Shown piece by piece: positions 1 to 64,000 of a stretch of DNA of 64,000 nucleotides. Positions within the stretch are counted from its first letter, which is position 1. Every line of letters starts with the position of its first letter. The DNA lies in contig JAAXWF010000002.1 in the NCBI GenBank assembly GCA_013335095.1, forward strand, positions 80,516 to 144,515, read 5' to 3'. Both the position numbers and the translations under genes were made by a program. The notes beneath the pieces are model-generated. The model had not been told where the DNA came from. It did no database searches and saw only the letters and a program-made list of their open reading frames with translations. This DNA is from a candidate division WWE3 bacterium. GTDB lineage: Bacteria; Patescibacteriota; 4484-211; GCA-002791395.

Positions 1-541
1 AGATTCTATCACTGATACATTCTTTGCATTCAAAGTGCTTCTCAACGATAAAAGATTCAAACAGTTACCTATTTATATCCGGGGAGGTAAAAAACTAACC
101 CACACTGTAACAGAAATTGCCATTGTATTTAAAAATGCCGAAGACAGATTGTTCGCTACTTTTCCGAATGGGCGACTTCCAAACGTGTTAATTTATCGTA
201 TACAACCGAATGAAGGAATTGTGTTACGGCTTATTACTAAGAAACCAGGGCAGTTATCCGAATTAGAAGAAACATATATGCAATTTTGTTACAAACTCTA
301 TCGTCCGAGCTTGCCTGATCCCTACGAGCGATTGATTTTAGATGCTTTTCATGGAGATCAAACATTCTTTATTGATGCTCATGAAGTTGAAGCACAATGG
401 GGTATAACAGATCCATACTCCCAGAAAAAGGCTCCGTTTATGTATGAGGCAGGGACCTGGGGACCACAAGAAGCAGACGAATTAATCAAAGCAGATCATC
501 GAGAATGGCTCGAACCGTCATTAGCGTTTTGCACGCTATAG
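1..541 (+). CDS. zwf: glucose-6-phosphate 1-dehydrogenase, C-terminal portion (5'-partial; gene begins before the window)
   Basis: ORF 35..541 translation contains the G6PD C-terminal domain signature '...YERLILDAFHGDQTFFIDAHEVEAQW...' (cf. canonical YERLLLDxxxGDQTLF). The frame is open back to position 1, so the in-window Met is not the true start. Stop TAG at 539-541. Confidence 0.75.
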   Translation, partial: DSITDTFFAFKVLLNDKRFKQLPIYIRGGKKLTHTVTEIAIVFKNAEDRLFATFPNGRLPNVLIYRIQPNEGIVLRLITKKPGQLSELEETYMQFCYKLYRPSLPDPYERLILDAFHGDQTFFIDAHEVEAQWGITDPYSQKKAPFMYEAGTWGPQEADELIKADHREWLEPSLAFCTL

Positions 542-542
542 A

Positions 543-1439
543 TTATTTTTCAACGCTATGACCGCCAAATTGGCCGCGTAATGCAGATACAACTTTATTC
601 CTGAAGAGTTCTTCTTGTGTGTGGGACTTAATACGAACATCAAAAGATTTTTCAATAATTGGAACCTCAACACCCAATTCATTAGCGGTTTCAATCGTCC
701 AGAGACCTTCACCCGTATGTGAAATTTGTGAAGAGATATGAGCAAGTTTCGGATCATCCTTAAAGGCCTGCTCGGCCCAACCGACAAGGCGTGATTCAAT
801 GACAGAACGTTGATTATATAAGTTAAAAACTTGTTTTAGATCTAAATTAAATGGTGCTTCTTTTAAGACCGCGGCGCCTTCAGCAATTGCCTGCATCATT
901 CCGTATTCAATTCCGTTATGGACCATTTTGACAAAGTGACCAGATCCAACTGGTCCGACATGAGCAAAGGCATTTTCTGCAGCAATTTTAAGAAGCAAAG
1001 GAGTTATTGTATCGTAATCGTCTTTACGACCACCAACCATTAAGCATGCGCCAGTACGTGCGCCCGATGGTCCGCCTGATACACCAATATCCATAAAATT
1101 GATTCCATACGTAGCAAGCTGCTCTGATCTTCTTATTGCATCCTTATAAAATGAATTAGCTCCATCAATAACTAAATCTCCAGGTTCTAAGAATGGTATT
1201 ATTTGATCCAATATCGTTTGAGTAACTTCACCTTGGGGTAGCATTAACCAGATAATTCGCGGAGTTGTAAGAATTTGAGTAATTTCTTCGAACGTGTTCA
1301 AACGGATTGCGCCAGCCGCACATACTTCATCGACAGGATCTTTAGATCTATTCCATGCGACAACCTCAACACCTTGCTCAAGCAATCGCAACACCATATT
1401 TTTACCCATTTTACCTAGTCCAAAATAACCAATCCGCAT
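543..1439 (-). CDS. gnd: 6-phosphogluconate dehydrogenase (decarboxylating), short ~300-aa form
   Basis: N-terminal Rossmann motif 'MRIGYFGLGKMGKNMVLRL' and 6PGDH-like NAD-binding and C-terminal helical domain (…GDLVIDGANS…GVSGGPSGARTGACLMVGG…). The ORF track offers 1475 as an alternative start; the Met at 1439 (MRIGYF) fits family N-termini better. The stop overlaps the zwf stop (convergent). Confidence 0.8.
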   Translation of the reverse strand: MRIGYFGLGKMGKNMVLRLLEQGVEVVAWNRSKDPVDEVCAAGAIRLNTFEEITQILTTPRIIWLMLPQGEVTQTILDQIIPFLEPGDLVIDGANSFYKDAIRRSEQLATYGINFMDIGVSGGPSGARTGACLMVGGRKDDYDTITPLLLKIAAENAFAHVGPVGSGHFVKMVHNGIEYGMMQAIAEGAAVLKEAPFNLDLKQVFNLYNQRSVIESRLVGWAEQAFKDDPKLAHISSQISHTGEGLWTIETANELGVEVPIIEKSFDVRIKSHTQEELFRNKVVSALRGQFGGHSVEK

Positions 1440-1535
1440 AGTAACTATCATAGTATATTTTAGTAAAAAACGCACTCTTTAAACTTATAGTGTATAATTA
1501 TCACATTATCGAGGCTACTCACAGGAGGAGCACCT

Positions 1536-1901
1536 ATGTTCCATATCGAGGACGAGAAGTATCTGAGGTATATGGGCTTTACCATAACCAGAACTCAATG
1601 TGTTAGATGCGGCACAATTGGATGCCAGGTCACCGGAATAATTAATGCCGGCGAGACTGGCCCCGGAGATGCTGAAACGCTTATGAGTACATCGGGGTGG
1701 CGGATATCTATTAGTAGAGCGCCACGACAAATACACCCCCACGAATGTAGAGAACATCAATATGATACCTATCGTCCGGCTGGCAGGATCGTTGATCAAC
1801 GTCTGCAGCATGGTACGCCCAACCGCCTAAAATGGATGAGGCGATTTGGTATCGGCGATAACACGATAGCGACTATTTGCCGAATAATCATCCGGCAATA
1901 A
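1536..1901 (+). CDS. hypothetical protein (121 aa) in an unusually GC-rich ~450-bp segment
   Basis: ATG at 1536 is preceded by a strong SD (aggagg at 1524-1529) and a TATAAT-like box (gtgtataatt ~1490-1497). The translation has no recognisable family and is arbitrated against an overlapping antisense ORF (1515..1811). Local GC is clearly above that of the flanking genes. Confidence 0.25.
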   Translation: MFHIEDEKYLRYMGFTITRTQCVRCGTIGCQVTGIINAGETGPGDAETLMSTSGWRISISRAPRQIHPHECREHQYDTYRPAGRIVDQRLQHGTPNRLKWMRRFGIGDNTIATICRIIIRQ

Positions 1902-1964
1902 AGCGCGCCCCAACTTATCGTAGGCAATACGGCGCTGGTTTAACCAATCAGCGCCCTTTTAAGG

Positions 1965-1970
1965 TATAAT
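1965..1970 (+). promoter_or_regulatory. -10 box (TATAAT) placed 7 nt upstream of the metG ATG; implies a leaderless or near-leaderless metG transcript
   Basis: Sequence aaggTATAATcctgattATGaatgag; no SD between the box and the ATG. A candidate -35 ttaacc sits at ~1940-1945 with a 19-nt spacer. Confidence 0.35.
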
Positions 1971-1977
1971 CCTGATT

Positions 1978-3675
1978 ATGAATGAGACAAAACAAAATAT
2001 ATTAATAGGCGTTGCATGGCCATATGTAAATGGGAATCTGCATATCGGTCATCTAGCAGGATACTTATTAGCTGCTGACATCGAAGCACGTTATCAGAGG
2101 CTTAAAGGAAATGAAGTACTGATGGTTTCGGGTTCTGACTGTTATGGAACACCAATTACGGTTGAAGCAGATAAGCGCGGTAAAACACCAAAGGGAATTG
2201 CTGATGAATACCACGCCAAAGATATTGAACTCTTTCAACAAACACTCGGATTAACGTATGATCTGTATACACGGACAGACACTCAGCACCACGCTAAGAT
2301 TACTCAAGATTTTTTTATCAGAATGATTGAGCAAGGATATATTTTTATTGGTACAACCGAACAATATTTTTCAGCGACACAGAATCGTTTTCTGCCTGAC
2401 AGATATATTCAAGGGACTTGTCCACATTGTGGATTTCTTGAGGCTCGGAGTGACCAGTGTGATAACTGTGGTAAATTGTTGGATCAGGGTGAGGTTATAA
2501 ATCCAATTAGCAAATTAACAAAAGATCCGGTCGAACTAAAAGAAACGCAACATTACTTCATTGACTGGCCGAAACTACAGCCGAAGTTAGTTGAATACGT
2601 AGATAACGTATCACCGAAGTGGAAAGAATGGGTTAGAAATGAAACCAAAGGATGGTTACATGAGGGATTAAAACCGCGGGCCATTACACGTGATTTAGAT
2701 TGGGGAGTTCCAATACCGATAGATCGAATACCGAAAGAACTTCAGATTAGCGACTATGAAAACAAGCGTATTTATGTATGGTTTGATGCGGTAATTGGGT
2801 ATTTCTCGGCATCACTGTTATGGTCATCAATAAATAATAAAGACTGGAAGCCCTTCTGGTATGGTGATAATACATACCATTATTATTTCATGGGAAAAGA
2901 TAATTTAGTGTTTCATACGCTTTTCTGGCCAGGACAGCTAATGAGCTATGATGAAAAAGCACATCTGCCTGACAATGTCAGCATAAACATGTTCTTAAAC
3001 TATGACGGTAAGCAGTTTTCTAAAAGCCGGGGAGTATCAATAGATATCGATTACATTGTAAAAAAATACGGCAATGATATTGTTCGGTTCTATTTAGCAT
3101 ACGTAATGCCAGAAAAAAAGGATGCCAGCTTCACATGGCAAGACTTTCAAGAAAGGATCAATTCGAGTCTTATTGGAACATTAGGTAATTTTATCCATCG
3201 AGTACTAACTATTGGTTATGGGGTTGAACGTCTGAAAGATCCCAAAATATCCGAAGATGTACAATCAAAGATACTAAGTTCTTTTAGTACTTCAAAAGAT
3301 GCCCTGGAGAAAACTGAATTCCGATTATATGTCGATTCCATATTGCAACTTGCAGCTCATGGCAATCAACTCGTTGATCATAGTAAATTGTGGGAACTTA
3401 AAAAATCAGATTTACCCAAATTCCAACGAATAATAGAGGATTTGTATGCAATAATAGCTGCACTCACGTTTCTAATCGAACCATTGTTACCATCTGCTTC
3501 AGAGTCACTCAAACAAATACTTTCTATTGAACGAAATATTGAATCGCCCTGGGAAAAAGACGATGTGGTATCGCGAATCATTAAAGAAGCGCAATCAATT
3601 AATTTAAATCAAAAGCCAATTCCTCTATTTCAAAAGATAACTGACGAACAAATACAAGAGGAAAGTATTATTTAA
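1978..3675 (+). CDS. metG: methionine--tRNA ligase (class I aaRS, core form without C-terminal tRNA-binding extension)
   Basis: 'PYVNGNLHIGHLAGY' (HIGH motif), 'KFSKSRG' (KMSKS motif), Zn knuckle 'CPHCGF…CDNCG', and an anticodon-binding helical C-domain. Confidence 0.9.
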   Translation: MNETKQNILIGVAWPYVNGNLHIGHLAGYLLAADIEARYQRLKGNEVLMVSGSDCYGTPITVEADKRGKTPKGIADEYHAKDIELFQQTLGLTYDLYTRTDTQHHAKITQDFFIRMIEQGYIFIGTTEQYFSATQNRFLPDRYIQGTCPHCGFLEARSDQCDNCGKLLDQGEVINPISKLTKDPVELKETQHYFIDWPKLQPKLVEYVDNVSPKWKEWVRNETKGWLHEGLKPRAITRDLDWGVPIPIDRIPKELQISDYENKRIYVWFDAVIGYFSASLLWSSINNKDWKPFWYGDNTYHYYFMGKDNLVFHTLFWPGQLMSYDEKAHLPDNVSINMFLNYDGKQFSKSRGVSIDIDYIVKKYGNDIVRFYLAYVMPEKKDASFTWQDFQERINSSLIGTLGNFIHRVLTIGYGVERLKDPKISEDVQSKILSSFSTSKDALEKTEFRLYVDSILQLAAHGNQLVDHSKLWELKKSDLPKFQRIIEDLYAIIAALTFLIEPLLPSASESLKQILSIERNIESPWEKDDVVSRIIKEAQSINLNQKPIPLFQKITDEQIQEESII

Positions 3676-3693
3676 ATTTTTTGGAATTAAAAA

Positions 3694-4416
3694 TTATTTA
3701 CGATCGAAGCCAACGTAGACAGCAATATCAGAATTAGGATTAGATTCTTCTGCAGGTAATTTTGCTATTTGTGCACCTAATACTTTAGCAATTTTTTCAG
3801 CAACACTTCTTGAATTTTCATTCATTGAAACAACGATCGTCTGATCATAATATCTGTTACCTTTATAACTTTCATTTATAACTGGATTTACTTCACCAAC
3901 ATTACCATTAGCAATTAACTGATTAATCTCAGCGGCCACTCCCTGTCTATCTGTTGTGTTAAGAATGGAAACTGTCGTTTTTTTTTCCGTTTTCGCGCCC
4001 TGGGTAGAACCCTGTTCGTTTGATTTCGGATCCTGCTGAATACCATCCTGGTTAGCTGGATTTACTGGTTGTGAGATGTTCACAGGCACAACGTCAATTA
4101 TGCGATCTGATGCAGGACGATAGAGAACCGCTCGACGCGCTTGAGTAAATATGAATACTTTATCACCATTTTCAGCACCTTGGAAAAATGGCTGACCTTC
4201 TAACTTACTTTTATCGGTAACAGTAGCAAGAGTTGGTTCTTCAGCTGGGAGGACCATATGAGTAGCTAATTTTACTTTAAGATCTTGGACTTCAGCTTGG
4301 GCATTATTCTTAATAGATTCTTGATAACGCATATAGAAAAAACCGGCAGCTCCAAGGCTGGCTAACAATGCAATTGATAAAATAGTAATGACTAATGTTC
4401 TTCCGTTAAATTTCAT
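3694..4416 (-). CDS. membrane-anchored LytR_C (LytR/CpsA/Psr C-terminal) domain protein
   Basis: N-terminal TM helix (LVITILSIALLASLGAAGFFY), then a C-terminal '…VSILNTTDRQGVAAEINQLIANGN…IVVSMNENSRSVAEKIAKVLGAQI…DIAVYVGFD' typical of LytR_C domains. Confidence 0.55.
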   Translation of the reverse strand: MKFNGRTLVITILSIALLASLGAAGFFYMRYQESIKNNAQAEVQDLKVKLATHMVLPAEEPTLATVTDKSKLEGQPFFQGAENGDKVFIFTQARRAVLYRPASDRIIDVVPVNISQPVNPANQDGIQQDPKSNEQGSTQGAKTEKKTTVSILNTTDRQGVAAEINQLIANGNVGEVNPVINESYKGNRYYDQTIVVSMNENSRSVAEKIAKVLGAQIAKLPAEESNPNSDIAVYVGFDRK

Positions 4417-4596
4417 AAGACTCTCACTATTTTTAACGATTTGACCATTATTGTAAAGAGCTACAAATTCGTTATCACATCAACCAATACTTAGCACGCT
4501 CGACACAGTATTCGTTTTTCCCTTCTACAGAGAGGTAAAACTACACGCAACAATTTATTGTTGCTCTCATATATAGTTTAGAGTAATCTTAATGGT

Positions 4597-5631
4597 ATGC
4601 CTTATCAAAACAGAACATTACAGAATGAACGACTTACGTTTCTTTTTTCAATTGTTGGAATCCTCTCATTTTTGAGTCTCGCAACCGCTGCGCCAATAAC
4701 TTCGTCAAATAATATTTTTAATATGTTGTTTCCAAAAACTTCGGCAGATGCAAAGTCGTCAAATAATCTTAGTGCATTTTTTAGTACAAAAAATATTAAT
4801 GATGTAGCAAATGAAGATGGGCAAACACTATCAATTCCACAAGTTATTCAAGATGTGTCTTGGATTGGTTCGGGTGATACAGTGGATGATTCGTATGCTG
4901 GATTTATATTTCACCGCAAGGGATTACCGCTAAACGCATCGATTCAATCAGCATTTCTGGTATTAAAATCATCCGAAACAAATTCGACGCCCATCTCGGT
5001 AGATATATATGCTGAATCAGACAAACAGCCAGAACAATTCTCTTCTTCAAGTAAGCCGTCAGATCGGATTATAGGAACAGATGTAATAACGTATACAACC
5101 ACAAAAACATGGCGGAAGGATGAGGTTGTACTTATTAATGTAACACAAGTAATTGATCAAGCACTCACTGCCAATCCCGAGTTGCAGTCAATCTCCCTGA
5201 TAATGAAAAATACTTCTTCAGTAGCAAAACAGAGGCGGTTCTTTTATGGAAAATCAAACACGATAAAGTCACCTCGACTATTCGTTAGATACAGAATGAA
5301 TGACGTACGCACCGATAGTAATGTCACAATTCCGCCATCTTCAACGAAATTGCCGACAAGGATCCCAACCTCAATTAACATAACACCGACTCCTTATCCG
5401 ACCATAACATCAGCACAACCCATTACTGCTATACCGACACAAAGACTAAACAACTGTATTATTACTGGTTGTAGCGGGCAAATTTGTAGCGATCAAGAGA
5501 TGTATACAACATGTGAGTACAAGGACGAATATGCGTGCTATAGAAATGCGAAATGTGAACGTCAATCAAACGGGAAATGTGGCTGGACGATGGATAATAG
5601 TCTAAGTCAATGTCTCAGTTCGACACGGTAA
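4597..5631 (+). CDS. secreted hypothetical protein: signal-anchor, Thr/Pro-rich linker, C-terminal 10-Cys module
   Basis: Hydrophobic N-terminus (LTFLFSIVGILSFLSLATAAP). It is followed by 'LFPKTSADAK', a variant of the FPKKESSA motif shared with two other proteins here. There is a PT-rich linker (PTRIPTSINITPTPYPTITSAQPITAIPT) and a Cys-rich C-terminus (CIITGCSGQICSD…CEYKDEYACYRNAKCERQSNGKCGW). Confidence 0.5.
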   Translation: MPYQNRTLQNERLTFLFSIVGILSFLSLATAAPITSSNNIFNMLFPKTSADAKSSNNLSAFFSTKNINDVANEDGQTLSIPQVIQDVSWIGSGDTVDDSYAGFIFHRKGLPLNASIQSAFLVLKSSETNSTPISVDIYAESDKQPEQFSSSSKPSDRIIGTDVITYTTTKTWRKDEVVLINVTQVIDQALTANPELQSISLIMKNTSSVAKQRRFFYGKSNTIKSPRLFVRYRMNDVRTDSNVTIPPSSTKLPTRIPTSINITPTPYPTITSAQPITAIPTQRLNNCIITGCSGQICSDQEMYTTCEYKDEYACYRNAKCERQSNGKCGWTMDNSLSQCLSSTR

Positions 5632-5648
5632 TTAATGAATAACGATCA

Positions 5649-8579
5649 ATGAAGAATAGTAATACAAATAAAAACTATTTAGCTGTTATTGTTGTAGCAA
5701 CGGTATTAATGGTAACTTCAATTATAGGAATATCAACATATTATCCACCAACTAAAGGCTCCCTTTCTACTATATTTCCCAAAAAAGAATCTTCGGCACA
5801 AACCGGAACTCTTCAGGTTAGCAACAACTTAATCCTGAATCAAAATAACGAACGTTTTATCTTTAAAGGCGTCAATTTGGAATTTTACCGAGACATGAAT
5901 GTCAGTAATGTAACGTATACCGGTTGGGAAAAAAGAAATCAGATTGTTTCAAAACTAAAATCACTAGGAATAAATGCCGTACGTGTGAACTATAGATCAG
6001 ACAGTATCAAATCGACGGCAAATGGACATACAGAGAACGGAAACATCTCTCAGCTACTTGATATGCTAAAACTCTTTTCTGATAATGGTATTTATGTTAT
6101 GCCGAGTGACCACATCTTTACCGGCAATGACATAGCAAATAAAGAGAATCTTTCATTCCCAAATTTCAAGAAAGTAATTGATGATTCACGAGCTCGGGGA
6201 TATGAACACATGCTAATAATGAATCCTTACAATGAACCATATAATAACGAAAACTGGTCTGCATGGGCAAGCGAAAATAAATCTACGTTAGATTACTTGC
6301 GGTCAACGCTTCAGTTTAAGGGTCTTATAATCTTAGACAATCCATTATGGGCAGGAGCTATAAACGTAGACCAAGCAAAACAACTCCTAGCATATGACAA
6401 AACGTTACTTGGTGGCTCTACCGAATTAGCCTTTTCAAATCATTATTATCCCAATTGGGGATTAGATGGACCCAATCAAGTGATGACATCAGCAAAGTCA
6501 ATCCCTTTAATTTTAGGAGAGCTCGGCCAATGGTCTTCACAAGGATCTAATCCCAACTATGTAATATCAGTACTCGATTTACTGGTTAAGACAGGCATTC
6601 CAAATGGTCATAATGGTTTGTTCCCATGGATCTGGAATTGGAGTGATGCAAATACGATGACGAGTTCAGATCAGCTAACATTAAATAGTCATGGAGACTT
6701 ATTTGTTAATAACTATTATTCCAAAATTGTATCTAATTCGAATACTCCCGTTCCGTCTGCTGTAATAAATCCGACATCAACGCCAGTCACCGGAAACCAA
6801 TTATCCAATATCCCCTCAACAATATTAAATGGACTTCGTGAAGGTGGGGTAAATCTTGTATTTGGTTGGTGGGATCCACATGGATATGCTCCGACGGAAT
6901 TCGACGATGATCTACCAATAATAAAAGCAAAAGGTGGAGGACATATCAGACTACCTGTAAGTTCTGACTTAATTGAGGAAGGTACAACTGGTAAGGTAAA
7001 GGAAAGCACTTGGCAAGAATTAAAAACATTTATCGAAAAAGCAAAGAGCAATGGCTTAGTCACAGTAATTGATTTGCATCACCTCGGCGTATTTTCTTTA
7101 GATTACTATCAAGGGAAGTCAACTGATACAAGCTGGACTGATTTTATGGATAAAATAAGATACACAGATTGGGCAGCCCGACATATATCATTATCTGAGG
7201 ACATTGCGAAACATATTAACAGAGATTTAGATAAAAGTTGGGTTGTTTTTCAACCTGCAAATGAACCAATATTTACCGGAAACAATGAACCGCAGATTTG
7301 GTATAACCACCAAAATAAACTAATACCTGCAATTCGTCGCGGTTGCAGCGACTGCACTATCTTTATCATGTCGCACTCCTGGCAAAGCATTGGTGCAACC
7401 GTAGATAATATGAACTTCTCTCAAATGCAATGGTGGGACAATAAGATGATCATTGACATGCATTACTATTCACCACTAGACCTAACGCATTGTGGATATA
7501 CTTCGAGTACGAATAATTGTGCTGGAAAACAATGGCCGGGAACATATACAGGTTGGACGACATTCGGTACTGAACATAACGGCACATGGGATAAAACATT
7601 TCTTGAAAGAGAATTTAAGCGGGTGTGGGATTATCAACAGAAAAACCCTGGTGTAGTAGTGCATTTTAGCGAGATAGGAACTCACTCGGGGCTAGAAGAT
7701 ATAACTCGATCTGCATATCTACGCGATGTGACATCAATACTAAGCGCCAATGGAGTTGGCTGGTCATGCTGGGAGTGGGATAAGAACTTTGGAATCATTA
7801 ATCATCCCAAAACGATTGAAGCATGTTTAGGTACAACCGGAATGTCGGTATCGCCATATCCAACATCGCAAGCTTCAATCACACCTACTCCGACATTACA
7901 TGTAAGCAATTCACCGACCCCGTCAACAACGCTTGCTCCAACTCAAACTCCTAGTGCTGGTTTTTATAGAGGAATCAATCTTGGTGGTACAGATATAGCA
8001 ATTAACGGAAACACCTGGTCTGGTGAAGCTACTGCTAATATAAGCGCACTTGGAACGTCAAAGTCAAACCAGTGGTTGAATTTAAATCCATCTGCTGACG
8101 CACAAATGACAAAAATGCTGCAAGACTGGCAAGAGCACTGGAATCATGAGATTACTATTAATAATATTGCTCCTGGTAAATATCGTTTATATGTTTATGG
8201 AGTAATGGATTGGAATGATTCAAATGCACAAACAATTACAAGCTATGTAAATAATCAGAGAATAGGAGAGTGGAAACCAGCTACGAGTGGATCATGGGTT
8301 AAGATGGGACCATGGGATGGGTTAATAACTAATGGAACGGCAACGATTACGACTAGTGCAACTAATAACAAACTTGCTGGAATAGAGATTTATCGTCTTT
8401 TAAGAGCTGATATAAATAACGATGGGATTGTTAACATTTTTGATCTTGGATTACTTTCAGTACATTATGGCGAGCAGTTAACAACATCCAGTGACGCTAT
8501 TGTTCGTAACTGCGATATTAATCAAGATAATGTAATTAATGTTTTCGATGTATCAATCCTAATACAAGAATATAAATAG
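5649..8579 (+). CDS. secreted multidomain glycoside hydrolase: two GH5-like (clan GH-A) catalytic domains, a putative carbohydrate-binding beta-sandwich, and a C-terminal type-I-dockerin-like module
   Basis: Signal-anchor (LAVIVVATVLMVTSIIGI). Domain 1: 'FKGVNLEFY…GINAVRVNY…IMNPYNEPYNNENW' (NEP acid/base) and 'ILGELGQWSS' (GExG-type nucleophile context). Domain 2: 'GHIRLPVSSD…VIDLHH…VFQPANEPIFTG…VHFSEIGTHSG'. The C-terminus 'DINNDGIVNIFDLGLLSVHYGE…CDINQDNVINVFDVSILIQEY' has two Ca-binding-loop-like dockerin segments. Confidence 0.75.
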   Translation: MKNSNTNKNYLAVIVVATVLMVTSIIGISTYYPPTKGSLSTIFPKKESSAQTGTLQVSNNLILNQNNERFIFKGVNLEFYRDMNVSNVTYTGWEKRNQIVSKLKSLGINAVRVNYRSDSIKSTANGHTENGNISQLLDMLKLFSDNGIYVMPSDHIFTGNDIANKENLSFPNFKKVIDDSRARGYEHMLIMNPYNEPYNNENWSAWASENKSTLDYLRSTLQFKGLIILDNPLWAGAINVDQAKQLLAYDKTLLGGSTELAFSNHYYPNWGLDGPNQVMTSAKSIPLILGELGQWSSQGSNPNYVISVLDLLVKTGIPNGHNGLFPWIWNWSDANTMTSSDQLTLNSHGDLFVNNYYSKIVSNSNTPVPSAVINPTSTPVTGNQLSNIPSTILNGLREGGVNLVFGWWDPHGYAPTEFDDDLPIIKAKGGGHIRLPVSSDLIEEGTTGKVKESTWQELKTFIEKAKSNGLVTVIDLHHLGVFSLDYYQGKSTDTSWTDFMDKIRYTDWAARHISLSEDIAKHINRDLDKSWVVFQPANEPIFTGNNEPQIWYNHQNKLIPAIRRGCSDCTIFIMSHSWQSIGATVDNMNFSQMQWWDNKMIIDMHYYSPLDLTHCGYTSSTNNCAGKQWPGTYTGWTTFGTEHNGTWDKTFLEREFKRVWDYQQKNPGVVVHFSEIGTHSGLEDITRSAYLRDVTSILSANGVGWSCWEWDKNFGIINHPKTIEACLGTTGMSVSPYPTSQASITPTPTLHVSNSPTPSTTLAPTQTPSAGFYRGINLGGTDIAINGNTWSGEATANISALGTSKSNQWLNLNPSADAQMTKMLQDWQEHWNHEITINNIAPGKYRLYVYGVMDWNDSNAQTITSYVNNQRIGEWKPATSGSWVKMGPWDGLITNGTATITTSATNNKLAGIEIYRLLRADINNDGIVNIFDLGLLSVHYGEQLTTSSDAIVRNCDINQDNVINVFDVSILIQEYK
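8397..8576 (+). other. dockerin type-I-like duplicated Ca2+-binding segment (C-terminus of the GH5 protein)
   Basis: Two copies of D-x-N-x-D-G/N-x-V-N-x-x-D followed by hydrophobic helices (DINNDGIVNIFDLGLL / DINQDNVINVFDVSIL). Confidence 0.6.
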
Positions 8580-8613
8580 TTAGACCTTTTCTTTAAAATA
8601 ATAGTTAACAAAC

Positions 8614-11600
8614 TTAAGGACTTCCGGTTACTGGTGCAATCCTCAAAGTACCGCCATCGTTCATTACTGTTTTTACTTGGGTAGCAGTAAGGCCATAATT
8701 ATACAGACGGACATCATCAAAGATAGAGTCTGCATACGTAGTACCTTCTCGCCCGATATATAAATTCAGGGGGTTTGCGCTTAAAGTTTCACCCATGGTG
8801 GTCTGATTATCTCTCGCACCATTAATATAAAATGCATAATTTGTTCCTTGATGTACAAATGTTATGTGAGTCCATACGTTTTGAGGGATTGTCGATGTCG
8901 AGGCAAAGTAACCGGTACTCTCGTTATAAAATTCGACACGGTTATCGTTTAAGATATACAAAGAGTAATCCCATAACGTAGTTCCATTAGTCTTTAACAC
9001 AAGTGGTTCATAGCCAGAACCTGAACGCTTAATCCAAAATGCAATACTGAGATCTTTTGTAATATCCAATTTCGGATTATAGGGAACTTCAATATATTGT
9101 GATGAGGCACTACTAAAGGATAACCCATTATTTAGTTTTCCGTCAACAATTGCTGGCGAATTATAAATTGTACCGGTGAGACCATTATTTGATGAATCAT
9201 AAGCGGTAGATCCAGAAGCTTCATCAAGCTTCCAATGGGCAAATGGAGCTCCACGATTATAATCCCATGCAACTTGAGCAGATGTTCTAGCATAATCGTA
9301 TATCCGTATATTATCTAGTTTTGAGTTGCTATATTGAGATTGGTCATCATATCCTCCGAATTGAAGGATGCGGGAGCCTGCCCCAGCCGTTGTGTACGGG
9401 ACATTTGACGTAGTACCAGAAGCGACAAGCAGACCATTCCGATAAATTGACATGGTATCAGTAGCATTATTAAATGTGCAAGTTACGTATTGCCATTCAT
9501 TTAATGTCATTGAACTATCTGCGGCCAGCTCATAATAACCACCTGAATTATTGTAAAAAAATCCACAATCAAGACCTGATGATGATTTAAGCTCAAAATA
9601 ATAATTAGCGGTTCCGCCATCTGCGTATTTATTAATGAATGAATCATTACCTGAGGATGGCAATCTTCGGGGGTATATCCATGAAGACAGTGTAAAACTC
9701 GTTAATCGTAAACTTGTAGAATCTGAAATAGTAACTTGGTCATTAGTTCCGTCAAAATCGAGCGATTTACCTAATTTACCAGTAACCCAATCCGCCGCAT
9801 CCATCGTAGAATCAATAGTTCCGTTAAAATCATTTCCAGACGTATCAACAACAGTCGTCGTCGGATCCATATCAAATTGCCATTCTCCAACAGGTGGGTT
9901 ACACGTACTGGTATCTCCTGGAACACAATATTCCCGAGACGAGCTTCTTGATGCTGTTGTGCCATCAGACTCAGTAGACAATGATCCCAATACAATTGCC
10001 TTACCTGTATTATATTCAGTCAGTACGTCGCTGTCCGATAAAGCCGCATTGTATATTTTTATTTCATCTAGTTTCCCAGGGTAATAATACTCATATGGGG
10101 TCCCATTATTTGATCGACCAATGTTTAGATTTGAGCTATTAGATATAGATAGGGTCGAAGATGTTAACGCATTAGCTAGTTTACCGTCTTCATATGTTTT
10201 CAATATCGAACCATTACGTTCAAATACAATATGATGCCAGCTTCCATCTGCAATATCTGATCGACCATATAGAAAGTATTCGGTACCGTTTACATAAACA
10301 GAACTGTACCAACGACTGTCATCCGTACTATCATGTAAACCAATTTCATATCCATACCTGGGTGCCGATGATACTTTGCTAATCATTATAAAGTAATTAT
10401 TGAAAACAGAAGCTTGAGTAGAATTTACCCACAAGCTGATTGAAAAATCAGCATTATCACCGAAATCAATACTATTATTATCCGTTACAGTTACGACATC
10501 AGAGCCATCAAAGGATACCGATTTACCTATTTTCCCATCGTTACTCCAAGCGGGTTTTTCTGAAGAGGTACCAAAATTAGCATCGAGCGAACTTCCTTGA
10601 ACTGTATTATTATGCGCAACAGATCCATATCCTTCATCCAGCTTCCAATAACCCACCGGTCCCGATACCGGAGTTCCAACTAGCGGGTGGTTCGCATTCA
10701 TATCTTGAATTATTTGGGATGGGGTACGGGCATAGTTGTATATTTTTAAATCATCCAGAGTACCATCTAGAGAACTGTTAGCACCAGCGCCACCCATTTG
10801 AACGGTGCCAGTCGAGTTCAATAGTGATCCAGTCGCATCACTAATAGCACCAGGGAGAAGATTTCCATTAAGATAAATTGACATATTAGTACCGCTCTTT
10901 ATCGCTGCGATGTGATACCACTGATTAGCGACAAGAGCAGATCCAGCGCCTGGAAAGACAAAGAACTCTGAACTTGAATTTGACCATGAAAAAACCGGTT
11001 GATTATCTGTTCCATTAATATAGAGTCGATATGACTGCCAAGGAGATGCACTATGTGACTTCCAGAACATTGTTGCCGCCTCTCCGGATTTATTAGTTGG
11101 CAAAACATCGAGCTTTATCCACCCCATTAACGAAATATCTGATGAAGGTTCCAATATACTATTATCTGTAGCTTCTATGTAGTCATTACTGCCATCGAAA
11201 TCAAGACCCTTACCATATTTCGCAGTTTTCCATAACGCTTGGGTGATCGTCGCACTAGTACTATTGCCACTGGTATCATTGGCTATAGCCCCTGATCCCT
11301 CGTCCATTTTCCAATATCCAACGGGTCCAGGTGCAAAGGCATTGAGCTTACTTACCTCACTCGCGGTTAAGGCACGATTATATACTCTAACTTCATCCAG
11401 ACTGCCATTAAAGTCCATAGCACTATCGCCATTACCATGATGACCAATCCATGTATTTGTTCCTAATCCTGAACACGAAATTGTTGTAGTAATTGATTCA
11501 TTAGCAACCTGCATGCCATCGATATAAAGACTGTGATAACTAGCGGATTTCACAACATACGCATAATGATGCCAACCAAAGCCAGCTACAAACAAACCTG

Positions 11601-14085
11601 TATTCACACCACTCCAATCGCTTCCATCATAATTGAAGCCAGTTACTCCGGCAGAAGAAAATGGATCATCTAACCGTAATCCGACGCAGTCGCCTAATGA
11701 AATTAATTCGGAACCATTACTATCAGCACTGGTTAAGTTTGCCCACCCTGATAATGTCACCTCGGAAAGATTGCCCATAAGCCCACTAATCATAATGCTG
11801 TCATCTGTACCATCAAAAGATGTACCATTTCCAAATTTTCCTGATGTATAGGTAGAATTACCATTCCAAGCACCATCACGCCCATTACCTGATCGATCGC
11901 ATGAATCATTAGCGCCGCCAGAACAGGTATTCGCCGCGGCTTCATCCATTGGCCAATAACCAATTAGTCCATCTGAAATAGATTCATTACTCGAAGAACC
12001 TAAACTAACACTAATAGTTTCACCAGAACTACTTAATGTAGAGAGTCCAGCAACTTCGCGTGATGTTTTTTCTTTTTTATATACCTTAAATTCATCTAAA
12101 TATCCGTGATAATTTGCTGATGATGATCCTCCTAATAATAAATCGTTTGAATCACTCGCTGGAGATCCGACACCGTTTGTGCTCGTAGCAGCCAGGCGCC
12201 CATCTACATATACTGATATCTCATCATCTGCGTCATCAGAATATGTAACAGCAATGTGCTGCCACCGATTAAGACGCAATATATCTGGAACCGAAACACT
12301 TGCATCAGTAGTTGCAAGATCGAGTGATACTTCTAAATCCATTAATCCATCAGACCCTTCATTCGTTGTACGAATATATGTATTCGTGCCTTTTTGAATT
12401 ATTTGGCCAACATTATTTTCGCCATCAGACAACGTCTTTACCCAAGTGGAAAGGGTAAATCCGCTTGATAACATTTTATCGAGGTCGATAGAATCATTAT
12501 TTGTTAACGTCGAAACATTGCTTGAACCATCAAATAAGATACATGAATTTGCAATACACAGATCCTCACTTTTCCAGCTTGGGCCAGTAATTGAATACGT
12601 AACACGGACTTCAAGTAGATCAATACCCACTCCTGATGCAGGCGGATCAAATAAGTAATTATTTACCCAATAGTTATTAAAAGGCTCATTTGCCTTAACA
12701 GTGTAAACATCAAAATCACCTTGTTCTACGTTAATCGAAAGAACTGGTACCTCTGATATCTGCCTGTCTATTTCGTGTAATACGATGTCACCGACCTCTA
12801 AGGTATCGACACGAATCCATTCAAATGCGCTTTGTCCGCTTTTCTTCGCATAAATAAGCTCATCATTTGTAGCTTTCACATCATCGTTAATCGTATAGAT
12901 TTCTTTTTTAGGAGACGTAATGATCGATCTTAGGGTATTAACTTTAAATTCATGCGTATCTGTATTTAAACTCAAGATTTGATCGCCTGGGGAAAATGAT
13001 TCTATTGGACGATAAACACCGTTACCATCAAGCAATAAACTCCCAGTAGGAAATGAGAATGTGTCGATCTGTGCATTCACTCGTACACGAAAATTAGTAT
13101 TATCTAGCTCAGAAGCGACCCATGTTCTACCCCACGTATCACTAGTACTACCAGCCGTAAATGTAGCATCAGTACTCGATAAGGGTCCTACACTTGTATA
13201 TGATGAAGCATACGTGGTCCCGCCATTATGCGAAAGACGAACACCTATACCATCGCCGGCAAACGTATCACATCCGGTACAACTAGATGCCTCCATTCTT
13301 ACTTCAATACCTAATATGGTTGCGGAAGATGGAATACTGAAGCCAAACGAATAATAATCTTGCATATCTAGGTTTGTTGCTTCGTATGCATATGCATTAT
13401 TGCTCGTATAAGCATTAGCCGGAGTAGTCCAAGAATTATAGTCTTCACCTGAATGTGTTGGTGCAACAAATCCTGTATCTGCCGTTGATGTCAACGGTGC
13501 GCTGTTTGAATTATTACTAAGGTCATGCGCGGTACTTCCATAGCCTTCATCAAATGATAAATAGGTAACCGGTGCTGTACCAATTTCTTCTGTATTCAAT
13601 GAAGCTGAACCACCACTCGGAGTTAACGAAGTTACATTAGTCACCGAACTATCACTTTTTGTTGAGACGCTTCTATTTCCATAGTACATATATGCATTGT
13701 TTACACCATTAATAATTTCTGAATATGCGACATAATAAGTTGTCGTAGAAGTATTACATCCGGAAACAAGCTGATAGCGATATCTTTTTCCTTCACTATT
13801 TGTAAATCGTGTATCATCGCAATCTGATTGCATTTTTCCCGAAGATATTAATGTTGAGGTATTAACTGTTATGGTAATTCTTCGTTCAGATAGTGAAGCA
13901 TTATGAGTGAAAGTGATCGATTGTCGATAACTAAAGGTATCATCGTACCAGGCATATGCTCCTTTTGGCTGGTTGAAAAATACTAAATAAGACAGACCGA
14001 TGGTAATAAGTATTCCGATAATTAGTCGAATACGTTTATGTAAAGTTTCACCAATCATCAGCGTTTTAAAATTAATAGTATTCAT
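8614..14085 (-). CDS. giant surface protein paralog 1 (1823 aa): signal-anchor, DUF2341-like N-domain, embedded Hint/BIL-like module, multiple LamG/ConA-like jelly-roll repeats
   Basis: TM helix (LIIGILITIGLSYLVFF). The N-domain 'AWYDDTFSYRQSI…DDTRFTNSEGK…MYYGN' aligns with the N-domains of paralogs 2, 4 and 5. Repeated LamG-type linker motifs are 'GYWPMDEAAANTCSGGANDSCDRSGNG', 'GYWKLDEGYGS', 'REYCVPGDTSTCNP' and 'IYNYARTPSQIIQDMNANHPLVGTPV'. Confidence 0.8.
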   Translation of the reverse strand: MNTINFKTLMIGETLHKRIRLIIGILITIGLSYLVFFNQPKGAYAWYDDTFSYRQSITFTHNASLSERRITITVNTSTLISSGKMQSDCDDTRFTNSEGKRYRYQLVSGCNTSTTTYYVAYSEIINGVNNAYMYYGNRSVSTKSDSSVTNVTSLTPSGGSASLNTEEIGTAPVTYLSFDEGYGSTAHDLSNNSNSAPLTSTADTGFVAPTHSGEDYNSWTTPANAYTSNNAYAYEATNLDMQDYYSFGFSIPSSATILGIEVRMEASSCTGCDTFAGDGIGVRLSHNGGTTYASSYTSVGPLSSTDATFTAGSTSDTWGRTWVASELDNTNFRVRVNAQIDTFSFPTGSLLLDGNGVYRPIESFSPGDQILSLNTDTHEFKVNTLRSIITSPKKEIYTINDDVKATNDELIYAKKSGQSAFEWIRVDTLEVGDIVLHEIDRQISEVPVLSINVEQGDFDVYTVKANEPFNNYWVNNYLFDPPASGVGIDLLEVRVTYSITGPSWKSEDLCIANSCILFDGSSNVSTLTNNDSIDLDKMLSSGFTLSTWVKTLSDGENNVGQIIQKGTNTYIRTTNEGSDGLMDLEVSLDLATTDASVSVPDILRLNRWQHIAVTYSDDADDEISVYVDGRLAATSTNGVGSPASDSNDLLLGGSSSANYHGYLDEFKVYKKEKTSREVAGLSTLSSSGETISVSLGSSSNESISDGLIGYWPMDEAAANTCSGGANDSCDRSGNGRDGAWNGNSTYTSGKFGNGTSFDGTDDSIMISGLMGNLSEVTLSGWANLTSADSNGSELISLGDCVGLRLDDPFSSAGVTGFNYDGSDWSGVNTGLFVAGFGWHHYAYVVKSASYHSLYIDGMQVANESITTTISCSGLGTNTWIGHHGNGDSAMDFNGSLDEVRVYNRALTASEVSKLNAFAPGPVGYWKMDEGSGAIANDTSGNSTSATITQALWKTAKYGKGLDFDGSNDYIEATDNSILEPSSDISLMGWIKLDVLPTNKSGEAATMFWKSHSASPWQSYRLYINGTDNQPVFSWSNSSSEFFVFPGAGSALVANQWYHIAAIKSGTNMSIYLNGNLLPGAISDATGSLLNSTGTVQMGGAGANSSLDGTLDDLKIYNYARTPSQIIQDMNANHPLVGTPVSGPVGYWKLDEGYGSVAHNNTVQGSSLDANFGTSSEKPAWSNDGKIGKSVSFDGSDVVTVTDNNSIDFGDNADFSISLWVNSTQASVFNNYFIMISKVSSAPRYGYEIGLHDSTDDSRWYSSVYVNGTEYFLYGRSDIADGSWHHIVFERNGSILKTYEDGKLANALTSSTLSISNSSNLNIGRSNNGTPYEYYYPGKLDEIKIYNAALSDSDVLTEYNTGKAIVLGSLSTESDGTTASRSSSREYCVPGDTSTCNPPVGEWQFDMDPTTTVVDTSGNDFNGTIDSTMDAADWVTGKLGKSLDFDGTNDQVTISDSTSLRLTSFTLSSWIYPRRLPSSGNDSFINKYADGGTANYYFELKSSSGLDCGFFYNNSGGYYELAADSSMTLNEWQYVTCTFNNATDTMSIYRNGLLVASGTTSNVPYTTAGAGSRILQFGGYDDQSQYSNSKLDNIRIYDYARTSAQVAWDYNRGAPFAHWKLDEASGSTAYDSSNNGLTGTIYNSPAIVDGKLNNGLSFSSASSQYIEVPYNPKLDITKDLSIAFWIKRSGSGYEPLVLKTNGTTLWDYSLYILNDNRVEFYNESTGYFASTSTIPQNVWTHITFVHQGTNYAFYINGARDNQTTMGETLSANPLNLYIGREGTTYADSIFDDVRLYNYGLTATQVKTVMNDGGTLRIAPVTGSP
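12646..13041 (-). other. Hint (Hedgehog/intein) -like / bacterial intein-like (BIL) module, aa ~349-480 of paralog 1
   Basis: 'SLLLDGNGVYRPIESFSPGDQILS…' matches intein block A (C/S-L-x-x-D/E-T-x-V…I-E-x-L-x-x-G-D-x-V-L), with Ser in place of Cys1. Downstream it continues through 'EIYTINDDVKATNDELIYA' (a block-B-like T-x-x-[H->E]), 'WIRVDTLEVGDIVL' and 'FDVYTVKANEPFNNYWVNNYLF' (a block F/G-like VY…NF…VNN terminus, cf. intein VHN). This is a manual alignment to the Ssp DnaE mini-intein. Catalytic positions are degenerate. Confidence 0.5.
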
Positions 14086-14102
14086 TTAATATCACCGTCA
14101 AC

Positions 14103-17100
14103 TTATTGTACAAATTCAATAGCTGAATTGTTATTCATTAACGTTTTAATTTGTGTACGATTAAGCGCGTAAGTGTAAAATCGGACATCGTCAATAACCC
14201 CATTGAATAGATACCAACAATCAGTTGACATACATCCTGCGATCATAGGCTGAAAATCGTAGTTAAAATTAGAATTATAGGTGGTGGTACTTTCCATATT
14301 CCCATCTACATAGACGCTTAATGCATTTGCTCTATTATCCCAACTGCCCAACACGTGGTACCATCTGGTACCTCCGGACCTTAAGTCGGTAGTACCTGTA
14401 ACTGTAGCAGTTCCGTCGTTAACAGAAAGAATAAGCTTTCCTGCATTATCTATCACCAGGTTAAATACATCTTGTCCTCCAGCTGTTCTTGAAATAATAG
14501 GGTAGGGCCCACCAGAAGATGAATTCACCTTTATCCATGCAGCTATACTCCAGGACTCGTTTGTAACACTACCACCATAGGGCATACCAAAAGCGTCATA
14601 ATCTGCCAGATAAGCATATTGATCAGTACTCCCATCAAATGTTAATGCGCCGTTATATTTACCTGATGTGGTGCGAGTTGGGGAACCGACAAGATTACCA
14701 TGTGTATTATTGCCCGAAGAGTCATACACTGTGGTACCCGAAGTTTCATCAAAGGTCCAATGCCCAGCAGCGCCGCCCCGATCGTAGTTCCAAGCCACTT
14801 GAGCGGATGACATGGCAAAATCAAAAATCTGGACACGATCAATGTTACCAATAAACTCGGTAGTAGAATTATAACGCCCAATACTAACACTTGAGTTAAT
14901 GTAACTTATTGAATCCATAGTCGCAGACGAATTCATTAAATCCCCATCGATATAAATCGACTGTATGTTATTTGTATCGTCAATTACGTACGCAACATAG
15001 TGCCAGGTACTATCATTAAGATCGATATTTGAATCGATCTGATCATATTGACCAGCACCATAGTGAAAATACCCGCTCATACCAGTAGTCCCTCCATCTT
15101 CAAACAATCCGTAACTATCACCGCGATAGCTAATAATATTTACACCGTTTGAATCTTCACCAGTTTGGCGTACCCATGCAGTAACAGTTACGTTTGAATT
15201 ATTAGTTGTATTTGCCGTTCCAGATAAATAGTCACCAGTACCATCGAAACGGAGACTTGAACCGAGTTTACCACGCGACCATACAGGATTACCGTTTATA
15301 GTTAAAGAAGAGTTCCCCGTTGAATCAGATACGGTAGACCCAGTATTTTCATCAAACTGCCATTCCTGAAATACAGGATTACACGTTCCAGTATCTCCCG
15401 GAACACAATATTCACGAGAAGAACTTCGTGAAGCCGTTATACCATCAGATTCAGTTGAGAGGGCGCCCATAACTACGGCTTTGCCTGTATTGTATTCAGT
15501 TTGAATATCTGATAGGTACATTACTGCTCGGTAGATCTTTAATTCATCTATATCACCAGTAAATTCACCGAGATTATTAACGGCATCATTGTCGGCGACG
15601 ATCAATGCGCCGTCATTTGCAAGTGAGCCGTTTTCTGAAAGTGAGTTATCTTGTGCAATCAAACGCCCGTCAACATATAAGCTAATTGAGGATGTATTTT
15701 GTTTAACAAATGTATAATAATGCCACAATCCGTCATACATATCTGCAGTAGTTGAAATACTTTCAACAGAAACATCAGTATCATCATTAATTGCAAAGCG
15801 TACGGCGCCTGTATTTTCAAAACTCATAGCATAACCAAGATTAGATGTAGAAGTATCTACTTTATTAAGTATTATTTCTCGCGTTGCAGGATTTGATGAA
15901 CCATCTGATTTCGCCCATAACGAAATCGCAAAATCATCAGATGCAACAAAATCATAATCACTATCATCAGCCCGAGAGAGCCAACGGGCACCATTCCCAT
16001 CCCATGCTTTATTAAATTTTCCACTATTTGTCCACGCAGCGGCACTTAAAGTTAAGTCATTATCATTCGGAGTACTATCTTGAGCAGTAGTTCCATATCC
16101 TTCATCAAATTTCCAATACCCCACAGATCCCGATACCGGAGTTCCAACAAGCGGATGATTCGCATTCATATCTTGAATAATCTGCGTAGCTGTACGAGGA
16201 TAGTTGTACAATCTGACATCATCGACCGATCCTTCATATGAAAAAACCGAAGGGTCAGTGAACGATTCACCCGAACCAATCAAAAATGGATTAGCAGTAT
16301 TTGCGAAACTACCACTCAAAGTATCGGTATCAACAAGTACACCATTAACATAAAACTTGACTGTCGATCCATTCCACGTGCCTGCAAGATGGTACCACTG
16401 ATTGTAAGACATACTTGGACCCGTAAGGTAGGCCTCTGTACCCGTACTATTTGTTAGTGAAAAATCCCAGATGTCAAAACCATTAGGTTTACTGATATAA
16501 AAATGATGAACATTACTGTTCCCACTACCACGGCTCACAACTGTTCCACCGTTATTGTACTGACTGCCGGTATATCTGGCCCATGCTTCGATAGTAATCT
16601 GATTGGTTAAATCAAATATCGAATTATCGGCAGCTGAAATGTAATCACCGGTCCCATCAAAATACGTACCCCCACCAAATTTACCAGCCGACCATTTAGC
16701 CTGATTATATAAGGTACCCGGTAGCCCCGAAGTACTCACATCATATGCCGTCGATCCGGTATGTTCATCAAGTTTCCAATATCCGATAGGACCAGGTGCA
16801 AAGGCATACAGCTTACGAACTTCACTCGCTGTTAATGCTCGATTATAAAATCGGATATCATCAAGTCGGCCATTTAGAGTGATATCAGTACCTGAATTAC
16901 GGTTACCAATCTTTGCTGATTCGCCCCCGAAAGTAGGTGTTTGAGTTTGGGCGGCCTCCGCTTCAAGGACGCCATTAACATAAACCCGGACATTTTGTCC
17001 ATCCACGGTACCGGTGACATGATACCAAGCGTTGGTATTTATAGTTGTAGTACCTGTTACTTCCTGTAGTCCATCACGAAGGCTCAATCTAAGCTTATAC

Positions 17101-19130
17101 CCACCACTATCAACAACCTCCAATGAATAACCGATATTGCCAGTCATTCCTTTTGAGAAGACAGGACAGTTTGAAAACTGACAGGTTCCAGCACGATATA
17201 TCCATCCACTAATCGTAAACGTAGAAATTTCATAACCACTCTGATCTCCCAGATCAATCACATCAGCGTTGGGTCCAGCGCCTCCATCAAAACTAGCAGC
17301 ACTTCCATACATACCAGTAGCCCACGTAGCGCCGTTTGCAAGTGTACCAGTAACACCGTTTCCACTTCGATCAGTCGTACTTGTTCCGGTATTTTCATCC
17401 ATTGGCCAATACCCAACAAGCCCATCAGATAAATTAACCTGGCTATTACTTCCAAGTGATACCGCGGCCATGTTGCCATCACGAGAGTTGTATAACGATT
17501 GGATTTGAGATTGACTCAGTTGCGTTGAATAGAGCTGGAATTCATCCATAAACATCTGGCCGTAATTGGTCGAGATTTGTCCGAGCTTTAATGCCGATGC
17601 CGAGATGCCTGTCCCGGTAGTCACCACTACAAACTGCCACCGATTGGCCGCAAGAGTAGAGGAGATCCGACCATTTACATAAATAGTCGGCGAGGTAAAT
17701 CCTGTAGCCGAGATTGTCCCAGAACTTGTTTGGATATATGCGGAACCATTTAGATCAATAAACTGCTCTGATGTGGTGAGCGGTTTGACCCAAAACGCGA
17801 CCGATTTGACACCACTGGTTACCCCTGCTGTAGTAATGACATCGTTACTCCCATCAAAATACAAACATTTATTCATCACACACAGATCTTCGGTGCGCCA
17901 GATTGCTCCACTAATCACGCCGCTATAGTTATTCGTACCAGCACTATTTAATGTCGTCCCATATCCTTCATCCATCCGATATAGAACGTCTGGGATTACC
18001 TGACTGCTTCCTTGAGCTGCACTTACACTCCTGAAGAAGGTAGAAGGACTGTTCTGATTAGCATACTCTGTGGCAATCCAATCGGCAGTTAGGACCGAAG
18101 TATTTAATCGGATTTCATCTAACTTCCCAGTAAAAAAGTTCGATGCAGAACCCCAGTTATACGCAGCAAGATATAACGTTCCAGTACTTCTACTAAAGGT
18201 TGTTTCCCAGGAAGAATCTGTTGAAGATAATGCGCCATCGATATAAACATAAATCACATTACTATTCCAGACGAATGTAGCCTCATGCCAAGTGTTGTTT
18301 GTAAAGGAATTATCACCACTCGAATAATCACCTGCCCCAGCATTATAAGCTTGCAATCCACCTGTTTGCCCTAGATATAATAGAGGATTATTACCCTCAA
18401 ACCCTAAAAAACCTGTATATGATTGCAGAGTCGACTCATTAAACCAAAATGACACGGACCCAGTCTCACCAAGAAACGTGGTGCTGGCTGGAAAATTAGA
18501 GATACTAACGGTATCATCAACTCCATCAAAATCAAGAGAATAGCCGATTTTTCCGGATACTCGATCAGCGGTATTCATTGAACCAGCGGCATCAGCATGA
18601 TAAGCATTGGACGTAGAATCACACACCTCTCGAGTTGTATTACAAGTGGTGGATGGATCTTCCTTCAGATGCCAGATGGCTTTATAGTTAGAATTCCATG
18701 TTGCAGTCACATTTTGCTGAGTTGATGCAGCAGAGTTTCCATAATACATAAAAATAGTCGTGTCATCGTTGTAATCGAGCGTAGGGATTCGAACCCATGC
18801 GATTAATTCTCCGGTCGAAGAATCATACTTTTCTATTTCATGGTCAAGTTTTGTCGAACCATCACTTGAAGTAAACAAAATATCATCGGCATCCGTTTGT
18901 GCATACGCTCGTAAGTCATCGTCAAGGCGCGAAACTAGCACCGGAAAATTTGTTAGATCCGAACTACCAGATACTTTGCTTTCATCAATAACTAACTTTT
19001 TTCGAAACGACCATGATGAGTTGTACCAAGCAGCGTCAGCATTTTTAGGATGTAAAAGGAAATATGAACCAAGAATAAAAAGGAAAACAGTTAAAAATGT
19101 TACGATAACTCTAGACAGTTTTTTATGCAT
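14103..19130 (-). CDS. giant surface protein paralog 2 (1675 aa): signal-anchor, DUF2341-like N-domain, LamG/ConA-like repeats
   Basis: TM (VIVTFLTVFLFILGSYFLL). 'AAWYNSSWSFRKKLVIDESKVSGSSDLTNFPVLV…MYYGN' is near-identical to paralogs 4 and 5. Shared motifs are 'GYWPMDENTG', 'GYWKLDEHTGSTAYD', 'REYCVPGDTGTCNP' and 'LYNYPRTATQIIQDMNANHPLVGTPV'. Confidence 0.8.
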   Translation of the reverse strand: MHKKLSRVIVTFLTVFLFILGSYFLLHPKNADAAWYNSSWSFRKKLVIDESKVSGSSDLTNFPVLVSRLDDDLRAYAQTDADDILFTSSDGSTKLDHEIEKYDSSTGELIAWVRIPTLDYNDDTTIFMYYGNSAASTQQNVTATWNSNYKAIWHLKEDPSTTCNTTREVCDSTSNAYHADAAGSMNTADRVSGKIGYSLDFDGVDDTVSISNFPASTTFLGETGSVSFWFNESTLQSYTGFLGFEGNNPLLYLGQTGGLQAYNAGAGDYSSGDNSFTNNTWHEATFVWNSNVIYVYIDGALSSTDSSWETTFSRSTGTLYLAAYNWGSASNFFTGKLDEIRLNTSVLTADWIATEYANQNSPSTFFRSVSAAQGSSQVIPDVLYRMDEGYGTTLNSAGTNNYSGVISGAIWRTEDLCVMNKCLYFDGSNDVITTAGVTSGVKSVAFWVKPLTTSEQFIDLNGSAYIQTSSGTISATGFTSPTIYVNGRISSTLAANRWQFVVVTTGTGISASALKLGQISTNYGQMFMDEFQLYSTQLSQSQIQSLYNSRDGNMAAVSLGSNSQVNLSDGLVGYWPMDENTGTSTTDRSGNGVTGTLANGATWATGMYGSAASFDGGAGPNADVIDLGDQSGYEISTFTISGWIYRAGTCQFSNCPVFSKGMTGNIGYSLEVVDSGGYKLRLSLRDGLQEVTGTTTINTNAWYHVTGTVDGQNVRVYVNGVLEAEAAQTQTPTFGGESAKIGNRNSGTDITLNGRLDDIRFYNRALTASEVRKLYAFAPGPIGYWKLDEHTGSTAYDVSTSGLPGTLYNQAKWSAGKFGGGTYFDGTGDYISAADNSIFDLTNQITIEAWARYTGSQYNNGGTVVSRGSGNSNVHHFYISKPNGFDIWDFSLTNSTGTEAYLTGPSMSYNQWYHLAGTWNGSTVKFYVNGVLVDTDTLSGSFANTANPFLIGSGESFTDPSVFSYEGSVDDVRLYNYPRTATQIIQDMNANHPLVGTPVSGSVGYWKFDEGYGTTAQDSTPNDNDLTLSAAAWTNSGKFNKAWDGNGARWLSRADDSDYDFVASDDFAISLWAKSDGSSNPATREIILNKVDTSTSNLGYAMSFENTGAVRFAINDDTDVSVESISTTADMYDGLWHYYTFVKQNTSSISLYVDGRLIAQDNSLSENGSLANDGALIVADNDAVNNLGEFTGDIDELKIYRAVMYLSDIQTEYNTGKAVVMGALSTESDGITASRSSSREYCVPGDTGTCNPVFQEWQFDENTGSTVSDSTGNSSLTINGNPVWSRGKLGSSLRFDGTGDYLSGTANTTNNSNVTVTAWVRQTGEDSNGVNIISYRGDSYGLFEDGGTTGMSGYFHYGAGQYDQIDSNIDLNDSTWHYVAYVIDDTNNIQSIYIDGDLMNSSATMDSISYINSSVSIGRYNSTTEFIGNIDRVQIFDFAMSSAQVAWNYDRGGAAGHWTFDETSGTTVYDSSGNNTHGNLVGSPTRTTSGKYNGALTFDGSTDQYAYLADYDAFGMPYGGSVTNESWSIAAWIKVNSSSGGPYPIISRTAGGQDVFNLVIDNAGKLILSVNDGTATVTGTTDLRSGGTRWYHVLGSWDNRANALSVYVDGNMESTTTYNSNFNYDFQPMIAGCMSTDCWYLFNGVIDDVRFYTYALNRTQIKTLMNNNSAIEFVQ

Positions 19131-19190
19131 AATTACCCTTTATCTATTATAGATTATTTTCTGGAAATGGATGCTAAATTACACCGGTAA

Positions 19191-22100
19191 CTATTGGGTA
19201 AATTTCACGGCAGAGTTCTGGTTCATGACCATCTTTATCTGCTCGGAGGTGAGCGCATAATTATAAATCTGAACATCGTCGATAGTACCATCAAAATATC
19301 CTGTTGCTGGTGTAAACATACCGATTGTGGCTGGTCCGGTATTTTCGCTAATTATTCCGGTAGCACTCTCGGTTGCATCCAGTTTACCGTCAATATAAAT
19401 CTTAACCGCAGATCCATCATAGGTCACTGTTATAAAATACCATGTATTATTGTTAAGCGAGGTTGTTGAATCAGTCATATCAGAAGTTAAATCTGAAGAA
19501 CGAAATCGCACCAATTTGTTATAAATAGCTACATAAAACCCTGCAGTATCTTTTGAATAAATAAATCGATAATCATTTACCGGAAGATTAGTTCCCTTAA
19601 CCCAAGCTGATATAGACATGCTCGTAAATGTTTGCAATAAAGCAGGGTTGCCCAAGGTAATATAATCATCAACACCATCAAATAATATTCCGCTATTAAA
19701 TTTACCCGATGTAGTCCGAGTAGGGGAGTTAGTCAATGTTCCGTTCAAACCATTTCCAGTAGAATCATATGCTGTAGAACCAGAAGTTTCATCAAACTCC
19801 CAATGAGCGAGTGGCGCTCCATGATTATAGTCCCAGGCAATCTGTTCAGGAGTTCTTACATATGAATACAGTGTGGTTTTATCAATAACTCCCTTAAAAT
19901 AATCGCCACCATAATATCCCGCATCAATCTGATCGCCAAAAAGGATATGATCTGTTGTACCACCCAGATCATATGTACCAGTAGCTGTACAATCAAGGAC
20001 TCCATTTAAGTACCCTGTATGCGCACGTCCGGTCGCGTTATATGTCATTGTTGCATAATACCAACGATTAGAGGTCAATGTGCTCCCATCACAGCCACGA
20101 GTACCGCCCTCATACGTTTGATAGCTAATACGATCACTATTTGTTACCAACATTGCATAATGAGTACTACCACTATTATTAGCCGGACCTTTTGTAACAA
20201 TCCACCGAGTAGTACCTTCATTACCGGTGATATAAAACCAAGTAGATAAGGTGTAACTAGCTGGATTTAGTAACGCGTTGTGGGTTACCTGCATTCGGTC
20301 ATCCGTACCATCGAATAGAACAGCGTTACCAATTTTACCAATACCCCATGATGGGCTGCCTAATAAGGACCCGTTAAATGCGTTTCCGCTCAAATCATTA
20401 ACAGTCGTACCGGATTTCTCATCAAAGTTCCACACTGCAACCGGAGGATTACACGTTGAGGCATCACCGGGAACACAATATTCACGTGCAGCTGAGTTAT
20501 CTGGTGTTTTGCCATCTGACGCGGTACTTGTTGCACCAAATGTTTGTACTTTTCCTGAATTATATTCGCTCAGGATATCGGTTTGAGTTAAATCAGTTAA
20601 ATAAATCTTAACCTCGTCAATTGATCCATTAAAATATTCACCTCCATCATATGAATTACGACCGATATCAAGGTTACTTCCGCCAATGTAATCAGACGAG
20701 GTCGTATCTGATGCAACTACTTTTCCATCCATGTATAGCACCCGCGCTTTAGTCGTCGCATTGTACGAACATGCAACATGATGCCAATTTGAATCTGTAT
20801 ATGTTGCAGTTGAATAAATGTCATTAGCGTAGAATCCGCAATGGAGCGTATTATTTGGATTGAATCGAAAATCGAGCATTCGATTAACTAATTGTTGTGT
20901 TCCAGAAGAAATTATCGTAGTTGCGATTCCGCTGGCCGCGCGTTTTACCCATGAACTTAACGTAAAAGATGAATTTGCTAATGCCAGCCCACTACTGACA
21001 TTTATATAATCATTCGATCCATCAAACTTTATGCCTTTGTAATACTTTCCATCATTCGTCCATCCCGAGGTTGAGGTAGCGGGGGATGCCATATTTGTTA
21101 ATGTACCATTTAGAGTAGAACCGCCAGTACCGATATTGTTAGCCGTAGTACCATACCCCTCATCAAAATTCATATGGAGTGCCGCGCTGCCGACTGGAGT
21201 ACCGACCAATGGATGCCCGGCGTTCATATCTTGAATGATTTGAGAAGGAGTACGAACGTAGTTATACAAGCGGACGTCGTCCATATTTCCACCCCAAGAA
21301 TGATTCCCGATCTCAAGAGTTTGTGAAGAATCATCTTCACGAGAACCCGAAGCATTGCCGCCTGTGAATGGTACTGATGTACCATTATAATAAATTTTTA
21401 TCCCTGCAGTAGTTGAACTTCCATCCCATGTAACGGCAACGTGATACCATTTACTAGGGTCATACGTACTATTGGCCGAACCATCATTACCTGCAGTTGA
21501 TGCATACAAATTAGAGGTAGAGTAACCGACTTCAAACTGGATATCATCGTCTTTATAGTTATTAACACCCCATCCGGATGATCCGTGACTAGCATTTTTA
21601 CCAATTGCTTCGTCGTCTGAACCATTTTTGTTTTGCGTCCAATATGAAATGGTTAGCGCAGATAAGTTATCAAAGGCGGCAGGAGAACCGGCACTAACGA
21701 CATCATTCACACCGTCGATAGTTAATGCCTTTCCATATTTCCCATTTGTCCATTGAGCGCTCCCGGTAATTGACCCATCGTACCCTCGACCACTAGAGTC
21801 GTTTGCGGTAGAACTACTCCCTTCATCAAACTTCCAATACCCAATGGGACCAGGAACCCAATTATATAGTCGGGATATTTCTGCTCCATCTAGGGCTCGA
21901 TTGTAAATCCGAAGGTCATCAATATATCCATTAAATCCACTGGTACCTGAACTAAGCGCCCCAATTGCAGTTGCACTAGAATTACCAACAGGAACGGAGG
22001 TATCGACGGCAGTTTCAACAAGAACTCCATTAATATATAAACTTGCAAGATTTTTACCTTCATCAAATGATGCAGCAAAATGATACCATTTGTTCTGTTC

Positions 22101-25100
22101 ACTTGAACCAATCCATGTATCTAGAGAGTTTGTAGACCAACCAATGGCATGCCCAAATGAGATCTGACCATAACCAATAGCCACATAGTAAGGTACATCG
22201 GCCTCTGCATATAAACTACCTTTTGCTATCAAAAATTGCCAATCATGACTCGTATTGGCATTTGTATCGTAAAACCACCCCGAAATAGTGTAATTATTCG
22301 TTAAGTTGAGTGATGCTGTATTGGGTATAGCAATATAGTCACTAGTACCATCAAATGCCGTACCTAATCCATATCGCCCATTAACAGATGTCGTATTGCC
22401 ATTCCACGCACCATCAACACCATTTCCCGATTTGTCACATGAATCATTAGTACCTCCAGTACAACTATTTGCTGCAGTTTCATCCATAGGCCAATACCCA
22501 ACGAGACCATCTGATAAAGAAATTGCCGCATCACTCCCCCCAAAGGATGCCGAGATTCCAACATCATTGTTTTTACTACGAAAATCACCTAAAACCAAGT
22601 TATTCAAACGAGCGTAGTTATAAAATTTAACCTCATCAATTGATCCAGTCCAATAATTTTCTACACTAGTTCCGTTATATCCAGCGCCAACATACAGCGT
22701 AGGGGATGAACCTGAAATTGACCCAGTCGCACTGATACCTCCCTGTTGATCGACAAGCATGCCGTCAACATACAAAGAGAGCGTTGAAGTTCCATTTTTC
22801 ACCATTTCAACAAAATGCCATTTTGAATCGGCATACGATGCAGTCGAGCAGGCATCATCTTCAGGAAACGAGGTTGCGTCGTCATCGATACCAAAACAAA
22901 TCGTACCACTGCTATTCATATATGCTTTGTATCCGCCACTCGCATATCGAGTAATGAGCGTATCTGTACCACTAACTACACTTGGATGTCTAAACCACAT
23001 TGAAACGGTAAAGCTTTCGGTGGATGGATTTAGTTCAGTATCGGAAGAATATGTCCTTGAAACAACATCATTTGTACCGTCAAACAGTAGACATTTATCA
23101 GAAGCGCATAAACTCTCATCTTGCCACACGGGACCGTTTAACACCGCTGAATTAAGGCTACTTGTCGCATCATTAATAGTAGTACCAGTACCTTCGTTAA
23201 GAGGATAATACAAAGTGGCGGTACCATCAGTAATACAACTTGATACAAACTTCCAATTAGTGTTACTTACCGACGTAGAAGAATATGCAGTGACCTTACC
23301 ATTCTGATCTCTTACCGATACATCGAATATTTCAAAGGAACCATTACCTGACCACGTCCGAGCAGAACCATTTGTAGTGGAAGTAATTGCAATAGCATCA
23401 GATCCACCACATCCCGACATTGTTCCAAATAACATCGCGCCACTATTTGTGACACCACTAGATCCAACAGTCATATCCCCAGTTGAACTATTCTTCCATA
23501 CCCCCGTAGTTGTAATCGTGTATGAGCCAGAATTTATTGAAGAATCGAATTGATTGAACTGACCAGAAACAGTTGTAACATCATCAACGGTCAATGTATA
23601 TGCGCCAGATAAGTTAAATACAGAGTCGACAGATACAATAAAGTCCTGGCCCGTTCCATCCAAAGAAAGATTTGAGCTAAGAATAAATTTACCATCTGAC
23701 TTATTTACCGTAAAAGTGCCGTCAGGTAACTCGCCACCACTCGATGAAAACGTTTGATCTTTATTTCCTAATATCTTTATTGGAACGTTTCCACTAGTAC
23801 CATTGTTTGCAATCGTAATATTACCCGAGACTGCGAGTATTCCTGGTCCATCTACGTATCCAGATCCACACCCACCGCTGTCAAAAGTCAAAGTACCGTC
23901 TATCGTTAAGGTTGTGCCTGAAGCGACCGCCAAATTATCGTTGCATGATAATACCGTAAAGTTATAAAAACTTTGACTTCCGGTTATTACACCAGTCCAA
24001 TCGTACGATGAGGTAAACAGCACCGTACTGGTACCAAAGTTTAGAGTACCACCTGTATACGTGTAATCGTTTGTAAAACGTATTGTTCCGCTAAATATAA
24101 GTACTCCGCTCGATTTGTTTACTACAATCGAAGGAAACGCAGCTGTACTGCTATCACCGGAAATAGTCTGATTACCTACACCATTTATAGTTATAACTCC
24201 ATCTCCTGTAATACCGTTACTTGTTGAGGTAATATCTCCATTTGCAATTATCGAACCGGGTCCCTCTAATACTCCACTTCCACACCCATGACTGTCCAAG
24301 GTTAATGTACCATCTACTGTAATTGTTGTACCTGATGCAATTGATAGATTATCTTGGCACGAATATATCGTAAAGTTATAAAAACTTTGACTTCCGGTTA
24401 TTACACCAGTCCAATCGTACGATGAGGAAAAAAGTACTGTACTAGTACCTACACTTAAAGTACCTGCTGTATACGTGTAATCGTTCGGAAAACGCATCGT
24501 TCCACTATATGTAAGAATTCCACTAGGCTTATTTACTACAATTGAAGGTAAGGATGCGGAACTGCCATCTCCTGAAATAGTCTGATTCCCGGTACCACTT
24601 ATAGTTATAACTCCATCTCCTGTAATACCGTTACTTGTTGAGGTAATATCTCCATTTGCAATTATCGAACCGGGTCCCTCTAATACTCCGCTTCCACACC
24701 CATGACTGTCCAAGGTTAATGTACCATCTACTGTAATTGTTGTACCTGATGCTATCGATAAATTATCGGCACAGGAATAAATCGAAAAGTTATTAAAATT
24801 TCGAGATCCACTTACAACGCTGTAATAATCATCTGATGCGGTTATACGAACAGTTCCTGAATTTGTATTAAAGGTACCACCTGATATCGTCCAGTTATCA
24901 TATTCTGATAGGATCCCGCCAGTAGAGGTAAACGTTCCTCCCGATAGTAAAAAGTCGCCGCCATATTGAATAGTTATGTCTCCAGAACTCGCTCCAGTAA
25001 ATGTACCGCCGCGCTGTTCGAATCCCAGTGAGCCGATATAAAAAGACACACCCGAACCTTGAGTAACCGTCCCTGAGTAGTTTGTTTCAATTAATATGCC

Positions 25101-25421
25101 ACCACCAGTATCATCTGGATCATTGAATCCTGAGTTTATCGTTACATTTTTATTTGGAGTACCAGTAGTACACGTCGGACCTCCAAAGATAGCCCGATCG
25201 GTGTTGGCAGGTACAGTATTTCCAGCCCAATTTGCTCCTTCGGTCCAATTATTCGTACTACCCTCACCATCCCAACATTTATCAGCCGCCATCGAGACAT
25301 TGGGCGAAGACAACGAAATAATCCATAAAACAAATATAGTAATGACAATACGTACCCCTTGGAGTGAAAATAAATTTTGAGCAGTCATAAATAAACTATT
25401 TCTCATTCGACGAAATATCAA
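19191..25421 (-). CDS. giant surface protein paralog 3 (2076 aa): signal-anchor, Gly/Thr-rich beta-helix-like N-region containing ~140-aa tandem repeats, then LamG/ConA-like repeats
   Basis: TM (VITIFVLWIISLSS). The N-region 'CWDGEGSTNNWTEGANWAGNTVPANTDRAIFGG…' and the repeats '…SGTTITVDGTLTLDSHGCGSGVLEGPGSIIANGDITSTSNGITGDGVITISGTGNQTISGD…' have no DUF2341 N-domain. The C-terminal 1200 aa carry the same LamG linker motifs as the other paralogs (GYWPMDETAANSCTGGTNDSCDKSGNG, YNYVRTPSQIIQDMNAGHPLVGTPV, REYCVPGDASTCNP). An alternative start lies a few codons inside. Confidence 0.8.
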   Translation of the reverse strand: MIFRRMRNSLFMTAQNLFSLQGVRIVITIFVLWIISLSSPNVSMAADKCWDGEGSTNNWTEGANWAGNTVPANTDRAIFGGPTCTTGTPNKNVTINSGFNDPDDTGGGILIETNYSGTVTQGSGVSFYIGSLGFEQRGGTFTGASSGDITIQYGGDFLLSGGTFTSTGGILSEYDNWTISGGTFNTNSGTVRITASDDYYSVVSGSRNFNNFSIYSCADNLSIASGTTITVDGTLTLDSHGCGSGVLEGPGSIIANGDITSTSNGITGDGVITISGTGNQTISGDGSSASLPSIVVNKPSGILTYSGTMRFPNDYTYTAGTLSVGTSTVLFSSSYDWTGVITGSQSFYNFTIYSCQDNLSIASGTTITVDGTLTLDSHGCGSGVLEGPGSIIANGDITSTSNGITGDGVITINGVGNQTISGDSSTAAFPSIVVNKSSGVLIFSGTIRFTNDYTYTGGTLNFGTSTVLFTSSYDWTGVITGSQSFYNFTVLSCNDNLAVASGTTLTIDGTLTFDSGGCGSGYVDGPGILAVSGNITIANNGTSGNVPIKILGNKDQTFSSSGGELPDGTFTVNKSDGKFILSSNLSLDGTGQDFIVSVDSVFNLSGAYTLTVDDVTTVSGQFNQFDSSINSGSYTITTTGVWKNSSTGDMTVGSSGVTNSGAMLFGTMSGCGGSDAIAITSTTNGSARTWSGNGSFEIFDVSVRDQNGKVTAYSSTSVSNTNWKFVSSCITDGTATLYYPLNEGTGTTINDATSSLNSAVLNGPVWQDESLCASDKCLLFDGTNDVVSRTYSSDTELNPSTESFTVSMWFRHPSVVSGTDTLITRYASGGYKAYMNSSGTICFGIDDDATSFPEDDACSTASYADSKWHFVEMVKNGTSTLSLYVDGMLVDQQGGISATGSISGSSPTLYVGAGYNGTSVENYWTGSIDEVKFYNYARLNNLVLGDFRSKNNDVGISASFGGSDAAISLSDGLVGYWPMDETAANSCTGGTNDSCDKSGNGVDGAWNGNTTSVNGRYGLGTAFDGTSDYIAIPNTASLNLTNNYTISGWFYDTNANTSHDWQFLIAKGSLYAEADVPYYVAIGYGQISFGHAIGWSTNSLDTWIGSSEQNKWYHFAASFDEGKNLASLYINGVLVETAVDTSVPVGNSSATAIGALSSGTSGFNGYIDDLRIYNRALDGAEISRLYNWVPGPIGYWKFDEGSSSTANDSSGRGYDGSITGSAQWTNGKYGKALTIDGVNDVVSAGSPAAFDNLSALTISYWTQNKNGSDDEAIGKNASHGSSGWGVNNYKDDDIQFEVGYSTSNLYASTAGNDGSANSTYDPSKWYHVAVTWDGSSTTAGIKIYYNGTSVPFTGGNASGSREDDSSQTLEIGNHSWGGNMDDVRLYNYVRTPSQIIQDMNAGHPLVGTPVGSAALHMNFDEGYGTTANNIGTGGSTLNGTLTNMASPATSTSGWTNDGKYYKGIKFDGSNDYINVSSGLALANSSFTLSSWVKRAASGIATTIISSGTQQLVNRMLDFRFNPNNTLHCGFYANDIYSTATYTDSNWHHVACSYNATTKARVLYMDGKVVASDTTSSDYIGGSNLDIGRNSYDGGEYFNGSIDEVKIYLTDLTQTDILSEYNSGKVQTFGATSTASDGKTPDNSAAREYCVPGDASTCNPPVAVWNFDEKSGTTVNDLSGNAFNGSLLGSPSWGIGKIGNAVLFDGTDDRMQVTHNALLNPASYTLSTWFYITGNEGTTRWIVTKGPANNSGSTHYAMLVTNSDRISYQTYEGGTRGCDGSTLTSNRWYYATMTYNATGRAHTGYLNGVLDCTATGTYDLGGTTDHILFGDQIDAGYYGGDYFKGVIDKTTLYSYVRTPEQIAWDYNHGAPLAHWEFDETSGSTAYDSTGNGLNGTLTNSPTRTTSGKFNSGILFDGVDDYITLGNPALLQTFTSMSISAWVKGTNLPVNDYRFIYSKDTAGFYVAIYNKLVRFRSSDLTSDMTDSTTSLNNNTWYFITVTYDGSAVKIYIDGKLDATESATGIISENTGPATIGMFTPATGYFDGTIDDVQIYNYALTSEQIKMVMNQNSAVKFTQ
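23935..24790. repeat. direct tandem repeat, unit ~420 bp, ~2 near-identical units plus a diverged third copy upstream (to ~23770), inside paralog 3 coding sequence
   Basis: The + strand runs 24188-24360 and 24608-24780 are nearly identical base for base (…ccgttacttgttgaggtaatatctccatttgcaattatcgaaccgggtccctctaatactcc…). Likewise 23940-24130 matches 24360-24550 (…cgtaaagttataaaaactttgacttccggttattacaccagtccaatcgtacgatgagg…). Confidence 0.8.
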
Positions 25422-25830
25422 TAATAGTATCGTTTACCGGATCATATACAATACTCATTGTTTCAAAAAGTAACACAACATTACCTTCACTTACTTTAGT
25501 GATTTTTTTTAAACGTTTAAGTGATTCTACGTCTTTTACCACACCAACAGTTGCCGATGAGTTTTGTGGTATCTGAATTGTTTTTTCAATTTCATGTACA
25601 TATTCATTCTTTTCAACTTGATCAGCTTGTAGTGTATTAATATTTTTTAAGTATCGATCTACGCGGCGATCCAAGTAGACGATAAGAAAGCACAGTAAAG
25701 GAAGCATGACCATAGAGGTAACAAAAAACATACGGTACTTCCTTAGCAATGGATAATCTAAAACGATTGTGTGAGTCTTTTTCTGTAGCAAATTTAGACG
25801 ATCCTTTATTCTATTTATTAATTGATTCAT
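25396..25830 (-). CDS. small single-pass membrane protein (144 aa), hypothetical, embedded between giant paralogs 3 and 4
   Basis: One TM helix (MFFVTSMVMLPLLCFLIVYL) and no recognisable domain. The stop overlaps the annotated start of paralog 3 by ~25 nt on the same strand. Confidence 0.45.
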   Translation of the reverse strand: MNQLINRIKDRLNLLQKKTHTIVLDYPLLRKYRMFFVTSMVMLPLLCFLIVYLDRRVDRYLKNINTLQADQVEKNEYVHEIEKTIQIPQNSSATVGVVKDVESLKRLKKITKVSEGNVVLLFETMSIVYDPVNDTIIDISSNEK

Positions 25831-25860
25831 ACAGGTTCATTATAGTCAAACGACGCTCCG

Positions 25861-28800
25861 CTAGAAACGCACCGATGCATTGTCATTTAGGGCCGTCTGT
25901 ACTTGCAGTTGTGAAAGGGGATAATTATAAATCCTAACATCATCGATAGTTCCGGTAAACGTGCGATCAGTGGCGGATCGACTTCCAATTATTACATCGC
26001 GCGAAGAGTCATCACTGGCCGATGTTGCCGGAGTATTATTTTCAGTCGTCGAAACAAGCTTGCCGTTGATATAAAAGATTGGATCGTTTGAAGCACTGGA
26101 TCGATTATAGACAACCGCGACATGAGTCCATTGAGATAAAGAGATCGAATTTGTCGGAGTAGACCACCATCCCCAATTCGCACCGCCAAAATTTATGAAA
26201 AATCCTAAGCTATTGTTGTTGCACAGAATACCGCCATCACTACACACAAATAGTCCCCATCCGCTCGACGAAACAGGATCAGTTCCTTTATCTACGATCC
26301 GTCCAAATCCGCCTTCACCATAACTAGTTGGATTAATCCAAGCCGCGACAGTCACCATATTCAAATTATCTAATGCAGTTGGAGACCCTGCATTTATGTT
26401 ATCGTCAATTCCATCAAAAGTTACGGCACTTGAGATATGCCCCAAAGTCGTTCGTGTTGGTGTATTCGTAAATGTACCGTTAAATGCATTTCCCGAAGCA
26501 TCATATGCAGTACTGCCGGATGTTTCATCAAGTTTCCAATGAGCTACAGGAAGACCTCGATTATAATCCCATGCAACTTGAGCGGGCGTGCGCGCATAGT
26601 CATATAACAGGACGTTGTCTAAAGATCCCGATAAGGGGAAAATCCCTCCGGAACCGTGATTAAACAATGAATTAACGACTAATGAGGTAGTACCATTACT
26701 TAGTGTTTGGGTAGATCCTTGCATCACACCATTTACGTAAAAGGTAACCGAACTGGACTGGCGAGCAATTTCTAAGTGATACCATCGATTTGCAGTAAAA
26801 CCTGAATGTGAAACCGCAACAGCTTCTCCCAAAGCCGGACTATAATAAATATTCCCCGAACTTCCAATACTATCGATATAAACGCCATATATACCTGGTG
26901 AGTTTCCCACAAGAACGGCGTCATTATTCGAAGATTCTTGATGCTTAAACCATAGACTTATGGTATTGCTAGTACCTAAATTCAAATTGCTAAATGTAGC
27001 AACATCGGCGGAATCATTGCCTGCCATTGTATACGTTTTTCCGATCTTTCCCGGCTCCCATTGTCCAACTGTTGAGCTATCAACGAGAGTTGCATCACGA
27101 TTGTTGCCGGAACGATCTTTAATGCTGCTACCGGTACCATCATCAAAACTCCATACTGCAACCGGAGGATTACAGGAAGCCGCATCACCTGGAACGCAAT
27201 ATTGGCGGTCAGATGAATTAGATGTCGTCGTTCCATTACTGGCGGTAGACAGAGATCCTAAAGTTAATGAACTTGACTGATTTCTAAGGTTTTTTACTTG
27301 ATCTGATGATAGGGGTGAATTGAAAATATGTACGTCATCAATCGTACCGTCAAACTCATTATCAGCGCCATCGCTACGACGGCCAATATCAACCGTCGAA
27401 CTACCATTTGACATACTATATGCAGGAGTGGTATCGGTATATCGGAGTTCACCATCGAGATAAATGTCCAATCGGACATCACTAATAATTACGCACGTTA
27501 AATTATGCCAAGATCCAGTAGTGACATTTACCCCTGTAATATAGCCCTCACCACCACCGGCTCCAAGATGATTATTACCACCTGCCGTCCACGCTTCACA
27601 GTACGCATTACTGGTGCCGTAAAAACCTAAGCCCCATTCATAATTATCAGTAGTCCCTTTAGTTACCAAGTATGTTCTCGAACCGCTTGCAATCGAGTCG
27701 GCATTAAACCACGCTGAGACGGTTAGTCCTTCATTCCATGATGGGGAAAAAATATCTCGATCGGGGATGGAAATATAATCATCGACGCCATCAAACTTCA
27801 ATGCTTTATCAAATTTGCCTGAATTAGTCCAACCAGAAGAAGCACTGGCAGGAGATGAGAATCCATTTAGCGATCCATTAATTGATGATCCATCAGAACC
27901 GCTATTATTGGCAGTTGTACTATTTCCTTCATCGAATTTCCAATAACCGGCAGATACGGGAACAACAGGATCATTCGTCGATGCACCGTGCATATCTGCC
28001 AAGATTTGATCATACGTTTGAGCATAATTATAAATACGGACATCATCAATAATGCCTGGAATAACCATAGTAGGAGACCAAGGTTCAGCGCCAAACCATA
28101 AATTTGAAGCACCAACGTAGGAGATAGCACCTGTATAGTTGTTAGTACCTGATAATATTCCGTCTACATAAATATTAACTGTAGATCCATCATAAGTTCC
28201 CGTAAGGAAATACCAAGTATCTGGTAACAACGTTGCACTAACGGCGGTAGTTGATCCAGAACCATAAAGTACACGAAACCGGGCAAAAGTACTTGTACCA
28301 CTTCCATCAGTATTCAGATGCAAAGAATAACCTGCCTGATTATTCCAATCTTGATCAGAAATAATTCCAGCTTCTTTCCAAGCAGTATGCATTGATGAAT
28401 CAAATTTGATCCATGCCGAAACGGTTAATCGCTGAGGACGAAGCAAGGCATTGTTATTTACAACAATACGATCATCTGAACCCGAGAATTGAACTCCCTT
28501 ACTAACCTTCGATGATACCCATGGATCTGCAGGAAGATTCGTTAAGGTCCCATCATTCGCATTGCCTGACAAATCTTGAGCGACAGTTCCACTACCATCA
28601 TTTAAGTTCCAATATCCGATTGGTCCAGGGGCAAAATGATATAAAGCCATTACATCATTTGAAGTCAAAGCTCTATTATAAATGCGTAGTTCATCAAAAT
28701 TAGCTGATGTCGGAGTACCTATTAGACTATCTCGGCCAATGAATAATAGATTGCTCGAATAATTTCTAGATTCTGATGCAGTATGTTCTGCTATACCATC

Positions 28801-30930
28801 TATGTAAATCGTTTGGGTGTTATTATTAACGACATAAGTCACTGCATGCCAATTATTGTCATTAATATCACTTACCGATGTAGCGGATCCGTTTGAAGAT
28901 CCATCAATCGAGCAATTAATTTTATTTAAAGAGACACCATCTATCCGACAATACAACTGATCAAAGCTTATGGGAATACCTGAAGTTGCCGCTGTCTTAA
29001 TCCAAAAGTGAATAGTCAAAAAGTTAGATGTTAAATCAAATTGATTCGAAGAAACTAGGTAATTCGAATCATTTCCATCTGTACTTATAGCATTTCCATA
29101 ATTACCAGGACTATAAGAAGCCGAGCCTTGTAAACCGCCATCGATCCCATTTCCTGATTTATCACACGTATCATTAATCCCACCGGTACAGCTATTAGCT
29201 GCAGTTTCATCCATCGGCCAATATCCTACAAGCCCATCAGAAAGTGATTTGTTCGATCTTGATCCCATCGTCACTCCGCTTAAATTAGTACCGCCGGAAT
29301 CATACAATGCAACTATTTGAGCAGGTGAGAGAACGGCAGAATATAATTGGACCTCATCAAAGAAGCCTTGCCCGTAATTTGAGCTTATTTGTGCTATTTT
29401 TAACGCTGTTGCGTTTATCCCTGTAGCTGTAGTAACAACAACATGATTCCAACGATTCGTTTGAATTGTCGATGAGATTTTTCCATTCACATAAATGGTT
29501 GGAGAAATAAAACCAGTTGCAGACAGGGTCCCTGAAGATGATTGAATGTAGGCTGAACCATTCAAATCAATAAACTGTTCGGATGCAGTCATTGGACGAA
29601 CCCAAAAGGCCGCAGTTTTAACACCAGATGTTGTTTGTGCCGACGTAACGACATCATTACTACCATCAAAATATAAACATTTTCCCGAAACACACAGATC
29701 TTCTGATTGCCATGTGGCACCATTAATTGAACCCACCACATTATTTGAACCAGAGTTATTCACCGTAGTCCCAAATCCTTCATCAAATGACAGTCGAACT
29801 TCTGGATCAGTTGGGGATTGTGGAACCGAAACCGTTTTAATAAATGACGATGGGTCGTTTTGATTGGCGTATTCAGTCGCAACCCAATCCGATGACAGTT
29901 GATTATTAGAAACCCGTACTTCATCTAACTGACCATCAAAGTTCCAACCACTATAAAACATAATTGCTCCAATCCGAGCCGCACCTGAACCGATGTAATC
30001 GGACGGCGCAGTATCAGATGCAACCGAAACACCGTCTCGATAAATATTTCTTGCATTTGTTGCTGCGTTGTAGGTGCAATTCCAATAATGCCAATTTGTA
30101 TCTGTATACGTTGGGGTATCTAAATCGTTCGAGTAAAAAGCAAATGTAAATGTATTTGAGTTTCGAAATCCTATGTGAAGAGAGCCGTTTGTGACAATAC
30201 TGGCAACTTGACCAACAACAAAATCATAGTCATTAATAATGTCTCTTTTTGCCCAAAAGCTAATTGAGAATGAATTACTCGCAACATTGATTGCTGAAGA
30301 ATCGTTTATTTCGTCATCACTGCCGTCTAGATTTAGACCGTTACCAACTCTCGCTGAAACAAGTTGCGATGACAACATAGATCCTGAAGTCGTACCATCA
30401 TTATTTTGTGATGTAGAATCCTGCATTTGGGGTGCCGTTCCACCTGGATCTTCCTTTAAATGCCAAACGCTTAAGTACGAATTATTCCATGTTGCAGATA
30501 TGCTCTGCTGATTTGTAGCATTTGCATTACCATAATACATATAGATAGTAGTGTCATCGTTATAATCTAGGGTCGGTACCTCAACCCAGGCAATAAGTTC
30601 ACCGGTTGATGCATTGTATGATTCAATCTCATGGTCTAGTTTTGTAGAACCATCGCTTGAAGTAAAGACGATATCATCGCCATCTGATTGAGCTGAAGAT
30701 TTGAGATCACCATCAGTTCTATTTATTAAAACGGGAAAATTTATTAAGTCAGCAGATCCAGAAACCTTACTTTCGTCAATAACTAACATTTTTCGATATG
30801 ACCATGAGGAGTTATACCATGCAGCCTGTGCTGATTTAGGCGTAAAAAGAAAATATACTCCTGTTGCAATAAAAAGGATCAGAGAAAAAATAAAAAATAT
30901 TTTTGAAAACTTTTGTTTCATATTAGACAA
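25861..30930 (-). CDS. giant surface protein paralog 4 (1689 aa): signal-anchor, DUF2341-like N-domain, LamG/ConA-like repeats
   Basis: TM (IFFIFSLILFIATGVYFLF). The N-domain 'AAWYNSSWSYRKMLVIDESKVSGSADLINFPVLINR…IYMYYGN' is ~90% identical to paralog 5 over the first ~130 aa. Motifs are 'GYWPMDETAANSCTGGINDTCDKSGNG', 'GYWNLNDGSGT' and 'RQYCVPGDAASCNP'. Confidence 0.8.
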   Translation of the reverse strand: MSNMKQKFSKIFFIFSLILFIATGVYFLFTPKSAQAAWYNSSWSYRKMLVIDESKVSGSADLINFPVLINRTDGDLKSSAQSDGDDIVFTSSDGSTKLDHEIESYNASTGELIAWVEVPTLDYNDDTTIYMYYGNANATNQQSISATWNNSYLSVWHLKEDPGGTAPQMQDSTSQNNDGTTSGSMLSSQLVSARVGNGLNLDGSDDEINDSSAINVASNSFSISFWAKRDIINDYDFVVGQVASIVTNGSLHIGFRNSNTFTFAFYSNDLDTPTYTDTNWHYWNCTYNAATNARNIYRDGVSVASDTAPSDYIGSGAARIGAIMFYSGWNFDGQLDEVRVSNNQLSSDWVATEYANQNDPSSFIKTVSVPQSPTDPEVRLSFDEGFGTTVNNSGSNNVVGSINGATWQSEDLCVSGKCLYFDGSNDVVTSAQTTSGVKTAAFWVRPMTASEQFIDLNGSAYIQSSSGTLSATGFISPTIYVNGKISSTIQTNRWNHVVVTTATGINATALKIAQISSNYGQGFFDEVQLYSAVLSPAQIVALYDSGGTNLSGVTMGSRSNKSLSDGLVGYWPMDETAANSCTGGINDTCDKSGNGIDGGLQGSASYSPGNYGNAISTDGNDSNYLVSSNQFDLTSNFLTIHFWIKTAATSGIPISFDQLYCRIDGVSLNKINCSIDGSSNGSATSVSDINDNNWHAVTYVVNNNTQTIYIDGIAEHTASESRNYSSNLLFIGRDSLIGTPTSANFDELRIYNRALTSNDVMALYHFAPGPIGYWNLNDGSGTVAQDLSGNANDGTLTNLPADPWVSSKVSKGVQFSGSDDRIVVNNNALLRPQRLTVSAWIKFDSSMHTAWKEAGIISDQDWNNQAGYSLHLNTDGSGTSTFARFRVLYGSGSTTAVSATLLPDTWYFLTGTYDGSTVNIYVDGILSGTNNYTGAISYVGASNLWFGAEPWSPTMVIPGIIDDVRIYNYAQTYDQILADMHGASTNDPVVPVSAGYWKFDEGNSTTANNSGSDGSSINGSLNGFSSPASASSGWTNSGKFDKALKFDGVDDYISIPDRDIFSPSWNEGLTVSAWFNADSIASGSRTYLVTKGTTDNYEWGLGFYGTSNAYCEAWTAGGNNHLGAGGGEGYITGVNVTTGSWHNLTCVIISDVRLDIYLDGELRYTDTTPAYSMSNGSSTVDIGRRSDGADNEFDGTIDDVHIFNSPLSSDQVKNLRNQSSSLTLGSLSTASNGTTTSNSSDRQYCVPGDAASCNPPVAVWSFDDGTGSSIKDRSGNNRDATLVDSSTVGQWEPGKIGKTYTMAGNDSADVATFSNLNLGTSNTISLWFKHQESSNNDAVLVGNSPGIYGVYIDSIGSSGNIYYSPALGEAVAVSHSGFTANRWYHLEIARQSSSVTFYVNGVMQGSTQTLSNGTTSLVVNSLFNHGSGGIFPLSGSLDNVLLYDYARTPAQVAWDYNRGLPVAHWKLDETSGSTAYDASGNAFNGTFTNTPTRTTLGHISSAVTFDGIDDNINAGSPTALDNLNMVTVAAWINPTSYGEGGFGRIVDKGTDPVSSSGWGLFVCSDGGILCNNNSLGFFINFGGANWGWWSTPTNSISLSQWTHVAVVYNRSSASNDPIFYINGKLVSTTENNTPATSASDDSSRDVIIGSRSATDRTFTGTIDDVRIYNYPLSQLQVQTALNDNASVRF

Positions 30931-30937
30931 ATGAAAG

Positions 30938-33900
30938 TTACTTAAACTTTACCGCTGAACCTTCATTCATAACCAGTTTAACCTGTTCGGCAGTCAATGC
31001 ATAGTTATACATACGAACATCATCGATTGAACCTTCGGATAATGCTTTATATGTTGCATCGGTTGGCACGAATGCTCCTATATTCATGTTTGATGATGTA
31101 TCTTCCATACCGTTATATGTGCCTTGGGATGATGTACTAAGAACCTGATCCTTACCATTTACATATAAAGCTATTCCCCCCCCATTGTTACTACCATCAT
31201 AAGTTGCAGCGAGATGCGTCCATTGATTTTGATAGTTTGATAAATTACTCGTGGTATATGCAAAGATTTGATTGGCACCGGATGTATCGAATAATGCCAA
31301 CTCCAGCTCCCCAGAAATACCTGGTGATGATGGGGCCGTGTCAAAAGACCACTCCAAATTGCTGGTAGCATTATCTCCTTTACTTGCAATCACAAAATCA
31401 GAGGTATCTCCCATATAAACCCATGCTGTTATAGAAAAAGGTCGATCATCTGACCCATCTCCAAACGACAAAAGATTACGATCACCGATAAGTACATAAT
31501 CGTTAATCCCATCAAATGAGATGGCACTGTTGTACCTACCCGATGTTAATCGTGTCGGCGAATTAGTCAGTGTGCCATTTGAACTGTTGCCCGAAGCATC
31601 ATATGCCGTAGTTCCAGACGCCTCATTAAATTTCCAATAACCAACAGGATCACCTTGGTTATAATCCCAAGCGATTTGAGCTGGAGTACGGACATAGTCG
31701 TACACTCTTACCGAATCAATTAAACCATCAAAATGACGAGTAGCCTCGTTCGGACTATTTCCAATATCCCACGTGTCCGTCGAATTTGATAAACCTCCGC
31801 TCCCATGAACAAAGTTGAAGCCGACAGGCCGACCATTTACATAAAACATTCCCGAACTGGTGCCATTGTTATAAACCATCGTTACGTATTGCCATTGGTT
31901 AAGAACCACTGAGTTAGCATCTGAATTGAAAGAATGCGCTGGTCCTAAATTAACTCTTAAGCTGTCGTTATAATAGGTTCCGTCATCAAGAATAAAACTT
32001 GGTCCGACACCCCAACCGGGAGAAATAATGAATCCAAACCCACCGCCACCAAATGTGCGTGGATAAATCCAGGCACTCATCGTTATTTGGCCTGATCCAC
32101 TCGCAATATTTCGCAATGAAGTGGTCATATTGGTAATATCAACATGATCTGCGGCCGACTCTCCAGTAAAGTTGCCCGCTTTACCAACCTTGCCTGGTAA
32201 AAATCGAGGTGAACCACTACCGGTCCAGGTACCGTTGCTCCCTCCTCCAGTAATGTCGTTAACAACAGATCCCGTACCTTCATCAAAACGCCATTCGGCT
32301 ATCGGAGGGCTACATGTTGTAGTATCTCCAGGGACACAATACTCCCGCGAAGAGCTGTTTGATGCCGTTGTTCCTGTTGATGTAGTAGAGCTTGACCCCA
32401 TCGAAATTGCTGATCCACCTCGAAATTCTTCCATAATTTGATCTACGGTTAATAGCGAACGATATACCTTTATTTCATCAACATCACCAAAAAATTCGTT
32501 ACCATCATCAACTCCAGTGCGATCACCAATCACCAGTGACGTTGAGTTTGCTAACGTACCCGTTGCAGAAATCGAAGTATCTTCACTAATAAGTCGTCCA
32601 TCAATAAAGATCTGAATTTTAGACGTACCATTTTTCATTGCGACGACATGATGCCAGTTTCCGTCATAGATATCGCGTCCGACATCACCAGCGCTATCAT
32701 CGGGTGACCAGGTCGCATCATCATCAATGCCAAACACTAAATCGCCATCAGTTTGAAAATATAATGCATATCCTTGAGTTGTTCCGTTTGATTTACTCAG
32801 CAAATATTCTGTCGAGGCGGGGTTTGTTGCGCTATCTGATTTAAACCATGCACTAATCGCAAGATCTTCTGCAGCCGAAAAGTCAAAATCATTATCATCG
32901 GCACGAGATACCCAATTAGCGCCAGTTCCATTCCATGATTTACCCAGTTTCCCATCCATTGCCCACGATACGTTAGAGAGTGTTAAATCGTTATCAAGAG
33001 AACTCGAGTCATTTGAGGTTGTGCCATACCCTTCGTTAAATTTCCAATACCCAGCAGTTCCGGCTCCACTTCCTGTAATCGGATGTCCAGCATTCATGTC
33101 TTCAATTATTTGCCGAGCTGTTCGTGCATAGTTATAGATTTTGACGTCATCAACGATTCCATCAAGATCACGGCTACCATCGGCACGTTCACCAATACGT
33201 ACTTGTGCAGTACCGTTTGTATACGATCCAGATGGGGTGGTACCAGTTGCAATGTTTACGCCGTTTACGTACAACCGAAGCTCCGGAATAGATAAATTAG
33301 CAGTCATAGCGATATGGTTCCATGCCCCGACTGTAAATGTATTCGATGTGCCCAGAGCTGTTAAGTAATCTGCACCCGATGACGTTGTAAGGTATGCCCT
33401 TACTGAGTTATTACTGTTATCAACACGGATAAACCATTCATAATTACTGCCAGCCCCTTTGCTGATCGGTTCAATCAGCGAGGTTAATGAATCAACATAT
33501 ACCCATCCCATTACGCTAAGTTGGTTTGTAGTATTCACCGAAAAGGCATCATTATCAGCAATGCTCACGCTATCGTTTACCGCATCAAAGTCTAAGGCAG
33601 CTCCATATTTGCCCGTGACCCAATCGTCCGATGAAAGACTATTCATCGTACCGGTAAATCCGTTTCCCGAAGAGTCATACACACTTGTCGTACCGGTTTT
33701 TTCATCAAGTTTATAATAGGCGATGGGGTCAGGGGCCCAATTATAAAGCTGTTTGGCTTCAGCAGAAGACAGGTAGCGATTATATATCCGTAGTTCATCC
33801 AGATCCATATCGTAATTACCCCAGGCACCATCATTTCGACCACTGACTGATAATGAAGCCGTATTAGCTATTGCGGCAGCTAATCCATCACCAGAATCCC

Positions 33901-36130
33901 AAATACCATCTTGAACTTCCCCATTAACATAAAAATGAGCACTGTTAGGATTGCCAAATTCATTTGTAAAAACAACAAAGTACCAAGTGTTTAAATTTGC
34001 AATTGGGTCTGATGTAGTCAAATATTTATGGTAATCTGCACCATCGTAATAAGAAAATTCAATATTCTCATAATCAGGTGATAATGAATAGTTAATTGAA
34101 GCATCCCATCCTTTGTATAAATAGTGTGACATTGGAGTACCGTCGCTCCCTCTCCTCAACCACATTGCCAGGGTAATTTCCTGCGTGATATCTAAAGAAT
34201 TACTATCAGGAAATACCAGACTATCACCAGAGCCATCGAAAGAAGTACCATTTCCATACTTTGCTGAAAAGGGAGCAGCACCTCCATTCCAATAGCCATC
34301 ATTCAAATTTCCAGAAACATCGCATGTATCATTTACTCCGCCAGTACAAGTATTCGCCGAAGTCTCATTCATCGGCCAATACCCAACTAAACCATCCGAA
34401 AGCGCGGTGGCATCTTTTGCTCCGAATTGTGTAGAAGCAGTACTACCATTTAATGAAGAATACAGTGCTTTAACCTCTCCAGCCGAAAGGACTGAAGGAA
34501 ATAAAGAGATTTCATCAAAAAAGCCTTGTCCATAGTTACTACTAATCTGACCTATTTTAAATGCAGTGGAGTTAATACCTGTATTAGTCGTAACAACTAT
34601 ATGATTCCATCGGTTGGCCGATATCGTAGTTCCTGGCTGACCGTTTATATAAATCGTTGGAGAAGTGAATCCCGTCGCTGATACAGTTCCAGATGACGAT
34701 TGGATATATGCCGAACCATTCAAATCAATATATTGTTCCGATGTTGTTGAAGGTCGAACCCAAAACGCCACACTTTTTACTCCCGAGGTTGTGGTTGCGG
34801 TAGTTACAACATCATTAGTACCATCAAAATATAAACATGAACCTGAAAGGCATAAATCAGAAGAACGCCAAGAAGCGCCACTTATTGTTCCGATAATTCC
34901 ATTCGTGCCAGAGTTATAAACCGTTGTTCCGTTCCCTTCATTAAAAGAAAATCGAAGTTCGGGATCGTTTGGCATTTGCACATCTGAAACCGATTTAAAG
35001 AAACTGGTAGGATCACTTTGATTAGCGTATTCGGTTGAAATCCAGTCAGCTGAAAATGCAGTATTCGTGACGTGGAGCTCATCAATACTTCCGTCCAATT
35101 CTTCGCCTCCCGAGCTTACAACTTGTCCAATATTGTAACTAGTAGCACCAGATTCATCATCCCAAAAAGTAGTCGATGATGCTGAACCCGATTCATAACT
35201 GACCGATTGGGCAACTCCATTAACGTAAAATGTATTACCCGTGCCATTTACCACATAAGATACGTAGTACCATCTATTTGCCAATATAGGAGTAGTCGTA
35301 GCAGAACCACGAAGGCCATCACTTGACCAAATATGAAAATTCCCCTGATAAATTCCGAACTCGAACCAATTCGGAGATGGTCCAGACGAAAAAATTCCGT
35401 GCATTTTGTTTAATGGGCCTTTTACATAAATCCATGCCGAAATGGTTCCTTGAGAAAGGGCATCGTACGCATTCCCATTTTCCAGGTCAATGTAATCAGT
35501 TCCACTAGCATCAAAGTCTATCGCGTTTCCAATTTTACCTGTAATTAAATCACCTGATGTTAATCCAGAAATTGCATTCCCATCGTTGCTGGTTGAAGTA
35601 CTATCTTTCATTTCGGGAGAACTTCCAGTCGGGTCTTCCTTAAGATGCCAGACACCAGCATAATTTGAATTCCATGAACCAGTACTATTTTGCTGGTTAC
35701 TCACCGACGAATTCCCATAATACATATACACGGTGGTGTCGTCGTTATAATCCAATGTTGGTACCCTAACCCAAGCAATGAGTTCGCCTGTTGATGAGTT
35801 GTACGATTCGATTTCATGATCAAGTTTTGTCGATCCATCACTCGAGGTAAAAACAATATCATCACCATCAGATTGAGCATTAGATTTTAAATCGGTATCT
35901 ATTCGTGAAACCAGCACCGGAAAATTTATAAGATCAGATGATCCCGAAACTTTTGATTCATCAATAACTAACTTTTTTCGAAACGACCAGCTAGAGCTAT
36001 ACCACGAAGCTTCGGCTCGATCCGGGGTAAAAAACATATAAATACCGGTGGCGAAAAAACCAACCAAACAAATGATAAAAAATATTCTTTTTATAATCGG
36101 TGGGAAAAAACGTTTGACCATAGTAGGCAA
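30938..36130 (-). CDS. giant surface protein paralog 5 (1730 aa): signal-anchor, DUF2341-like N-domain, LamG/ConA-like repeats
   Basis: TM (IFFIICLVGFFATGIYMFF). N-domain 'ASWYSSSWSFRKKLVIDESKVSGSSDLINFPVLVSR…VYMYYGN'. Motifs are 'GYWPMNETSANTCTGGVNDTCDVSGN', 'YNYARTARQIIEDMNAGHPITGS', 'REYCVPGDTTTCSP' and 'GYWKFNEASGTTAYDASGN'. It is separated from paralog 4 by only 7 nt. Confidence 0.8.
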   Translation of the reverse strand: MPTMVKRFFPPIIKRIFFIICLVGFFATGIYMFFTPDRAEASWYSSSWSFRKKLVIDESKVSGSSDLINFPVLVSRIDTDLKSNAQSDGDDIVFTSSDGSTKLDHEIESYNSSTGELIAWVRVPTLDYNDDTTVYMYYGNSSVSNQQNSTGSWNSNYAGVWHLKEDPTGSSPEMKDSTSTSNDGNAISGLTSGDLITGKIGNAIDFDASGTDYIDLENGNAYDALSQGTISAWIYVKGPLNKMHGIFSSGPSPNWFEFGIYQGNFHIWSSDGLRGSATTTPILANRWYYVSYVVNGTGNTFYVNGVAQSVSYESGSASSTTFWDDESGATSYNIGQVVSSGGEELDGSIDELHVTNTAFSADWISTEYANQSDPTSFFKSVSDVQMPNDPELRFSFNEGNGTTVYNSGTNGIIGTISGASWRSSDLCLSGSCLYFDGTNDVVTTATTTSGVKSVAFWVRPSTTSEQYIDLNGSAYIQSSSGTVSATGFTSPTIYINGQPGTTISANRWNHIVVTTNTGINSTAFKIGQISSNYGQGFFDEISLFPSVLSAGEVKALYSSLNGSTASTQFGAKDATALSDGLVGYWPMNETSANTCTGGVNDTCDVSGNLNDGYWNGGAAPFSAKYGNGTSFDGSGDSLVFPDSNSLDITQEITLAMWLRRGSDGTPMSHYLYKGWDASINYSLSPDYENIEFSYYDGADYHKYLTTSDPIANLNTWYFVVFTNEFGNPNSAHFYVNGEVQDGIWDSGDGLAAAIANTASLSVSGRNDGAWGNYDMDLDELRIYNRYLSSAEAKQLYNWAPDPIAYYKLDEKTGTTSVYDSSGNGFTGTMNSLSSDDWVTGKYGAALDFDAVNDSVSIADNDAFSVNTTNQLSVMGWVYVDSLTSLIEPISKGAGSNYEWFIRVDNSNNSVRAYLTTSSGADYLTALGTSNTFTVGAWNHIAMTANLSIPELRLYVNGVNIATGTTPSGSYTNGTAQVRIGERADGSRDLDGIVDDVKIYNYARTARQIIEDMNAGHPITGSGAGTAGYWKFNEGYGTTSNDSSSLDNDLTLSNVSWAMDGKLGKSWNGTGANWVSRADDNDFDFSAAEDLAISAWFKSDSATNPASTEYLLSKSNGTTQGYALYFQTDGDLVFGIDDDATWSPDDSAGDVGRDIYDGNWHHVVAMKNGTSKIQIFIDGRLISEDTSISATGTLANSTSLVIGDRTGVDDGNEFFGDVDEIKVYRSLLTVDQIMEEFRGGSAISMGSSSTTSTGTTASNSSSREYCVPGDTTTCSPPIAEWRFDEGTGSVVNDITGGGSNGTWTGSGSPRFLPGKVGKAGNFTGESAADHVDITNMTTSLRNIASGSGQITMSAWIYPRTFGGGGFGFIISPGWGVGPSFILDDGTYYNDSLRVNLGPAHSFNSDANSVVLNQWQYVTMVYNNGTSSGMFYVNGRPVGFNFVHGSGGLSNSTDTWDIGNSPNEATRHFDGLIDSVRVYDYVRTPAQIAWDYNQGDPVGYWKFNEASGTTAYDASGNSSNGTLTNSPTRLTSGRYNSAISFDGINDYVLIGDRNLLSFGDGSDDRPFSITAWVYMGDTSDFVIASKGDNATSNLEWSFDTAPSSPGISGELELALFDTSGANQIFAYTTSNLSNYQNQWTHLAATYDGSNNGGGIALYVNGKDQVLSTSSQGTYNGMEDTSSNMNIGAFVPTDATYKALSEGSIDDVRMYNYALTAEQVKLVMNEGSAVKFK

Positions 36131-36260
36131 TACAAAACGACTAAATTAACTATAGCACAATTTATAGAGATGAAGTGGGATAATTGGCTTTCATCTCGAT
36201 AAAAAGTCACCTACCAACATTTCAAACCGATGGTAATCAAAACTGCTACAATAATTAAAT

Positions 36261-38480
36261 ATGACGCCACCTCGGATAGAAAGATTTAAGCCCGATGACG
36301 AATTTGAACCCGGTGAGCAAGAGGCTAAAGAACGAGAAGTTGGCGGTGAGGAAAGACGATCTCCAGTAGAAGGTGTTGATATACACGAAGAAGAAATATT
36401 AAACGATCAAATAGCACAGCAAGAAGACCGACTTGAATTATTGCAGCAGGAAGCCCATACAACCGAGGACCGACTCGCCGCGGCAAGAGCAGAACTGGGA
36501 ATAGAAACAGCTGACCCCATAACGAATCGAACAAATGCCGAGATCAATCATATTCAAGAGACATTAAAACTACTTAGATATAAACTACTAACCGTAAGAC
36601 TACGAAAACCAGAACAAACACCAACACGGGATGAAAAAGAGAAAGAACCGCGCTTACCAAAACAACCAGTAGCAACAGAAAAAGAACTTTATGCAAATCT
36701 TGGCCGAATATTAGATGCAAAACAACGAATAATATTCAATCAAATTTATCGAAGAACTCTAGGTTGGCCAACAGAAAAAAATCTCGAAGCAATGGCAGGA
36801 TTGGAGAATTGGCAATCATTAGGGTGGGAATACTATGTACTATCCGGGCGGGAAGGTTTATACAAAATGAACTTTCCGATGGTTATTGAACGTGATCCCG
36901 GAAAAACAACGCCTGTTGATAGAGCAAGTAGCTTGGCGTCTGGTGCATTAGAGTTTGCTCATCAAGTTAGAACCGGAACACTACCGCAGGAAGTAATACC
37001 GGCAACATCAACATCCCCCGAAACACCACTCGATGAAACTCAATACGCAAGAATATTTGGATCATCACGAATGCCAGGAGAACGAGTAGATAGCATCCAA
37101 CTTTCTAAAAATAATCCGACTCATTTTTTGGTTAAGGTTAAAGGTCATTATGTCAGGATCGAAGGATTCCGTGATGATGAACCAATTCCTGCTGAAGAAG
37201 TAAGGGCACAAATTGCTGCAGCGGTCGAATCAATCAACGATTTACCAGACGCACCACCAATCGGTGCGATCACCGCGGGGAACCGAAAACGAAACTTTGA
37301 ATTTCGACAACGAATACAGAGCTCGACGGCGAATCAGGAACTCCAAGATGAAATTGACCAATCACTTTTTGTCGTATGTATAGATCCCGAATCGAAACCA
37401 GATACGCTTGCCGATGAAATGGCCGAAGTAAGAGACAGCAAAGGGAAAAACCTAGGAAATCGAGAGTATAATAAAGGACTTCAAATTATTGTCAGCGGAT
37501 CGGATGAAAGAGGAGCATCAGCTGGATTTTCATTTGAACATGCACTTGTAGATGGAACTGTCGGTGGACGATTTGCTGTAGATGTATCACGAATGGCCCG
37601 ACGTATCGAGTATCAAGGAGAACCACAACGAGCAGAACAAATTGAAATTAAAGATTGGGAATCGTCTCCTCAACTCGCTGAAATGGCTCAAGCAGCACAG
37701 GCTGAGGTAGAAAAAAAATTGGAAAACAGTGATGAAACGACCTTTGAACTTGAGGGTGATTGGCTAGAGCGTTGTAAACAATTTGGTATAAAAGGTGATA
37801 CGGCATTTCAGATGGCGCTCCAAATTGCAGAGTATATGAAATATCGAAAGCCGATCTCGAATTCTGAACAAGTTAGTCTGCGAGCGTTTGAAAAAGGTCG
37901 GATTAATCCAACAGGCGTGACAACTCATGGGGTCAAAGAATTCTTGCGTGATTTTGGTGAAGTAATATCAGCAGTAGAACACGTTGAAGAAGACGGGGAC
38001 GTTGAAAAAGCCATACGCCAACCAGCATATGCAAAGCGCCTCGGACAGGCTCTGGCCAAAGCAATTCAAGATCATGAGAAAACTATCGATCTTGCCAAAT
38101 CCGGAAAAGGCGTAGAAACTCACTTAATGGCTCAATGGGCGGCATTAAACCCTAGCAATCCGAGTCTAAACGCCGAGGCTCAAACCGCAGCAGATAACCT
38201 TTTTCGAAATCCCGCGATGGGTGTACGTTCATTCCTACAACCTATTTTAGTTAGTTCAAACTTAAGACCACGTTCCGATCGTGGAGAGGTGGTTGCGGCA
38301 GGGACAAAGCCTTCTCGAAGTAAAAGAGGAAATCTGTCATTAGGATATTTATTACAAGGTAGAAAAATCTCGGTAAATGCCCGCACCGAGGGTAAGATGA
38401 AGGATCATGCCGAAGATATTAGCCACTATCTTGAATCGGCGCTTAATATTGTCGCTGAACTTGCTCCATATACTCAATAA
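36261..38480 (+). CDS. choline/carnitine O-acyltransferase family (Carn_acyltransf-like) protein with ~150-aa acidic coiled N-extension
   Basis: 'YARIFGSSRMPGERVDSIQLSKNNPTHFLVKVKGHYVRIEGFRDDEPIPAEEVRAQI' parallels the family region '…Q..kiFstcRiPg...Dsi.....+.p.HivV..rg.fy.l.v...dG.pl...ei..Ql'. 'GFSFEHALVDGTVGGRF' matches the catalytic-His motif hEHxxxDG of carnitine/choline acyltransferases. GC is visibly higher (~45%+) than the flanks. Confidence 0.55.
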   Translation: MTPPRIERFKPDDEFEPGEQEAKEREVGGEERRSPVEGVDIHEEEILNDQIAQQEDRLELLQQEAHTTEDRLAAARAELGIETADPITNRTNAEINHIQETLKLLRYKLLTVRLRKPEQTPTRDEKEKEPRLPKQPVATEKELYANLGRILDAKQRIIFNQIYRRTLGWPTEKNLEAMAGLENWQSLGWEYYVLSGREGLYKMNFPMVIERDPGKTTPVDRASSLASGALEFAHQVRTGTLPQEVIPATSTSPETPLDETQYARIFGSSRMPGERVDSIQLSKNNPTHFLVKVKGHYVRIEGFRDDEPIPAEEVRAQIAAAVESINDLPDAPPIGAITAGNRKRNFEFRQRIQSSTANQELQDEIDQSLFVVCIDPESKPDTLADEMAEVRDSKGKNLGNREYNKGLQIIVSGSDERGASAGFSFEHALVDGTVGGRFAVDVSRMARRIEYQGEPQRAEQIEIKDWESSPQLAEMAQAAQAEVEKKLENSDETTFELEGDWLERCKQFGIKGDTAFQMALQIAEYMKYRKPISNSEQVSLRAFEKGRINPTGVTTHGVKEFLRDFGEVISAVEHVEEDGDVEKAIRQPAYAKRLGQALAKAIQDHEKTIDLAKSGKGVETHLMAQWAALNPSNPSLNAEAQTAADNLFRNPAMGVRSFLQPILVSSNLRPRSDRGEVVAAGTKPSRSKRGNLSLGYLLQGRKISVNARTEGKMKDHAEDISHYLESALNIVAELAPYTQ

Positions 38481-38510
38481 AAAACCGCCAAAGAAGGCGG
38501 TTTGGCAAAA
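38481..38510. terminator. bidirectional rho-independent terminator between convergent genes
   Basis: A perfect hairpin aaccgcc-aaagaa-ggcggtt (38483-38502) is flanked by A-run upstream and T-containing tract downstream. Read on the - strand it is followed by TTTTTTATT, which is strong for the - gene 38520..39179. Confidence 0.5.
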
Positions 38511-38519
38511 TAACGGCAG

Positions 38520-39179
38520 CTATTTTGCAATTTGGTCGATACGTTGTCTTATTCCTGCAATTCGTCGACTGAGTTGATCACGTCGGCGTCCGAGATCTCG
38601 TGATTCTAACATCAGTTGAAGGCGTTGAGTGTCGATCTCGATACGTTCCTGTAGTAGGGCTTGATAATTAGGTTCGGCATCGGGGCGTTGATCCTGACGT
38701 GATTGCATAAGCGACACGATATGCTCCGGGGATAGAGCAATGATCTCACACGAAGAGACCTGCTGTTTCGTAAGATGATGCTCATAACCTCCTTTGACTG
38801 AATTCCATCGGATCCAGGTATGAGCTCCCACGACTTTGTGCCCCAGACCGAAAAAAGGTTCCCGCCACGAAATCCCAACGCCAACACGCAGCATTATCCG
38901 CTGATAGGCAATAATCAATCGGAATTGGTTGTGCAGATAAGCCGCGCTTCCAAAAGCATGACTCATCTCATGGAGCACAACCGGCCACAACTGCCATTCA
39001 CCCAATACAAGAAAGTCACCGAGATATGTTGGATGTTGGAAGGTAAAAAGCAAAGATCGACGGGCTGATGGCCCAGACAATTTCTGGCTTTCAAATACGA
39101 CCAAGGGCTGTTGCGTGATGTAGGGAATCCGGGCGACGATAGCATGTACGATTTGTGGATCAGACATACGATCCTCCAT
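38520..39179 (-). CDS. HExxH-motif putative zinc metallohydrolase (possibly DUF45/YgjP-like) with C-terminal coiled-coil tail
   Basis: 'VLHEMSHAFGSAAYLHNQF' is H-E-x-x-H plus a third His spaced as in YgjP/DUF45-type metal sites. The C-terminal 60 aa are R/Q/L-rich heptad-like. No TM. Family assignment is tentative. Confidence 0.45.
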   Translation of the reverse strand: MEDRMSDPQIVHAIVARIPYITQQPLVVFESQKLSGPSARRSLLFTFQHPTYLGDFLVLGEWQLWPVVLHEMSHAFGSAAYLHNQFRLIIAYQRIMLRVGVGISWREPFFGLGHKVVGAHTWIRWNSVKGGYEHHLTKQQVSSCEIIALSPEHIVSLMQSRQDQRPDAEPNYQALLQERIEIDTQRLQLMLESRDLGRRRDQLSRRIAGIRQRIDQIAK

Positions 39180-39308
39180 AGATACAATGTGCCAATACGC
39201 TTCGCTGAGTGAATGCTATCAAAGTTTTAAGTTTTTCTCAAATTGAATTGAAAGTAAAAAGAATCAGGAGCCAGCATCCAGCCGGCTCCTGTGATTTATG
39301 CGTACAAA

Positions 39309-40460
39309 CTATTCCGCCGAGACCTCCTCAGCGACTTCTGCTGGCCCCTCGGCCAGGCCGTCCTCAGCCTCCGTTTCTGCGGGCTGCGCCACGGCAGCCT
39401 TGCCCGGAGCCTCCATCGCTCCGACGCAGTCACGAAGAAGTTGGATGGCCGGATCCAGTCGAATCTTGGTGCGAAGATCAGGCCGGTCCTGGGGGATCGG
39501 CGATGTCCTACTGCCATTCAGCAGATGTGGTACGTATGGATTCCCCCCCTTGGTCGGAGTGACCAAGTGAGCAAACCACACACCAACCATCTGCAGCGCC
39601 TCGGCCTCCTCGTCGGTCAGATCCTGACCCCGCAGCCGAGCTTCGGTCTTACGAACCGATGCAATGAGCCCCGGAACCTCGCGCAGGTCCCGAATGCCGC
39701 ACGCCAGAATACCAAAGTGCCCCTTGTCGATGACGACACTAAGGGCAACATCGACCTTGGCCTTTGCCGCAGTCCTCCGAAGTGGGCTAGCCAAATTGTC
39801 AGGGGTGACAATCAGACCGATACGCCGACCGTTCGGCAGCACTTCAACCAGAATCAGTGGCTCCGCAGTGTTAGAAGGGCGCTTGATCTGGCTAACGACG
39901 AGCGGACGCACCAGGGCCGCCTGGTTTTGGCGGCGGGTGTTCGCCCGAATTGAATCGACATAGGTGCGAGCGAATTGGAGAACCTCATCATCTGAGGAAT
40001 CCTCCATACCCAAAATCGCCCCAGCCAGAGTCGCCCAGCGGCTATGAAGTTCACCGGTGTCCGATAGGGTGGCCAGGTTCACGACATCCCGGTAGTCGCC
40101 CAGGGGTGACTGAGGATGGGTAAACATATTCCGCGTCAGTCGGTTGAACTTGGCTGCCGCCGACGGGTCTTTCCCATCGTGGTGATCGAGTTTAGAATCA
40201 GGACCACCGCAGTCACAGAACCAATAGGCGACGAAGTTCACCATCGTATAGTATCCATCCGGCCGAGGCCTGATGACTTTACCATTCGACAGACGGTACT
40301 CCGTACCCTGCGGAATAAGCCGAAGCTCGATCGGCCCCTCAAATCGGAGCTGCTCACGAATGAAGTCCTGAGCCATCAGCATAGTGATGATGGCATCGGC
40401 ATCTCTGTGCCCCAAAAGCACGTGACGCTCAATCCTTCCGGCACCATTCACCGGGGGCAT
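39309..40460 (-). CDS. hypothetical protein (383 aa) in a ~60% GC segment; acidic Ala/Glu-rich C-terminal tail
   Basis: Longest ORF in a region where high GC produces many overlapping shadow ORFs on both strands. It has a strong SD (aaggaggg) 4 nt upstream of the ATG at 40460. No family recognised. Confidence 0.5.
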   Translation of the reverse strand: MPPVNGAGRIERHVLLGHRDADAIITMLMAQDFIREQLRFEGPIELRLIPQGTEYRLSNGKVIRPRPDGYYTMVNFVAYWFCDCGGPDSKLDHHDGKDPSAAAKFNRLTRNMFTHPQSPLGDYRDVVNLATLSDTGELHSRWATLAGAILGMEDSSDDEVLQFARTYVDSIRANTRRQNQAALVRPLVVSQIKRPSNTAEPLILVEVLPNGRRIGLIVTPDNLASPLRRTAAKAKVDVALSVVIDKGHFGILACGIRDLREVPGLIASVRKTEARLRGQDLTDEEAEALQMVGVWFAHLVTPTKGGNPYVPHLLNGSRTSPIPQDRPDLRTKIRLDPAIQLLRDCVGAMEAPGKAAVAQPAETEAEDGLAEGPAEVAEEVSAE

Positions 40461-40559
40461 GGCTCCCTCCTTATTGCGTCGTTATCAAGACGCAAACATA
40501 TTGGATGTGCGAAACAGAATAATTATAGCAAAATAATGCAAAGAAATAAACTATAGGAT

Positions 40560-40598
40560 AACAACTATAAACGCCACTGATAATAAACCAGCGGCGTC
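40560..40598 (-). terminator. probable rho-independent terminator downstream of the RRM-protein gene
   Basis: Hairpin acgccactg / cagcggcgt (9 bp with one G·U-compatible position on the - strand transcript), loop ataataaac, followed on the - strand by a T-rich tract ttatagttgtt. Confidence 0.35.
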
Positions 40599-40614
40599 AT
40601 AGTTTGATAGGTTG

Positions 40615-40887
40615 TTACTCACCGTTGTTGTTTTGGTTACGCTCAGGACGAGCTTCATTAACAACCAATGGGCGACCACCAAAATCCTTCTCATGAAACA
40701 TTTGAATAGCTGCTTGAGCAGCTTCTGGAGTTGCCATTTCAACAAACCCAAAACCGCGACTTCTTCCAGTATCACGATCAAGAATAACTTTAGCTGACTT
40801 TACTTCACCAGCTGCTGAAAAAGCTTGCATGAGCTCTTCATCAGTAGTCGAAAACGGCAGATTACCAATATATAGTCGTAAATTCAT
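40615..40887 (-). CDS. RNA-binding protein, single RRM domain (glycine-poor short form)
   Basis: RNP-2 'LYIGNLPF' and RNP-1 'RGFGFVEM' at canonical spacing. Confidence 0.85.
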   Translation of the reverse strand: MNLRLYIGNLPFSTTDEELMQAFSAAGEVKSAKVILDRDTGRSRGFGFVEMATPEAAQAAIQMFHEKDFGGRPLVVNEARPERNQNNNGE

Positions 40888-41147
40888 CGTTGATCACCCC
40901 CTTTCGGGCAGCAATACTCTATCTAAGATTTGAAAAGAAGTCACGGAGAAACCATCGAAAGTAAGGTTAATTACGTCAATCATCGAAACCAAATAACAAC
41001 ACTCTTAAACAATAGTCTTATTATAGCGCACATACATATTTCAATCTAGTCAATCTCAAAAGTGCTCACACATACACAAGAAAAAACAACGCGCGATTAA
41101 AATATTTTAAAAATCATGAAACATTCTTTCGCTTCAGTAATTACACT

Positions 41148-41756
41148 CTACGTGATCAAATTTCTAAATAGATCCAAAAATTTGGGATAATTAATATAGT
41201 AGATAAATCCAGTAAAAAGCATCAACCCGGGGAATATCACCGATTTTTCAAACATACCACCGGCTTTAACTCGTAGAGCTTTAACTGGGGGGAACCCAAA
41301 ATTCCATGGCAAGGGAAAGAGTAGCGGAACGCCTTCCTTGGTAAACGTGTCCATAAAAATATGCGAAACGAGTCCGATCATAAACGCCCACCACACCACA
41401 TTCATATCGACTACTAAAATATGCGCAATAGAACTTAGCAGCCATTGCATACCGATGCCAATAATAACTATTCCGACAATAGAGTGAGCGATCATTCGAT
41501 GTCCTCCAAAGAGTGGACTTAGAATTCTCCCCCAAATACTGCCCGCAGGAATACGCCGCCAGAGGTCAGAGGTGGGTTGATCAAGATCAGGGGCTAACCC
41601 GCCAATAAAATTAGCCGCCAATGAAACCAGCATTGTCGCCATGGTCATTTGAGGAAGGGGAGTATAAGCAGCAACGATGCTTAAGGTCGTAAATGCCGCT
41701 AAATCATGAGTTCGGGCTACCATACCATTTAGTCTAGCATAAATAATACGTGACAA
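41148..41756 (-). CDS. membrane-bound metal-dependent hydrolase, YdjM/DUF457-like
   Basis: Polytopic membrane protein with 'GGHRMIAHS' and 'SHIFMDTFTKEGVPLLFPL', characteristic of the LexA-regulated inner-membrane hydrolase family. Confidence 0.5.
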   Translation of the reverse strand: MSRIIYARLNGMVARTHDLAAFTTLSIVAAYTPLPQMTMATMLVSLAANFIGGLAPDLDQPTSDLWRRIPAGSIWGRILSPLFGGHRMIAHSIVGIVIIGIGMQWLLSSIAHILVVDMNVVWWAFMIGLVSHIFMDTFTKEGVPLLFPLPWNFGFPPVKALRVKAGGMFEKSVIFPGLMLFTGFIYYINYPKFLDLFRNLIT

Positions 41757-41842
41757 AATTTGCTTTTTTAATTGAGGATATCGGTGTTTAAGTGAAAAGT
41801 ACCCCGGACTTATCGCCAGGGGTACAGGGAACTATATTGCTC

Positions 41843-43033
41843 CTACAGGGTTCGAGGACGCATTAATGCGAGCATGGCTTCGTTTCCCTGATGCTCTCTC
41901 CGGCGTTCCTCATCACACTCCTGAGTACGCTGATTGTAAGCAGTAATCGCAATTCGAATTGCATCAAGGGTTGCAACCGCCCAATCTTCAGACAGCATGC
42001 GCTGAGCTGCTGATAGCATCCGTTCGTCATACACGCCGAATCGACTCAGATTGGTAACAGCAATGCTGGATTCGACTAATTGACGACGAATAGATGATAA
42101 CTCAGGACGATCGGCTGCATACAGATAGACCGAAGCAACCGTATGGGTATCGATAAAACGCACCCCATCAGGCCACTCTAGTTCCAGTAGAAACGCGATC
42201 TGTGCCATTATCAGTTCCCAGTCATACCGGGAACCATCAGTACGATCGACCGACCTTTCCAGCGTGTATATAAACCACGGCAAAATGAGTTCATCATCAC
42301 GTGGCAAGATTCCGTTGTAAGACAACTGCTCAACGATCAACTGCTGAACGTGCTGATTTGCCCGAGCCCTCCATTCACGAGGGGTGAGAGGATCAAGCAT
42401 AAGATCCTCAAACGGCCACCACATATCTTCCATCCCGCCATACACGGGTGTGCCCAAATCATATACAAGAAACATCCTCTCGGCTAACTCAGGATTAGCA
42501 CGAGAATGAATGCCTCGTATTATCTGGCTATACCGAATCAATAGCCAACGAGCCCGATCTCCAAATCGCTCGGGATGCTGATGAACCCATCCCGCGAAGA
42601 GCTCAATTAAGACCGCACACCACCCAATCAAACGATCGGGGATTTTGCTGCAGTCAAGCGAGTAATACGTTAAGAGACTTTCCGACGCCCCATATTGGGC
42701 AATGTCCCAATTTACGAAGGGCTGAACGAGATTCAAATCTGGTGCGAGCAATAGTAACAATGCCCGCGCACCAAACCCGACATCATACCGATCTGGCTGA
42801 CTATATAAATCAACCAGGTCGTGTAGGCTACGTGACTTATGCAAAAGCCAGCGGCGCCAAATTGAATGTTGGGTCTTAAGGATCAATTGTTCCTTAAGTG
42901 CATTACGCCAAAGAGCAACAAGCTGCTTATACACAGCGCGATCCCGTTGTGGTAAGACCCATCCCTGAAGAACCAACCGGAAGTCAGTACCCGAATGCAT
43001 GCGAAGCATAGCTCCTCCTTGTCCTAACACCAA
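41843..43033 (-). CDS. hypothetical cytoplasmic protein (396 aa), Trp/Arg-rich, moderately GC-elevated
   Basis: Long uninterrupted ORF with no recognisable motifs; composition differs from neighbouring low-GC genes. Confidence 0.45.
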   Translation of the reverse strand: MVLGQGGAMLRMHSGTDFRLVLQGWVLPQRDRAVYKQLVALWRNALKEQLILKTQHSIWRRWLLHKSRSLHDLVDLYSQPDRYDVGFGARALLLLLAPDLNLVQPFVNWDIAQYGASESLLTYYSLDCSKIPDRLIGWCAVLIELFAGWVHQHPERFGDRARWLLIRYSQIIRGIHSRANPELAERMFLVYDLGTPVYGGMEDMWWPFEDLMLDPLTPREWRARANQHVQQLIVEQLSYNGILPRDDELILPWFIYTLERSVDRTDGSRYDWELIMAQIAFLLELEWPDGVRFIDTHTVASVYLYAADRPELSSIRRQLVESSIAVTNLSRFGVYDERMLSAAQRMLSEDWAVATLDAIRIAITAYNQRTQECDEERRREHQGNEAMLALMRPRTL

Positions 43034-43125
43034 CCAGAATGGAACAATATGCGCATTCTAACACGGCTTGCTTATATTTGGACGGGATGTTGTACAATAG
43101 AGCCTGGCCGAGAGGCCGTTTTTTT

Positions 43126-44970
43126 ATGATTGATCCGAAAACAATACGAAACATCGCCATAATAGCTCACGTCGACCACGGTAAAACGACTTTGGTAGAC
43201 GGATTACTAAAGCAGTCGAAGATATTCCGTGAGAATGAAGCCGAAATGCAACAGACAACAATACTCGATTCAAATACCCTTGAACGCGAACGAGGAATCA
43301 CTATCTTGGCTAAAAATACTGCAGTTGAATGGAATGGCGTAAAAATTAACATCATCGATACTCCCGGACACGCAGATTTCAGCGGTGAGGTTGAACGTGT
43401 TTTAAATATGGCTGATGGTGTACTTCTTATAGTTGATGCCGCAGAAGGGGTAATGGCACAAACAAGGTACGTACTAAAACTTGCCCTTGAAGCTGAACTA
43501 ACTCCGATTGTTGTGGTAAATAAAATCGATCGTAAAGACCAAAGAATCGCTCAAGTTCGCCAAGAAGTCGAGAATCTTTTCTTGGAGCTGGCAAAAAATG
43601 AAAGCCAACTCAACTTCCCATTACTCTATTCGATTGGCCGAGATGGCATTGCTGGCCACACGGTTCAACCTGATCATGATGGGGCATTACAAATAATTGA
43701 TAGTACCGATTTAACCCCATTATTTGAAACAATCATCGATGTAATACACTCACCCGAGGGCGAAGTCGATAAACCATTCCAGATGCAAGTCACCAGCCTC
43801 GATTATGATGACTACAAGGGTAAGTATGTTATTGGGAGAATTCGTCGCGGAGTAATACGAAAAGGCGAACCGCTTGCAGTAGTCAATGATACGGGTATTA
43901 CAGAGCAGGGGAAATGTGATTATTTGTTCACCTATAAAGGCCTCCATAAACAAGAAACCGAAGAAGCCGGAATCGGCGATATAATCGCGATAGCGGGTTT
44001 ATCAAAGGCAAATATCGGCGACACGATAACGCTCAAGGATACTCCAGAACCCTTAGAGACCCTTCATATCAGCGAACCTACGGTAAAAATCGGAATGTGG
44101 GTCAACACCTCTCCTTATGCAGGTAAAGAAGGACAATTCACCACATCACGACAAATTCGCGCACGACTTGATAAAGAATTAGAAACAAATGTGAGCCTAC
44201 AGGTTTCTGATAGTGAACAAGGTGAAGGGTTTATTATTGCCGGAAGAGGCGAGCTTCATCTATCAATATTAATCGAAACCATGCGACGTGAAGGCTATGA
44301 ATTTGCGGTTTCGAGTCCAGAAGTTATTCTTAAAAAAGATGATTCAGGAACACTTACCGAACCGTTTGAAATGCTCTTTATTGAAGTACCAACCGAACAT
44401 GTTGGTGCAATTACCACAGAAATGGGACTTCGAAAAGCACGATTGATTAACATGATTACCGAAGGTGATAAGGTCAAATTCGAATATGAAATTTCTACCC
44501 GAAATTTACTAGGATTTCGCAGCCGTGTCGTAACACAAACCTCAGGCAGAGCACTCGTAAACAGTTTATTCCTGGGCTATCAACCAGCCGGAGAATTATC
44601 ACAAATCGAGCGCAACGGAGTACTAATTGCGGGAGATACCGGAGTATCGACAACATACAGTTTAAACAACGTACAAGAACGTGGTGAAACAATAATTGGA
44701 CCAAGCGTTGATGTGTATACGGGAATGATCGTTGGGATAAATAACAAAAAAGAAGATTTGGTAATTAATGTGACCAAAGAGAAAAAACTCACCAACACCC
44801 GGAGCTCTACTGCCGACATGGCCGTAAAACTAAGCCCACCGCGAGTTTTAACGCTCGAACAGATGTTAAACTTTTTGGCTAAAGACGAGCTTCTTGAAGT
44901 AACCCCGCTAAATCTGAGACTTCGTAAAAGACTTCTCGATGAAACACAACGTCGTCGAAACAAACAATAA
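43126..44970 (+). CDS. typA: translational GTPase BipA/TypA
   Basis: 'IAIIAHVDHGKTTLVD' (G1), 'DTPGHADF' (G3), 'NKIDR' (G4). EF-G-like domains II, III, V and the BipA-specific C-terminal domain are present. Start set at the Met of MIDPKTIRNIAIIAH (43126), not the upstream ORF-track Met (43039). Confidence 0.88.
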   Translation: MIDPKTIRNIAIIAHVDHGKTTLVDGLLKQSKIFRENEAEMQQTTILDSNTLERERGITILAKNTAVEWNGVKINIIDTPGHADFSGEVERVLNMADGVLLIVDAAEGVMAQTRYVLKLALEAELTPIVVVNKIDRKDQRIAQVRQEVENLFLELAKNESQLNFPLLYSIGRDGIAGHTVQPDHDGALQIIDSTDLTPLFETIIDVIHSPEGEVDKPFQMQVTSLDYDDYKGKYVIGRIRRGVIRKGEPLAVVNDTGITEQGKCDYLFTYKGLHKQETEEAGIGDIIAIAGLSKANIGDTITLKDTPEPLETLHISEPTVKIGMWVNTSPYAGKEGQFTTSRQIRARLDKELETNVSLQVSDSEQGEGFIIAGRGELHLSILIETMRREGYEFAVSSPEVILKKDDSGTLTEPFEMLFIEVPTEHVGAITTEMGLRKARLINMITEGDKVKFEYEISTRNLLGFRSRVVTQTSGRALVNSLFLGYQPAGELSQIERNGVLIAGDTGVSTTYSLNNVQERGETIIGPSVDVYTGMIVGINNKKEDLVINVTKEKKLTNTRSSTADMAVKLSPPRVLTLEQMLNFLAKDELLEVTPLNLRLRKRLLDETQRRRNKQ

Positions 44971-45041
44971 TACGCGTTCCAGACCGGATTCATTTGTGGT
45001 AGCATAAACGACAGATAGATTTTTCTTTCAAAATTATTACC

Positions 45042-46406
45042 ATGGCAAAAGCATCAATGACTGTTCTTACGATACGAGAAGCGGAAATATTCGCCCATCA
45101 GTACAATCAGGACGGACATGAAATACAAACTGTAGAGATACCGATTGAAGCAGGAAATATCGCAGAAGCGTTCACCCGCTTAAAAAAAGAGCTGTCGTTT
45201 CATCATGCCCGGGTATTTTTACCAGAAGATAAGACATTTCTTATTACCACCCACGTTGATTTTAATACCGAAAATATCCGAGAGATTATAAACAAACAGC
45301 TTACCGAGACCGTAACTGAACCGATCGATAATTTGATTTACGATTATCAAACCGTCGGCAAGAATAGTCAGGGATTAGTTATTCAAGCCATAGTAACGGT
45401 TAAAAGTTATTTGCACGAACTAGAAGATGCTGCCGCCACCGCCGGATTTGACATCGAAAAAACCGAACCGATGTCATTTGCCCTAGCTCGAGAAACCTCG
45501 GATTCACCGTCACCCCACCTAATCGTTTACGTTGATTCACAAGTTCACTTAGCGGTAGCTCATGGCGGTCGGGTATTCACATCGCTTGCCACGTATTCAT
45601 ATAAATATTTGGTGCAGCAATGCCATGACCTAATCTCGTTTACCCAAAATCACTACAATGTTGAGATAAAAAATCTAATAACGAACCGCAATCGCCCCGA
45701 GATTCAACAAGTCGCCGAAGCACTACAATTAACAATTTCTACACACAATTTTGAACCTGCACAAAGCCTAGCTCAAAGTGGAAAAGAGGAAAAACGAGAA
45801 GATGCAATGCCATTTGACCTTAAAAACGCCACAGATGAAGAAAAAGCAAAAAAAATTAAATCCGCAAAGATCTCAAAACGTACATACTACCCACCCCATA
45901 AACCGAAGAAGTCGTATTCTGGAGGAGTTGTTACCAGTGCTCTTGCCTTTTTAATTGGAGCCGGACTGATGTTTTCTGGTGGTGTATTTGTATATGACAC
46001 ATTTTTCGATAAACCAGAACAAATCCCATCGGTGTTGTCGGCCCAACCTACCGAAAAAGCAACAGTAACACAGCCGACATCACTACCAACCGCCACACCA
46101 ACCCTGACCCCGACGCCTATTCCAAATCGAACCGAACTCCATGTTAAAGTTCTTAATGGAAACGGCGGTGTAGGAATCGCAGCCAAAGCAAAACAATTAT
46201 TACTATCTAAAGGGTATACCTCAATAGAAACGGGAAATGCCGGTCGCTATGATTATCCTAAAACCGAAATACAGTTAAAACCCTCAAAAGCGTATTATTA
46301 CCAGACGATAGCACAGGACTTAAGCGGTACATATGAAGTGACCCAAGGAACACCCTTAGATACCAATAATTCAGTTGATGTCGTTATTATTATTGGGGAA
46401 AAATAA
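45042..46406 (+). CDS. bitopic membrane protein: cytoplasmic N-domain of unknown function, TM, PT-rich linker, C-terminal LytR_C domain
   Basis: TM 'VVTSALAFLIGAGLMFSGGVFVY', linker 'PTSLPTATPTLTPTPIP', C-terminus 'LHVKVLNGNGGVGIAAKAKQLLLSKGYTSIETGNA…VDVVIIIGE' (LytR_C signature). Confidence 0.55.
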   Translation: MAKASMTVLTIREAEIFAHQYNQDGHEIQTVEIPIEAGNIAEAFTRLKKELSFHHARVFLPEDKTFLITTHVDFNTENIREIINKQLTETVTEPIDNLIYDYQTVGKNSQGLVIQAIVTVKSYLHELEDAAATAGFDIEKTEPMSFALARETSDSPSPHLIVYVDSQVHLAVAHGGRVFTSLATYSYKYLVQQCHDLISFTQNHYNVEIKNLITNRNRPEIQQVAEALQLTISTHNFEPAQSLAQSGKEEKREDAMPFDLKNATDEEKAKKIKSAKISKRTYYPPHKPKKSYSGGVVTSALAFLIGAGLMFSGGVFVYDTFFDKPEQIPSVLSAQPTEKATVTQPTSLPTATPTLTPTPIPNRTELHVKVLNGNGGVGIAAKAKQLLLSKGYTSIETGNAGRYDYPKTEIQLKPSKAYYYQTIAQDLSGTYEVTQGTPLDTNNSVDVVIIIGEK

Positions 46407-46407
46407 T

Positions 46408-46719
46408 CTATCTCAAATCAAAATCTTCATCAAAAGAGGTCGGGGAAGTAGTTTCTGTTTGTTCTTTTGTAGTTACCGTAGGAGCTTCAAGTGTTTGGAC
46501 ACGTACAACTGTGCCATCTTGTAACATTACTTTAATTCCACGCGGATGAAACGGTTTACTGGTTAATATCCGCTGAACAGTACCGCTAGTCAAAACACCT
46601 GATGCATAGTTCCTCTTTTCGAGGCCCCACACGGTGGTTCCAATCGCGATAGCACTGCGAGGAGGAACAGAGGCGGCTTGTTCTTGTTTATCTCTATACA
46701 ACATAAGAGTAGTGATCAT
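46408..46719 (-). CDS. YwbE-like small protein (DUF2196)
   Basis: 'GVLTSGTVQRILTSKPFHPRGIKVMLQDGTVVRVQTL' matches the YwbE family core (…ILTSSPTHPHGIKVRLQDGQVGRVQ…). Confidence 0.5.
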   Translation of the reverse strand: MITTLMLYRDKQEQAASVPPRSAIAIGTTVWGLEKRNYASGVLTSGTVQRILTSKPFHPRGIKVMLQDGTVVRVQTLEAPTVTTKEQTETTSPTSFDEDFDLR

Positions 46720-46768
46720 TATATATCGTAAAACATTAAGATAACTATATGTACGGTAAAATAAAAAT

Positions 46769-47662
46769 ATGAACGATGATCATCGCTTAATATTACTTAT
46801 AATTAACCCCAATTCAGGCAGTACCGATCCCTCAAAATTAGAGCACCTTGCCGATGAATATCGGCAAAGATATTCGAGAAAAATTCGAACATTACACTTA
46901 AAAGATGATACAGATCTCAAAGGGGTAGTTACTGAATATAAACAGAATGGCTACCACGAATTCTGGGTTGCTGGGGGAGACGGGACAATTGATTCGGTAG
47001 CAAGTGTGATAGACCCACAATCAGATCTAATTGGAATAATTCCCGGTGGAACCGGGAATATGATTGGCAAAGTTCTAAAGATCCCCGAAAACCCTAAAGC
47101 CGCAATGGAAATATTGCTGAATTCAAAAAAAACAATACTACTCGATGCAATGAATGTAAACGGTAAGGTGGGTTTTCTACAAGTCAGTTGTGGACTTAGC
47201 TCAAAAGCGATCCGACAAACTTCCAATACGGATAAAAGTCGACTAGGCATCCTCGCCTATATCTGGGCAGGATTGAAAGCATTTAAATCAGTCCGACCAC
47301 AAACGTATATGCTTTCGATTGATGGGAAAAAACAATCAATCAAAGCAATAGAAGTAGTAATTGCCAATATTGGATCAATCGGAGATTCGAATGTTACATT
47401 TACCGAAACCGTCGATCCAACTGATAAAAAACTAGATATTTTTATTGTTCCGGATCAACGCATAAATACAATAACTCGAGCGATTCACGGATTGTTTGAT
47501 AAACAGAGTACGTACTGGAAGTCTTATTCGCTCGGTCAATCAAAATCGATAACTATTAATTCCAAGGTAACAATTCCCGTACAGATGGATGGAGATGAGA
47601 TCGGTCAAACACCTATTTCAATACAAATAAGTTCCCAACAATATCGCTTTATCGCCCAATAG
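46769..47662 (+). CDS. diacylglycerol-kinase-catalytic-domain lipid kinase (YegS/BmrU/DagK family)
   Basis: 'LLIINPNSGS' N-terminus and 'WVAGGDGTIDSV' (GGDG motif), 297 aa. Confidence 0.8.
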   Translation: MNDDHRLILLIINPNSGSTDPSKLEHLADEYRQRYSRKIRTLHLKDDTDLKGVVTEYKQNGYHEFWVAGGDGTIDSVASVIDPQSDLIGIIPGGTGNMIGKVLKIPENPKAAMEILLNSKKTILLDAMNVNGKVGFLQVSCGLSSKAIRQTSNTDKSRLGILAYIWAGLKAFKSVRPQTYMLSIDGKKQSIKAIEVVIANIGSIGDSNVTFTETVDPTDKKLDIFIVPDQRINTITRAIHGLFDKQSTYWKSYSLGQSKSITINSKVTIPVQMDGDEIGQTPISIQISSQQYRFIAQ

Positions 47663-47680
47663 AGAATCCACAAACGGAAG

Positions 47681-48112
47681 CTATGGCGTAGGTGAAGTAC
47701 CAGAACAGGTTAATACAAATTCACCAGTACTTGTATGATATGTCCAATACTTGGTACCTGATTGCCCAGATGGGCATGTTTCTTTTTGAGAGGTGAGTCG
47801 TACATATGCGATAGCAGTGGCACCACTCCCATCGACCTCAATCGTAACGTCGGTTAATGCATTTTTTAAATGTCGACTATTCACTAATCCAGCCATTGAA
47901 AGCCCTGCATAAGAAGCTCCATTACTAAAATAATAAGTGCTCATCGCACTCGCGACCTGACCTAGATCGCTTTTTCGATCAGCATCATTGGCATTAGCAA
48001 ATTTCTCAACCGGATCGATTGCGATAAGAACGACTGCGGCCATAATACTGCCAACAGCAATCACGACCATAAGTTCAATTAAGGTAAAACCGCTGCGATT
48101 AATACCGATCAT
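47681..48112 (-). CDS. type IV pilin / pseudopilin (class III signal peptide)
   Basis: Prepilin cleavage/methylation motif 'RSGFTLIELMVVIAVGSIMAAVVLIAI' (G|FTLIE). The C-terminal region carries a Cys pair. Confidence 0.8.
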   Translation of the reverse strand: MIGINRSGFTLIELMVVIAVGSIMAAVVLIAIDPVEKFANANDADRKSDLGQVASAMSTYYFSNGASYAGLSMAGLVNSRHLKNALTDVTIEVDGSGATAIAYVRLTSQKETCPSGQSGTKYWTYHTSTGEFVLTCSGTSPTP

Positions 48113-48182
48113 CAGTATCTCAAGTATCGTATGTTTTTAGGCAGATGTCAAAAAAATCAAGCAATAATGGTATACTTTTTTT

Positions 48183-48797
48183 ATGATCAGACTGATGATT
48201 GTAGACTTGGATGGTGTCCTTTTGTACGGTAGATATTTTTCTGATCGACTTGGGGAGAAATATGGAATCCCACGGACTGAGATTGTTGAAGTATTAAAAA
48301 CATCGATAAATAATGCGAAAAAAACCAATGAACCAACCTTTCGAATGTGGGAACCGTATCTAAAAAAATGGCATGTACCGTTATCAGAGAATGACTTCTT
48401 TTCTTTATGGTTTGAAGGTGATCTTGAGATTCCAGAAAATATTGCTTTTTTTTCTAATTTCGTGCTGAGCATCGAAAATGTTGTAGTTCTCGCAAATAAT
48501 TTTAGAGAACGAAGTGAGTATATTAAACAACGAGTTACATCGCTTCAGACATTTGATGCCGTTTATTTTTCAAATGAAATAGGTTTTACTAAAGATGAGC
48601 CCCAATGCTTTACGTATGTGATGGATCACTACGGTGTAAGTGTAGATGAAACAGTCGTCATAGATAGTTCCGAATTAGTGATAAAGACAGCTCAACAATT
48701 AGGAATACATACTATTCAATATGAAAATTTGAATAAAGTTTCGGTACAACTACGTGAATTTGGGCTTTATACCGAGCTAAATACTACTCATTTATAA
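48183..48797 (+). CDS. HAD-superfamily hydrolase
   Basis: Motif I 'MIVDLDGVLL' (DxDGV[LT]), with the downstream Ser/Thr and Lys…DD positions of a HAD fold. Confidence 0.6.
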   Translation: MIRLMIVDLDGVLLYGRYFSDRLGEKYGIPRTEIVEVLKTSINNAKKTNEPTFRMWEPYLKKWHVPLSENDFFSLWFEGDLEIPENIAFFSNFVLSIENVVVLANNFRERSEYIKQRVTSLQTFDAVYFSNEIGFTKDEPQCFTYVMDHYGVSVDETVVIDSSELVIKTAQQLGIHTIQYENLNKVSVQLREFGLYTELNTTHL

Positions 48798-48817
48798 TAT
48801 GCTATAGTAAGCTAATC

Positions 48818-49444
48818 GTGGCTCGTTTATCTTTCGTATCAACGATTAATCGAATCAAGGCATCGGGATTAACTCAGATTTATCTTTTAGGTGGAATTGT
48901 CTTACTTATTGTAATAAACGAATACATCGGTGACGTATTATTTTTCCTCATAAGTAACCAATCAATAGAACGACTTTTATCCAGTGCTTTTAATATAGCT
49001 CTACCATTTCTATATTTTCCCTTATTAACTTTATTGATTATCAAATTGATCCAGAGAGATTTCATGATCGGATTAATAACGTTTATCAGTGGAATCGTTT
49101 TATTCAGTCGAAGTTTTATAATTCATGACTTAACCGCAATCTGGATTACAATATTGGTCCTCGCCGTTACAACCGGGTGGGGAACATATTTAATACGAAT
49201 CAATAAACCTCTCGTACTAAATCTACCCAGCATTCGTTATATGGACTTATTGAAAAAATCACTTAGTAACGCAGTAATCATCATATTCGTATGCATTTTC
49301 ATAATTATGTATTTACATCATAGTTTTGCATTCTCAAGAACAGCAAAAAATCTAATCGGGTTATTAGAAGCAGCTCCGACGATTTACATACTATTAATGT
49401 ATTATAAAGAAGTGTTTGTGAATCGTTCTTCTGACCCTTCATAA
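48818..49444 (+). CDS. polytopic membrane protein, hypothetical
   Basis: 5-6 predicted TM helices; no motif recognised. Confidence 0.45.
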   Translation: MARLSFVSTINRIKASGLTQIYLLGGIVLLIVINEYIGDVLFFLISNQSIERLLSSAFNIALPFLYFPLLTLLIIKLIQRDFMIGLITFISGIVLFSRSFIIHDLTAIWITILVLAVTTGWGTYLIRINKPLVLNLPSIRYMDLLKKSLSNAVIIIFVCIFIIMYLHHSFAFSRTAKNLIGLLEAAPTIYILLMYYKEVFVNRSSDPS

Positions 49445-49474
49445 ATTCAATGAACTTCGGCGTATTTTTTCATA

Positions 49475-50803
49475 ATGATTAAGAGGTATATAATACTAAT
49501 TATTAGTGCGGTTTTATTGTTAGGGGGATTGTATGTACGATGGTCAAACTTGTTTCATGTCGGATTTTACTATGACACTGTAGACTACTTTTATCGATGG
49601 GGTAATACGGCTCGAGAATGGGGATTTGCCAATTTCTGGAAGAATTACACTGGAGAGATGGATTATGTTCCTGGAAGTTTGTACCTATTAACCGGAATAA
49701 GTTTCATCAGTACGTACTTTAAGAATAGTAGTCCAGAAGCGTTTGTAGCAACGTTAAAAATAGTTCTGTTTATAGCCGACATATGTTTATCCTATGTCTT
49801 CTACGTAATTCTTCGACTTTTTGCCAAGACATCAAAACAAGTCGCACTTCTTGTCGCGAGTATCATATTTGTAATACCCCCGCTATGGTTTGTTTCAGGT
49901 GTGATAGGACAGATCGATACGCTCGTTTCACTCTGTGGTATTGCGGGTATCGTATGTTTCTACATTGCTGATACGAGCATACTCTCAAAGCGTGATTACC
50001 GTTTCTGGGCATTGATATCAGGCATCTTAATCGCACTAAGTTTTTGGCTAAAGATGCTCATCATCCTAATTGCACCAGCCGCGTTTGTATTATTCATCAC
50101 GGTTAAAAACAAAAAGGTGCTTGGATACGCCTTATTATCGTTCTTAATTACAACCCTTCTTATTCTAGCGATCCCATTCCAATCAAACCCAACAAGAGTA
50201 ATGAGTACCTTATTAGTTCCTCAGACTCGGTTTAATACCACAACAAATGGAGCGTCTAATTTCTGGGCAGCGATAGGATATTTTGGCGACTCCCGTCACG
50301 TCATCTTTCAAACAAAGAGCATCTCACTTCGTCCCGATAATATTGGGTTAATAATCTATGTAACGACTTCATTGCTGTTGATTGCATTAGCATTACGGTC
50401 GTATATAACGTCAAAGGAAAAAGTAACAATCTCGTTTCATAACTTCTGCTGGATAACATCGGTTACATCATTTGCGTTTTTTTTATTTATGGTGAAAGTA
50501 GCGGCACGATATCTTCATATCACGGCGTTATTTATTATTATTACGATGGTATTAACCAAATCAAGTAAAGAAAAATTTACACTATTGATTTTAACTGCAA
50601 TTCTGGAAGGAACATATTTTCTCAATTTAATCGGAGGTTATACATGGTGGAAATACACCCAACCATTGTGGCCGAGTCTATTATTCCAGTCACTGCATTT
50701 CGATGTAGCAAGAGTTTGTGCTCAGATAAATGTAGCGTTGTTTATTACAGTGCTTGCAATTGGTATAAAACATTTTCTGCAAACTATGCAAACAAATAGA
50801 TAG
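49475..50803 (+). CDS. polytopic membrane protein (~11 TM), possibly a GT-C-type glycosyl/mannosyltransferase-like protein
   Basis: Multi-TM topology with an acidic/aromatic first loop 'YYDTVDYFYRWG' reminiscent of GT-C first-loop DxD/DE motifs. Assignment is weak. Confidence 0.4.
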   Translation: MIKRYIILIISAVLLLGGLYVRWSNLFHVGFYYDTVDYFYRWGNTAREWGFANFWKNYTGEMDYVPGSLYLLTGISFISTYFKNSSPEAFVATLKIVLFIADICLSYVFYVILRLFAKTSKQVALLVASIIFVIPPLWFVSGVIGQIDTLVSLCGIAGIVCFYIADTSILSKRDYRFWALISGILIALSFWLKMLIILIAPAAFVLFITVKNKKVLGYALLSFLITTLLILAIPFQSNPTRVMSTLLVPQTRFNTTTNGASNFWAAIGYFGDSRHVIFQTKSISLRPDNIGLIIYVTTSLLLIALALRSYITSKEKVTISFHNFCWITSVTSFAFFLFMVKVAARYLHITALFIIITMVLTKSSKEKFTLLILTAILEGTYFLNLIGGYTWWKYTQPLWPSLLFQSLHFDVARVCAQINVALFITVLAIGIKHFLQTMQTNR

Positions 50804-50808
50804 TCAAA

Positions 50809-51450
50809 TTACTTTTTTACCGTAGGAGTTGGAGAGGGCACGCTTTGCATAAATGAATTGATGTTTTTCAAAACGTCATCAATAGATCCAGAGGAACTTC
50901 CAACGATAGGGGTCGGGGAGATCGAATTCTTCGTAGAACTTTTTAATGGATATTTTGATGCAAAATAACCTAAATCATACACATCAATCTTTTTATTATC
51001 ATCAAAATCAGCTGCAGTGAACGTTGAATCTGGATTGGCTGATTCGGACTTATCATAATACGAGGCAAATAAGCCAACGTCATAAACATCAATTTCGCCA
51101 TCTCCATCAATATCCCCAGTTCCTTTTAACTCACTTCCAGCATCACCAGATGGTGTCGGAGTTAATGACGCTGCCGAAGATTCTTTTTTAGGAAACAATG
51201 TGTCTAGCTGGGTATTAATGAATGGTGCAACAGCCGCTATGGTTACGGCGAGACCAATCGTCGTTATTGAAATAACCATTGGAATACCAGTAAATTTTAT
51301 TTCACTTAACTTAGAAAAAGTCCGCAAAAATTTTTTATCCTTAGTGGGGTAAATCGGAGCATCATCGAGTGGCTGTGCATTAAAAAGATCAAGGGATTCA
51401 TTATTGGCCTGATTAATCCACAAGCTATTATTTGTATTATTATCCTGCAT
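50809..51450 (-). CDS. small membrane-anchored protein carrying a type-I-dockerin-like module and the FPKKESSA motif
   Basis: TM 'GIPMVISITTIGLAVTIAAVAPFI', then 'DTLFPKKESSAA', then dockerin-like duplicated segments 'DIDGDGEIDVYDVGLFASYY' and 'DFDDNKKIDVYDLGYFASKY' (nt ~50950-51117), with a PT-rich C-tail. Confidence 0.6.
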   Translation of the reverse strand: MQDNNTNNSLWINQANNESLDLFNAQPLDDAPIYPTKDKKFLRTFSKLSEIKFTGIPMVISITTIGLAVTIAAVAPFINTQLDTLFPKKESSAASLTPTPSGDAGSELKGTGDIDGDGEIDVYDVGLFASYYDKSESANPDSTFTAADFDDNKKIDVYDLGYFASKYPLKSSTKNSISPTPIVGSSSGSIDDVLKNINSFMQSVPSPTPTVKK

Positions 51451-51619
51451 AGAATGATCATATTAAGACAATGTTTTACCTTTTTGTCAACGTAATACAA
51501 TCTCCCCAACCAAAAGACCCAATACGTTTTACTATAAGCAGTTCTTTTGATATTATATACCCACGGTTTCAAACCTTTTATGGAAGCCTCAATAGAGGCT
51601 CAAAAGAAAGGACCAGCGT

Positions 51620-52084
51620 ATGCCTGGGATTATCATCCCTCAGGTGGAGCAGATGGACGGCGACGACATTGTCGAGCATTGTCGGGCTGGTGATCTCTTG
51701 GGCGACATCGTCTCGGCAATCGCCCATATGGACCAGGGCGGCTATGGTCCGATTAATTCAGAAATGGGCTGTGGAATCGCCATCAGTGTGATTCCACCGT
51801 TCATTGCTCACAACGTGGAATTGTATCGGGTGTACCGTCTGGTGATGTTCGGGCCAAAACGCAAAATCGGCATCTTAGCCGAATACCAGGCCACCATCGC
51901 TGGCTCGGGCGATAAGCCTGGACCGTTCCCCGGTCTCACCGAGGGTCGGCGGTTCTTCAGTGGTATCAGCCTGGGACTCAGCTCAGGTGTCTCCCTGGAG
52001 ATGGGTGCCGAGCGATTCATGTCAATCGCACACATCGCGAGGGACGCCATCGCCCAGGCATCCCAACGCCTTGGCATTGATTAG
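51620..52084 (+). CDS. hypothetical protein (154 aa) in a short GC-rich (~58%) segment
   Basis: Longest of several overlapping ORFs in a compositional island of about 500 bp; no family recognised. The upstream hairpin agcctc-aata-gaggct (≈51583-51598) may be regulatory. Confidence 0.35.
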   Translation: MPGIIIPQVEQMDGDDIVEHCRAGDLLGDIVSAIAHMDQGGYGPINSEMGCGIAISVIPPFIAHNVELYRVYRLVMFGPKRKIGILAEYQATIAGSGDKPGPFPGLTEGRRFFSGISLGLSSGVSLEMGAERFMSIAHIARDAIAQASQRLGID

Positions 52085-52119
52085 CTAGTGCTTGTCGGCA
52101 TATCTTCCGGGTAACAGAA

Positions 52120-53097
52120 ATGTTACCCGGCTTATTAAATAACTCCAATCTTGACAAAGATCAACCAAACAGCAATAGTAAGTGTATGGAAAATGTGCCG
52201 ATTTCGGACACTCAGCCGCAAACACTTCCTCAAACGAGTCAAGTACCATCACAAACAGTACCATCACAAACAGTACCATCGAAACCAAATGTTTTTAAAT
52301 TCACTTTATGGCTTATACCTGCATTGATTATTATTTTAGTAGTTGGTATCTTTTGGGCATTACAAATATTCAAGCAACAAACAGATATTAAAGACACAAG
52401 CAGTGTCGGTCCCCATATAGCTGAGATAAAACAACGAGGAACCTTATTGATTGGAACAGATGCAACATTTCCTCCAATGGAATACCTTGATGATACCAAT
52501 GTACTGACTGGTTATGATATTGATTTCGGCAATCGAATAGCTGCGGAGCTCGGGGTTACGGCAGAATTTAAAAATATTGTTTGGGACGATTTATTCCTGG
52601 CACTCGAAAATAAAGAGATTGATGTAATAATTTCCAGCGTAACTATTACCGATGAACGAAAAAATCTCTATTCATTTTCAGAACCATATATTAATGCCGG
52701 TCAAGTCATTATTACCCAAAAGACGAATAGCACGATTAGCAGAACAAGTGATCTGAATGGTAAAAAAATCGGAGTACAAAAAGAAACAACCAACGAGCAA
52801 GAAGCAATAAAATATACTCCCGATAAATATGTTGTTCGTTACGATGATTTCCAGGCCGCTACGCAGGCATTGATTGATGGCGCAGTTGATGCAATCTTTT
52901 CTGACTTAACAAATGCCAAAGGAATCGTTAAATCATATCCAGATCTTAAGATTGCAAGTGACCCATTCACCTCTGAGTTCTATGGAATCGTTATGCGTCA
53001 AAATGAAGAAGACCTTGGTACTGAACTAGATCGGGCCGTTGGACTATTACAACAAAGAGGTATTTTGACACTCCTCAAACAAAAGTGGCTCGACTAA
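52120..53097 (+). CDS. solute-binding protein family 3 (amino-acid ABC-type periplasmic binding fold) with N-terminal membrane anchor and P/Q/T-rich linker
   Basis: 'LLIGTDATFPPMEYLDDTNVLTGYDIDFGNRIAAELGV…IDVIISSVTITDERKNLYSFSEPYINAGQVII…KIGVQKETTNEQ…' is the canonical SBP_bac_3 layout. Confidence 0.75.
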   Translation: MLPGLLNNSNLDKDQPNSNSKCMENVPISDTQPQTLPQTSQVPSQTVPSQTVPSKPNVFKFTLWLIPALIIILVVGIFWALQIFKQQTDIKDTSSVGPHIAEIKQRGTLLIGTDATFPPMEYLDDTNVLTGYDIDFGNRIAAELGVTAEFKNIVWDDLFLALENKEIDVIISSVTITDERKNLYSFSEPYINAGQVIITQKTNSTISRTSDLNGKKIGVQKETTNEQEAIKYTPDKYVVRYDDFQAATQALIDGAVDAIFSDLTNAKGIVKSYPDLKIASDPFTSEFYGIVMRQNEEDLGTELDRAVGLLQQRGILTLLKQKWLD

Positions 53098-53109
53098 AAC
53101 CACTCGCCC

Positions 53110-55272
53110 ATGAAACTTAGCATTCGTTCAAAATTAATTATCGGTTTTACAACCGTATTATTTTTATCATTTCTTGTTCAAACCGTATTGTTTAATATGG
53201 TCGAGAATTACATATTCTTGCAAGTTAAAGATATACAGCATGAAAAGGTAGAAGAAACCGCCTATCAAGTTAATGACTTCATCACCACAACTCATCTTCG
53301 ACTACTCGCACTAGGGCAGCAGTATGCTCAATATGAACAAAACGCATCGTCGACAGAATTCATCATGCTTGCGAAGCTAGCGATGTCGGAGCTTGACTAT
53401 ATTGAACAAATCTCGGTCTTATCGCCCGCAGGTAGGGAACTAGTCAAATTAGATAAATATACGGTCGCACAATCTGATGACCTTACTTTCGAAATTCCGA
53501 CCACACCATTCCAGTCTGCTCTTAAAGGAGAAGCAGATGTCTCAAAAGTCTACTTTCCGCAGGGGAGTTCAGTTGCGACGATTAACTTTTACACACCAAT
53601 AATATCTCCCGACAAAAAGATTATCGGAGTCATCCAAGCTCAAATAAAACTCACTCGGGTACAAAATATAATTGAACAAGATCAGTTTGGCGCTGACGGT
53701 ATTGCATATTTACTCGATGATGAAGGTCGATTAATTGCCCACCCTGATACTACTTTAGTAGCCGATGCTCCTAACTTTTCAACCCGTAAATTGATCTACT
53801 CATATTTGTTTGGCGATCCGGACACCCTAACAAATGATGATTATTTTTATGTGAATCAAAAAGACAAACGAGTATTTGCTCAGGCGATACGACTACCGGA
53901 TACAAAATGGCTCATGGTAGTAGAACAACCCGACACTGAAGCATTTTCTTTTCTAAACTTCATACGAACATTCTTTTATACAACAGGCGCAGGCTCAGCC
54001 GTATTGCTCATTGTTATTTCTTTATTCTTAAGCCGGAATATTTCAAGCCCAATACTTAAATTGCGTGAATGGACCAAGGCGATCACTCAGCGTAACTATA
54101 ATAGCGAACCGAATATACAAAGCGGAGATGAAATAGAAAATTTAGCTGCTTCGTTTAAACAAATGACTCAAGAAATTCGATCACGAGAACATAAAATCGA
54201 AACAGAAAAACAACAAATGGAGCGATTATTAGAATCAATGACCGAAGGGGTGATAGCGATAAATGCCAAAGGTACAATACTTCTGTTTAACCGAGCGGTT
54301 ACCTCGATCACGGGAATAACATCAAAAGATGCAATTGGTAAGCACATTGATAAGGTTATTCAATTATTTGCCGATACTGACCAAGTTCGATTATCAATTT
54401 ACTCAGAACTACCTGATCAATTAAAGAATGAATATGAAGAAAAGGGATTGTATATTTATACTCTCCGGGGAAGAATTACTGTTTCGGTAAAGGTTGCACC
54501 AGTCCAATTTGATGAACCAGACAGCAACGGGTGGATATTAACCATACACGACATCACCATGACTCAAAAGCTAGAAGAAATGAAATTGGATTTCGTCGCC
54601 ATGGCCGCGCATGAATTGCGAACCCCGTTAACCGCAATCCGGGGATACTTAGACATACTATCAGAAGATCTCAAAGATCGGCTGAGTGATCAGGAAAAAA
54701 TGTTCTTAAGTAGAACCACATTGAGTGCAGCAGAATTAGCCTCATTAGTTGAAAACCTATTAACCGTATCACGAATAGAAAAAGGTAATATGTCTCTTGA
54801 TCTAAAGCTCTATTCGCTTGAAGAAGTTGTTGGTCAGGTATGTAACAATTCAATGGATTTATCAAAAGAAAAAGGTATTACATTAACCCTCGTACCACCA
54901 ACGCAACCGATACCTCAAATTTACATGGATAGATTTAGGATAGCCGAAGTGATTAGTAATCTAGTCTCAAACGGAATAAGCTACACCCAGCCAGGAGGAA
55001 AAGTGACAATCGAGATGTCATCAGCAGATGGATATGTCATGGTTAAAGTCTGTGACACTGGCCAAGGCATCCCCGCAGAAGCTATTCCTCATTTATTTAC
55101 TAAATTCTATCGAGTATCACGAACCTTGGAACAAGGTTCAAAGGGAACCGGATTAGGGCTATTCATTTCAAAAGCAATAATAAAGGCTCACAAGGGCTCA
55201 ATTTGGGTAGAAAGCAAAGTTAAACAGGGAACATCATTCACGTTTAAACTTCCACTCGATCCAAGAAATTAA
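53110..55272 (+). CDS. sensor histidine kinase (extracytoplasmic Cache-like sensor, HAMP, PAS, HisKA, HATPase_c)
   Basis: Two TM helices flank a ~270-aa extracellular domain. H-box 'MAAHELRTPLTAIRGYLD', N-box 'VISNLVSNGISYT', G-boxes 'DTGQGI' and 'GTGLGLFISKAIIKAHKGSIWVES'. Confidence 0.85.
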   Translation: MKLSIRSKLIIGFTTVLFLSFLVQTVLFNMVENYIFLQVKDIQHEKVEETAYQVNDFITTTHLRLLALGQQYAQYEQNASSTEFIMLAKLAMSELDYIEQISVLSPAGRELVKLDKYTVAQSDDLTFEIPTTPFQSALKGEADVSKVYFPQGSSVATINFYTPIISPDKKIIGVIQAQIKLTRVQNIIEQDQFGADGIAYLLDDEGRLIAHPDTTLVADAPNFSTRKLIYSYLFGDPDTLTNDDYFYVNQKDKRVFAQAIRLPDTKWLMVVEQPDTEAFSFLNFIRTFFYTTGAGSAVLLIVISLFLSRNISSPILKLREWTKAITQRNYNSEPNIQSGDEIENLAASFKQMTQEIRSREHKIETEKQQMERLLESMTEGVIAINAKGTILLFNRAVTSITGITSKDAIGKHIDKVIQLFADTDQVRLSIYSELPDQLKNEYEEKGLYIYTLRGRITVSVKVAPVQFDEPDSNGWILTIHDITMTQKLEEMKLDFVAMAAHELRTPLTAIRGYLDILSEDLKDRLSDQEKMFLSRTTLSAAELASLVENLLTVSRIEKGNMSLDLKLYSLEEVVGQVCNNSMDLSKEKGITLTLVPPTQPIPQIYMDRFRIAEVISNLVSNGISYTQPGGKVTIEMSSADGYVMVKVCDTGQGIPAEAIPHLFTKFYRVSRTLEQGSKGTGLGLFISKAIIKAHKGSIWVESKVKQGTSFTFKLPLDPRN

Positions 55273-55279
55273 ATATAAA

Positions 55280-55618
55280 TTACTCAGTTAAGGGTATACA
55301 TTGACCAGAAGCATCTGGATAGTTATTTTCAAGTTGGCACATATATCCTATCGGGCATTGAATATTAGCAATGCCACCACACATAAACTCACGAGGAACT
55401 GGGATGCTATCTATATCTGTAGGTTCAGGATTTTGAGTTATATAGATTGGGAAGGGGGTCGCAGTAATTGAAATATAATGATCTGAGGGTGTTGGAGTAG
55501 GAGAAGTTACATTAGTTTGTTGATTCTTGTGCCATAGCCACCAAGCGCCGCTCAACAAGCCTAAAATCATAATCGCAATTAATAAATGCACAAAAGTATA
55601 TCCACGATTATTGCCCAT
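55280..55618 (-). CDS. small secreted/membrane-anchored hypothetical protein (112 aa), 4 Cys in C-terminal third
   Basis: N-terminal TM 'FVHLLIAIMILGLLSGAWWLW', PT-rich linker, Cys-containing C-terminus. Confidence 0.4.
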   Translation of the reverse strand: MGNNRGYTFVHLLIAIMILGLLSGAWWLWHKNQQTNVTSPTPTPSDHYISITATPFPIYITQNPEPTDIDSIPVPREFMCGGIANIQCPIGYMCQLENNYPDASGQCIPLTE

Positions 55619-55663
55619 ACATTGAAGTTAACACGAATCTAAAATTTGAACAAGCATAAAAGA

Positions 55664-55694
55664 GGTCTTCTGCCGCTAACGTGCGACAGAAGAC
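55664..55694 (-). terminator. probable rho-independent terminator after the methyltransferase gene
   Basis: Perfect 8-bp stem gtcttctg / cagaagac with a 13-nt loop. On the - strand it is followed by ctcttttatg (T-rich). Confidence 0.4.
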
Positions 55695-55730
55695 TGTTAA
55701 TTCAACAATATGGAACGGCCACTGACATTC

Positions 55731-56546
55731 TCATGTCCGTTGACACAAGAATAGCATCTTCATGCCGTGGCCGGTACCAAATGGGGTGCCGTCATAATCA
55801 GACCAGCGATCGATAATCGTAAACCCTGCATCTGCTAGAAGAAGTTCCCATTCAGCCGGGAAGATCATCCGCATCGTTGTTTGGGAGCGATAACACCGAT
55901 TGGCAATAAGCCGGCCAATAGCATCATAAAAGTTGTAGAAGTACGTTACTTCGAGCAACTGTGTCGCAGGATGATAGCGAGTAGTGTAGCTACGTACTAG
56001 ATTATAGCCATCCGCAAGCTGAGCCTCGCGCTCAATGATAGGAGCATGCCGAGTAAGGCCATGGGCTAACTTTGCCGGATCGGGTAAAAACACATCAGCC
56101 ACAAAGTGGCCACCAACCTGCAGATGGTTGTGACAGTTATGTAATGCGGCGCGCTGGTCGTGTGTAGTGAGCAGGTGCGCGAAGCTATGAAACGGGACAA
56201 GGACGAGGTTATATCGCTCGATACCTGCATTGACCGTGCGCATATCACCTTCTATCAACTGCAATTGTGATTGTAGGCTCGGGTCCTCGGCGGCTACTTT
56301 CGCACTTGCCCGAGAAAGCATATCTGGTGATAAATCAACACCAGTGACCCAATACCCAAGCTGCATTGCCTGCCAAGCGATGGGCAAGGTTATACGTCCG
56401 GTTCCGCACGCCATTTCAAGTACATGACCTCCCCGCGCATACATCCGGCAAAGACGTTTACTCCAGGCGATATCCGCTGTTAGATCCGCATATTCCGCAT
56501 CGTAATCAGGCGCATGTCGATAGAAATCGACGACCGAAGTGTCCAT
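55731..56546 (-). CDS. class I SAM-dependent methyltransferase
   Basis: Motif I 'VLEMACGTGRITLPIA' (hh[DE]hGxGxG), motif II region 'YNLVLVPF'. GC is moderately elevated. Confidence 0.7.
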   Translation of the reverse strand: MDTSVVDFYRHAPDYDAEYADLTADIAWSKRLCRMYARGGHVLEMACGTGRITLPIAWQAMQLGYWVTGVDLSPDMLSRASAKVAAEDPSLQSQLQLIEGDMRTVNAGIERYNLVLVPFHSFAHLLTTHDQRAALHNCHNHLQVGGHFVADVFLPDPAKLAHGLTRHAPIIEREAQLADGYNLVRSYTTRYHPATQLLEVTYFYNFYDAIGRLIANRCYRSQTTMRMIFPAEWELLLADAGFTIIDRWSDYDGTPFGTGHGMKMLFLCQRT

Positions 56547-56645
56547 AGGTCCACCTCCATGGATCAGATAAGAAACGTCCGGACTATGCTAGCATACTTA
56601 ACACAGCAACGCAACCCATAGTAAATTTTTATTAATCCGTATGAT

Positions 56646-57155
56646 ATGCTTAAAGCAATGAAGTTTAAAAACTTAAACATGGACTATGCCAGAAGTATCA
56701 CGTTTGGATTCGAAGATGCGTTAGTGTCAACTACTGGAGTTGTAGTTGGAATCGCAGTTGGTACAGCTCAAAGAGATGTGATAATCTTGGCTGGAATTGT
56801 CACCATAGCTGTAGAAGCCCTTTCGATGGGGGCCGGCCAATACCTTAGCGAACGAACAGTACACCAGATGGATGTAAATCACACTCATACCGATAGTTTA
56901 TATCTCGGAGCAATCTTTATGTTTCTTGCCTATATGATTGGTGGAATGGTTCCACTATTTCCGATGTTTGTTATGCCGTTTCCGTCGGCAATCTATGCAA
57001 CAGTTATTTCTGCATTTATTGGACTTTTCCTATTAGGTTATGTAAAAGGAGCGATTATTGGAGTACCTAAGTTAAAAAGTGCTCTTGAGATATTTGTTGT
57101 AGGTGGAATGGCAACCATACTTGGATTAGTTGTCGGGTTATTATTAAAGATTTAA
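56646..57155 (+). CDS. VIT1/CCC1-family (DUF125) membrane protein, putative Fe/Mn transporter
   Basis: 'ITFGFEDALVSTTGVVVGIAVG' (GFxDGLvtt-type motif), 'ALSMGAGQYLS', and 4-5 TM helices. Confidence 0.5.
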   Translation: MLKAMKFKNLNMDYARSITFGFEDALVSTTGVVVGIAVGTAQRDVIILAGIVTIAVEALSMGAGQYLSERTVHQMDVNHTHTDSLYLGAIFMFLAYMIGGMVPLFPMFVMPFPSAIYATVISAFIGLFLLGYVKGAIIGVPKLKSALEIFVVGGMATILGLVVGLLLKI

Positions 57156-57160
57156 AAGTA

Positions 57161-57192
57161 ATAAAAAGCGGGGAGTAGAGTACCCCCCGCCC
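57161..57192 (-). terminator. rho-independent terminator for the flotillin-like gene (between convergent genes)
   Basis: GC hairpin gcgggg-N10-cccccgc (57168-57190). On the - strand it is followed by TTTTTATT (complement of ataaaaa at 57161-57167). Confidence 0.45.
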
Positions 57193-57211
57193 GTCAATCC
57201 CGATAGTATAG

Positions 57212-59269
57212 CTACTTCGCTACAACCGGAATTGTTTGAATGTCGACTGAACGATTTGAGCCGTTTTCGTTCAGATTGAGTCCGAGCAACGACAGAATCC
57301 CTCCAATTGGAATTGAACCAATCAGTTGGAAGTTTGCCCGCTCACGAATCCGATTTATCGCCGAAACGACATCGGTCTCACCCTGCATAAGCTGTTCGAC
57401 CTGCTCCAAGGCATCAGCCAGGCTGAGATTCGAGAATACCCTTGGATCAATCTCACCAAGAACACCCCGTACCCGAGCCATGATCGAGACAAGACTCGAC
57501 CAAAGTTCGGTCGATTCAGGACTACCTCCACTACCAAAAAGATTACCGATTACTGGGATTTCATGCCCAACAACCGAAGCACCTTCGGATAGTGAAAGCA
57601 GCTGATTAATCAGCTGACTCATCTGACCGCCATTACCAAACAGCCTGACGTCCAGCTGAGGAGCCAGAGCTTTGAACGCCTCAAGTCGGGTTTCAGCCTG
57701 TAGCCGTGCCAGTTCGAGCTGAAGCGTATGATCCATACGAATCCGCTCAAGATCGACCAGTACGGGAGCCTCGGCGTATAGAGTAGCCAAGAGCCGCTGA
57801 GCTTCGATACTAGCGGCTTGCCTCGCCCTGTCGATCTCGACCTGGGCAAGACCTTCGGCACGAACGACCTCAACGCGCTTCTGGTCTACCGCGACCTGAG
57901 CTGCAGCAATTTCGGCAGCAGCCAAGCCTGATGCAGCTTCACGTGCTCGAGTTGCATTAGCCTCAACCAACGCAGCCTGTGCGGTGATCGTTGCCGATTC
58001 AGCCTGCGCGCGTGCCTGAGCAAGCTGAGCCTCAGTTTGTGCTCGAGTTGTAATACTCTGAGCCACGGCTTGTGATTCAGCGGCAATCCGCTCTGTTTCG
58101 GCGGCACTACCAGCAGAAATTAGCCGGACTTCTTTCTCACGCTCGGCAGCGGCTAAATCGCGTTGCCGGTCAATTGCAGTCTGCGCAGTTGTAGCTTCGC
58201 TCTGAAGCTGGATTTGAGCTGTTTGAACAGCCCGGTCCTTTTCAGCATCAGCTACGGCGCGACTCCGCGCGAGTTCAATATCTCGAGTCTGCTGAGCTGT
58301 AAGTCGCTCACCATCGAGGGCTATTTGAGCAAGCGCAGCGGAATGCTCACGCTGAGCGACGGTTTGATCACGTTCAACCTGAGCCAGGCGCAACTGGTGA
58401 GTTGCGGCGGCCAATGATTCTCGTTGATCATTCGTTGCCGTCTCAACATCGCGTTGAGTACGAAGCTCTCGCTGTTTAACATCCAGCGTTGTAGCCGTAG
58501 TCAATTCAGACTCACGGCGTGTTCTGGCATTATCGTCCTCAATGCGTGTTAATTCAGCGGCATTGATACCGATGGTCGTCTGAGCAGTAACCTCAGCCGT
58601 CGCTTGTCGAACGATTTGATCGTAGGCGTCACCGGCTAACCGGATTACACGCAAAAACGCCAAATCATAACCAAGCTCGGCCAGAGTCGTATTGACCCGG
58701 TCGGTCGCAACATCACCAAGACGTTGCATATTCGCAATAATCTCGTCGAGGGACATCGAGGCAGCCGCAACAATCAGCTGAGTCGTTGTTTCGGAGATAA
58801 TCGAGTGTACAAGACCCGACACGTCCGTACCGACACGCTGAGCAGCCACCAAGGCCTTTGACGAATCCAATTTAGCTTCGACATGAGCCCAGGCCCTAAA
58901 AGAGACCCGGTGCTTATCGAGGAGCTCAATGCCTCGCTCACCTTCACCAGAAATCTCAACGGTAAAGCTGTATGTTCGAAGCTTTACCACCTGAGCATTG
59001 GCGTTAAGCCAATAGATTGATGGCGCACCAGCGGTCTGACCGAATACGCTGGTTTCTTTACTCGGTGCCCAACTGTGAATCCCGTGGCCTACAACCACAT
59101 GGACTTCATCGGGCCGAACAATTACTCGATTACCAAAGCCAAATATGCGCCAAAATCCGCGCACGCGATCGGCTTCGGTCGAAAGAGAGGCCATAACTTC
59201 GGTGACCGACTGACCACGCCCACCCTGTGACGTATTCACGAATGATGCTCCTTCACTGTACGAATACAC
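57212..59269 (-). CDS. flotillin-like SPFH/band-7 domain protein with long Ala/Glu/Gln-rich coiled-coil
   Basis: N-terminal SPFH fold (…VKLRTYSFTVEISGEGERGIELLDKHRVSFRAWAHVEAKL…MSLDEIIANMQRLGDVATDRVNTTLAELGYDLAFLRVI…). It is followed by ~250 aa of AEAxRExE-type flotillin repeats. Distinctly GC-rich (~55%). Confidence 0.55.
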   Translation of the reverse strand: MYSYSEGASFVNTSQGGRGQSVTEVMASLSTEADRVRGFWRIFGFGNRVIVRPDEVHVVVGHGIHSWAPSKETSVFGQTAGAPSIYWLNANAQVVKLRTYSFTVEISGEGERGIELLDKHRVSFRAWAHVEAKLDSSKALVAAQRVGTDVSGLVHSIISETTTQLIVAAASMSLDEIIANMQRLGDVATDRVNTTLAELGYDLAFLRVIRLAGDAYDQIVRQATAEVTAQTTIGINAAELTRIEDDNARTRRESELTTATTLDVKQRELRTQRDVETATNDQRESLAAATHQLRLAQVERDQTVAQREHSAALAQIALDGERLTAQQTRDIELARSRAVADAEKDRAVQTAQIQLQSEATTAQTAIDRQRDLAAAEREKEVRLISAGSAAETERIAAESQAVAQSITTRAQTEAQLAQARAQAESATITAQAALVEANATRAREAASGLAAAEIAAAQVAVDQKRVEVVRAEGLAQVEIDRARQAASIEAQRLLATLYAEAPVLVDLERIRMDHTLQLELARLQAETRLEAFKALAPQLDVRLFGNGGQMSQLINQLLSLSEGASVVGHEIPVIGNLFGSGGSPESTELWSSLVSIMARVRGVLGEIDPRVFSNLSLADALEQVEQLMQGETDVVSAINRIRERANFQLIGSIPIGGILSLLGLNLNENGSNRSVDIQTIPVVAK

Positions 59270-59428
59270 GCTCCATAACGATTAAGCTCACGTTATGATG
59301 ATGCGATAGGCATCTCCTGATGGATTAATCAACACAGCCGCGATTGGCTATGAAGGTCGTCGCAATTATAATTGAAATAAACCTAATGTCAAAATTTATA
59401 AGATATAGTTAAAAATAGAGTAAAGATA

Positions 59429-59923
59429 CTAACGCTTCAAGCTAAAATACGCAATCAACCGATAATTATCGCCTTCTTTAAAATAACTCTTTCCGATCAG
59501 AGCGTTCTCGTCTATCTGAACGACTTCATCTATCGCAGGATGAAAAATTTGAGGATCGGGGATTGGATCGTACGTTAGTTTTAGTACGTCCATGTCATTC
59601 TCAATAGACCGTTCAACTGCATATTTAAACGGCCAAACATGGATACCAGCAGCATCAATCTTAGGTTTAATTTTATGCCCGAATACCCGAAGCAAAGATA
59701 GATACGAAGTAGATATGACATTATCCCCGGAGGATGTTGAACTATCGAACACTACACCCTTCCACGGACTCCAGAGAGTAGTTAGTGGATCACCGATCTT
59801 TTCATAAATAGTTTTTGGGATAAGTAATGCAATTTGACTTTTAAAATACCCATCAACACGATCGGGAACGGATCCAGTTTGAAAAGCCCGTTCGAGAAAA
59901 CCGATTTCCGAAAGTCCAGCCAT
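59429..59923 (-). CDS. hypothetical protein (164 aa)
   Basis: ORF with no recognisable motif; low-GC native composition. Confidence 0.4.
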   Translation of the reverse strand: MAGLSEIGFLERAFQTGSVPDRVDGYFKSQIALLIPKTIYEKIGDPLTTLWSPWKGVVFDSSTSSGDNVISTSYLSLLRVFGHKIKPKIDAAGIHVWPFKYAVERSIENDMDVLKLTYDPIPDPQIFHPAIDEVVQIDENALIGKSYFKEGDNYRLIAYFSLKR

Positions 59924-59964
59924 TGTACTATTGTACCGATTATCTTCTAAAGCGCAAAGAAAAG

Positions 59965-61368
59965 TTAGGGTAATTTTGATTTAGGTGTTTTTTTTCTACT
60001 TGGGGAGCGACCTTTTTTGTTTTCATTCAATAAACCAATTCGCTTTATAAAGTACGGTGTTAGTGGTGGCTCAACGACCAAGGTCAATAGAATAACCCAC
60101 ATTCCGATTCCAATGGCAAATTCGGAATTAATGATATCTTCCTGTGCCGAAATTATAAGAAGTATAGCCGAAATGATACCGGTTTCTCGAATAAAACTTA
60201 GGAATAAGGAATCTTGAATCGTCAGTGTTTTATCCCACATCCACGGAATAAGTGAAATAAATACAACCAGTGGCCGTAGAACAAACATGAATAATAGTGC
60301 ACTAACAAGTCCAAGAGGGGCAAGCGCCATCAACGTCGAAAAAGGTACCAACGCACCTAACAAAATGAATATAAACGGTTCAATCAAGTGATTTAGTAAA
60401 CTCTCATAAAAATGGGAGACTTTCTTTAATCCACCTTCGATATCGGAGAAAAGACCACTAATAAATGCCGCTAAAAATCCAGCACCACCCAAAACATTAC
60501 CTAATGCAAAAGTATAAATCGGGACCGTTAAAAGCAGCGCGGGGTCGGCTTCCTGATCTTGCGCTTCGGTGTAATAAAACTTTTTAATTAGCACATACCC
60601 TAAATATCCAACGATGATTCCGGTAATAATCTGAAGTCCCAGCGCATCATAACTAGATTTATCAAATAGAGGGAAAAAGTAGGACACAATCGACCGGTCT
60701 GAGGAGGTCAAGCTAGAAGCCAAAAACGCGACAAGTAAGAACCGAGTTAAGATACTACCACTCACATCAGTTAAAGCACTTTCGGATATCGCAATCTCCT
60801 TTAAGAAGGGGTGGCGCAGTTTGATATTCTTTAATGTCGGTATGATTGCCGTGCCTTCGGTCGAGGCAAGCGCAGCACCCAGTACTAATAAAGAGGGTAT
60901 TAGTCCAGGTTCAAAAAAACCAAATGAAGAAGCTAATAGATACAAAATAACAGTAAATCCCATCGATGAGATCAAAACGCCTATAAGTGACAATGATGTT
61001 ATTGGGAAAAACCATTTTTTAAAATTTCGAAACGGAATCTCTAGACCGCCAGAAAATAGAATAATGGCGCCGATAACTTCGAGCGCAAGCGCTAAACCTC
61101 TTAGATTACTTGTATATAGCCCCAATAATGGCTGCATCGCCATACCCGCAAATATTGCCCATACAAATGACGGAATCGCCGTTCGTGGGGCAATTCGGTT
61201 AATAAAATAGCCCATGAATAAAATGCTACCCAAGATAAAAATCTGCACATCTTCTTCAAGAAAAAGATCTGGCATACGATCAAAGAGATATCTCGAAAGA
61301 ATTGATATTGTTAACAGGAAAATAATTAAAAGAACATAGGAGACCGGTATACGCTTAAGCTTAAACAT
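59965..61368 (-). CDS. cation:proton antiporter, CPA1 / NhaP-type Na+(K+)/H+ exchanger
   Basis: Polytopic protein with the family signatures 'ALASTEGTAIIP' (cf. ATDPVAV) and 'YESLLNHLIEPFIFILLG' (cf. GESLLND), plus a basic C-terminal tail. Confidence 0.6.
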   Translation of the reverse strand: MFKLKRIPVSYVLLIIFLLTISILSRYLFDRMPDLFLEEDVQIFILGSILFMGYFINRIAPRTAIPSFVWAIFAGMAMQPLLGLYTSNLRGLALALEVIGAIILFSGGLEIPFRNFKKWFFPITSLSLIGVLISSMGFTVILYLLASSFGFFEPGLIPSLLVLGAALASTEGTAIIPTLKNIKLRHPFLKEIAISESALTDVSGSILTRFLLVAFLASSLTSSDRSIVSYFFPLFDKSSYDALGLQIITGIIVGYLGYVLIKKFYYTEAQDQEADPALLLTVPIYTFALGNVLGGAGFLAAFISGLFSDIEGGLKKVSHFYESLLNHLIEPFIFILLGALVPFSTLMALAPLGLVSALLFMFVLRPLVVFISLIPWMWDKTLTIQDSLFLSFIRETGIISAILLIISAQEDIINSEFAIGIGMWVILLTLVVEPPLTPYFIKRIGLLNENKKGRSPSRKKTPKSKLP

Positions 61369-61414
61369 GTATACAGTATTTATACTCTGCCATACACAAG
61401 CTGGTAAAGAGTGA

Positions 61415-62143
61415 TTAATTATGAGAAAACGCTTGAGGAATTATGTTTATCTGTTGACCGGCAGATACAAAAAAATCACTAACAGTATGAGCAAATGATG
61501 ATTGTGTACGCTTAGCTAAAACGGTGATGGCGCTACTATCGACAAAGTTCTTTGCATCGGTCGGATTATTAAACGACATTACATATTGAACAGAACGACT
61601 CGATATACTCGCGGTCGGCAGCAAGTTTAGTGAATTTAGTTGATATAAGTCTCTGGTTGCGTGATTCTGGGCAAAAAAGTCAGTATAACTACTCAGATCA
61701 GTTTTCGAAGGCAATTCAACGATCACGGTAGAATCATCAAAAGGCTGAAGCGACACAAAATAATCAAGGGCTTTTACTGTACTTCCGGCGGCGACTTCTT
61801 TACCAGATACAATTGATTCAGCCGGACTTATCACATATATTTTATTATTCTCAATACGGTACATAGCTGAATTGATTGTTGGTAATGGATTTTCAGTATC
61901 GGTAATAGGTGTGATTACTGCAATTATCTGATTTTTATGGATAAGTTGGCCATCATATATGGGCAATTCTTCAACGATACCGTACACCGGAGAGGAGATC
62001 CGTAACTCTTTTTTCTCTATGGTTCCAGTTAATTGATCCATTCCTTGCCTTAGATTGGCCGCATTAACAATGACCATGATTACTCCGAGTGAAACAATCA
62101 TAATGATAAAGAATGTAATAATCTCGCGAATAAGTAATCTCAT
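61415..62143 (-). CDS. membrane-anchored HlyD/biotin-lipoyl-like (membrane-fusion-type) accessory protein
   Basis: N-terminal TM, then 'KELRISSPVYGIVEELPIYDGQLIHKNQIIAVI' (biotin-lipoyl-like hairpin typical of HlyD-family partners). Start overlaps the GT2 stop (ATGA), indicating an operon. Confidence 0.45.
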   Translation of the reverse strand: MRLLIREIITFFIIMIVSLGVIMVIVNAANLRQGMDQLTGTIEKKELRISSPVYGIVEELPIYDGQLIHKNQIIAVITPITDTENPLPTINSAMYRIENNKIYVISPAESIVSGKEVAAGSTVKALDYFVSLQPFDDSTVIVELPSKTDLSSYTDFFAQNHATRDLYQLNSLNLLPTASISSRSVQYVMSFNNPTDAKNFVDSSAITVLAKRTQSSFAHTVSDFFVSAGQQINIIPQAFSHN

Positions 62144-63639
62144 AACATTTTATTACGAACATAAGTATACCTATAAGAGTCAATTAGTACAACGCTGATA
62201 ATTAAGACATTAATTGCCATCCACCCGATGTACCAGGCTGTCTCGACCCTGGCCGTTAAGTATCCCATAAAAGTTAAACTAAGTACGGATACGGCAGCGA
62301 CTACATAAAATAATAGAGGTACGATTCGCTGGGCGATAATTTCACGAGTAATAAAGTTTGTTTCTTTCCAATGAAACGAAGACTGTAAGACCGCAGCGAG
62401 AAGTGCCGTTACATATGGTACAAACGAAATCAATCCAAGCATCATTGTTTCAATTCGATTTTTCTCGATTAAAATAATAAAAAAGCCCAAATTTGTAACA
62501 AAATAAAGCGCATACACTGACAACCATTGCGAGAAAAACTCCGGATCAATGGCCTTAATATTCAAAAAGATTCCAATTAACGGACTAAATAAATATATCG
62601 CTACGGCAATTCCTGACAAATAAAAAAGATTAGAAAATGCGTATTGGATCTTTTGGTCAAAATTCAGGCGGTTGTCGCGTAGTGGATTACGGCTAAAAAG
62701 CATAGTAAATCCACCGAGTGCCCAACGGAACTGCTGGTTAAAGAATGATATCAATGTAGTAGGAGCCAGTCCCACAGCCAGCTGTTTATCGAGATAAAAT
62801 ACACGGTAGCCGTTTTCGGCCAATGAGAGTGAAGTAAATAAATCTTCTGAGTGATTTATGTTGGTTATTCCACCTACTTGTCTCAAAGCACTCGCCCGAT
62901 ACACAACGTTCGTACCGACAATAAATGAACTCCCAAGCATATGTTTAGCCGGCATAATATAACGATAAAATAGATTTTCGATATACTTCATTCCACGAGC
63001 AAATATCGTGTCTTCGTTGTAGTAACCTTGGGGAGTCTGAACAGCTCCAACAGTCAGATCGCTAAAAAGGGGAAGGGTCGAGCTTAAAAACTCAGGATGG
63101 GGAAGGTAATCAGCATCAAATACGGCAATAAACTCAGTCTTAACTTTTGAAATACCAAAATTTAGGTTTCCGGCTTTGAAAAAATCACGGACATTTCGGC
63201 GATGATAATAAATATCTTCATTTTCGGCCAATCGCTTTAATTCGTTTCGTTGTCCATCATCCAGTAAATGAACTTCAAAACTTCCATGGATTTTTTTTAC
63301 TGCCGCGATTGTCTGCTTTATAATTCCAAGTTCCTCATTAACGATCGGTATTAATATCGCTGTTTTTACCTTAGCGAGCTTTCGCCCATTTGTCGAAAGC
63401 GTTTCGATCTCCTGATAATAACGATATTTAAAAAGCTCAAAGTATAAAACAGTTCCCCATGTTAAGGTAAAGATACAAAGCATAATGACGTCAGCCACCG
63501 CATTCAATAAGAAATAATAGGTGTTACCCCAGTGGTTAGGATTTAGTAAAAACAACCCGTACTGGATATCAGCAAGAATAGCCAAGATAAAAAGAAACAA
63601 TTTTATTAAGCTCGAATGATTCAGTGCTTTTATTTCCAT
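62140..63639 (-). CDS. processive family-2 glycosyltransferase (cellulose/chitin/hyaluronan-synthase-like) integral membrane synthase
   Basis: 'LLDDGQ' (D), 'VFDADY' (DxD), 'NHSEDLFTS' (TED) and 'QQFRWALGG' (QxxRW), with N- and C-terminal TM bundles. Confidence 0.75.
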   Translation of the reverse strand: MEIKALNHSSLIKLFLFILAILADIQYGLFLLNPNHWGNTYYFLLNAVADVIMLCIFTLTWGTVLYFELFKYRYYQEIETLSTNGRKLAKVKTAILIPIVNEELGIIKQTIAAVKKIHGSFEVHLLDDGQRNELKRLAENEDIYYHRRNVRDFFKAGNLNFGISKVKTEFIAVFDADYLPHPEFLSSTLPLFSDLTVGAVQTPQGYYNEDTIFARGMKYIENLFYRYIMPAKHMLGSSFIVGTNVVYRASALRQVGGITNINHSEDLFTSLSLAENGYRVFYLDKQLAVGLAPTTLISFFNQQFRWALGGFTMLFSRNPLRDNRLNFDQKIQYAFSNLFYLSGIAVAIYLFSPLIGIFLNIKAIDPEFFSQWLSVYALYFVTNLGFFIILIEKNRIETMMLGLISFVPYVTALLAAVLQSSFHWKETNFITREIIAQRIVPLLFYVVAAVSVLSLTFMGYLTARVETAWYIGWMAINVLIISVVLIDSYRYTYVRNKML

Positions 63640-64000
63640 AAATAGTAGAAGGTTCGCGGGATATACTCAGAGTCACGTTGATCTGGAAGAAGTTCTCCAC
63701 CAACATGATTTATCTTCTTTACATATTCGAAGTAATTGATGAATCCAGTCCCGGCATTTTGAGCAAATTTAGGTTCAAAGTAGGATCGGAGTGCTGAAAG
63801 CTTTGTTTCAGAAAACTTTAGAGACACCGCACTTGAGGGTGAGAGTGGAAGAAGTTGTATGCCTAATATTTTGTCGTCTTGAGCGCTAAACCAGGTCGCA
63901 TAATCGAACTTTCCACCCCAGATAATTGATGCGATAGGAGCAGTGTAGCGATCATTGGGGTAATTAATACCGTCAAAGAACCAATAGGTATTACGCCCTA
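63630..64000 (-). CDS. hypothetical protein, 3'-portion (gene starts beyond window end); first gene of the GT2 operon
   Basis: The - strand frame is open from position 64000 down to the stop at 63630 (…GRNTYWFFDGINYPNDRYTAPIASIIWGGKFDYATWFSAQDDKILGIQLL…YLWK*). The ORF-track entry 63630..63827 is only its GTG-initiated tail. It overlaps the GT2 start by 10 nt. Confidence 0.45.
   Translation of the reverse strand, partial: GRNTYWFFDGINYPNDRYTAPIASIIWGGKFDYATWFSAQDDKILGIQLLPLSPSSAVSLKFSETKLSALRSYFEPKFAQNAGTGFINYFEYVKKINHVGGELLPDQRDSEYIPRTFYYLWK

Follow-up and report, generated by a model that had tools for sequence, protein, structure and literature searches.

Atypical GC content is routinely taken as a mark of recent horizontal transfer, and the locus described here resembles classical genomic islands in that, within a genome that is otherwise uniform, GC content, codon usage and tetranucleotide composition are atypical over a segment with sharp borders. 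Unlike such islands, it consists of a single gene and is accompanied by no integrase, tRNA, direct repeats or mobility genes. It also departs from the amelioration model of horizontally acquired DNA, reportedly set out by Lawrence and Ochman in 1997, in that the gene is syntenic and equally GC-rich in two genomes at near-saturated synonymous divergence, which the model does not predict. The closest known counterparts of the encoded protein are the DHH/DHHA1 phosphoesterases (PF01368, PF02272), namely the NrnA nanoRNase/pAp phosphatase, PggH, the GdpP catalytic domain, RecJ and family II inorganic pyrophosphatase.

The window, by which we mean the whole 64-kb stretch analysed, belongs to a MAG of candidate division WWE3 (Patescibacteria) with 41% GC and has itself a GC content of 41.2% and a median GC3 of 0.322. 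A first-pass annotation had placed in it a foreign island of three genes, coding for a "eukaryote-type" acyltransferase, an HExxH protein and a 383-aa protein. The GC peak is real: 300-nt windows reach 55–61% between ~39,250 and 40,450, in agreement with the ~60% given for 39.3–40.5 kb. Conversely, the "~45%" given for 36.3–38.5 kb is no compositional distinction, as ordinary 1-kb windows elsewhere in the window reach up to ~43–45% GC. The peak, at ~39.25–40.47 kb, is made up of one 383-aa gene and not three; its edges are sharp and match one ORF together with its terminator hairpin (39,265–40,470). This gene (39309–40460, minus strand; GenBank HGA91_03290), the actual GC-rich feature, codes for a divergent DHH/DHHA1-like putative phosphoesterase and has a GC content of 59% (GC1 0.68, GC2 0.45, GC3 0.641, z = 6.8); in codon-position GC it resembles a gene from a ~57–60% GC genome. 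At its fourfold sites A, G, T and C occur at 0.10, 0.37, 0.26 and 0.26, compared with 0.35 for A and 0.16 for G in native genes.

The GC peak would represent one monocistronic gene with its own promoter, ribosome-binding site and terminator. A GGAGG Shine-Dalgarno sequence, as read from the sequence, lies at 40466–40470 (minus strand), 5 nt upstream of the ATG, and the intrinsic terminator (39265–39291, minus strand) consists of an 11-bp stem, 8 of whose pairs are GC, and a downstream T-run. The promoter was assigned from the intergenic alignment between the window and L001, an independently assembled contig from an ENA metagenome of another sample, which carries a homologue of the 383-aa protein (P0003). 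The region between the RRM gene and the 383-aa gene is AT-rich and alignable at the promoter and contains a common TTTTTGCTAT block; the candidate promoter lies at 40522–40550 (minus strand; TTTATT, 17 nt, extended −10 TGCTATAAT), and L001 has TTGACT, 17 nt and TATTCT at the matching position. A consensus promoter scan did not pick up this promoter. The shadow ORFs reported on both strands at the peak are present: several, of 80–220 aa, overlap the 383-aa ORF. The antisense ones were nevertheless rejected as real genes, since the lengths fit the protein's own codon content (P = 0.10–0.87 in 500 synonymous shuffles) and the L001 counterpart has no antisense ORF >82 aa. As neither an Rfam scan (at gathering thresholds) nor a tRNA scan gave a match anywhere in the 64-kb window, the peak is not any known structured RNA. 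A GC-rich mutational equilibrium from which expressed genes are drawn towards AT by selection was likewise disfavoured, pooled intergenic DNA being only 38% GC.

When sliding GC, tetranucleotide and codon-usage profiles were computed, the 383-aa gene deviated strongly but the acyltransferase gene (36261–38480, plus strand; 739 aa) did not. The GC content of the latter is 43.3% and its GC3 (0.286, z = −0.7) is under the window median and the lowest of the block, its small GC excess being due to the first codon positions (GC1 0.605), i.e. to amino-acid content. The gene is compositionally native, lineage-conserved and unrelated to the anomaly, and is not an island gene. It converges on a 219-aa orphan ORF (38520–39179, minus strand; GenBank start M5, 215 aa), which is moderately GC-rich (GC 0.485, GC3 0.445, z = 2.6). 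Between the two lies the bidirectional intrinsic-terminator hairpin (38482–38503; AAACCGCC-loop-GGCGGTTT, flanked on either side by A/T runs) that had been pointed out previously and that is present, as are the three ORFs, the GGAGG sequence and the AT-rich flanks. Conversely, the anomaly is not confined to the proposed interval: four further GC-rich genes occur at 41,843–43,033, 51,620–52,084, 55,731–56,546 and 57,212–59,269 (GC3 z = 3.1–7.3), and the tetranucleotide distance of 57.3–59.1 kb is as deviant as that of 39.3–40.5 kb. A 396-aa orphan (41843–43033, minus strand), whose true start is probably internal, is moderately GC-rich (GC 0.493, GC3 0.471, z = 3.2) and belongs to the same anomaly class as the 383-aa gene, although it falls outside the earlier borders. 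It is separated from that gene by a YdjM-family membrane metal-dependent hydrolase (41148–41756, minus strand; PF04307 E = 7.9e-23) of near-native composition, which served as a synteny anchor, and by a 90-aa RRM-type RNA-binding protein (40615–40887, minus strand; PF00076 E = 7.6e-24, NF058537 100.6 bits; terminator predicted at 40570–40598, minus strand), a conserved upstream neighbour of native composition (GC3 0.242). With a native acyltransferase, a moderate 219-aa ORF and four further GC-rich genes scattered elsewhere, native YdjM and RRM genes lying between, the three genes do not form one island.

The designation of the 219-aa product as an HExxH protein found no support in comparison. 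It shares H70-E-M-S-H74 with the zincin metallopeptidases but differs from them in that it matches no family HMM (no Pfam, NCBIfam, PHROG or PADLOC match, and no metalloprotease family), and the motif is missing from its sole, weak positional homologue, a 209-aa ORF of L001 (E = 0.001), which has IRTSA at the aligned position. A single-sequence AF2 model reached a pLDDT of 37 and was unusable. PHROGs and PADLOC searches with six GC-rich or orphan proteins of the window returned no match.

The comparison with L001 carries the argument. Gene order and orientation are common to both contigs: TypA, the 396/379-aa protein, YdjM, RRM, the 383-aa protein/P0003, the 219/209-aa ORF and the convergent acyltransferase. 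Amino-acid identities are 77% for TypA, 68% for YdjM and 71% for RRM, and 33%, 24% and 33% for the 383-aa protein, the 396-aa protein (379 aa in L001, E = 4e-19) and the acyltransferase, respectively; with TypA only 77% identical, L001 is not a very close relative. The homologues of the GC-rich genes are GC-rich there as well, with GC3 values of 0.641 (383-aa homologue), 0.587 (379-aa, overall GC 0.55) and 0.586 (209-aa) against a native median of 0.416, and the 383-aa pair has GC4 values of 0.63 and 0.69. At the same time, where residues are identical, agreement between fourfold sites is 0.19–0.37, compared with 0.25–0.29 expected under saturation, with RRM (0.52 vs 0.45) and a small excess in TypA (0.37 vs 0.27) as exceptions. 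Since the two genomes split, turnover of synonymous sites would thus have been almost complete. The block was probably already in their common ancestor, the same three genes being GC-rich in both, and the 383-aa gene and its GC-rich orphan neighbours (219-aa and 396-aa) would be long-standing residents.

Because high GC is found in the same genes, at matching positions, in two genomes near synonymous saturation, the reading as recent transfer fails and some other cause holds the composition: the GC-rich, A-poor state is kept gene-specifically and is not that of an unameliorated import. We therefore assign a probability of roughly 0.6 to the reading that there is no three-gene foreign island but a single monocistronic 383-aa gene, with a gene-specific composition maintained in both lineages. 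"Both" here means n = 2, as L001 is the sole related genome found; genome and metagenome scans detected no syntenic locus beyond it, and a YdjM-anchored search returned 74 + 29 related loci from more distant Patescibacteria, with the block in 0/103. The recent or non-canonical three-gene island (acyltransferase, HExxH protein and 383-aa protein, not yet ameliorated) draws on the strong GC and tetranucleotide deviation at 39.3–40.5 kb, on the orphan-like proteins and on the mainly eukaryotic distribution of PF00755. It is nonetheless very improbable in view of the native codon usage of the acyltransferase, the anomalous genes beyond the proposed borders, and the gene order common to L001, where the same genes are GC-rich despite near-saturated synonymous sites. 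The idea of a foreign composition left over from transfer does not fit; of the proposed "old or non-canonical acquisition", what stands is that any acquisition must be old. An assembly or binning artefact, in which the contig took up a GC-rich fragment from a different organism, has nothing but the composition itself in its favour and can practically be dismissed: the 383-aa gene is intact in an AT-rich, native-type context of promoter, Shine-Dalgarno sequence and terminator, and the same neighbourhood occurs in an independent assembly from another sample. In this respect the first-pass annotation, which had argued against a chimeric join, was correct. Its statement that no integrase, tRNA or direct repeats mark the borders was also borne out: no integrase-type Pfam domain was found among the neighbouring ORFs scanned, no tRNA in the 64 kb, and only short chance repeats at the borders. 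Its proposal that protein searches with the three proteins would identify the donor lineage led nowhere, a word-indexed search giving self matches only (with the acyltransferase query swamped by its low-complexity N-terminus). Exact-sequence contig look-up of the 383-aa and acyltransferase proteins found none on record, and tblastn of the 383-aa protein against phages and of the acyltransferase domain against plasmids gave no match.

Two further explanations concern how the composition could have arisen or persisted. An ancient acquisition from a GC-richer patescibacterium could have brought the 383-aa gene, possibly together with the 219-aa and 396-aa genes, into a WWE3 ancestor, the resident being repeatedly overwritten thereafter by incoming GC-rich alleles. 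Most family members do sit, with native composition, in contigs of 50–58% GC, the 383-aa gene itself looks like a gene of a ~57–60% GC genome and is found in 0/103 of the other YdjM-anchored patescibacterial loci, and the space between the RRM and acyltransferase genes is variable in content, MFS and RCC1 genes being present in L001 only. However, since the donors do not share the flanking genes, homologous replacement would have had to proceed without homology arms; the interleaving of three separate GC-rich genes with native YdjM and RRM in both genomes would call for several precise patches per lineage, the AT-rich promoter region can be aligned between the two genomes, and mobility genes, tRNA and repeats are missing. 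We consider repeated overwriting unlikely, although the original entry from a GC-richer patescibacterium may have preceded the split, and, as the resemblance within the 383-aa pair only narrowly exceeds that to other family members, independent replacement by diverged alleles is conceivable. Somewhat less probable again, though the main alternative to selection on the transcript, is GC-biased gene conversion, in which the many heteroduplex mismatches arising from allele recombination in highly polymorphic, fast-evolving genes are repaired to G/C, so that GC rises at all codon positions and the protein changes faster. Consistent with this, the GC-rich genes are among the fastest-evolving of the block (24–35% identity vs 68–77% for neighbours), all three of their codon positions have elevated GC, with R in place of K (R/(R+K) 0.73–0.89), and the two lineages show the effect in the same genes. 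Yet the fourfold-site asymmetry (A 0.10 vs T 0.26; G 0.37 vs C 0.26) is unlike a symmetric DNA-level process, the GC boundaries track ORF ends closely, and GC3 within the block is lowest in the equally fast acyltransferase; as the latter is AT-rich at 33% identity, a high rate of evolution does not by itself predict the anomaly.

As for what maintains the composition, our best guess is selection on the transcript, where an A-poor, G/U-rich mRNA would be more structured, more stable or slowly translated. MFE z-scores relative to synonymous shuffles range from −1.1 to −2.3 in seven family members, compared with ~−0.1 for native genes, and those of the GC-rich genes are negative under three shuffle types, with the sense strand more negative than the antisense strand. 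GC-matched controls (neighbouring genes in contigs of 48–60% GC) nevertheless had a mean z of −0.76, with one at −2.6, and codon-aligned RNAalifold revealed no positionally conserved helices. The mRNA-structure signal is thus largely a general correlate of GC and is a lead, not a finding. A broader and considerably more tentative proposal is that a gene-specific force keeps some of the fast-evolving, lineage-restricted genes of Patescibacteria GC-rich and A-poor on the sense strand, across lineages and to synonymous saturation; the candidates would be transcript selection (structure, stability, nuclease escape) or localised biased gene conversion. If so, composition-based calls of "foreign DNA" would here mark a new kind of intragenomic compartment and not horizontal transfer, and, if the pattern is general, island callers of this type would, in candidate-phyla-radiation (CPR) genomes, assign the wrong label to a class of resident genes. 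A literature search returned no work on CPR genes whose high GC content is maintained.

The 383-aa protein belongs to a family of 9 clusters among 1.84 billion proteins, restricted to Patescibacteria. P0003 was the top match of the exhaustive search (158 bits, the next being 80); the pair is ~33–34% identical, compared with 24–31% to the rest of the family, and has indels in motifs I and II/III in common. The margin of this match, the common indels and the alignable promoter block speak for common descent at the locus. The other members are found in unrelated contexts on patescibacterial contigs of 42–58% GC, most of them 50–58%, with near-native composition. The protein shares motifs I, II and III with the DHH phosphoesterases: motif I reads H18-R-D20-A-D22 (H-x(1-3)-D-x-D in 8/8 full-length members), motif II contains the invariant D83 and G85 as (V/I)-D-x-G, and motif III is D92-H93-H94, with H94 invariant and NHH, DNH or DDH in other members. 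It differs from the DHHA1 proteins in that the family lacks the GGGH motif and has N-G-S/T-x-K instead. The 383-aa query had no Pfam match, PF01368 was matched by 5/9 family members with a best E of only 0.001, and a sequence search of the PDB with the family profile gave nothing significant (E = 0.62 to family II pyrophosphatase); the predicted fold would be DHH/DHHA1-like. Membership of the DHH superfamily would accordingly be remote, and the protein may be a metal-dependent phosphoesterase whose substrate would be a nucleotide or a short oligonucleotide. This putative DHH-type phosphoesterase assignment is a first functional lead for an unannotated family.

The acyltransferase is a choline/carnitine O-acyltransferase-family protein (PF00755 E = 1.3e-68 over residues 171–724; 232.4 bits against a Pfam gathering cut-off of 22.3, covering profile positions 44–572 of 574). 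Like CrAT, ChAT, CPT2 and CROT, it has a full-length domain match and the catalytic His in E-H-x3-D-G. It differs from the solved animal enzymes, which it matches at only E ~1e-21, in its acidic, coiled-coil-like N-terminal extension of ~170 aa and its native WWE3 codon usage. The label "eukaryote-type" thus holds at the level of the Pfam family only, the best solved eukaryotic enzymes matching at E = 3e-21. Native codon usage and a syntenic, 33%-identical L001 orthologue indicate an old member of the bacterial lineage and not a recent eukaryotic import. A carnitine/choline acyltransferase-family enzyme is shown here to be native and conserved in a WWE3 lineage whose lipid metabolism is very limited; a literature search found nothing on CPR PF00755 enzymes. 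The catalytic motif (E426-H427-x3-D431-G432, where SFEHALVDG aligns with EHSPFDG of human ChAT) is kept in the L001 orthologue as IEHSMADG.

The GC content of the whole window is 41.2%, and the GC peak reported in the first-pass annotation is reproduced, reaching 55–61% in 300-nt windows from about 39,250 to 40,450. Its borders coincide with a single minus-strand ORF (39,309–40,460; GenBank HGA91_03290), which encodes a protein of 383 aa, together with the terminator hairpin of that ORF. This protein and the 739-aa acyltransferase match GenBank entries of a candidate division WWE3 bacterium MAG exactly, with HGA91_03290 and adjacent locus tags on a contig of 358,632 bp. The composition of this gene is extreme (GC 0.590; G+C at third codon positions, GC3, 0.641; z = 6.8 against the window median), and that of the 219-aa ORF containing an HExxH motif is intermediate (GC3 0.445, z = 2.6). 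The acyltransferase gene (36,261–38,480), previously counted with these two as a foreign island at 36,131–40,500, has a GC3 of 0.286 (z = -0.7 against a window median of 0.322) and an ordinary codon-usage distance; its 43.3% GC derives solely from a GC1 of 0.605, and the gene is therefore native in composition. Moreover, deviating genes are found outside the claimed interval: a 396-aa orphan (41,843–43,033, minus; GC3 z = 3.2), a 154-aa orphan that is the most extreme in the window (51,620–52,084, plus; GC 0.57, GC3 0.665, z = 7.3), a SAM methyltransferase (55,731–56,546, minus; GC 0.51, z = 3.7) and a 685-aa orphan rich in A, Q, E and R (57,212–59,269, minus; GC 0.53, z = 3.1). The last three are each isolated. 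By tetranucleotide distance, the 57.3–59.1 kb region is as deviant as 39.3–40.5 kb, and the 685-aa orphan displays the largest tetranucleotide deviation as well as the lowest z-scores for mRNA folding (-2.5 to -2.75). What remains of the three-gene island is thus one strongly GC-rich gene with two moderately GC-rich neighbours, one of which, the 396-aa orphan, lies beyond the interval. The shadow ORFs noted over the 383-aa gene are present, with lengths matching the expectation from the codon content of the protein itself (P = 0.10–0.87); in L001, the independently assembled ENA metagenome contig described below, antisense ORFs do not exceed 82 aa.

The 383-aa protein is most closely related to P0003, which is encoded on L001. 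There the gene order is TypA, 379-aa protein, YdjM, small ORF, RRM protein, 383-aa homologue, 209-aa ORF, MFS transporter, RCC1-repeat protein and convergent PF00755 acyltransferase gene, and both order and relative orientation agree with the window. Identities between the two are high for the TypA (77%), YdjM (68%) and RRM (71%) proteins, and low for the 383-aa protein (33%), the 396/379-aa pair (24%) and the acyltransferase (33%). The 209-aa ORF is a weak positional counterpart of the 219-aa ORF (E = 0.001), in which the HExxH motif is replaced. In addition, a promoter block in the intergenic DNA upstream of the 383-aa gene is alignable between window and L001, and common indels distinguish the window protein and P0003 from the remaining family. 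In combination, the shared order, promoter block and indels rule out a chimeric join and show that the arrangement is older than the divergence of these lineages, in agreement with the first-pass annotation on both points. The MFS and RCC1 genes of L001 (6370–8871) are missing from the window, and the interval from the 209-aa ORF to the acyltransferase is consequently variable in gene content. Apart from L001, all 103 YdjM-anchored Patescibacteria loci lack the 383-aa, 396-aa and acyltransferase genes. Many of the GTDB representative MAG records among the YdjM-anchored loci L007–L080 are titled 'uncultured Gammaproteobacteria' or 'Pseudomonadales' and hold Patescibacteria-type YdjM loci; these titles appear to be placeholders unfit for taxonomy.

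The GC richness is likewise shared. In L001, GC3 is 0.641 for the 383-aa homologue, 0.587 for the 379-aa gene and 0.586 for the 209-aa ORF against a native median of 0.416, and the acyltransferase is AT-rich as in the window (0.335). At fourfold third positions of residues identical in both genomes, the observed agreement was 0.19–0.37 for most genes versus an expected 0.25–0.29, with 0.52 versus 0.45 for RRM and a small excess for TypA (0.37 versus 0.27). As agreement mostly does not exceed the base-composition expectation, synonymous sites are close to saturated. Despite this near-saturation, the two genes of the 383-aa pair have a fourfold-site G+C of 0.63 and 0.69. Under the amelioration model reported by Lawrence and Ochman (1997), foreign DNA that evolves neutrally should have lost its signature over such time, and it is very unlikely that three homologous genes were inserted independently at three matching positions with native YdjM and RRM genes between them. 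Consequently, the composition is a maintained, gene-specific state, and its interpretation as a relic of transfer is unsupported. Such a conserved anomaly is unusual, albeit based on n = 2 genomes. The absence of mobility markers noted earlier was confirmed, as no integrase-type Pfam domain was found in the ORFs scanned, no tRNA within the window and no direct repeats at the borders; nor were there any Rfam matches. An isolated GC-rich ORF of 145–149 aa (GC 0.55–0.57, GC3 0.66–0.67) occurs on contigs L002 (13346–13783, minus) and L005 (17651–18100, minus), in a 42% GC Patescibacteria genome; single GC-rich genes may recur in AT-rich CPR genomes.

When 1.84 billion representatives were searched exhaustively with HMMER, only eight clusters besides that of the 383-aa protein were retrieved (E 3.5e-41 to 5e-4), the named ones all from Patescibacteria MAGs. 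The family alignment contains H-x(1-3)-D-x-D, (V/I)-D-x-G and D-H-H, ordered like DHH motifs I–III, and a conserved C-terminal L-(L/F)-N-G-(S/T)-x-K instead of the DHHA1 GGGH motif. PF01368 was matched weakly by five of the nine members, and an AF2 model built from the family alignment was confident (pLDDT 83). From these results we conclude that the protein represents a remote, hitherto unannotated putative branch of the DHH superfamily and is probably a phosphoesterase. Elsewhere the family resides in unrelated contexts, adjoining GlyRS and mraZ (L002, L005) or AlaRS (L006) or surrounded by orphans (L110, L111), on contigs of 42–58% GC where its composition is near-native.

Three candidate causes that could hold the composition in place were considered: transcript-level selection, placed first, followed by biased gene conversion and then repeated allele replacement. 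At fourfold sites of the 383-aa gene, A is depleted (0.10 versus 0.35 native), G is enriched (0.37 versus 0.16) and T is kept, and the remaining GC-rich genes, like the homologue in L001, are A-depleted as well. Such asymmetry between strands favours a cause that acts on the transcript or is linked to transcription over a symmetric DNA-level one. Folding energies in 300-nt windows, compared with dinucleotide, codon-permutation and synonymous shuffles, gave negative z-scores for the GC-rich genes in all shuffles (mean -1.77 versus -0.10 for native genes; Mann–Whitney P = 7e-6). Negative values were also obtained for six further family members, the sense strand being below the antisense strand. 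However, the mean for neighbouring control genes in contigs of 48–60% GC is -0.76, one gene reaching -2.6, and a codon-aware RNAalifold scan at 44% nucleotide identity found no conserved helices, which weakens the mRNA-structure signal. A GC-rich mutational equilibrium is disfavoured, as the intergenic DNA is 38% GC. The gene may long ago have come from a GC-richer patescibacterium, given the near-native family members in unrelated contexts and the absence from the 103 other YdjM loci, but such an entry leaves the persistence of the composition unexplained.

As for the neighbouring genes, the 739-aa acyltransferase truly belongs to PF00755 (E = 1.3e-68), carries the catalytic E-H-x3-D-G motif and resembles the animal enzymes of solved structure only remotely (E of about 1e-21). 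Its acidic, coiled-coil-like N-terminal extension of about 170 aa (36261–36770, plus), where coding-strand AT skew reaches +0.4 to +0.5, is lacking in the animal enzymes and retained in diverged form by the L001 orthologue. The 219-aa ORF had no family match, its search returned the self hit alone, and its structure model was unusable. Downstream of the GC-rich region lie genes for an RRM RNA-binding protein, a YdjM hydrolase, the 396-aa orphan and TypA. The TTG assigned mechanically as start of the 396-aa ORF is 5 nt from the listed TypA ATG (43039, plus), and the TypA family match starts at residue 34–36; the true starts of both are probably internal. Upstream is an array of five tandem minus-strand paralogues of 1,675–2,076 aa (8614–36130; Laminin_G_3/DUF2341), with six Laminin_G_3 domains and DUF2341 in each of the two scanned, which does not adjoin the acyltransferase in L001. 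Beyond it, this Patescibacteria genome encodes a GH5 cellulase that carries a type I dockerin domain at its C-terminus (5649–8579, plus).

Follow-up and report, generated by a model that had tools for sequence, protein, structure and literature searches.

The carnitine/choline acyltransferase fold belongs to textbook eukaryotic biochemistry, namely to the fatty-acid shuttle and acetylcholine synthesis, and the presence of a gene for such a protein in a candidate division WWE3 bacterium (Patescibacteria/CPR), that is, in an organism with minimal metabolism and dependence on a host, raises the question of which alcohol its product would acylate and whether the gene was recently acquired. In the window, by which the whole analysed stretch of 64 kb is meant, the open reading frame occupies positions 36261..38480 of the plus strand and, just as the initial annotation described it, encodes 739 amino acids plus a stop codon, with an ATG start. 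The protein is already annotated: the identical NCBI entry bears the automatic name [quoted passage not shown] and forms a cluster of one member from one contig (358,632 bp), and NCBIfam has no model for it. The reading favoured here, with moderate confidence, is that of an acyl-CoA-dependent cytoplasmic O-acyltransferase whose acceptor would be neither carnitine nor choline (we infer both the acyl donor and the acceptor), encoded by a long-resident gene with its own expression.

Assignment to the carnitine/choline acyltransferase family had been proposed from short motifs, and the PF00755 (Carn_acyltransf) search named beforehand as its test gave a near full-length match with E=1.3e-68 and 232.4 bits, where the cut-off is 22.3 bits, which spans residues 171-724 of the protein and positions 44-572 of 574 in the profile. 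Sequence matches in the PDB are led by ChAT (2.8e-21), followed by CrAT (4.7e-20) and CPT2 (1.5e-16). The AlphaFold (AF2) model of the catalytic region (pLDDT 90.3, pTM 0.92) has the two-domain CAT-like fold, with Foldseek TM scores of 0.82-0.83 against 1q6x, 1ndb, and 2h4t (ChAT, CrAT, and CPT2, respectively) and of 0.78-0.83 over all ChAT, CrAT, COT, and CPT2 structures, while the next fold class, the NRPS condensation domains, stays below 0.4. This catalytic fold covers residues 128-739 (36642..38477, plus strand), the family N-terminal motif PRLPKQPV lying at residue 130 and the segment ARIFGSSRMPGERVDS beginning at residue 263. Thus, the protein is a genuine but very divergent PF00755 member, which has the Pfam family and two-domain fold in common with CrAT (1ndb, 1nm8), COT, and CPT2, is only about 20% identical to CrAT, and differs from it in being bacterial and stand-alone and in carrying an extra 127-residue helical extension at the N-terminus.

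The catalytic machinery of the family is retained. The catalytic-His motif EHALVDG (residues 426-432; 37536..37556, plus strand) lies within FSFEHALVDGTVGG, which begins at residue 423, and its His427 corresponds to CrAT His343, a catalytic residue confirmed in the literature, as Asp431 does to Glu347. Pairwise phmmer, MAFFT, and two independent hmmalign runs all pair His427 with the catalytic histidines of CrAT and ChAT, so that the resemblance to EHS..DG noticed by eye holds in proper alignments; of the 127 sequences aligned, 115 have H at this position and 108 have D at the 347 position. Of the Ser/Thr residues that were also to be checked, Ser666, the equivalent of CrAT Ser554, is kept in the tripeptide VSS (residues 664-666; 38250..38258, plus strand), the counterpart of the family STS motif, but the first Ser of that motif is Val664. 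Among the putative CoA-site residues, assigned by alignment, Lys423 and Asp430 of CrAT are kept as Lys506 and Asp513, and Lys419, which we take to be the CoA 3'-phosphate position, is Leu502. The E-H-x-x-x-D/E-G histidine, the STS-motif serine, Lys423, and Asp430 are common to CrAT, COT, CPT2, and the WWE3 protein. Retention of His427, Asp431, Ser666, Lys506, and Asp513, found in MAFFT and both hmmalign runs at about 25% overall identity, implies selection on catalysis, and catalytic competence is the best reading of these alignments.

In the proposed mechanism an acyl thioester, most likely acyl-CoA, would enter the conserved tunnel for CoA; with Asp431 setting its orientation, His427 would deprotonate the acceptor hydroxyl, the tetrahedral intermediate would be stabilised by Ser666, whose CrAT equivalent we take from the Tong-lab crystal structures to be the transition-state stabiliser, and acyl transfer to the acceptor oxygen would presumably follow, yielding an ester and CoA-SH. 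Acyl-CoA metabolism is generally scant in CPR bacteria, and in the 64-kb window neither an acyl-CoA synthetase gene nor one for CoA biosynthesis was found, so that the donor could be something else.

The acceptor pocket, in contrast to the catalytic core, is rebuilt. The residues Tyr452, Ser454, Thr465, and Arg518 of CrAT are, on our assumption, the ligands of the carnitine carboxylate, with Arg518 as the counter-charge; these roles reportedly go back to the CrAT crystal structures of Jogl and Tong in 2003 and to later papers from the Tong laboratory. In the WWE3 protein all four are replaced (Y452S, S454Q, T465I, R518T, both in MAFFT and in hmmalign): Ser535, Gln537, and Ile548 stand in the acceptor-site strand and loop SEQVSLRAFEKGRI (residues 535-548; 37863..37904, plus strand), and Thr620 in GVETHL (38118..38120, plus strand) takes the place of the arginine, where ChAT has Asn. 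Neither the Arg518 counter-charge nor the hydrogen-bond network of Tyr452, Ser454, and Thr465 is therefore present, while the acceptor-side core of Ser456, Arg458, and Arg464 is kept as Ser539, Arg541, and Arg547. The pocket for a quaternary ammonium, which in ChAT and CrAT is presumably lined by positions 107, 452, and 566, has also changed, since Tyr107 is replaced by Val193 (with Tyr192 adjacent) and Tyr452 by Ser535, both non-aromatic. The equivalent of Phe566 (Tyr in ChAT) is either Thr682 or Ala680, non-aromatic under both assignments, the 564-569 loop being ambiguous and differently aligned in three alignments; this loop presumably sets acyl-chain length in CrAT through Met564 and forms part of the ammonium pocket. 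Consequently, a ChAT-type trimethylammonium pocket, as defined by the equivalents of Tyr107, Tyr452, Ser454, and Phe566, is absent as well. Because the carboxylate ligands are lost in four positions of four, the acceptor is probably some other alcohol than L-carnitine and, with the ammonium pocket altered, probably not choline; Ser, Gln, Ile, and Thr at the ligand sites together with non-aromatic residues at 107 and 452 would suit a neutral alcohol, probably one of greater bulk or hydrophobicity. The proposed role in acyl-carnitine or choline metabolism thus finds no counterpart in the pocket.

The relatives of the protein point in the same direction. They were sought by exhaustive HMMER search among 1.84 billion cluster representatives, where nothing closer than about 30% identity was found, the nearest relatives being bacterial and 24-30% identical; a word-indexed protein search matched only the query itself, whether started from the complete sequence, from the catalytic domain, or from a 31-sequence profile, and no relative turned up when GTDB species genomes were scanned with the protein. 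The 150 best matches provided 127 near-full-length sequences for alignment, 60 of which, unlike the WWE3 protein, keep all four carnitine ligands, and 29 others, besides the query, keep none and cluster together. The HMM of this ligand-less group, built without the query, scores the query at 374.6 bits versus 258.5 bits for the canonical HMM and 243-253 bits for size-matched subsets, and in 100 of 100 neighbour-joining (NJ) bootstraps the immediate clade of the query contains only sequences with none or one of the ligands. By profile score and tree the closest group is that of the ligand-less homologues, such as P0006, P0111, P0069, P0126, P0002, and P0019, which have likewise lost the carnitine ligands, are 21-26% identical, and lack the acidic N-terminal extension; P0006, which shares THLMA and VSSN with the query, falls within its clade in 75 of 100 bootstraps. 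The origin of seven ligand-less relatives was checked by gene context or source name, and all seven are bacterial, one of them from a Bdellovibrionia MAG and one encoded on a 3.0-Mb chromosome with parAB on one side and the atp operon on the other. The earlier descriptions of the protein as "eukaryote-like" and of bacterial members as rare find no support in these data, and the best reading of the alignments is that it belongs to a ligand-less PF00755 sub-group, bacterial wherever checked, with a rebuilt acceptor pocket. In a neighbouring sub-group the catalytic His has been lost completely.

No conserved gene neighbourhood pointing to the acceptor was found among these relatives, whose contexts include MacB/FtsX with a fatty-acid desaturase, PBP2 with MurI, RecA/RecX/RNase Y, and Ddl with a Mur ligase. 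Downstream of the sister-clade genes for P0111 and P0069 lies a PF03059 (nicotianamine-synthase-like) gene; its product was considered as an operon partner and rejected, as the 64-kb window of the WWE3 protein holds no homologue. In the literature no characterised bacterial PF00755 enzyme was found. A functional precedent for esterification of non-carnitine substrates comes from fungi, where the cAT domain of highly reducing polyketide synthases has the PF00755 fold; for that of a Trichoderma virens polyketide synthase, esterification of polyketide products in place of carnitine-shuttle work is reported (Hang et al. 2017, as cited in PMC8582187). In fungi the domain sits at the C-terminus of the PKS as a fusion and obtains its acyl group from the synthase, whereas the WWE3 protein is a free-standing ORF of 739 residues, and PKS or ACP genes are absent from the 64-kb window.

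As the WWE3 protein and its cluster of homologues show, the fold occurs in bacteria with the catalytic core kept and a different acceptor pocket, which implies substrates outside the known set. Any acyltransferase retained by a CPR bacterium likely matters for lipid or metabolite salvage; on the present evidence, this single, already annotated enzyme from an uninformative gene context has its value as a target for biochemical screening and not as a surprising discovery.

The gene would be expressed alone, outside any operon, being monocistronic by its arrangement, with a divergently oriented gene upstream and a convergent one downstream. An intergenic region of 130 bp (36131..36260) separates it from the last LamG giant gene on the minus strand and presumably holds the promoters of both flanking genes; a sigma-70 consensus scan of this region gave no site, and no Shine-Dalgarno-like motif lies within 20 nt 5' of the ATG. 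Between the convergent stop codons a G+C-rich hairpin (38482..38508) with a T-run after it on the minus strand is likely a terminator. The product has neither a signal peptide nor a transmembrane segment, and because its maximum Kyte-Doolittle hydropathy is 0.65 and its N-terminus is highly charged, a cytoplasmic location is the best reading.

The N-terminal extension (residues 1-127; 36261..36641, plus strand) is real, acidic, and helical as had been noted, with a length of about 127 and not about 150 residues. In the full-length AlphaFold model residues 1-39 are disordered and acidic (pLDDT about 36), residues 41-79 and 86-114 make up two long helices (pLDDT 70-85) predicted to form a hairpin or coiled coil, and a linker (116-126) leads into the catalytic domain. 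The extension has a net charge of -13 and a coding-type GC1/GC3 of 0.67/0.28, and across the same 381 nt the other five frames contain 3-12 stops. The first 140 codons offer two start candidates only, the ATG of codon 1 and a TTG at codon 61, so that under either choice no fewer than 67 residues of the extension are left. A comparable extension is absent from all eight relatives that were aligned with the WWE3 protein, and it is, as judged from these alignments, lineage-specific and unique to this protein; most likely it would mediate oligomerisation or partner docking.

The favoured reading of a transferase with another acceptor has to be weighed against several alternatives, one of which is a genuine carnitine/choline O-acyltransferase processing environmental or host-derived acyl-carnitines or choline. 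It agrees with the automatic NCBI name, with the retained catalytic His and Ser, and with ChAT, the best single match in the PDB both by sequence (2fy2, 1q6x; E=2.8e-21) and by structure (TM 0.83), and CrAT as the leading PDB sequence matches. The neutral Ile and Thr at the 465 and 518 equivalents also resemble Val and Asn of ChAT, and these are positions that we take to discriminate ChAT from CrAT. Against carnitine, however, stands the loss of all carboxylate ligands, Tyr452, Ser454, Thr465, and Arg518 of CrAT being replaced by Ser, Gln, Ile, and Thr, and at positions 107, 452, and 566, which presumably line the quaternary-ammonium pocket of ChAT and CrAT, the protein has Val, Ser, and Thr or Ala. 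The ChAT-like sequences of the aligned set, with the ligand signature Y-S-V-N/C/V, keep the Tyr452 and Ser454 equivalents where the WWE3 protein has Ser and Gln, and have Tyr at the Phe566 equivalent where it has Thr or Ala, although the loop alignment there is ambiguous. Such matches (P0086, P0115, P0130) were placed with the canonical clade and the query was not grouped with them, and for the query the canonical HMM lies 116 bits below that of the non-carnitine group. A true carnitine or choline enzyme is on this balance improbable.

Equally improbable is that the protein is no transferase in vivo and works either as an acyl-CoA thioesterase with water as the acceptor or as a non-catalytic scaffold acting via the coiled-coil extension. 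Such roles would fit the heavy remodelling of the acceptor pocket and the His-less neighbouring sub-group, which means that non-catalytic members exist in the family, and in vitro thioesterase action is possible for related alcohol acyltransferases (PMC5484351). Opposed to this are the five catalytic and putative CoA-site residues, whose conservation at about 25% identity implies selection on catalysis, and the retained acceptor-side core of Ser539, Arg541, and Arg547.

Within the favoured reading of an O-acyltransferase with another acceptor, a more specific and rather doubtful proposal is a lipid-remodelling enzyme of a CPR episymbiont, which would re-esterify hydrophobic alcohols scavenged from the host, with the coiled coil tethering it to membrane-proximal uptake machinery. 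Candidate acceptors could be lysolipids, diacylglycerol, and fatty or isoprenoid alcohols, and the polar carnitine pocket may have turned hydrophobic through Ile548 and Val664, where the nearest relatives have Leu or Pro. If true, it would provide the first enzymatic handle on membrane tailoring by bacteria unable to make fatty acids.

As for its origin, the gene has a GC3 of 0.286 and correlates in RSCU with the remainder of the window at 0.80, as MetRS does, whereas the GC-shifted downstream neighbours have GC3 of 0.45-0.64 and RSCU r from -0.29 to 0.53. No Pfam, PHROG, or PDB match was obtained for these neighbours, which are not each other's paralogues, and no tRNA genes or Rfam families that would mark an island border, and no secretion-system context, were found in the 64-kb window. 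A scan of GTDB species genomes with the neighbouring BipA gave best matches of 61-63% identity in Saccharibacteria and WWE3 MAGs; within +/-10 kb of BipA none of 80 loci in other genomes, mostly Patescibacteria, has a PF00755 gene, and synteny is not usable. That the gene was acquired recently from a eukaryote, or codes for a secreted effector, as part of a genomic island, is very improbable, for although the gene adjoins a patch of shifted orphan ORFs, no database protein exceeds about 30% identity to its product, the loci around BipA elsewhere lack it, and the N-terminus is disordered and acidic, its codon usage is that of the housekeeping genes of the window and differs from that of the shifted neighbours, its nearest relatives are distant and bacterial, and neither export signals nor any mobile-element gene, tRNA, or flanking-repeat evidence was found. 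By its composition the gene looks native and long-resident in the WWE3 genome, with no recent import from eukaryotes, and an ancient transfer is possible. The picture of a GC-shifted island beside a giant adhesin array is correct in that five giant LamG-type surface proteins adjoin the gene, but the shift is confined to the downstream side, where the patch of orphan ORFs (38520-43033) begins just past the acyltransferase stop codon.

As judged from sequence and model, the acyltransferase gene encodes a free-standing bacterial member of PF00755 whose acceptor pocket is putatively rebuilt and whose N-terminal extension, predicted to be helical, is unique. The gene (36261..38480 (+), ATG start) encodes a 739-aa protein, where both motifs named in the initial annotation, FSFEHALVDGTVGG (from residue 423) and ARIFGSSRMPGERVDS (from residue 263), were found and their codons checked, and the N-terminal family motif PRLPKQPV begins at residue 130. 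The PF00755 (Carn_acyltransf) search, proposed in the same annotation and judged decisive, gave E=1.3e-68 and 232 bits against a curated cut-off of 22.3 bits, aligning residues 171-724 with profile positions 44-572 of 574. In the PDB sequence search only choline acetyltransferase (ChAT, 2.8e-21), carnitine acetyltransferase (CrAT, 4.7e-20), CPT2 (1.5e-16) and carnitine octanoyltransferase (COT, 1e-9) were matched, and the AlphaFold2 model of residues 150-739 (pLDDT 90.3, pTM 0.92) superposed on all structures of these four enzymes with TM 0.78-0.83, the next fold class being NRPS condensation-type domains with TM <0.4. Thus the resemblance extends beyond short motifs, and the protein is a PF00755 superfamily member by every structural and catalytic criterion tested. 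The identical sequence is already deposited at NCBI as a choline/carnitine O-acyltransferase (its cluster comprises a single member, found on a single contig of 358,632 bp), and its family assignment is public via automatic annotation.

For residue comparison the mouse CrAT sequence was rebuilt from the profile-versus-PDB alignment and its numbering was checked as chain index + 8; with this offset His343, Tyr452, Ser454, Thr465, Arg518, Ser552-Thr553-Ser554 and Met564 all fall where they should. The MAFFT L-INS-i alignment of 127 sequences (those of near full length among the 150 best HMMER matches) and two independent hmmalign runs were concordant and bore out the catalytic His proposed initially, since His427 corresponds to His343, the catalytic base of CrAT (PMC11852590). 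Ser666 (CrAT Ser554), Lys506 (Lys423), Asp513 (Asp430) and Ser539, Arg541 and Arg547 (Ser456, Arg458 and Arg464) are also kept, and Asp431 at the place of Glu347 is the family majority residue. The replaced positions are Tyr452 (Ser535), Ser454 (Gln537), Thr465 (Ile548), Arg518 (Thr620), Tyr107 (Val193), Ser552 (Val664) and Lys419 (Leu502); in the Met564/Phe566 loop the alignment is ambiguous, and position 566 is non-aromatic in every version. In CrAT, Ser554 stabilises the oxyanion and Tyr452, Ser454, Thr465 and Arg518 bind the carboxylate of carnitine, which is consistent with the alignment, where all four ligands are kept in 60 of the 127 sequences. The trimethylammonium pocket of CrAT and ChAT is lined by aromatic residues.

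Alignment and model together show a complete carnitine-acyltransferase fold that retains the general base, the transition-state serine and some of the CoA site; the carnitine-binding residues are lost. A true carnitine or choline enzyme, for which fold and catalytic base would speak, is unlikely, because the substrate site of the query matches neither that of carnitine acyltransferases nor that of ChAT, and the suggested role in carnitine or choline metabolism finds no support. A thioesterase or a non-catalytic protein, set beside the lost ligands on one side and the kept His427 and Ser666 on the other, is unlikely to the same degree.

The preferred reading is an acyltransferase with another acceptor. 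The donor would be acyl-CoA (or a pantetheine thioester), His427 would deprotonate the acceptor hydroxyl, and the acceptor would carry no charge and probably exceed carnitine and choline in hydrophobicity or bulk, as suggested by Ile and Val at positions 465 and 552 of the query and by Pro/Ala at 454 and Leu at 465 in sister sequences. As a precedent, the carnitine-acyltransferase (cAT) domain in a polyketide synthase of fungal origin, also of PF00755, is reported to esterify a target other than carnitine (Hang et al. 2017, as cited in PMC8582187); unlike that domain, the query is stand-alone and has no such fusion. The literature search revealed no experimental work on any bacterial PF00755 member. 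A role in remodelling lipids that a CPR episymbiont would scavenge from its host has a low probability.

The extension (residues 1-127) is of coding-type composition and carries a net charge of -13; the only possible starts are ATG at codon 1 and TTG at codon 61, and stop codons close the remaining five frames. In the full-length AlphaFold model residues 1-39 are disordered, followed by helices 41-79 and 86-114 (pLDDT 70-85) and a flexible linker 116-126. No comparable extension was found among eight aligned relatives; that of the query may serve oligomerisation or docking. The protein is predicted to be cytoplasmic because no hydrophobic segment was found (maximum 19-residue Kyte-Doolittle value 0.65).

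When 1.84 billion cluster representatives were searched exhaustively by HMMER for the catalytic domain, 1301 matches reached E<=1e-3 and 385 reached E<=1e-10, with the query itself alone below 1e-30 and the best other match, P0002, 30% identical at E=1.3e-27. Of the 127 sequences, 30 (the query among them) keep no ligand of the four and group together in the NJ tree; the immediate clade of the query contains only such sequences (100/100 bootstraps) and includes P0006 (75/100), with which the query has the THLMA and VSSN motifs in common. The profile of the 29 others scores the query at 374.6 bits versus 258.5 bits for the canonical profile and 243-253 bits for size-matched canonical subsets. 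All seven members of this ligand-less group placed by context or source are bacterial, which leaves the "eukaryote-like" label unsupported.

Among these homologues P0002 adjoins MacB/FtsX, an HlyD-like protein, a fatty-acid desaturase and a flavoprotein; P0006 adjoins PBP2 and glutamate racemase; P0111 lies near UbiA, RecA, RecX and RNase Y, P0069 near Mur ligase, Ddl and SUF genes, and P0126 near HSP20; P0036 comes from a Bdellovibrionia MAG. P0019 (locus L009, 8001-9791) is situated between gidA-gidB-parA-parB and the atp operon of a 3.0-Mb chromosome, and its catalytic-His column reads Arg in the alignment. A PF03059 (nicotianamine-synthase-like) gene follows the P0111 and P0069 genes at 20-30 bp; these pairs (L005 1902-4699 and L006 4955-7552, sister-clade contigs of GCA_034680565.1) possibly form a two-gene biosynthetic module, which is absent from the window. 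Since no PF03059 homologue was found in the window, no conserved neighbourhood reveals the acceptor of the query. In P0009, P0014, P0015, P0018, P0032, P0038, P0091 and P0143 the catalytic His has given way to R, P, A, S or T, and all share a signature of the 'ITSR' type where the STS motif and position 566 lie; this sub-group is probably non-catalytic or mechanistically different.

The query gene has GC 0.433, GC1 0.605 and GC3 0.286, and the slight rise in total GC comes from first-codon positions alone (Glu/Asp/Ala-rich codons). In GC3 it equals the housekeeping and LamG genes of the window (0.28-0.36), and for synonymous codon usage its correlation with the remainder of the window is r=0.80 (MetRS 0.84, 6PGD 0.76). 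The truly GC-shifted ORFs begin directly after its stop codon: 38520-39179 (-) (GC3 0.445, r=0.53), 39309-40460 (-) (0.641, -0.29) and 41843-43033 (-) (0.471, 0.41). The gene thus borders a foreign-looking patch and is itself compositionally native, and its proposed acquisition in a GC-shifted island is not supported; the original observation, family and catalytic His stand. A recent eukaryotic import or an effector, which the bordering patch might bring to mind, is highly improbable for a compositionally native gene with bacterial relatives. With 51620-52084 (+), 55731-56546 (-) and 57212-59269 (-) the scattered shifted ORFs number six (GC3 0.45-0.67, RSCU r -0.29 to 0.53, in a 41% GC genome). 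Only 55731-56546, a SAM methyltransferase, has a database match; the other five matched nothing in Pfam, PHROG or PDB. The ORFs are not paralogous to each other, the first three have no counterpart in the BipA-flanking loci of 80 other, mostly patescibacterial genomes, and all six look like foreign patches with little functional annotation. No tRNA genes, Rfam matches or phage-family matches marked mobile elements in the window.

The window content (MetRS, G6PD/6PGD, BipA, LytR_C proteins, a type-IV pilin-like protein, PMT_2 and GT2 glycosyltransferases, GH5 cellulase with dockerin) fits a Patescibacteria/CPR genome, and among GTDB species genomes BipA finds its best matches in MAGs of Saccharibacteria and WWE3, with no more than 61-63% identity. 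In 80 other genomes, for the most part Patescibacteria, the 10 kb on either side of BipA held no PF00755 gene. The query gene is monocistronic; a spacer of 130 bp separates it from the divergent last LamG gene, and a G+C-rich hairpin (38482-38508) lies between it and a convergent minus-strand ORF. It encodes a solid but orphan enzyme without informative gene context. The described adhesin array corresponds to five tandem LamG giants (8614-36130 (-), 1675-2076 aa, Laminin_G_3/DUF2341 domains), which are 31-41% identical pairwise, each carry an N-terminal hydrophobic anchor and occupy 43% of the window. The GH5 cellulase (5649-8579 (+), 976 aa) bears a C-terminal type-I dockerin domain in this CPR genome. 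A 90-aa ORF at about 40615-40887 (-), too short for the ORF length cut-off and flanked by the GC-shifted ORFs on one side and the YdjM gene on the other, has by eye an RRM/RNP-1 type RNA-binding look with RGFGFVEM present.

Follow-up and report, generated by a model that had tools for sequence, protein, structure and literature searches.

The HGA91_03350 gene of a candidate division WWE3 bacterium (candidate phyla radiation, CPR) encoded a small exported protein that is probably part of a reduced cohesin-dockerin system. Cohesin-dockerin docking is the textbook basis of the multi-enzyme cellulosomes of anaerobes and a widely used protein-engineering tool. Because a cohesin protein and several dockerin-tagged enzymes were encoded in the same genome, the sequences and structure models make a reduced cellulosome-like docking system likely in this WWE3 bacterium.

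Identity and surroundings of the HGA91_03350 gene

The 213-aa ORF, present in the 64,000-nucleotide stretch analysed (hereafter the window) as the initial annotation had described it, translated into a product identical to HGA91_03350, a 'hypothetical protein' at NCBI (Table 1). The gene is considered real because it had orthologues (P0002, 57% identical; P0004, 37% identical), paralogues (P0003, which is HGA91_03700 of the same genome, and P0005) and neighbours shared with the P0004 locus (L002), where genes for SBP_bac_3, PMT_2, HAD and pilin proteins matched the HGA91_03350 locus. The NCBIfam search returned no model for HGA91_03350 and none for its N-terminal motif, and no obvious partner gene was found in the neighbourhood of P0003 (L001). 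A GC-rich island adjoined the HGA91_03350 gene. Rfam gave no match on the 64-kb window and this island, nor did the island ORF have a tblastn match among plasmids, and the promoter and terminator scan around HGA91_03350 yielded no signal above background.

Table 1. Features of the small dockerin protein gene and of the GH5 region in the window, with the evidence for each.
Feature	Position	Strand	Evidence
Small dockerin protein gene (HGA91_03350), 213 aa	50809..51450	-	ORF, translation, 100% NCBI identity, relatives, synteny
Single hydrophobic helix, aa 56-79	51214..51285	-	Kyte-Doolittle, charge bias, AF2
Conserved post-helix motif APFINTQLDTLFPKKESSA, aa 75-93	51172..51228	-	Motif comparison; signal peptidase I site predicted after A93
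Dockerin module, aa 113-169, two 22-residue Ca-loop + helix repeats	50944..51114	-	Pfam, profile, AF2/Foldseek, shuffles
Dockerin loop 1, D113-I-D-G-D-G-E-I-D-V-Y-D124	51079-51114	-	Sequence
Dockerin loop 2, D148-F-D-D-N-K-K-I-D-V-Y-D159	50974-51009	-	Sequence
Short acidic amphipathic C-terminal helix GSIDDVLKNINSFMQS, aa 188-203	50842..50889	-	Alignments, AF2
344-aa exported protein, motif AAPITSSNNIFNMLFPKTSADA, C-terminal eight-cysteine cluster	4597..5631	+	Directly upstream of GH5; motif search
GH5 enzyme, 976 aa, N-terminal 'IFPKKESSA', C-terminal dockerin at nt 8409-8576	5649..8579	+	Pfam, sequence, pattern positions

Dockerin module of HGA91_03350

The two repeats of the module (aa 113-134 and 148-169) were identical at 12 of 22 positions, and both 12-residue loops possessed D or N at positions 1, 3, 5, 9 and 12, with a predicted helix after each. 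When the window was translated in all six frames, a loose Ca-loop pattern turned up four times, only in HGA91_03350 and at the C-terminus of the GH5 enzyme, and formed two correctly spaced pairs. Composition-preserving shuffles (n = 300) contained on average 0.52 single loops and not one pair, so the pairs exceed what chance would produce. HGA91_03350 also aligned with the final 79 aa of GH5 (pairwise E 1e-9), in agreement with the duplicated pattern that the initial annotation had recognised in both proteins. The interval given there for the module (50950-51117) was right in location and not in its exact ends, as the repeats quoted correspond to the slightly different span of Table 1.

On the single HGA91_03350 sequence, Pfam Dockerin_1 (PF00404) scored 18.7 bits (E 0.002), below the GA of 22.9, whereas the GH5 enzyme passed the cut-off with its own module (30.1 bits) in addition to a Cellulase domain (122.8 bits); the modules of many relatives passed it too. 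A profile of the HGA91_03350 orthologues (A1) searched against the PDB retrieved dockerins first (E 4.5e-7 to 1.4e-3), the best calmodulin following at E 0.02. The profile search gave 711 library matches at E <= 1e-3, and Dockerin_1 was detected in 68 of the 79 sequences scanned (HGA91_03350 and its 78 best library relatives). Against an index of 5.8 billion proteins, the 60-aa dockerin alignment (A4) recovered only short proteins (63-106 aa), with PF00404 in 25 of 29.

The AF2 model of the whole protein was weak (mean pLDDT 52.7), with dockerin helices at 122-130, 142-147 and 157-166 (pLDDT 65-77) that make up the three-helix dockerin fold. The best 18 Foldseek matches to this model in the PDB were all dockerins (target TM up to 0.68), and calmodulin appeared at E 6.7; the E-values for the dockerin were weak because the domain is short. 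Overall, the orthologue profile, the Dockerin_1 counts among relatives and the fold search bear out the 'dockerin-like module' noted initially. As judged from sequence and models, it is a true dockerin of the type-I-like kind, has both Ca2+ loops intact and is the only folded module of the protein.

Export segment and C-terminal helix

The Kyte-Doolittle profile of HGA91_03350 reached its maximum (2.17) in aa 56-79, the sole hydrophobic segment, where AF2 placed a helix over residues 56-85. The balance of basic and acidic residues was +6/-2 before the segment, on its N-terminal side, and +2/-2 after it, and this positive-inside bias predicts an N-in/C-out topology. The helix would be either the h-region of a signal peptide or a type II membrane anchor. 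The motif behind it (consensus 'APF-x8-LFPK-x2-S-x-A') resembled the signal-peptidase sites of the same organism, and the signal peptides of the window's giant LamG proteins close with '...PK-x-A-x-A' directly before the DUF2341 domain. Within the window, the post-helix motif was present in three ORFs only, namely HGA91_03350, GH5 and the ORF directly upstream of GH5; a strict regular expression found it in 15 of 152 proteins (profile matches and the query family). The ORF upstream of GH5 carried no dockerin and no Pfam domain, and its NCBIfam heavy_Cys match (E 4e-7) was below cut-off.

Signal peptidase I is predicted to cut HGA91_03350 after A93, an outcome that appears slightly more likely than an uncleaved helix. 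Of the 'membrane-anchored' protein with one TM helix described initially, the single hydrophobic helix was confirmed, but anchoring is doubtful because a conserved signal-peptidase-like motif comes after it. Nor was the protein a 'bare anchor', as it had been called: the acidic amphipathic helix GSIDDVLKNINSFMQS follows a Pro/Thr/Ser linker near its C-terminus (190-202 in the AF2 model, low pLDDT) and was kept in most family members (P0003, P0004 and P0005; absent from P0002; alignments A1 and A2).

A cohesin-dockerin protein and further dockerins in the same genome

HGA91_00355 (P0010; 286 aa) was encoded on another contig of the candidate division WWE3 bacterium, under the locus-tag prefix of HGA91_03350. 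It was the tenth entry of the profile-search list (E 3.2e-15) and, together with P0018, was picked out by a regular expression for the cohesin strand motif. It comprised an N-terminal helix with the motif, a cohesin, a linker and a dockerin of the HGA91_03350 subtype. The cohesin (aa 55-222) scored 28.5 bits with Pfam Cohesin (GA 24.1), AF2 modelled the protein with a mean pLDDT of 81.7 (>90 across most of the cohesin and dockerin), and the top 27 Foldseek matches in the PDB were all cohesins (E down to 3.7e-10, TM 0.72-0.76). Its dockerin (VNVFDVGIFASYYD) closely resembled that of HGA91_03350 (IDVYDVGLFASYYD) and was the closest relative of the latter in the genome outside the paralogue P0003. 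The Logan copies of P0010 and P0003 both came from sample SRR11449211. With a single cohesin, a single dockerin and no CBM, HGA91_00355 is not a multi-cohesin CBM scaffoldin. As regards surface anchoring by SLH or sortase, it showed only the N-terminal helix and the putative cleavage motif. A LPNTG sortase substrate, without cohesin and without dockerin, was encoded directly upstream.

This was the one cohesin found, with ~95 kb of the ~0.9 Mb genome (two contigs, 358,632 and 536,166 bp) read directly and the remainder covered by word-indexed search. An HMM of the cohesin-dockerin subfamily detected no further cohesin in any six-frame ORF of the window, L001 or L004, nor did Pfam in the ORFs scanned from the window (150 aa or longer). 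A phmmer search of the fetched proteins with a clostridial cohesin query gave no match, the query being too distant. A ~110-aa two-cysteine domain flanking the cohesin-dockerin gene in a relative (L005) was considered as a cohesin and rejected, as it had no Pfam match and no cohesin among its profile matches in the PDB.

The genome encoded at least six dockerin proteins. Among them, the GH5 enzyme in the window is a dockerin-bearing glycoside hydrolase, a protein encoded in L004 combines Alginate_lyase, PA14 and dockerin domains as a further dockerin-tagged polysaccharide enzyme, and another dockerin protein is 277 aa long. The dockerins of the two small proteins and of HGA91_00355 were 43-52% identical, and those of GH5 and the alginate-lyase protein were 53% identical to each other. 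The initial annotation had argued for a dockerin-cohesin system rather than a single stray domain, a view to be given up if the genome held no cohesin anywhere. The system is supported by the HGA91_00355 cohesin, with its score above GA and its confident cohesin fold, and by the census of at least six dockerin proteins and one cohesin, for which part of the genome was read directly.

Proposed docking system and alternative explanations

The proposed system would comprise the cohesin-plus-dockerin protein HGA91_00355, the dockerin-tagged polysaccharide enzymes (GH5 and the alginate-lyase/PA14 protein) and the small dockerin-only proteins HGA91_03350 and HGA91_03700. HGA91_03350 would be exported via Sec through its N-terminal hydrophobic segment; outside the cell, presumably at the surface, its dockerin would fold around two Ca2+ and plug into the HGA91_00355 cohesin, occupying or terminating a cohesin site. 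HGA91_00355 possesses its own dockerin and could therefore link head-to-tail or to another receptor. If the helix stays uncleaved, HGA91_03350 would be a membrane tether, and cleavage behind A93 would leave a soluble protein of 120 aa, a cap or adaptor with the C-terminal helix. Against this model stand the sub-threshold Dockerin_1 score of HGA91_03350, its weak AF2 model and the single cohesin found, and stoichiometry would limit assembly if all components carry a dockerin and each adaptor a single cohesin. Moreover, the small proteins may target a receptor other than the HGA91_00355 cohesin, because their dockerins group with that of the cohesin-dockerin protein and not with the enzyme dockerins.

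It is somewhat unlikely that HGA91_03350 is an uncleaved type II membrane protein, the cell-side anchor that the initial annotation had in mind, with its dockerin holding cohesin-dockerin adaptors and, through these, further proteins at the membrane. A long cytoplasmic N-terminus (55 aa), partly conserved in P0002 and P0004 and unusual in signal peptides, would suit such an anchor, as would the strong hydrophobic helix with its positive-inside bias and the ~14 residues between the helix end and the putative cleavage site, a long distance for signal peptidase I. However, the -3/-1 'S-x-A' behind 'FPK' is common to many unrelated exported enzymes, the giant LamG proteins have a clear cleavage motif that it matches, and the n-regions of P0003 and P0005 are short and typical of signal peptides; a dockerin anchor on a single-cohesin adaptor would, in addition, leave no cohesin for the enzymes. 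It is likewise somewhat unlikely that the dockerin fold works without a cohesin altogether, as a Ca2+-stabilised adhesion or glycan-binding tag to the cell's own envelope, a polysaccharide or a host surface, with the cohesin serving other dockerins or only its own. Many non-cellulosomal dockerins reportedly have no known cohesin partner and dockerin-only genomes are said to be common, which would fit such a tag, and so would the single cohesin found (by partial direct reading of the genome) and the small-protein dockerins clustering separately from those on enzymes. An essential dockerin protein of a Saccharibacterium has been proposed to target host glycans (PMC10633639). Carbohydrate binding is, however, not an established function of dockerins, the two repeats of HGA91_03350 are still symmetrical to each other, as is typical of dockerins that bind cohesins, and it is the cohesin protein of the same genome that carries the nearest dockerin outside P0003.

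The explanation of the segments as generic EF-hand-like or thrombospondin-type Ca2+ repeats unrelated to dockerins, with which a membrane protein would, for example, buffer or sense Ca2+, is highly improbable. Sub-threshold Pfam matches to EF-hand_6 (E 0.014) and EF-hand_7 (E 0.069) and the calmodulins that the profile retrieved from the PDB (E >= 0.02) would point that way, but the EF-hand scores all fell far below their cut-offs (EF-hand_6, 15.5 vs 25 bits; EF-hand_7, 14.0 vs 30; EF-hand_1, 7.5 vs 25.4), the thrombospondin-type-3 model TSP_3 had no Pfam match at E <= 10, and Dockerin was the best Pfam match, shared with most of the relatives scanned. In the profile search, dockerins were also 4-5 orders of magnitude ahead of calmodulins, they led the fold search, and residue 12 of the loops is Asp, as in dockerins, and not the Glu typical of EF-hands. 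The unrelated-repeat reading, which the initial annotation had named as the one that would overturn its own, is set aside in favour of a dockerin.

Wider occurrence and significance

Cohesin-dockerin proteins recurred among relatives (P0016, P0018 and P0187). In relatives with the same N-terminal motif, this dockerin subtype was found on a deacetylase, a GDSL esterase, a beta-helix protein and a CBM, and P0023 and P0027 are probably alginate-lyase-type proteins with the same subtype. A self-linking system across WWE3 and related candidate-phyla bacteria is unlikely on present evidence and is put forward as speculation: daisy-chaining cohesin-dockerin proteins, tagged enzymes and capping or tethering mini-proteins would share a clade-specific extended signal ('G-x-x-P-I-L...APF-x8-LFPK-x2-S-x-A') and organise the surface or the attachment to substrate or host. 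The split into 'structural' dockerins (small proteins and cohesin-dockerin protein) and 'enzyme' dockerins would then call for a second receptor, one not recognisable as a cohesin.

If the reduced cohesin-dockerin system is real, the docking principle would have been kept even in extremely reduced (~0.9 Mb), probably symbiotic bacteria, on a GH5 enzyme, a lyase and tiny dockerin-only proteins. The concrete, testable set of partners, one cohesin with five or six dockerins, offers a probe of the role of dockerins in candidate-phyla bacteria, and the shared N-terminal motif may aid secretome prediction in these lineages.

Comparison with known systems

The best profile and fold matches of HGA91_03350 were type I dockerins of clostridial and ruminococcal origin (PF00404; 1OHZ_B, 2CCL_B, 5LXV_B, 5NRK_B, 8X39). 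Like cellulosomal type I dockerins, its module had two ~22-residue repeats with 12-residue Ca loops and three predicted helices, was set on Pro/Thr linkers and occurred also on a GH5 enzyme of the same genome. Unlike them, it possessed V/I-F/Y at positions 10-11 in place of the clostridial S-T pair and a conserved Gly at position 14 ('D-V-Y/F-D-L-G-x-F-A'), scored below GA, and belonged to a 213-aa carrier without enzyme or CBM in an ultra-small CPR genome.

In Archaeoglobus fulgidus, cohesin and dockerin can share one polypeptide, as they do in HGA91_00355. The literature describes a cohesin-dockerin pair outside classical cellulosomes in A. fulgidus (PMC9705933, via PMC12484212) and indicates that reduced cohesin-dockerin systems can still form functional complexes (PMC13487519; PMC12484212), and Cellulosilyticum lentocellum has a minimal system of one cohesin and one dockerin (PMC13487519). 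The WWE3 genome resembles both in its few cohesins (one found) and its lack of a multi-cohesin scaffoldin. It differs from them in having at least six dockerins for the one cohesin found, in including dockerin-only mini-proteins with conserved synteny, and in the clade-specific N-terminal export motif of all its members, which are known from sequence and structure models.

In the literature searched, WWE3/Katanobacteria was not linked to dockerin or cohesin, and the one paper to mention both 'WWE3' and 'dockerin' used the latter word for SR1. A 'dockerin-like protein, cellulosome anchoring protein' has been reported from an SR1 genome (PMC3812714), and the cultivated Saccharibacterium Southlakia epibionticum possesses an essential dockerin-domain protein, SEML1_0315, with a proposed role in host-glycan targeting (PMC10633639). 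As in these reports, the WWE3 dockerins belong to patescibacterial proteins that are secreted or located in the envelope, and they are suspected of a part in adhesion or in the handling of polysaccharides. Unlike in these annotation-level reports, where no cohesin of the same genome was paired with the dockerin, they co-occur with a cohesin.

Dockerin module of the small protein HGA91_03350

The 213-aa ORF described in the initial annotation was borne out by its translation and by an identical NCBI entry, HGA91_03350 (hypothetical protein, candidate division WWE3 bacterium, 358,632-bp contig), and is a real gene. WWE3 is a candidate phylum within the candidate phyla radiation (CPR; Patescibacteria). 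A profile search of a representative library of 1.84 billion proteins recovered full-length relatives, including the orthologues P0002 (E = 6e-95) and P0004 (E = 2e-34) and the paralogue P0005 (E = 5e-28), and a further paralogue, HGA91_03700 (P0003), is present in the same genome. Gene order is conserved between the window and the P0004 locus, where SBP_bac_3, the small dockerin gene, a PMT_2-like glycosyltransferase, a membrane protein, a HAD hydrolase and a type IV pilin follow one another, and a partly called gene before SBP_bac_3 occupies the place of the window's histidine kinase.

The duplicated module, first placed at 50950-51117, agrees to a few bases with the coordinates retained here (see table). 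Both repeats possessed Asp/Asn at loop positions 1, 3, 5, 9 and 12 and continued with 'V-Y-D-[VL]-G-x-F-A-S-x-Y', and 12 of their 22 positions are identical. Six-frame translation of the window gave four occurrences of a loose loop pattern, always in this ORF or the C-terminus of the GH5 enzyme, forming two correctly spaced pairs (300 shuffles: mean = 0.52 single loops, 0 pairs); the two modules align pairwise with E = 1e-9. Dockerin_1 was the best Pfam match of HGA91_03350, although the single sequence (E = 0.002, 18.7 bits) remained under the gathering score (GA) of 22.9. A reading as EF-hand or thrombospondin repeats is very unlikely, as EF-hand models scored far lower and no thrombospondin-type Pfam match was obtained for this protein. 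With a profile built from three family members, the first PDB match was the double dockerin of C. thermocellum (8X39, E = 4.5e-7), followed by other dockerins (5LXV_B, E = 5e-5; 5NRK_B, E = 3e-4; 4FL4, E = 1.4e-3), while the best calmodulin (E = 0.023) ranked behind these solved dockerins. The same profile matched 711 proteins of the representative library at E <= 1e-3, nearly all through profile positions ~105-165, and Dockerin_1 was found in 68 of the 79 sequences scanned with Pfam (the query and its best 78 relatives).

The AF2 model of HGA91_03350 was poor overall (mean pLDDT 52.7), but between aa 110 and 170 pLDDT rose to 65-77, and the dockerin showed three helices (122-130, 142-147 and 157-166). 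The best 18 Foldseek matches in the PDB were all dockerins (target TM up to 0.68), calmodulin and troponin appearing only at E > 6; the weak E-values reflect a domain of only ~55 residues. Pfam ranking, profile and fold searches and the annotation of relatives all point the same way, and the module is a divergent yet genuine dockerin.

Locations of the features in the window and at related loci (L001, P0003 neighborhood; L004, cohesin-dockerin locus of the same genome; L005, P0018 locus in a relative)
Feature	Location	Strand	Remarks
Small dockerin protein HGA91_03350, 213 aa	50809..51450	-	ORF translation
Duplicated Ca-loop/helix module, aa 113-134 + 148-169	50944-51114	-	sequence
Post-helix motif, HGA91_03350	51172-51228	-	
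GH5, 976 aa	5649..8579	+	Cellulase 122.8 bits, Dockerin_1 30.1 bits (above threshold)
Post-helix motif, GH5	5757-5798	+	'...STIFPKKESSA'
Exported protein upstream of GH5, 344 aa	4597-5631	+	
Post-helix motif, 344-aa protein	4690-4752	+	'...MLFPKTSADA'
Five tandem giant genes	8614-36130	-	1675-2076 aa each
Choline/carnitine O-acyltransferase match, 739 aa	36261-38480	+	PF00755, 232 bits
Raised GC (47-55%)	38500-43000, 56000-59300		
Long ORFs in raised-GC stretches	38520..39179, 39309..40460, 41843..43033, 57212..59269		
PMT_2-type glycosyltransferase	49475-50803	+	
GC-rich island	51600-52100		55-61% GC vs 33-40% in flanks
Perfect 10-bp hairpin	52105-52131		over annotated SBP start codon
HGA91_03700	L001		dockerin protein
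HGA91_00355	L004		cohesin + dockerin
277-aa protein	L004 6807-7640	-	Dockerin_1 33.9 bits
LPNTG protein, 190 aa	L004 9404-9976	+	four-cysteine domain paralogous to that of the 277-aa protein
Alginate_lyase + PA14 protein, 676 aa	L004		C-terminus 'DINQDGVTNIFDLGILASFYG...DINQDGSVNVFDLSLLIASYQ'
PMT/PMT_2	L004 11629-13785	-	
Two paralogous ~195-aa proteins	L005 4566-5150, 6168-6755	+	

A cohesin-dockerin protein and the dockerin repertoire

No cohesin was detected in Pfam scans of the submitted window ORFs of at least 150 aa, which comprised five giant DUF2341/Laminin_G_3 proteins, housekeeping genes and a two-component system. The small-protein profile also pulled out three proteins with Pfam Cohesin, and a motif search for cohesins led to P0010 and P0018. 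Together with P0016, these two form one family of 278-338 aa, with an N-terminal hydrophobic helix and '...L[FY]P[KG]..S/G.A' motif, then a cohesin-like domain, a Pro/Thr linker and a dockerin of the same subtype ('VNVFDLGI'). A large-index search with this family identified P0010 as HGA91_00355, on a 536,166-bp contig of candidate division WWE3 bacterium and sharing its locus-tag prefix with HGA91_03350; the Logan copies of P0010 and P0003 both come from sample SRR11449211. P0010 scored 28.5 bits for Cohesin (GA 24.1, aa 64-179) and 21.8 bits for Dockerin_1. Its AF2 model (eight homologues) had a mean pLDDT of 81.7, exceeding 90 across most of both domains, and its best 27 Foldseek matches in the PDB were all cohesins (TM 0.72-0.76), led by C. 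acetobutylicum CohA2 (E = 3.7e-10). The initial annotation had named the absence of any cohesin from the genome as evidence against its proposal, and HGA91_00355 supplies one. With a subfamily cohesin HMM, no further cohesin was detected over the window, L001 and L004 (~95 kb in total).

The claim of a second dockerin protein besides GH5 was likewise upheld, the genome encoding at least six, namely GH5, HGA91_03350, HGA91_03700, HGA91_00355, the 277-aa protein and the alginate lyase. Pairwise identities among five of the six separated a 'structural' subgroup comprising HGA91_03350, HGA91_03700 and HGA91_00355 (43-52% identity, 'VDVYDLGxFA') from an 'enzyme' subgroup with GH5 and the alginate lyase (53% identity, 'VN[IV]FDL[GS]xL'), the HGA91_00355 dockerin being intermediate; that of the 277-aa protein is of a more canonical type. 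Judging from sequence, the two subgroups hint at two binding specificities, though one cohesin was found.

Immediately upstream of HGA91_00355, the 190-aa protein ends in LPNTG and a hydrophobic tail and is thus a predicted sortase substrate. The four-cysteine domain at its N-terminus has a paralogue in the nearby 277-aa protein, so one type of domain would occur in wall-anchored as well as dockerin-tagged form. In L005, P0018 is flanked by the two ~195-aa proteins, each combining a two-cysteine beta-type domain of ~110 aa with a membrane anchor at the C-terminus, and P0022 carries two copies of this domain fused to a dockerin. Neither Pfam nor PDB sequence searches matched this domain, and nothing in them marks it as a cohesin.

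Export signal

As initially described, HGA91_03350 has a single strongly hydrophobic segment (aa 56-79, Kyte-Doolittle maximum 2.17). Its N-terminal flank is basic and its C-terminal flank neutral, so the C-terminal part is predicted to lie outside the cell. The helix is followed by 'APFINTQLDTLFPKKESSA', a motif found within the window only here, in GH5 and in the 344-aa protein. It also occurs in P0002-P0005 and in many unrelated enzymes bearing this dockerin subtype at either end, including P0012 (deacetylase), P0031 (GDSL), P0024 (beta-helix) and P0069/P0089/P0136. A strict regular expression retrieved it from 15 of the 152 proteins on file at that stage. The fuller motif comprises a hydrophobic helix (often starting 'G-x-x-P-I-L-I-L') followed by '[AST]-P-[FIL]-x8-9-[LI]-[FY]-P-K-x2-S-x-A', with P0023, P0027, P0058, P0085, P0107, P0111 and P0151 as further carriers. 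The motif lacks a matching model in Pfam and NCBIfam and may be a signal-peptide class particular to the clade, or else a sorting signal.

Ordinary signal peptides of the giant proteins end in '...HPKNADA' and '...TPKSAQA' directly before 'AWYNSSW', and 'PK-x2-3-[SA]-x-A' therefore looks like the signal peptidase I c-region of this organism. Cleavage after A93, leaving a predicted mature protein of 120 aa, is slightly more likely than a permanent membrane anchor, which is favored by an unusually long n-region (55 aa) and by the ~14 residues separating the helix from the putative cleavage site. The earlier description as a membrane-anchored, bare anchor is thus not established on either count: a conserved signal-peptidase-like motif follows the helix, and a short acidic amphipathic C-terminal helix (aa 188-203), kept in most family members, indicates more than a dockerin on a stalk.

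Other features of the window and related loci

The PMT_2-type (protein O-mannosyltransferase-like) gene adjoins the small dockerin gene, an adjacency kept in the P0004 locus, and a larger PMT/PMT_2 gene plus GtrA lie near HGA91_00355. As the linkers of the dockerin proteins are Pro/Thr/Ser-rich and PMT-type genes are nearby, O-glycosylation of these linkers is conceivable. The GC-rich island between the small dockerin and SBP genes is missing from the syntenic P0004 locus; its 154-aa ORF had no Pfam or plasmid match, Rfam gave no match even at E <= 1, and RNA folding z-scores were -3.95 (plus strand) and -3.61 (minus strand). Possible explanations are foreign DNA, an undescribed RNA and a chimeric assembly. 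Long ORFs of the two raised-GC stretches had no Pfam or NCBIfam match, and these stretches may derive from foreign or mobile DNA, or else reflect MAG chimerism.

The giant genes fill 27 kb after GH5 and encode proteins with a signal peptide, DUF2341 (four of five) and about six Laminin_G_3 domains each, in which no cohesin or dockerin was detected. The 739-aa protein strongly matches the choline/carnitine O-acyltransferase family, which is mainly eukaryotic and unexpected in a candidate-phylum bacterium. The 344-aa exported protein has a ~170-aa middle domain without assignment and a C-terminal eight-cysteine cluster with sub-threshold matches to TIGR04289 and TIGR04292, both archaeal-type 'heavy_Cys' domains.

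Proposed system and comparison with known systems

A reduced cohesin-dockerin system is the most economical reading, and the cohesin and at least six dockerins support the initial proposal of such a system over a stray domain. The exported HGA91_03350 dockerin would bind the single HGA91_00355 cohesin in a Ca2+-dependent manner, competing or alternating with enzyme-borne dockerins and with the HGA91_00355 dockerin, which could also allow head-to-tail linking of that protein. HGA91_03350 would act as a membrane tether if uncleaved, or as a soluble cap or adaptor if cleaved. Given the dockerin subgrouping, a second receptor serving only the 'structural' subgroup may exist as well.

Dockerins and cohesins are also known outside classical cellulosomes, reportedly from a 2009 study by Peer et al. 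Among individual cases, an Archaeoglobus fulgidus pair is described as functional (PMC9705933, via PMC12484212), and a one-cohesin/one-dockerin system has been characterized in Cellulosilyticum lentocellum (PMC13487519). Within the CPR, SR1 was reported to have dockerin-like and 'cellulosome anchoring' proteins and OD1 a 'cellulosome-related cluster' (PMC3812714), and one of the essential proteins of Southlakia epibionticum has a dockerin domain (PMC10633639). Our literature search found no paper tying WWE3/Katanobacteria to cohesin or dockerin. Given these precedents outside cellulosomes and in CPR genomes, the WWE3 system adds to a known type and should hold little surprise for specialists. 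It offers a small, fully enumerable partner set for testing dockerin roles in candidate-phyla bacteria, and is unusual in its syntenic dockerin-only mini-proteins, its single cohesin-dockerin protein and the N-terminal motif that they share.
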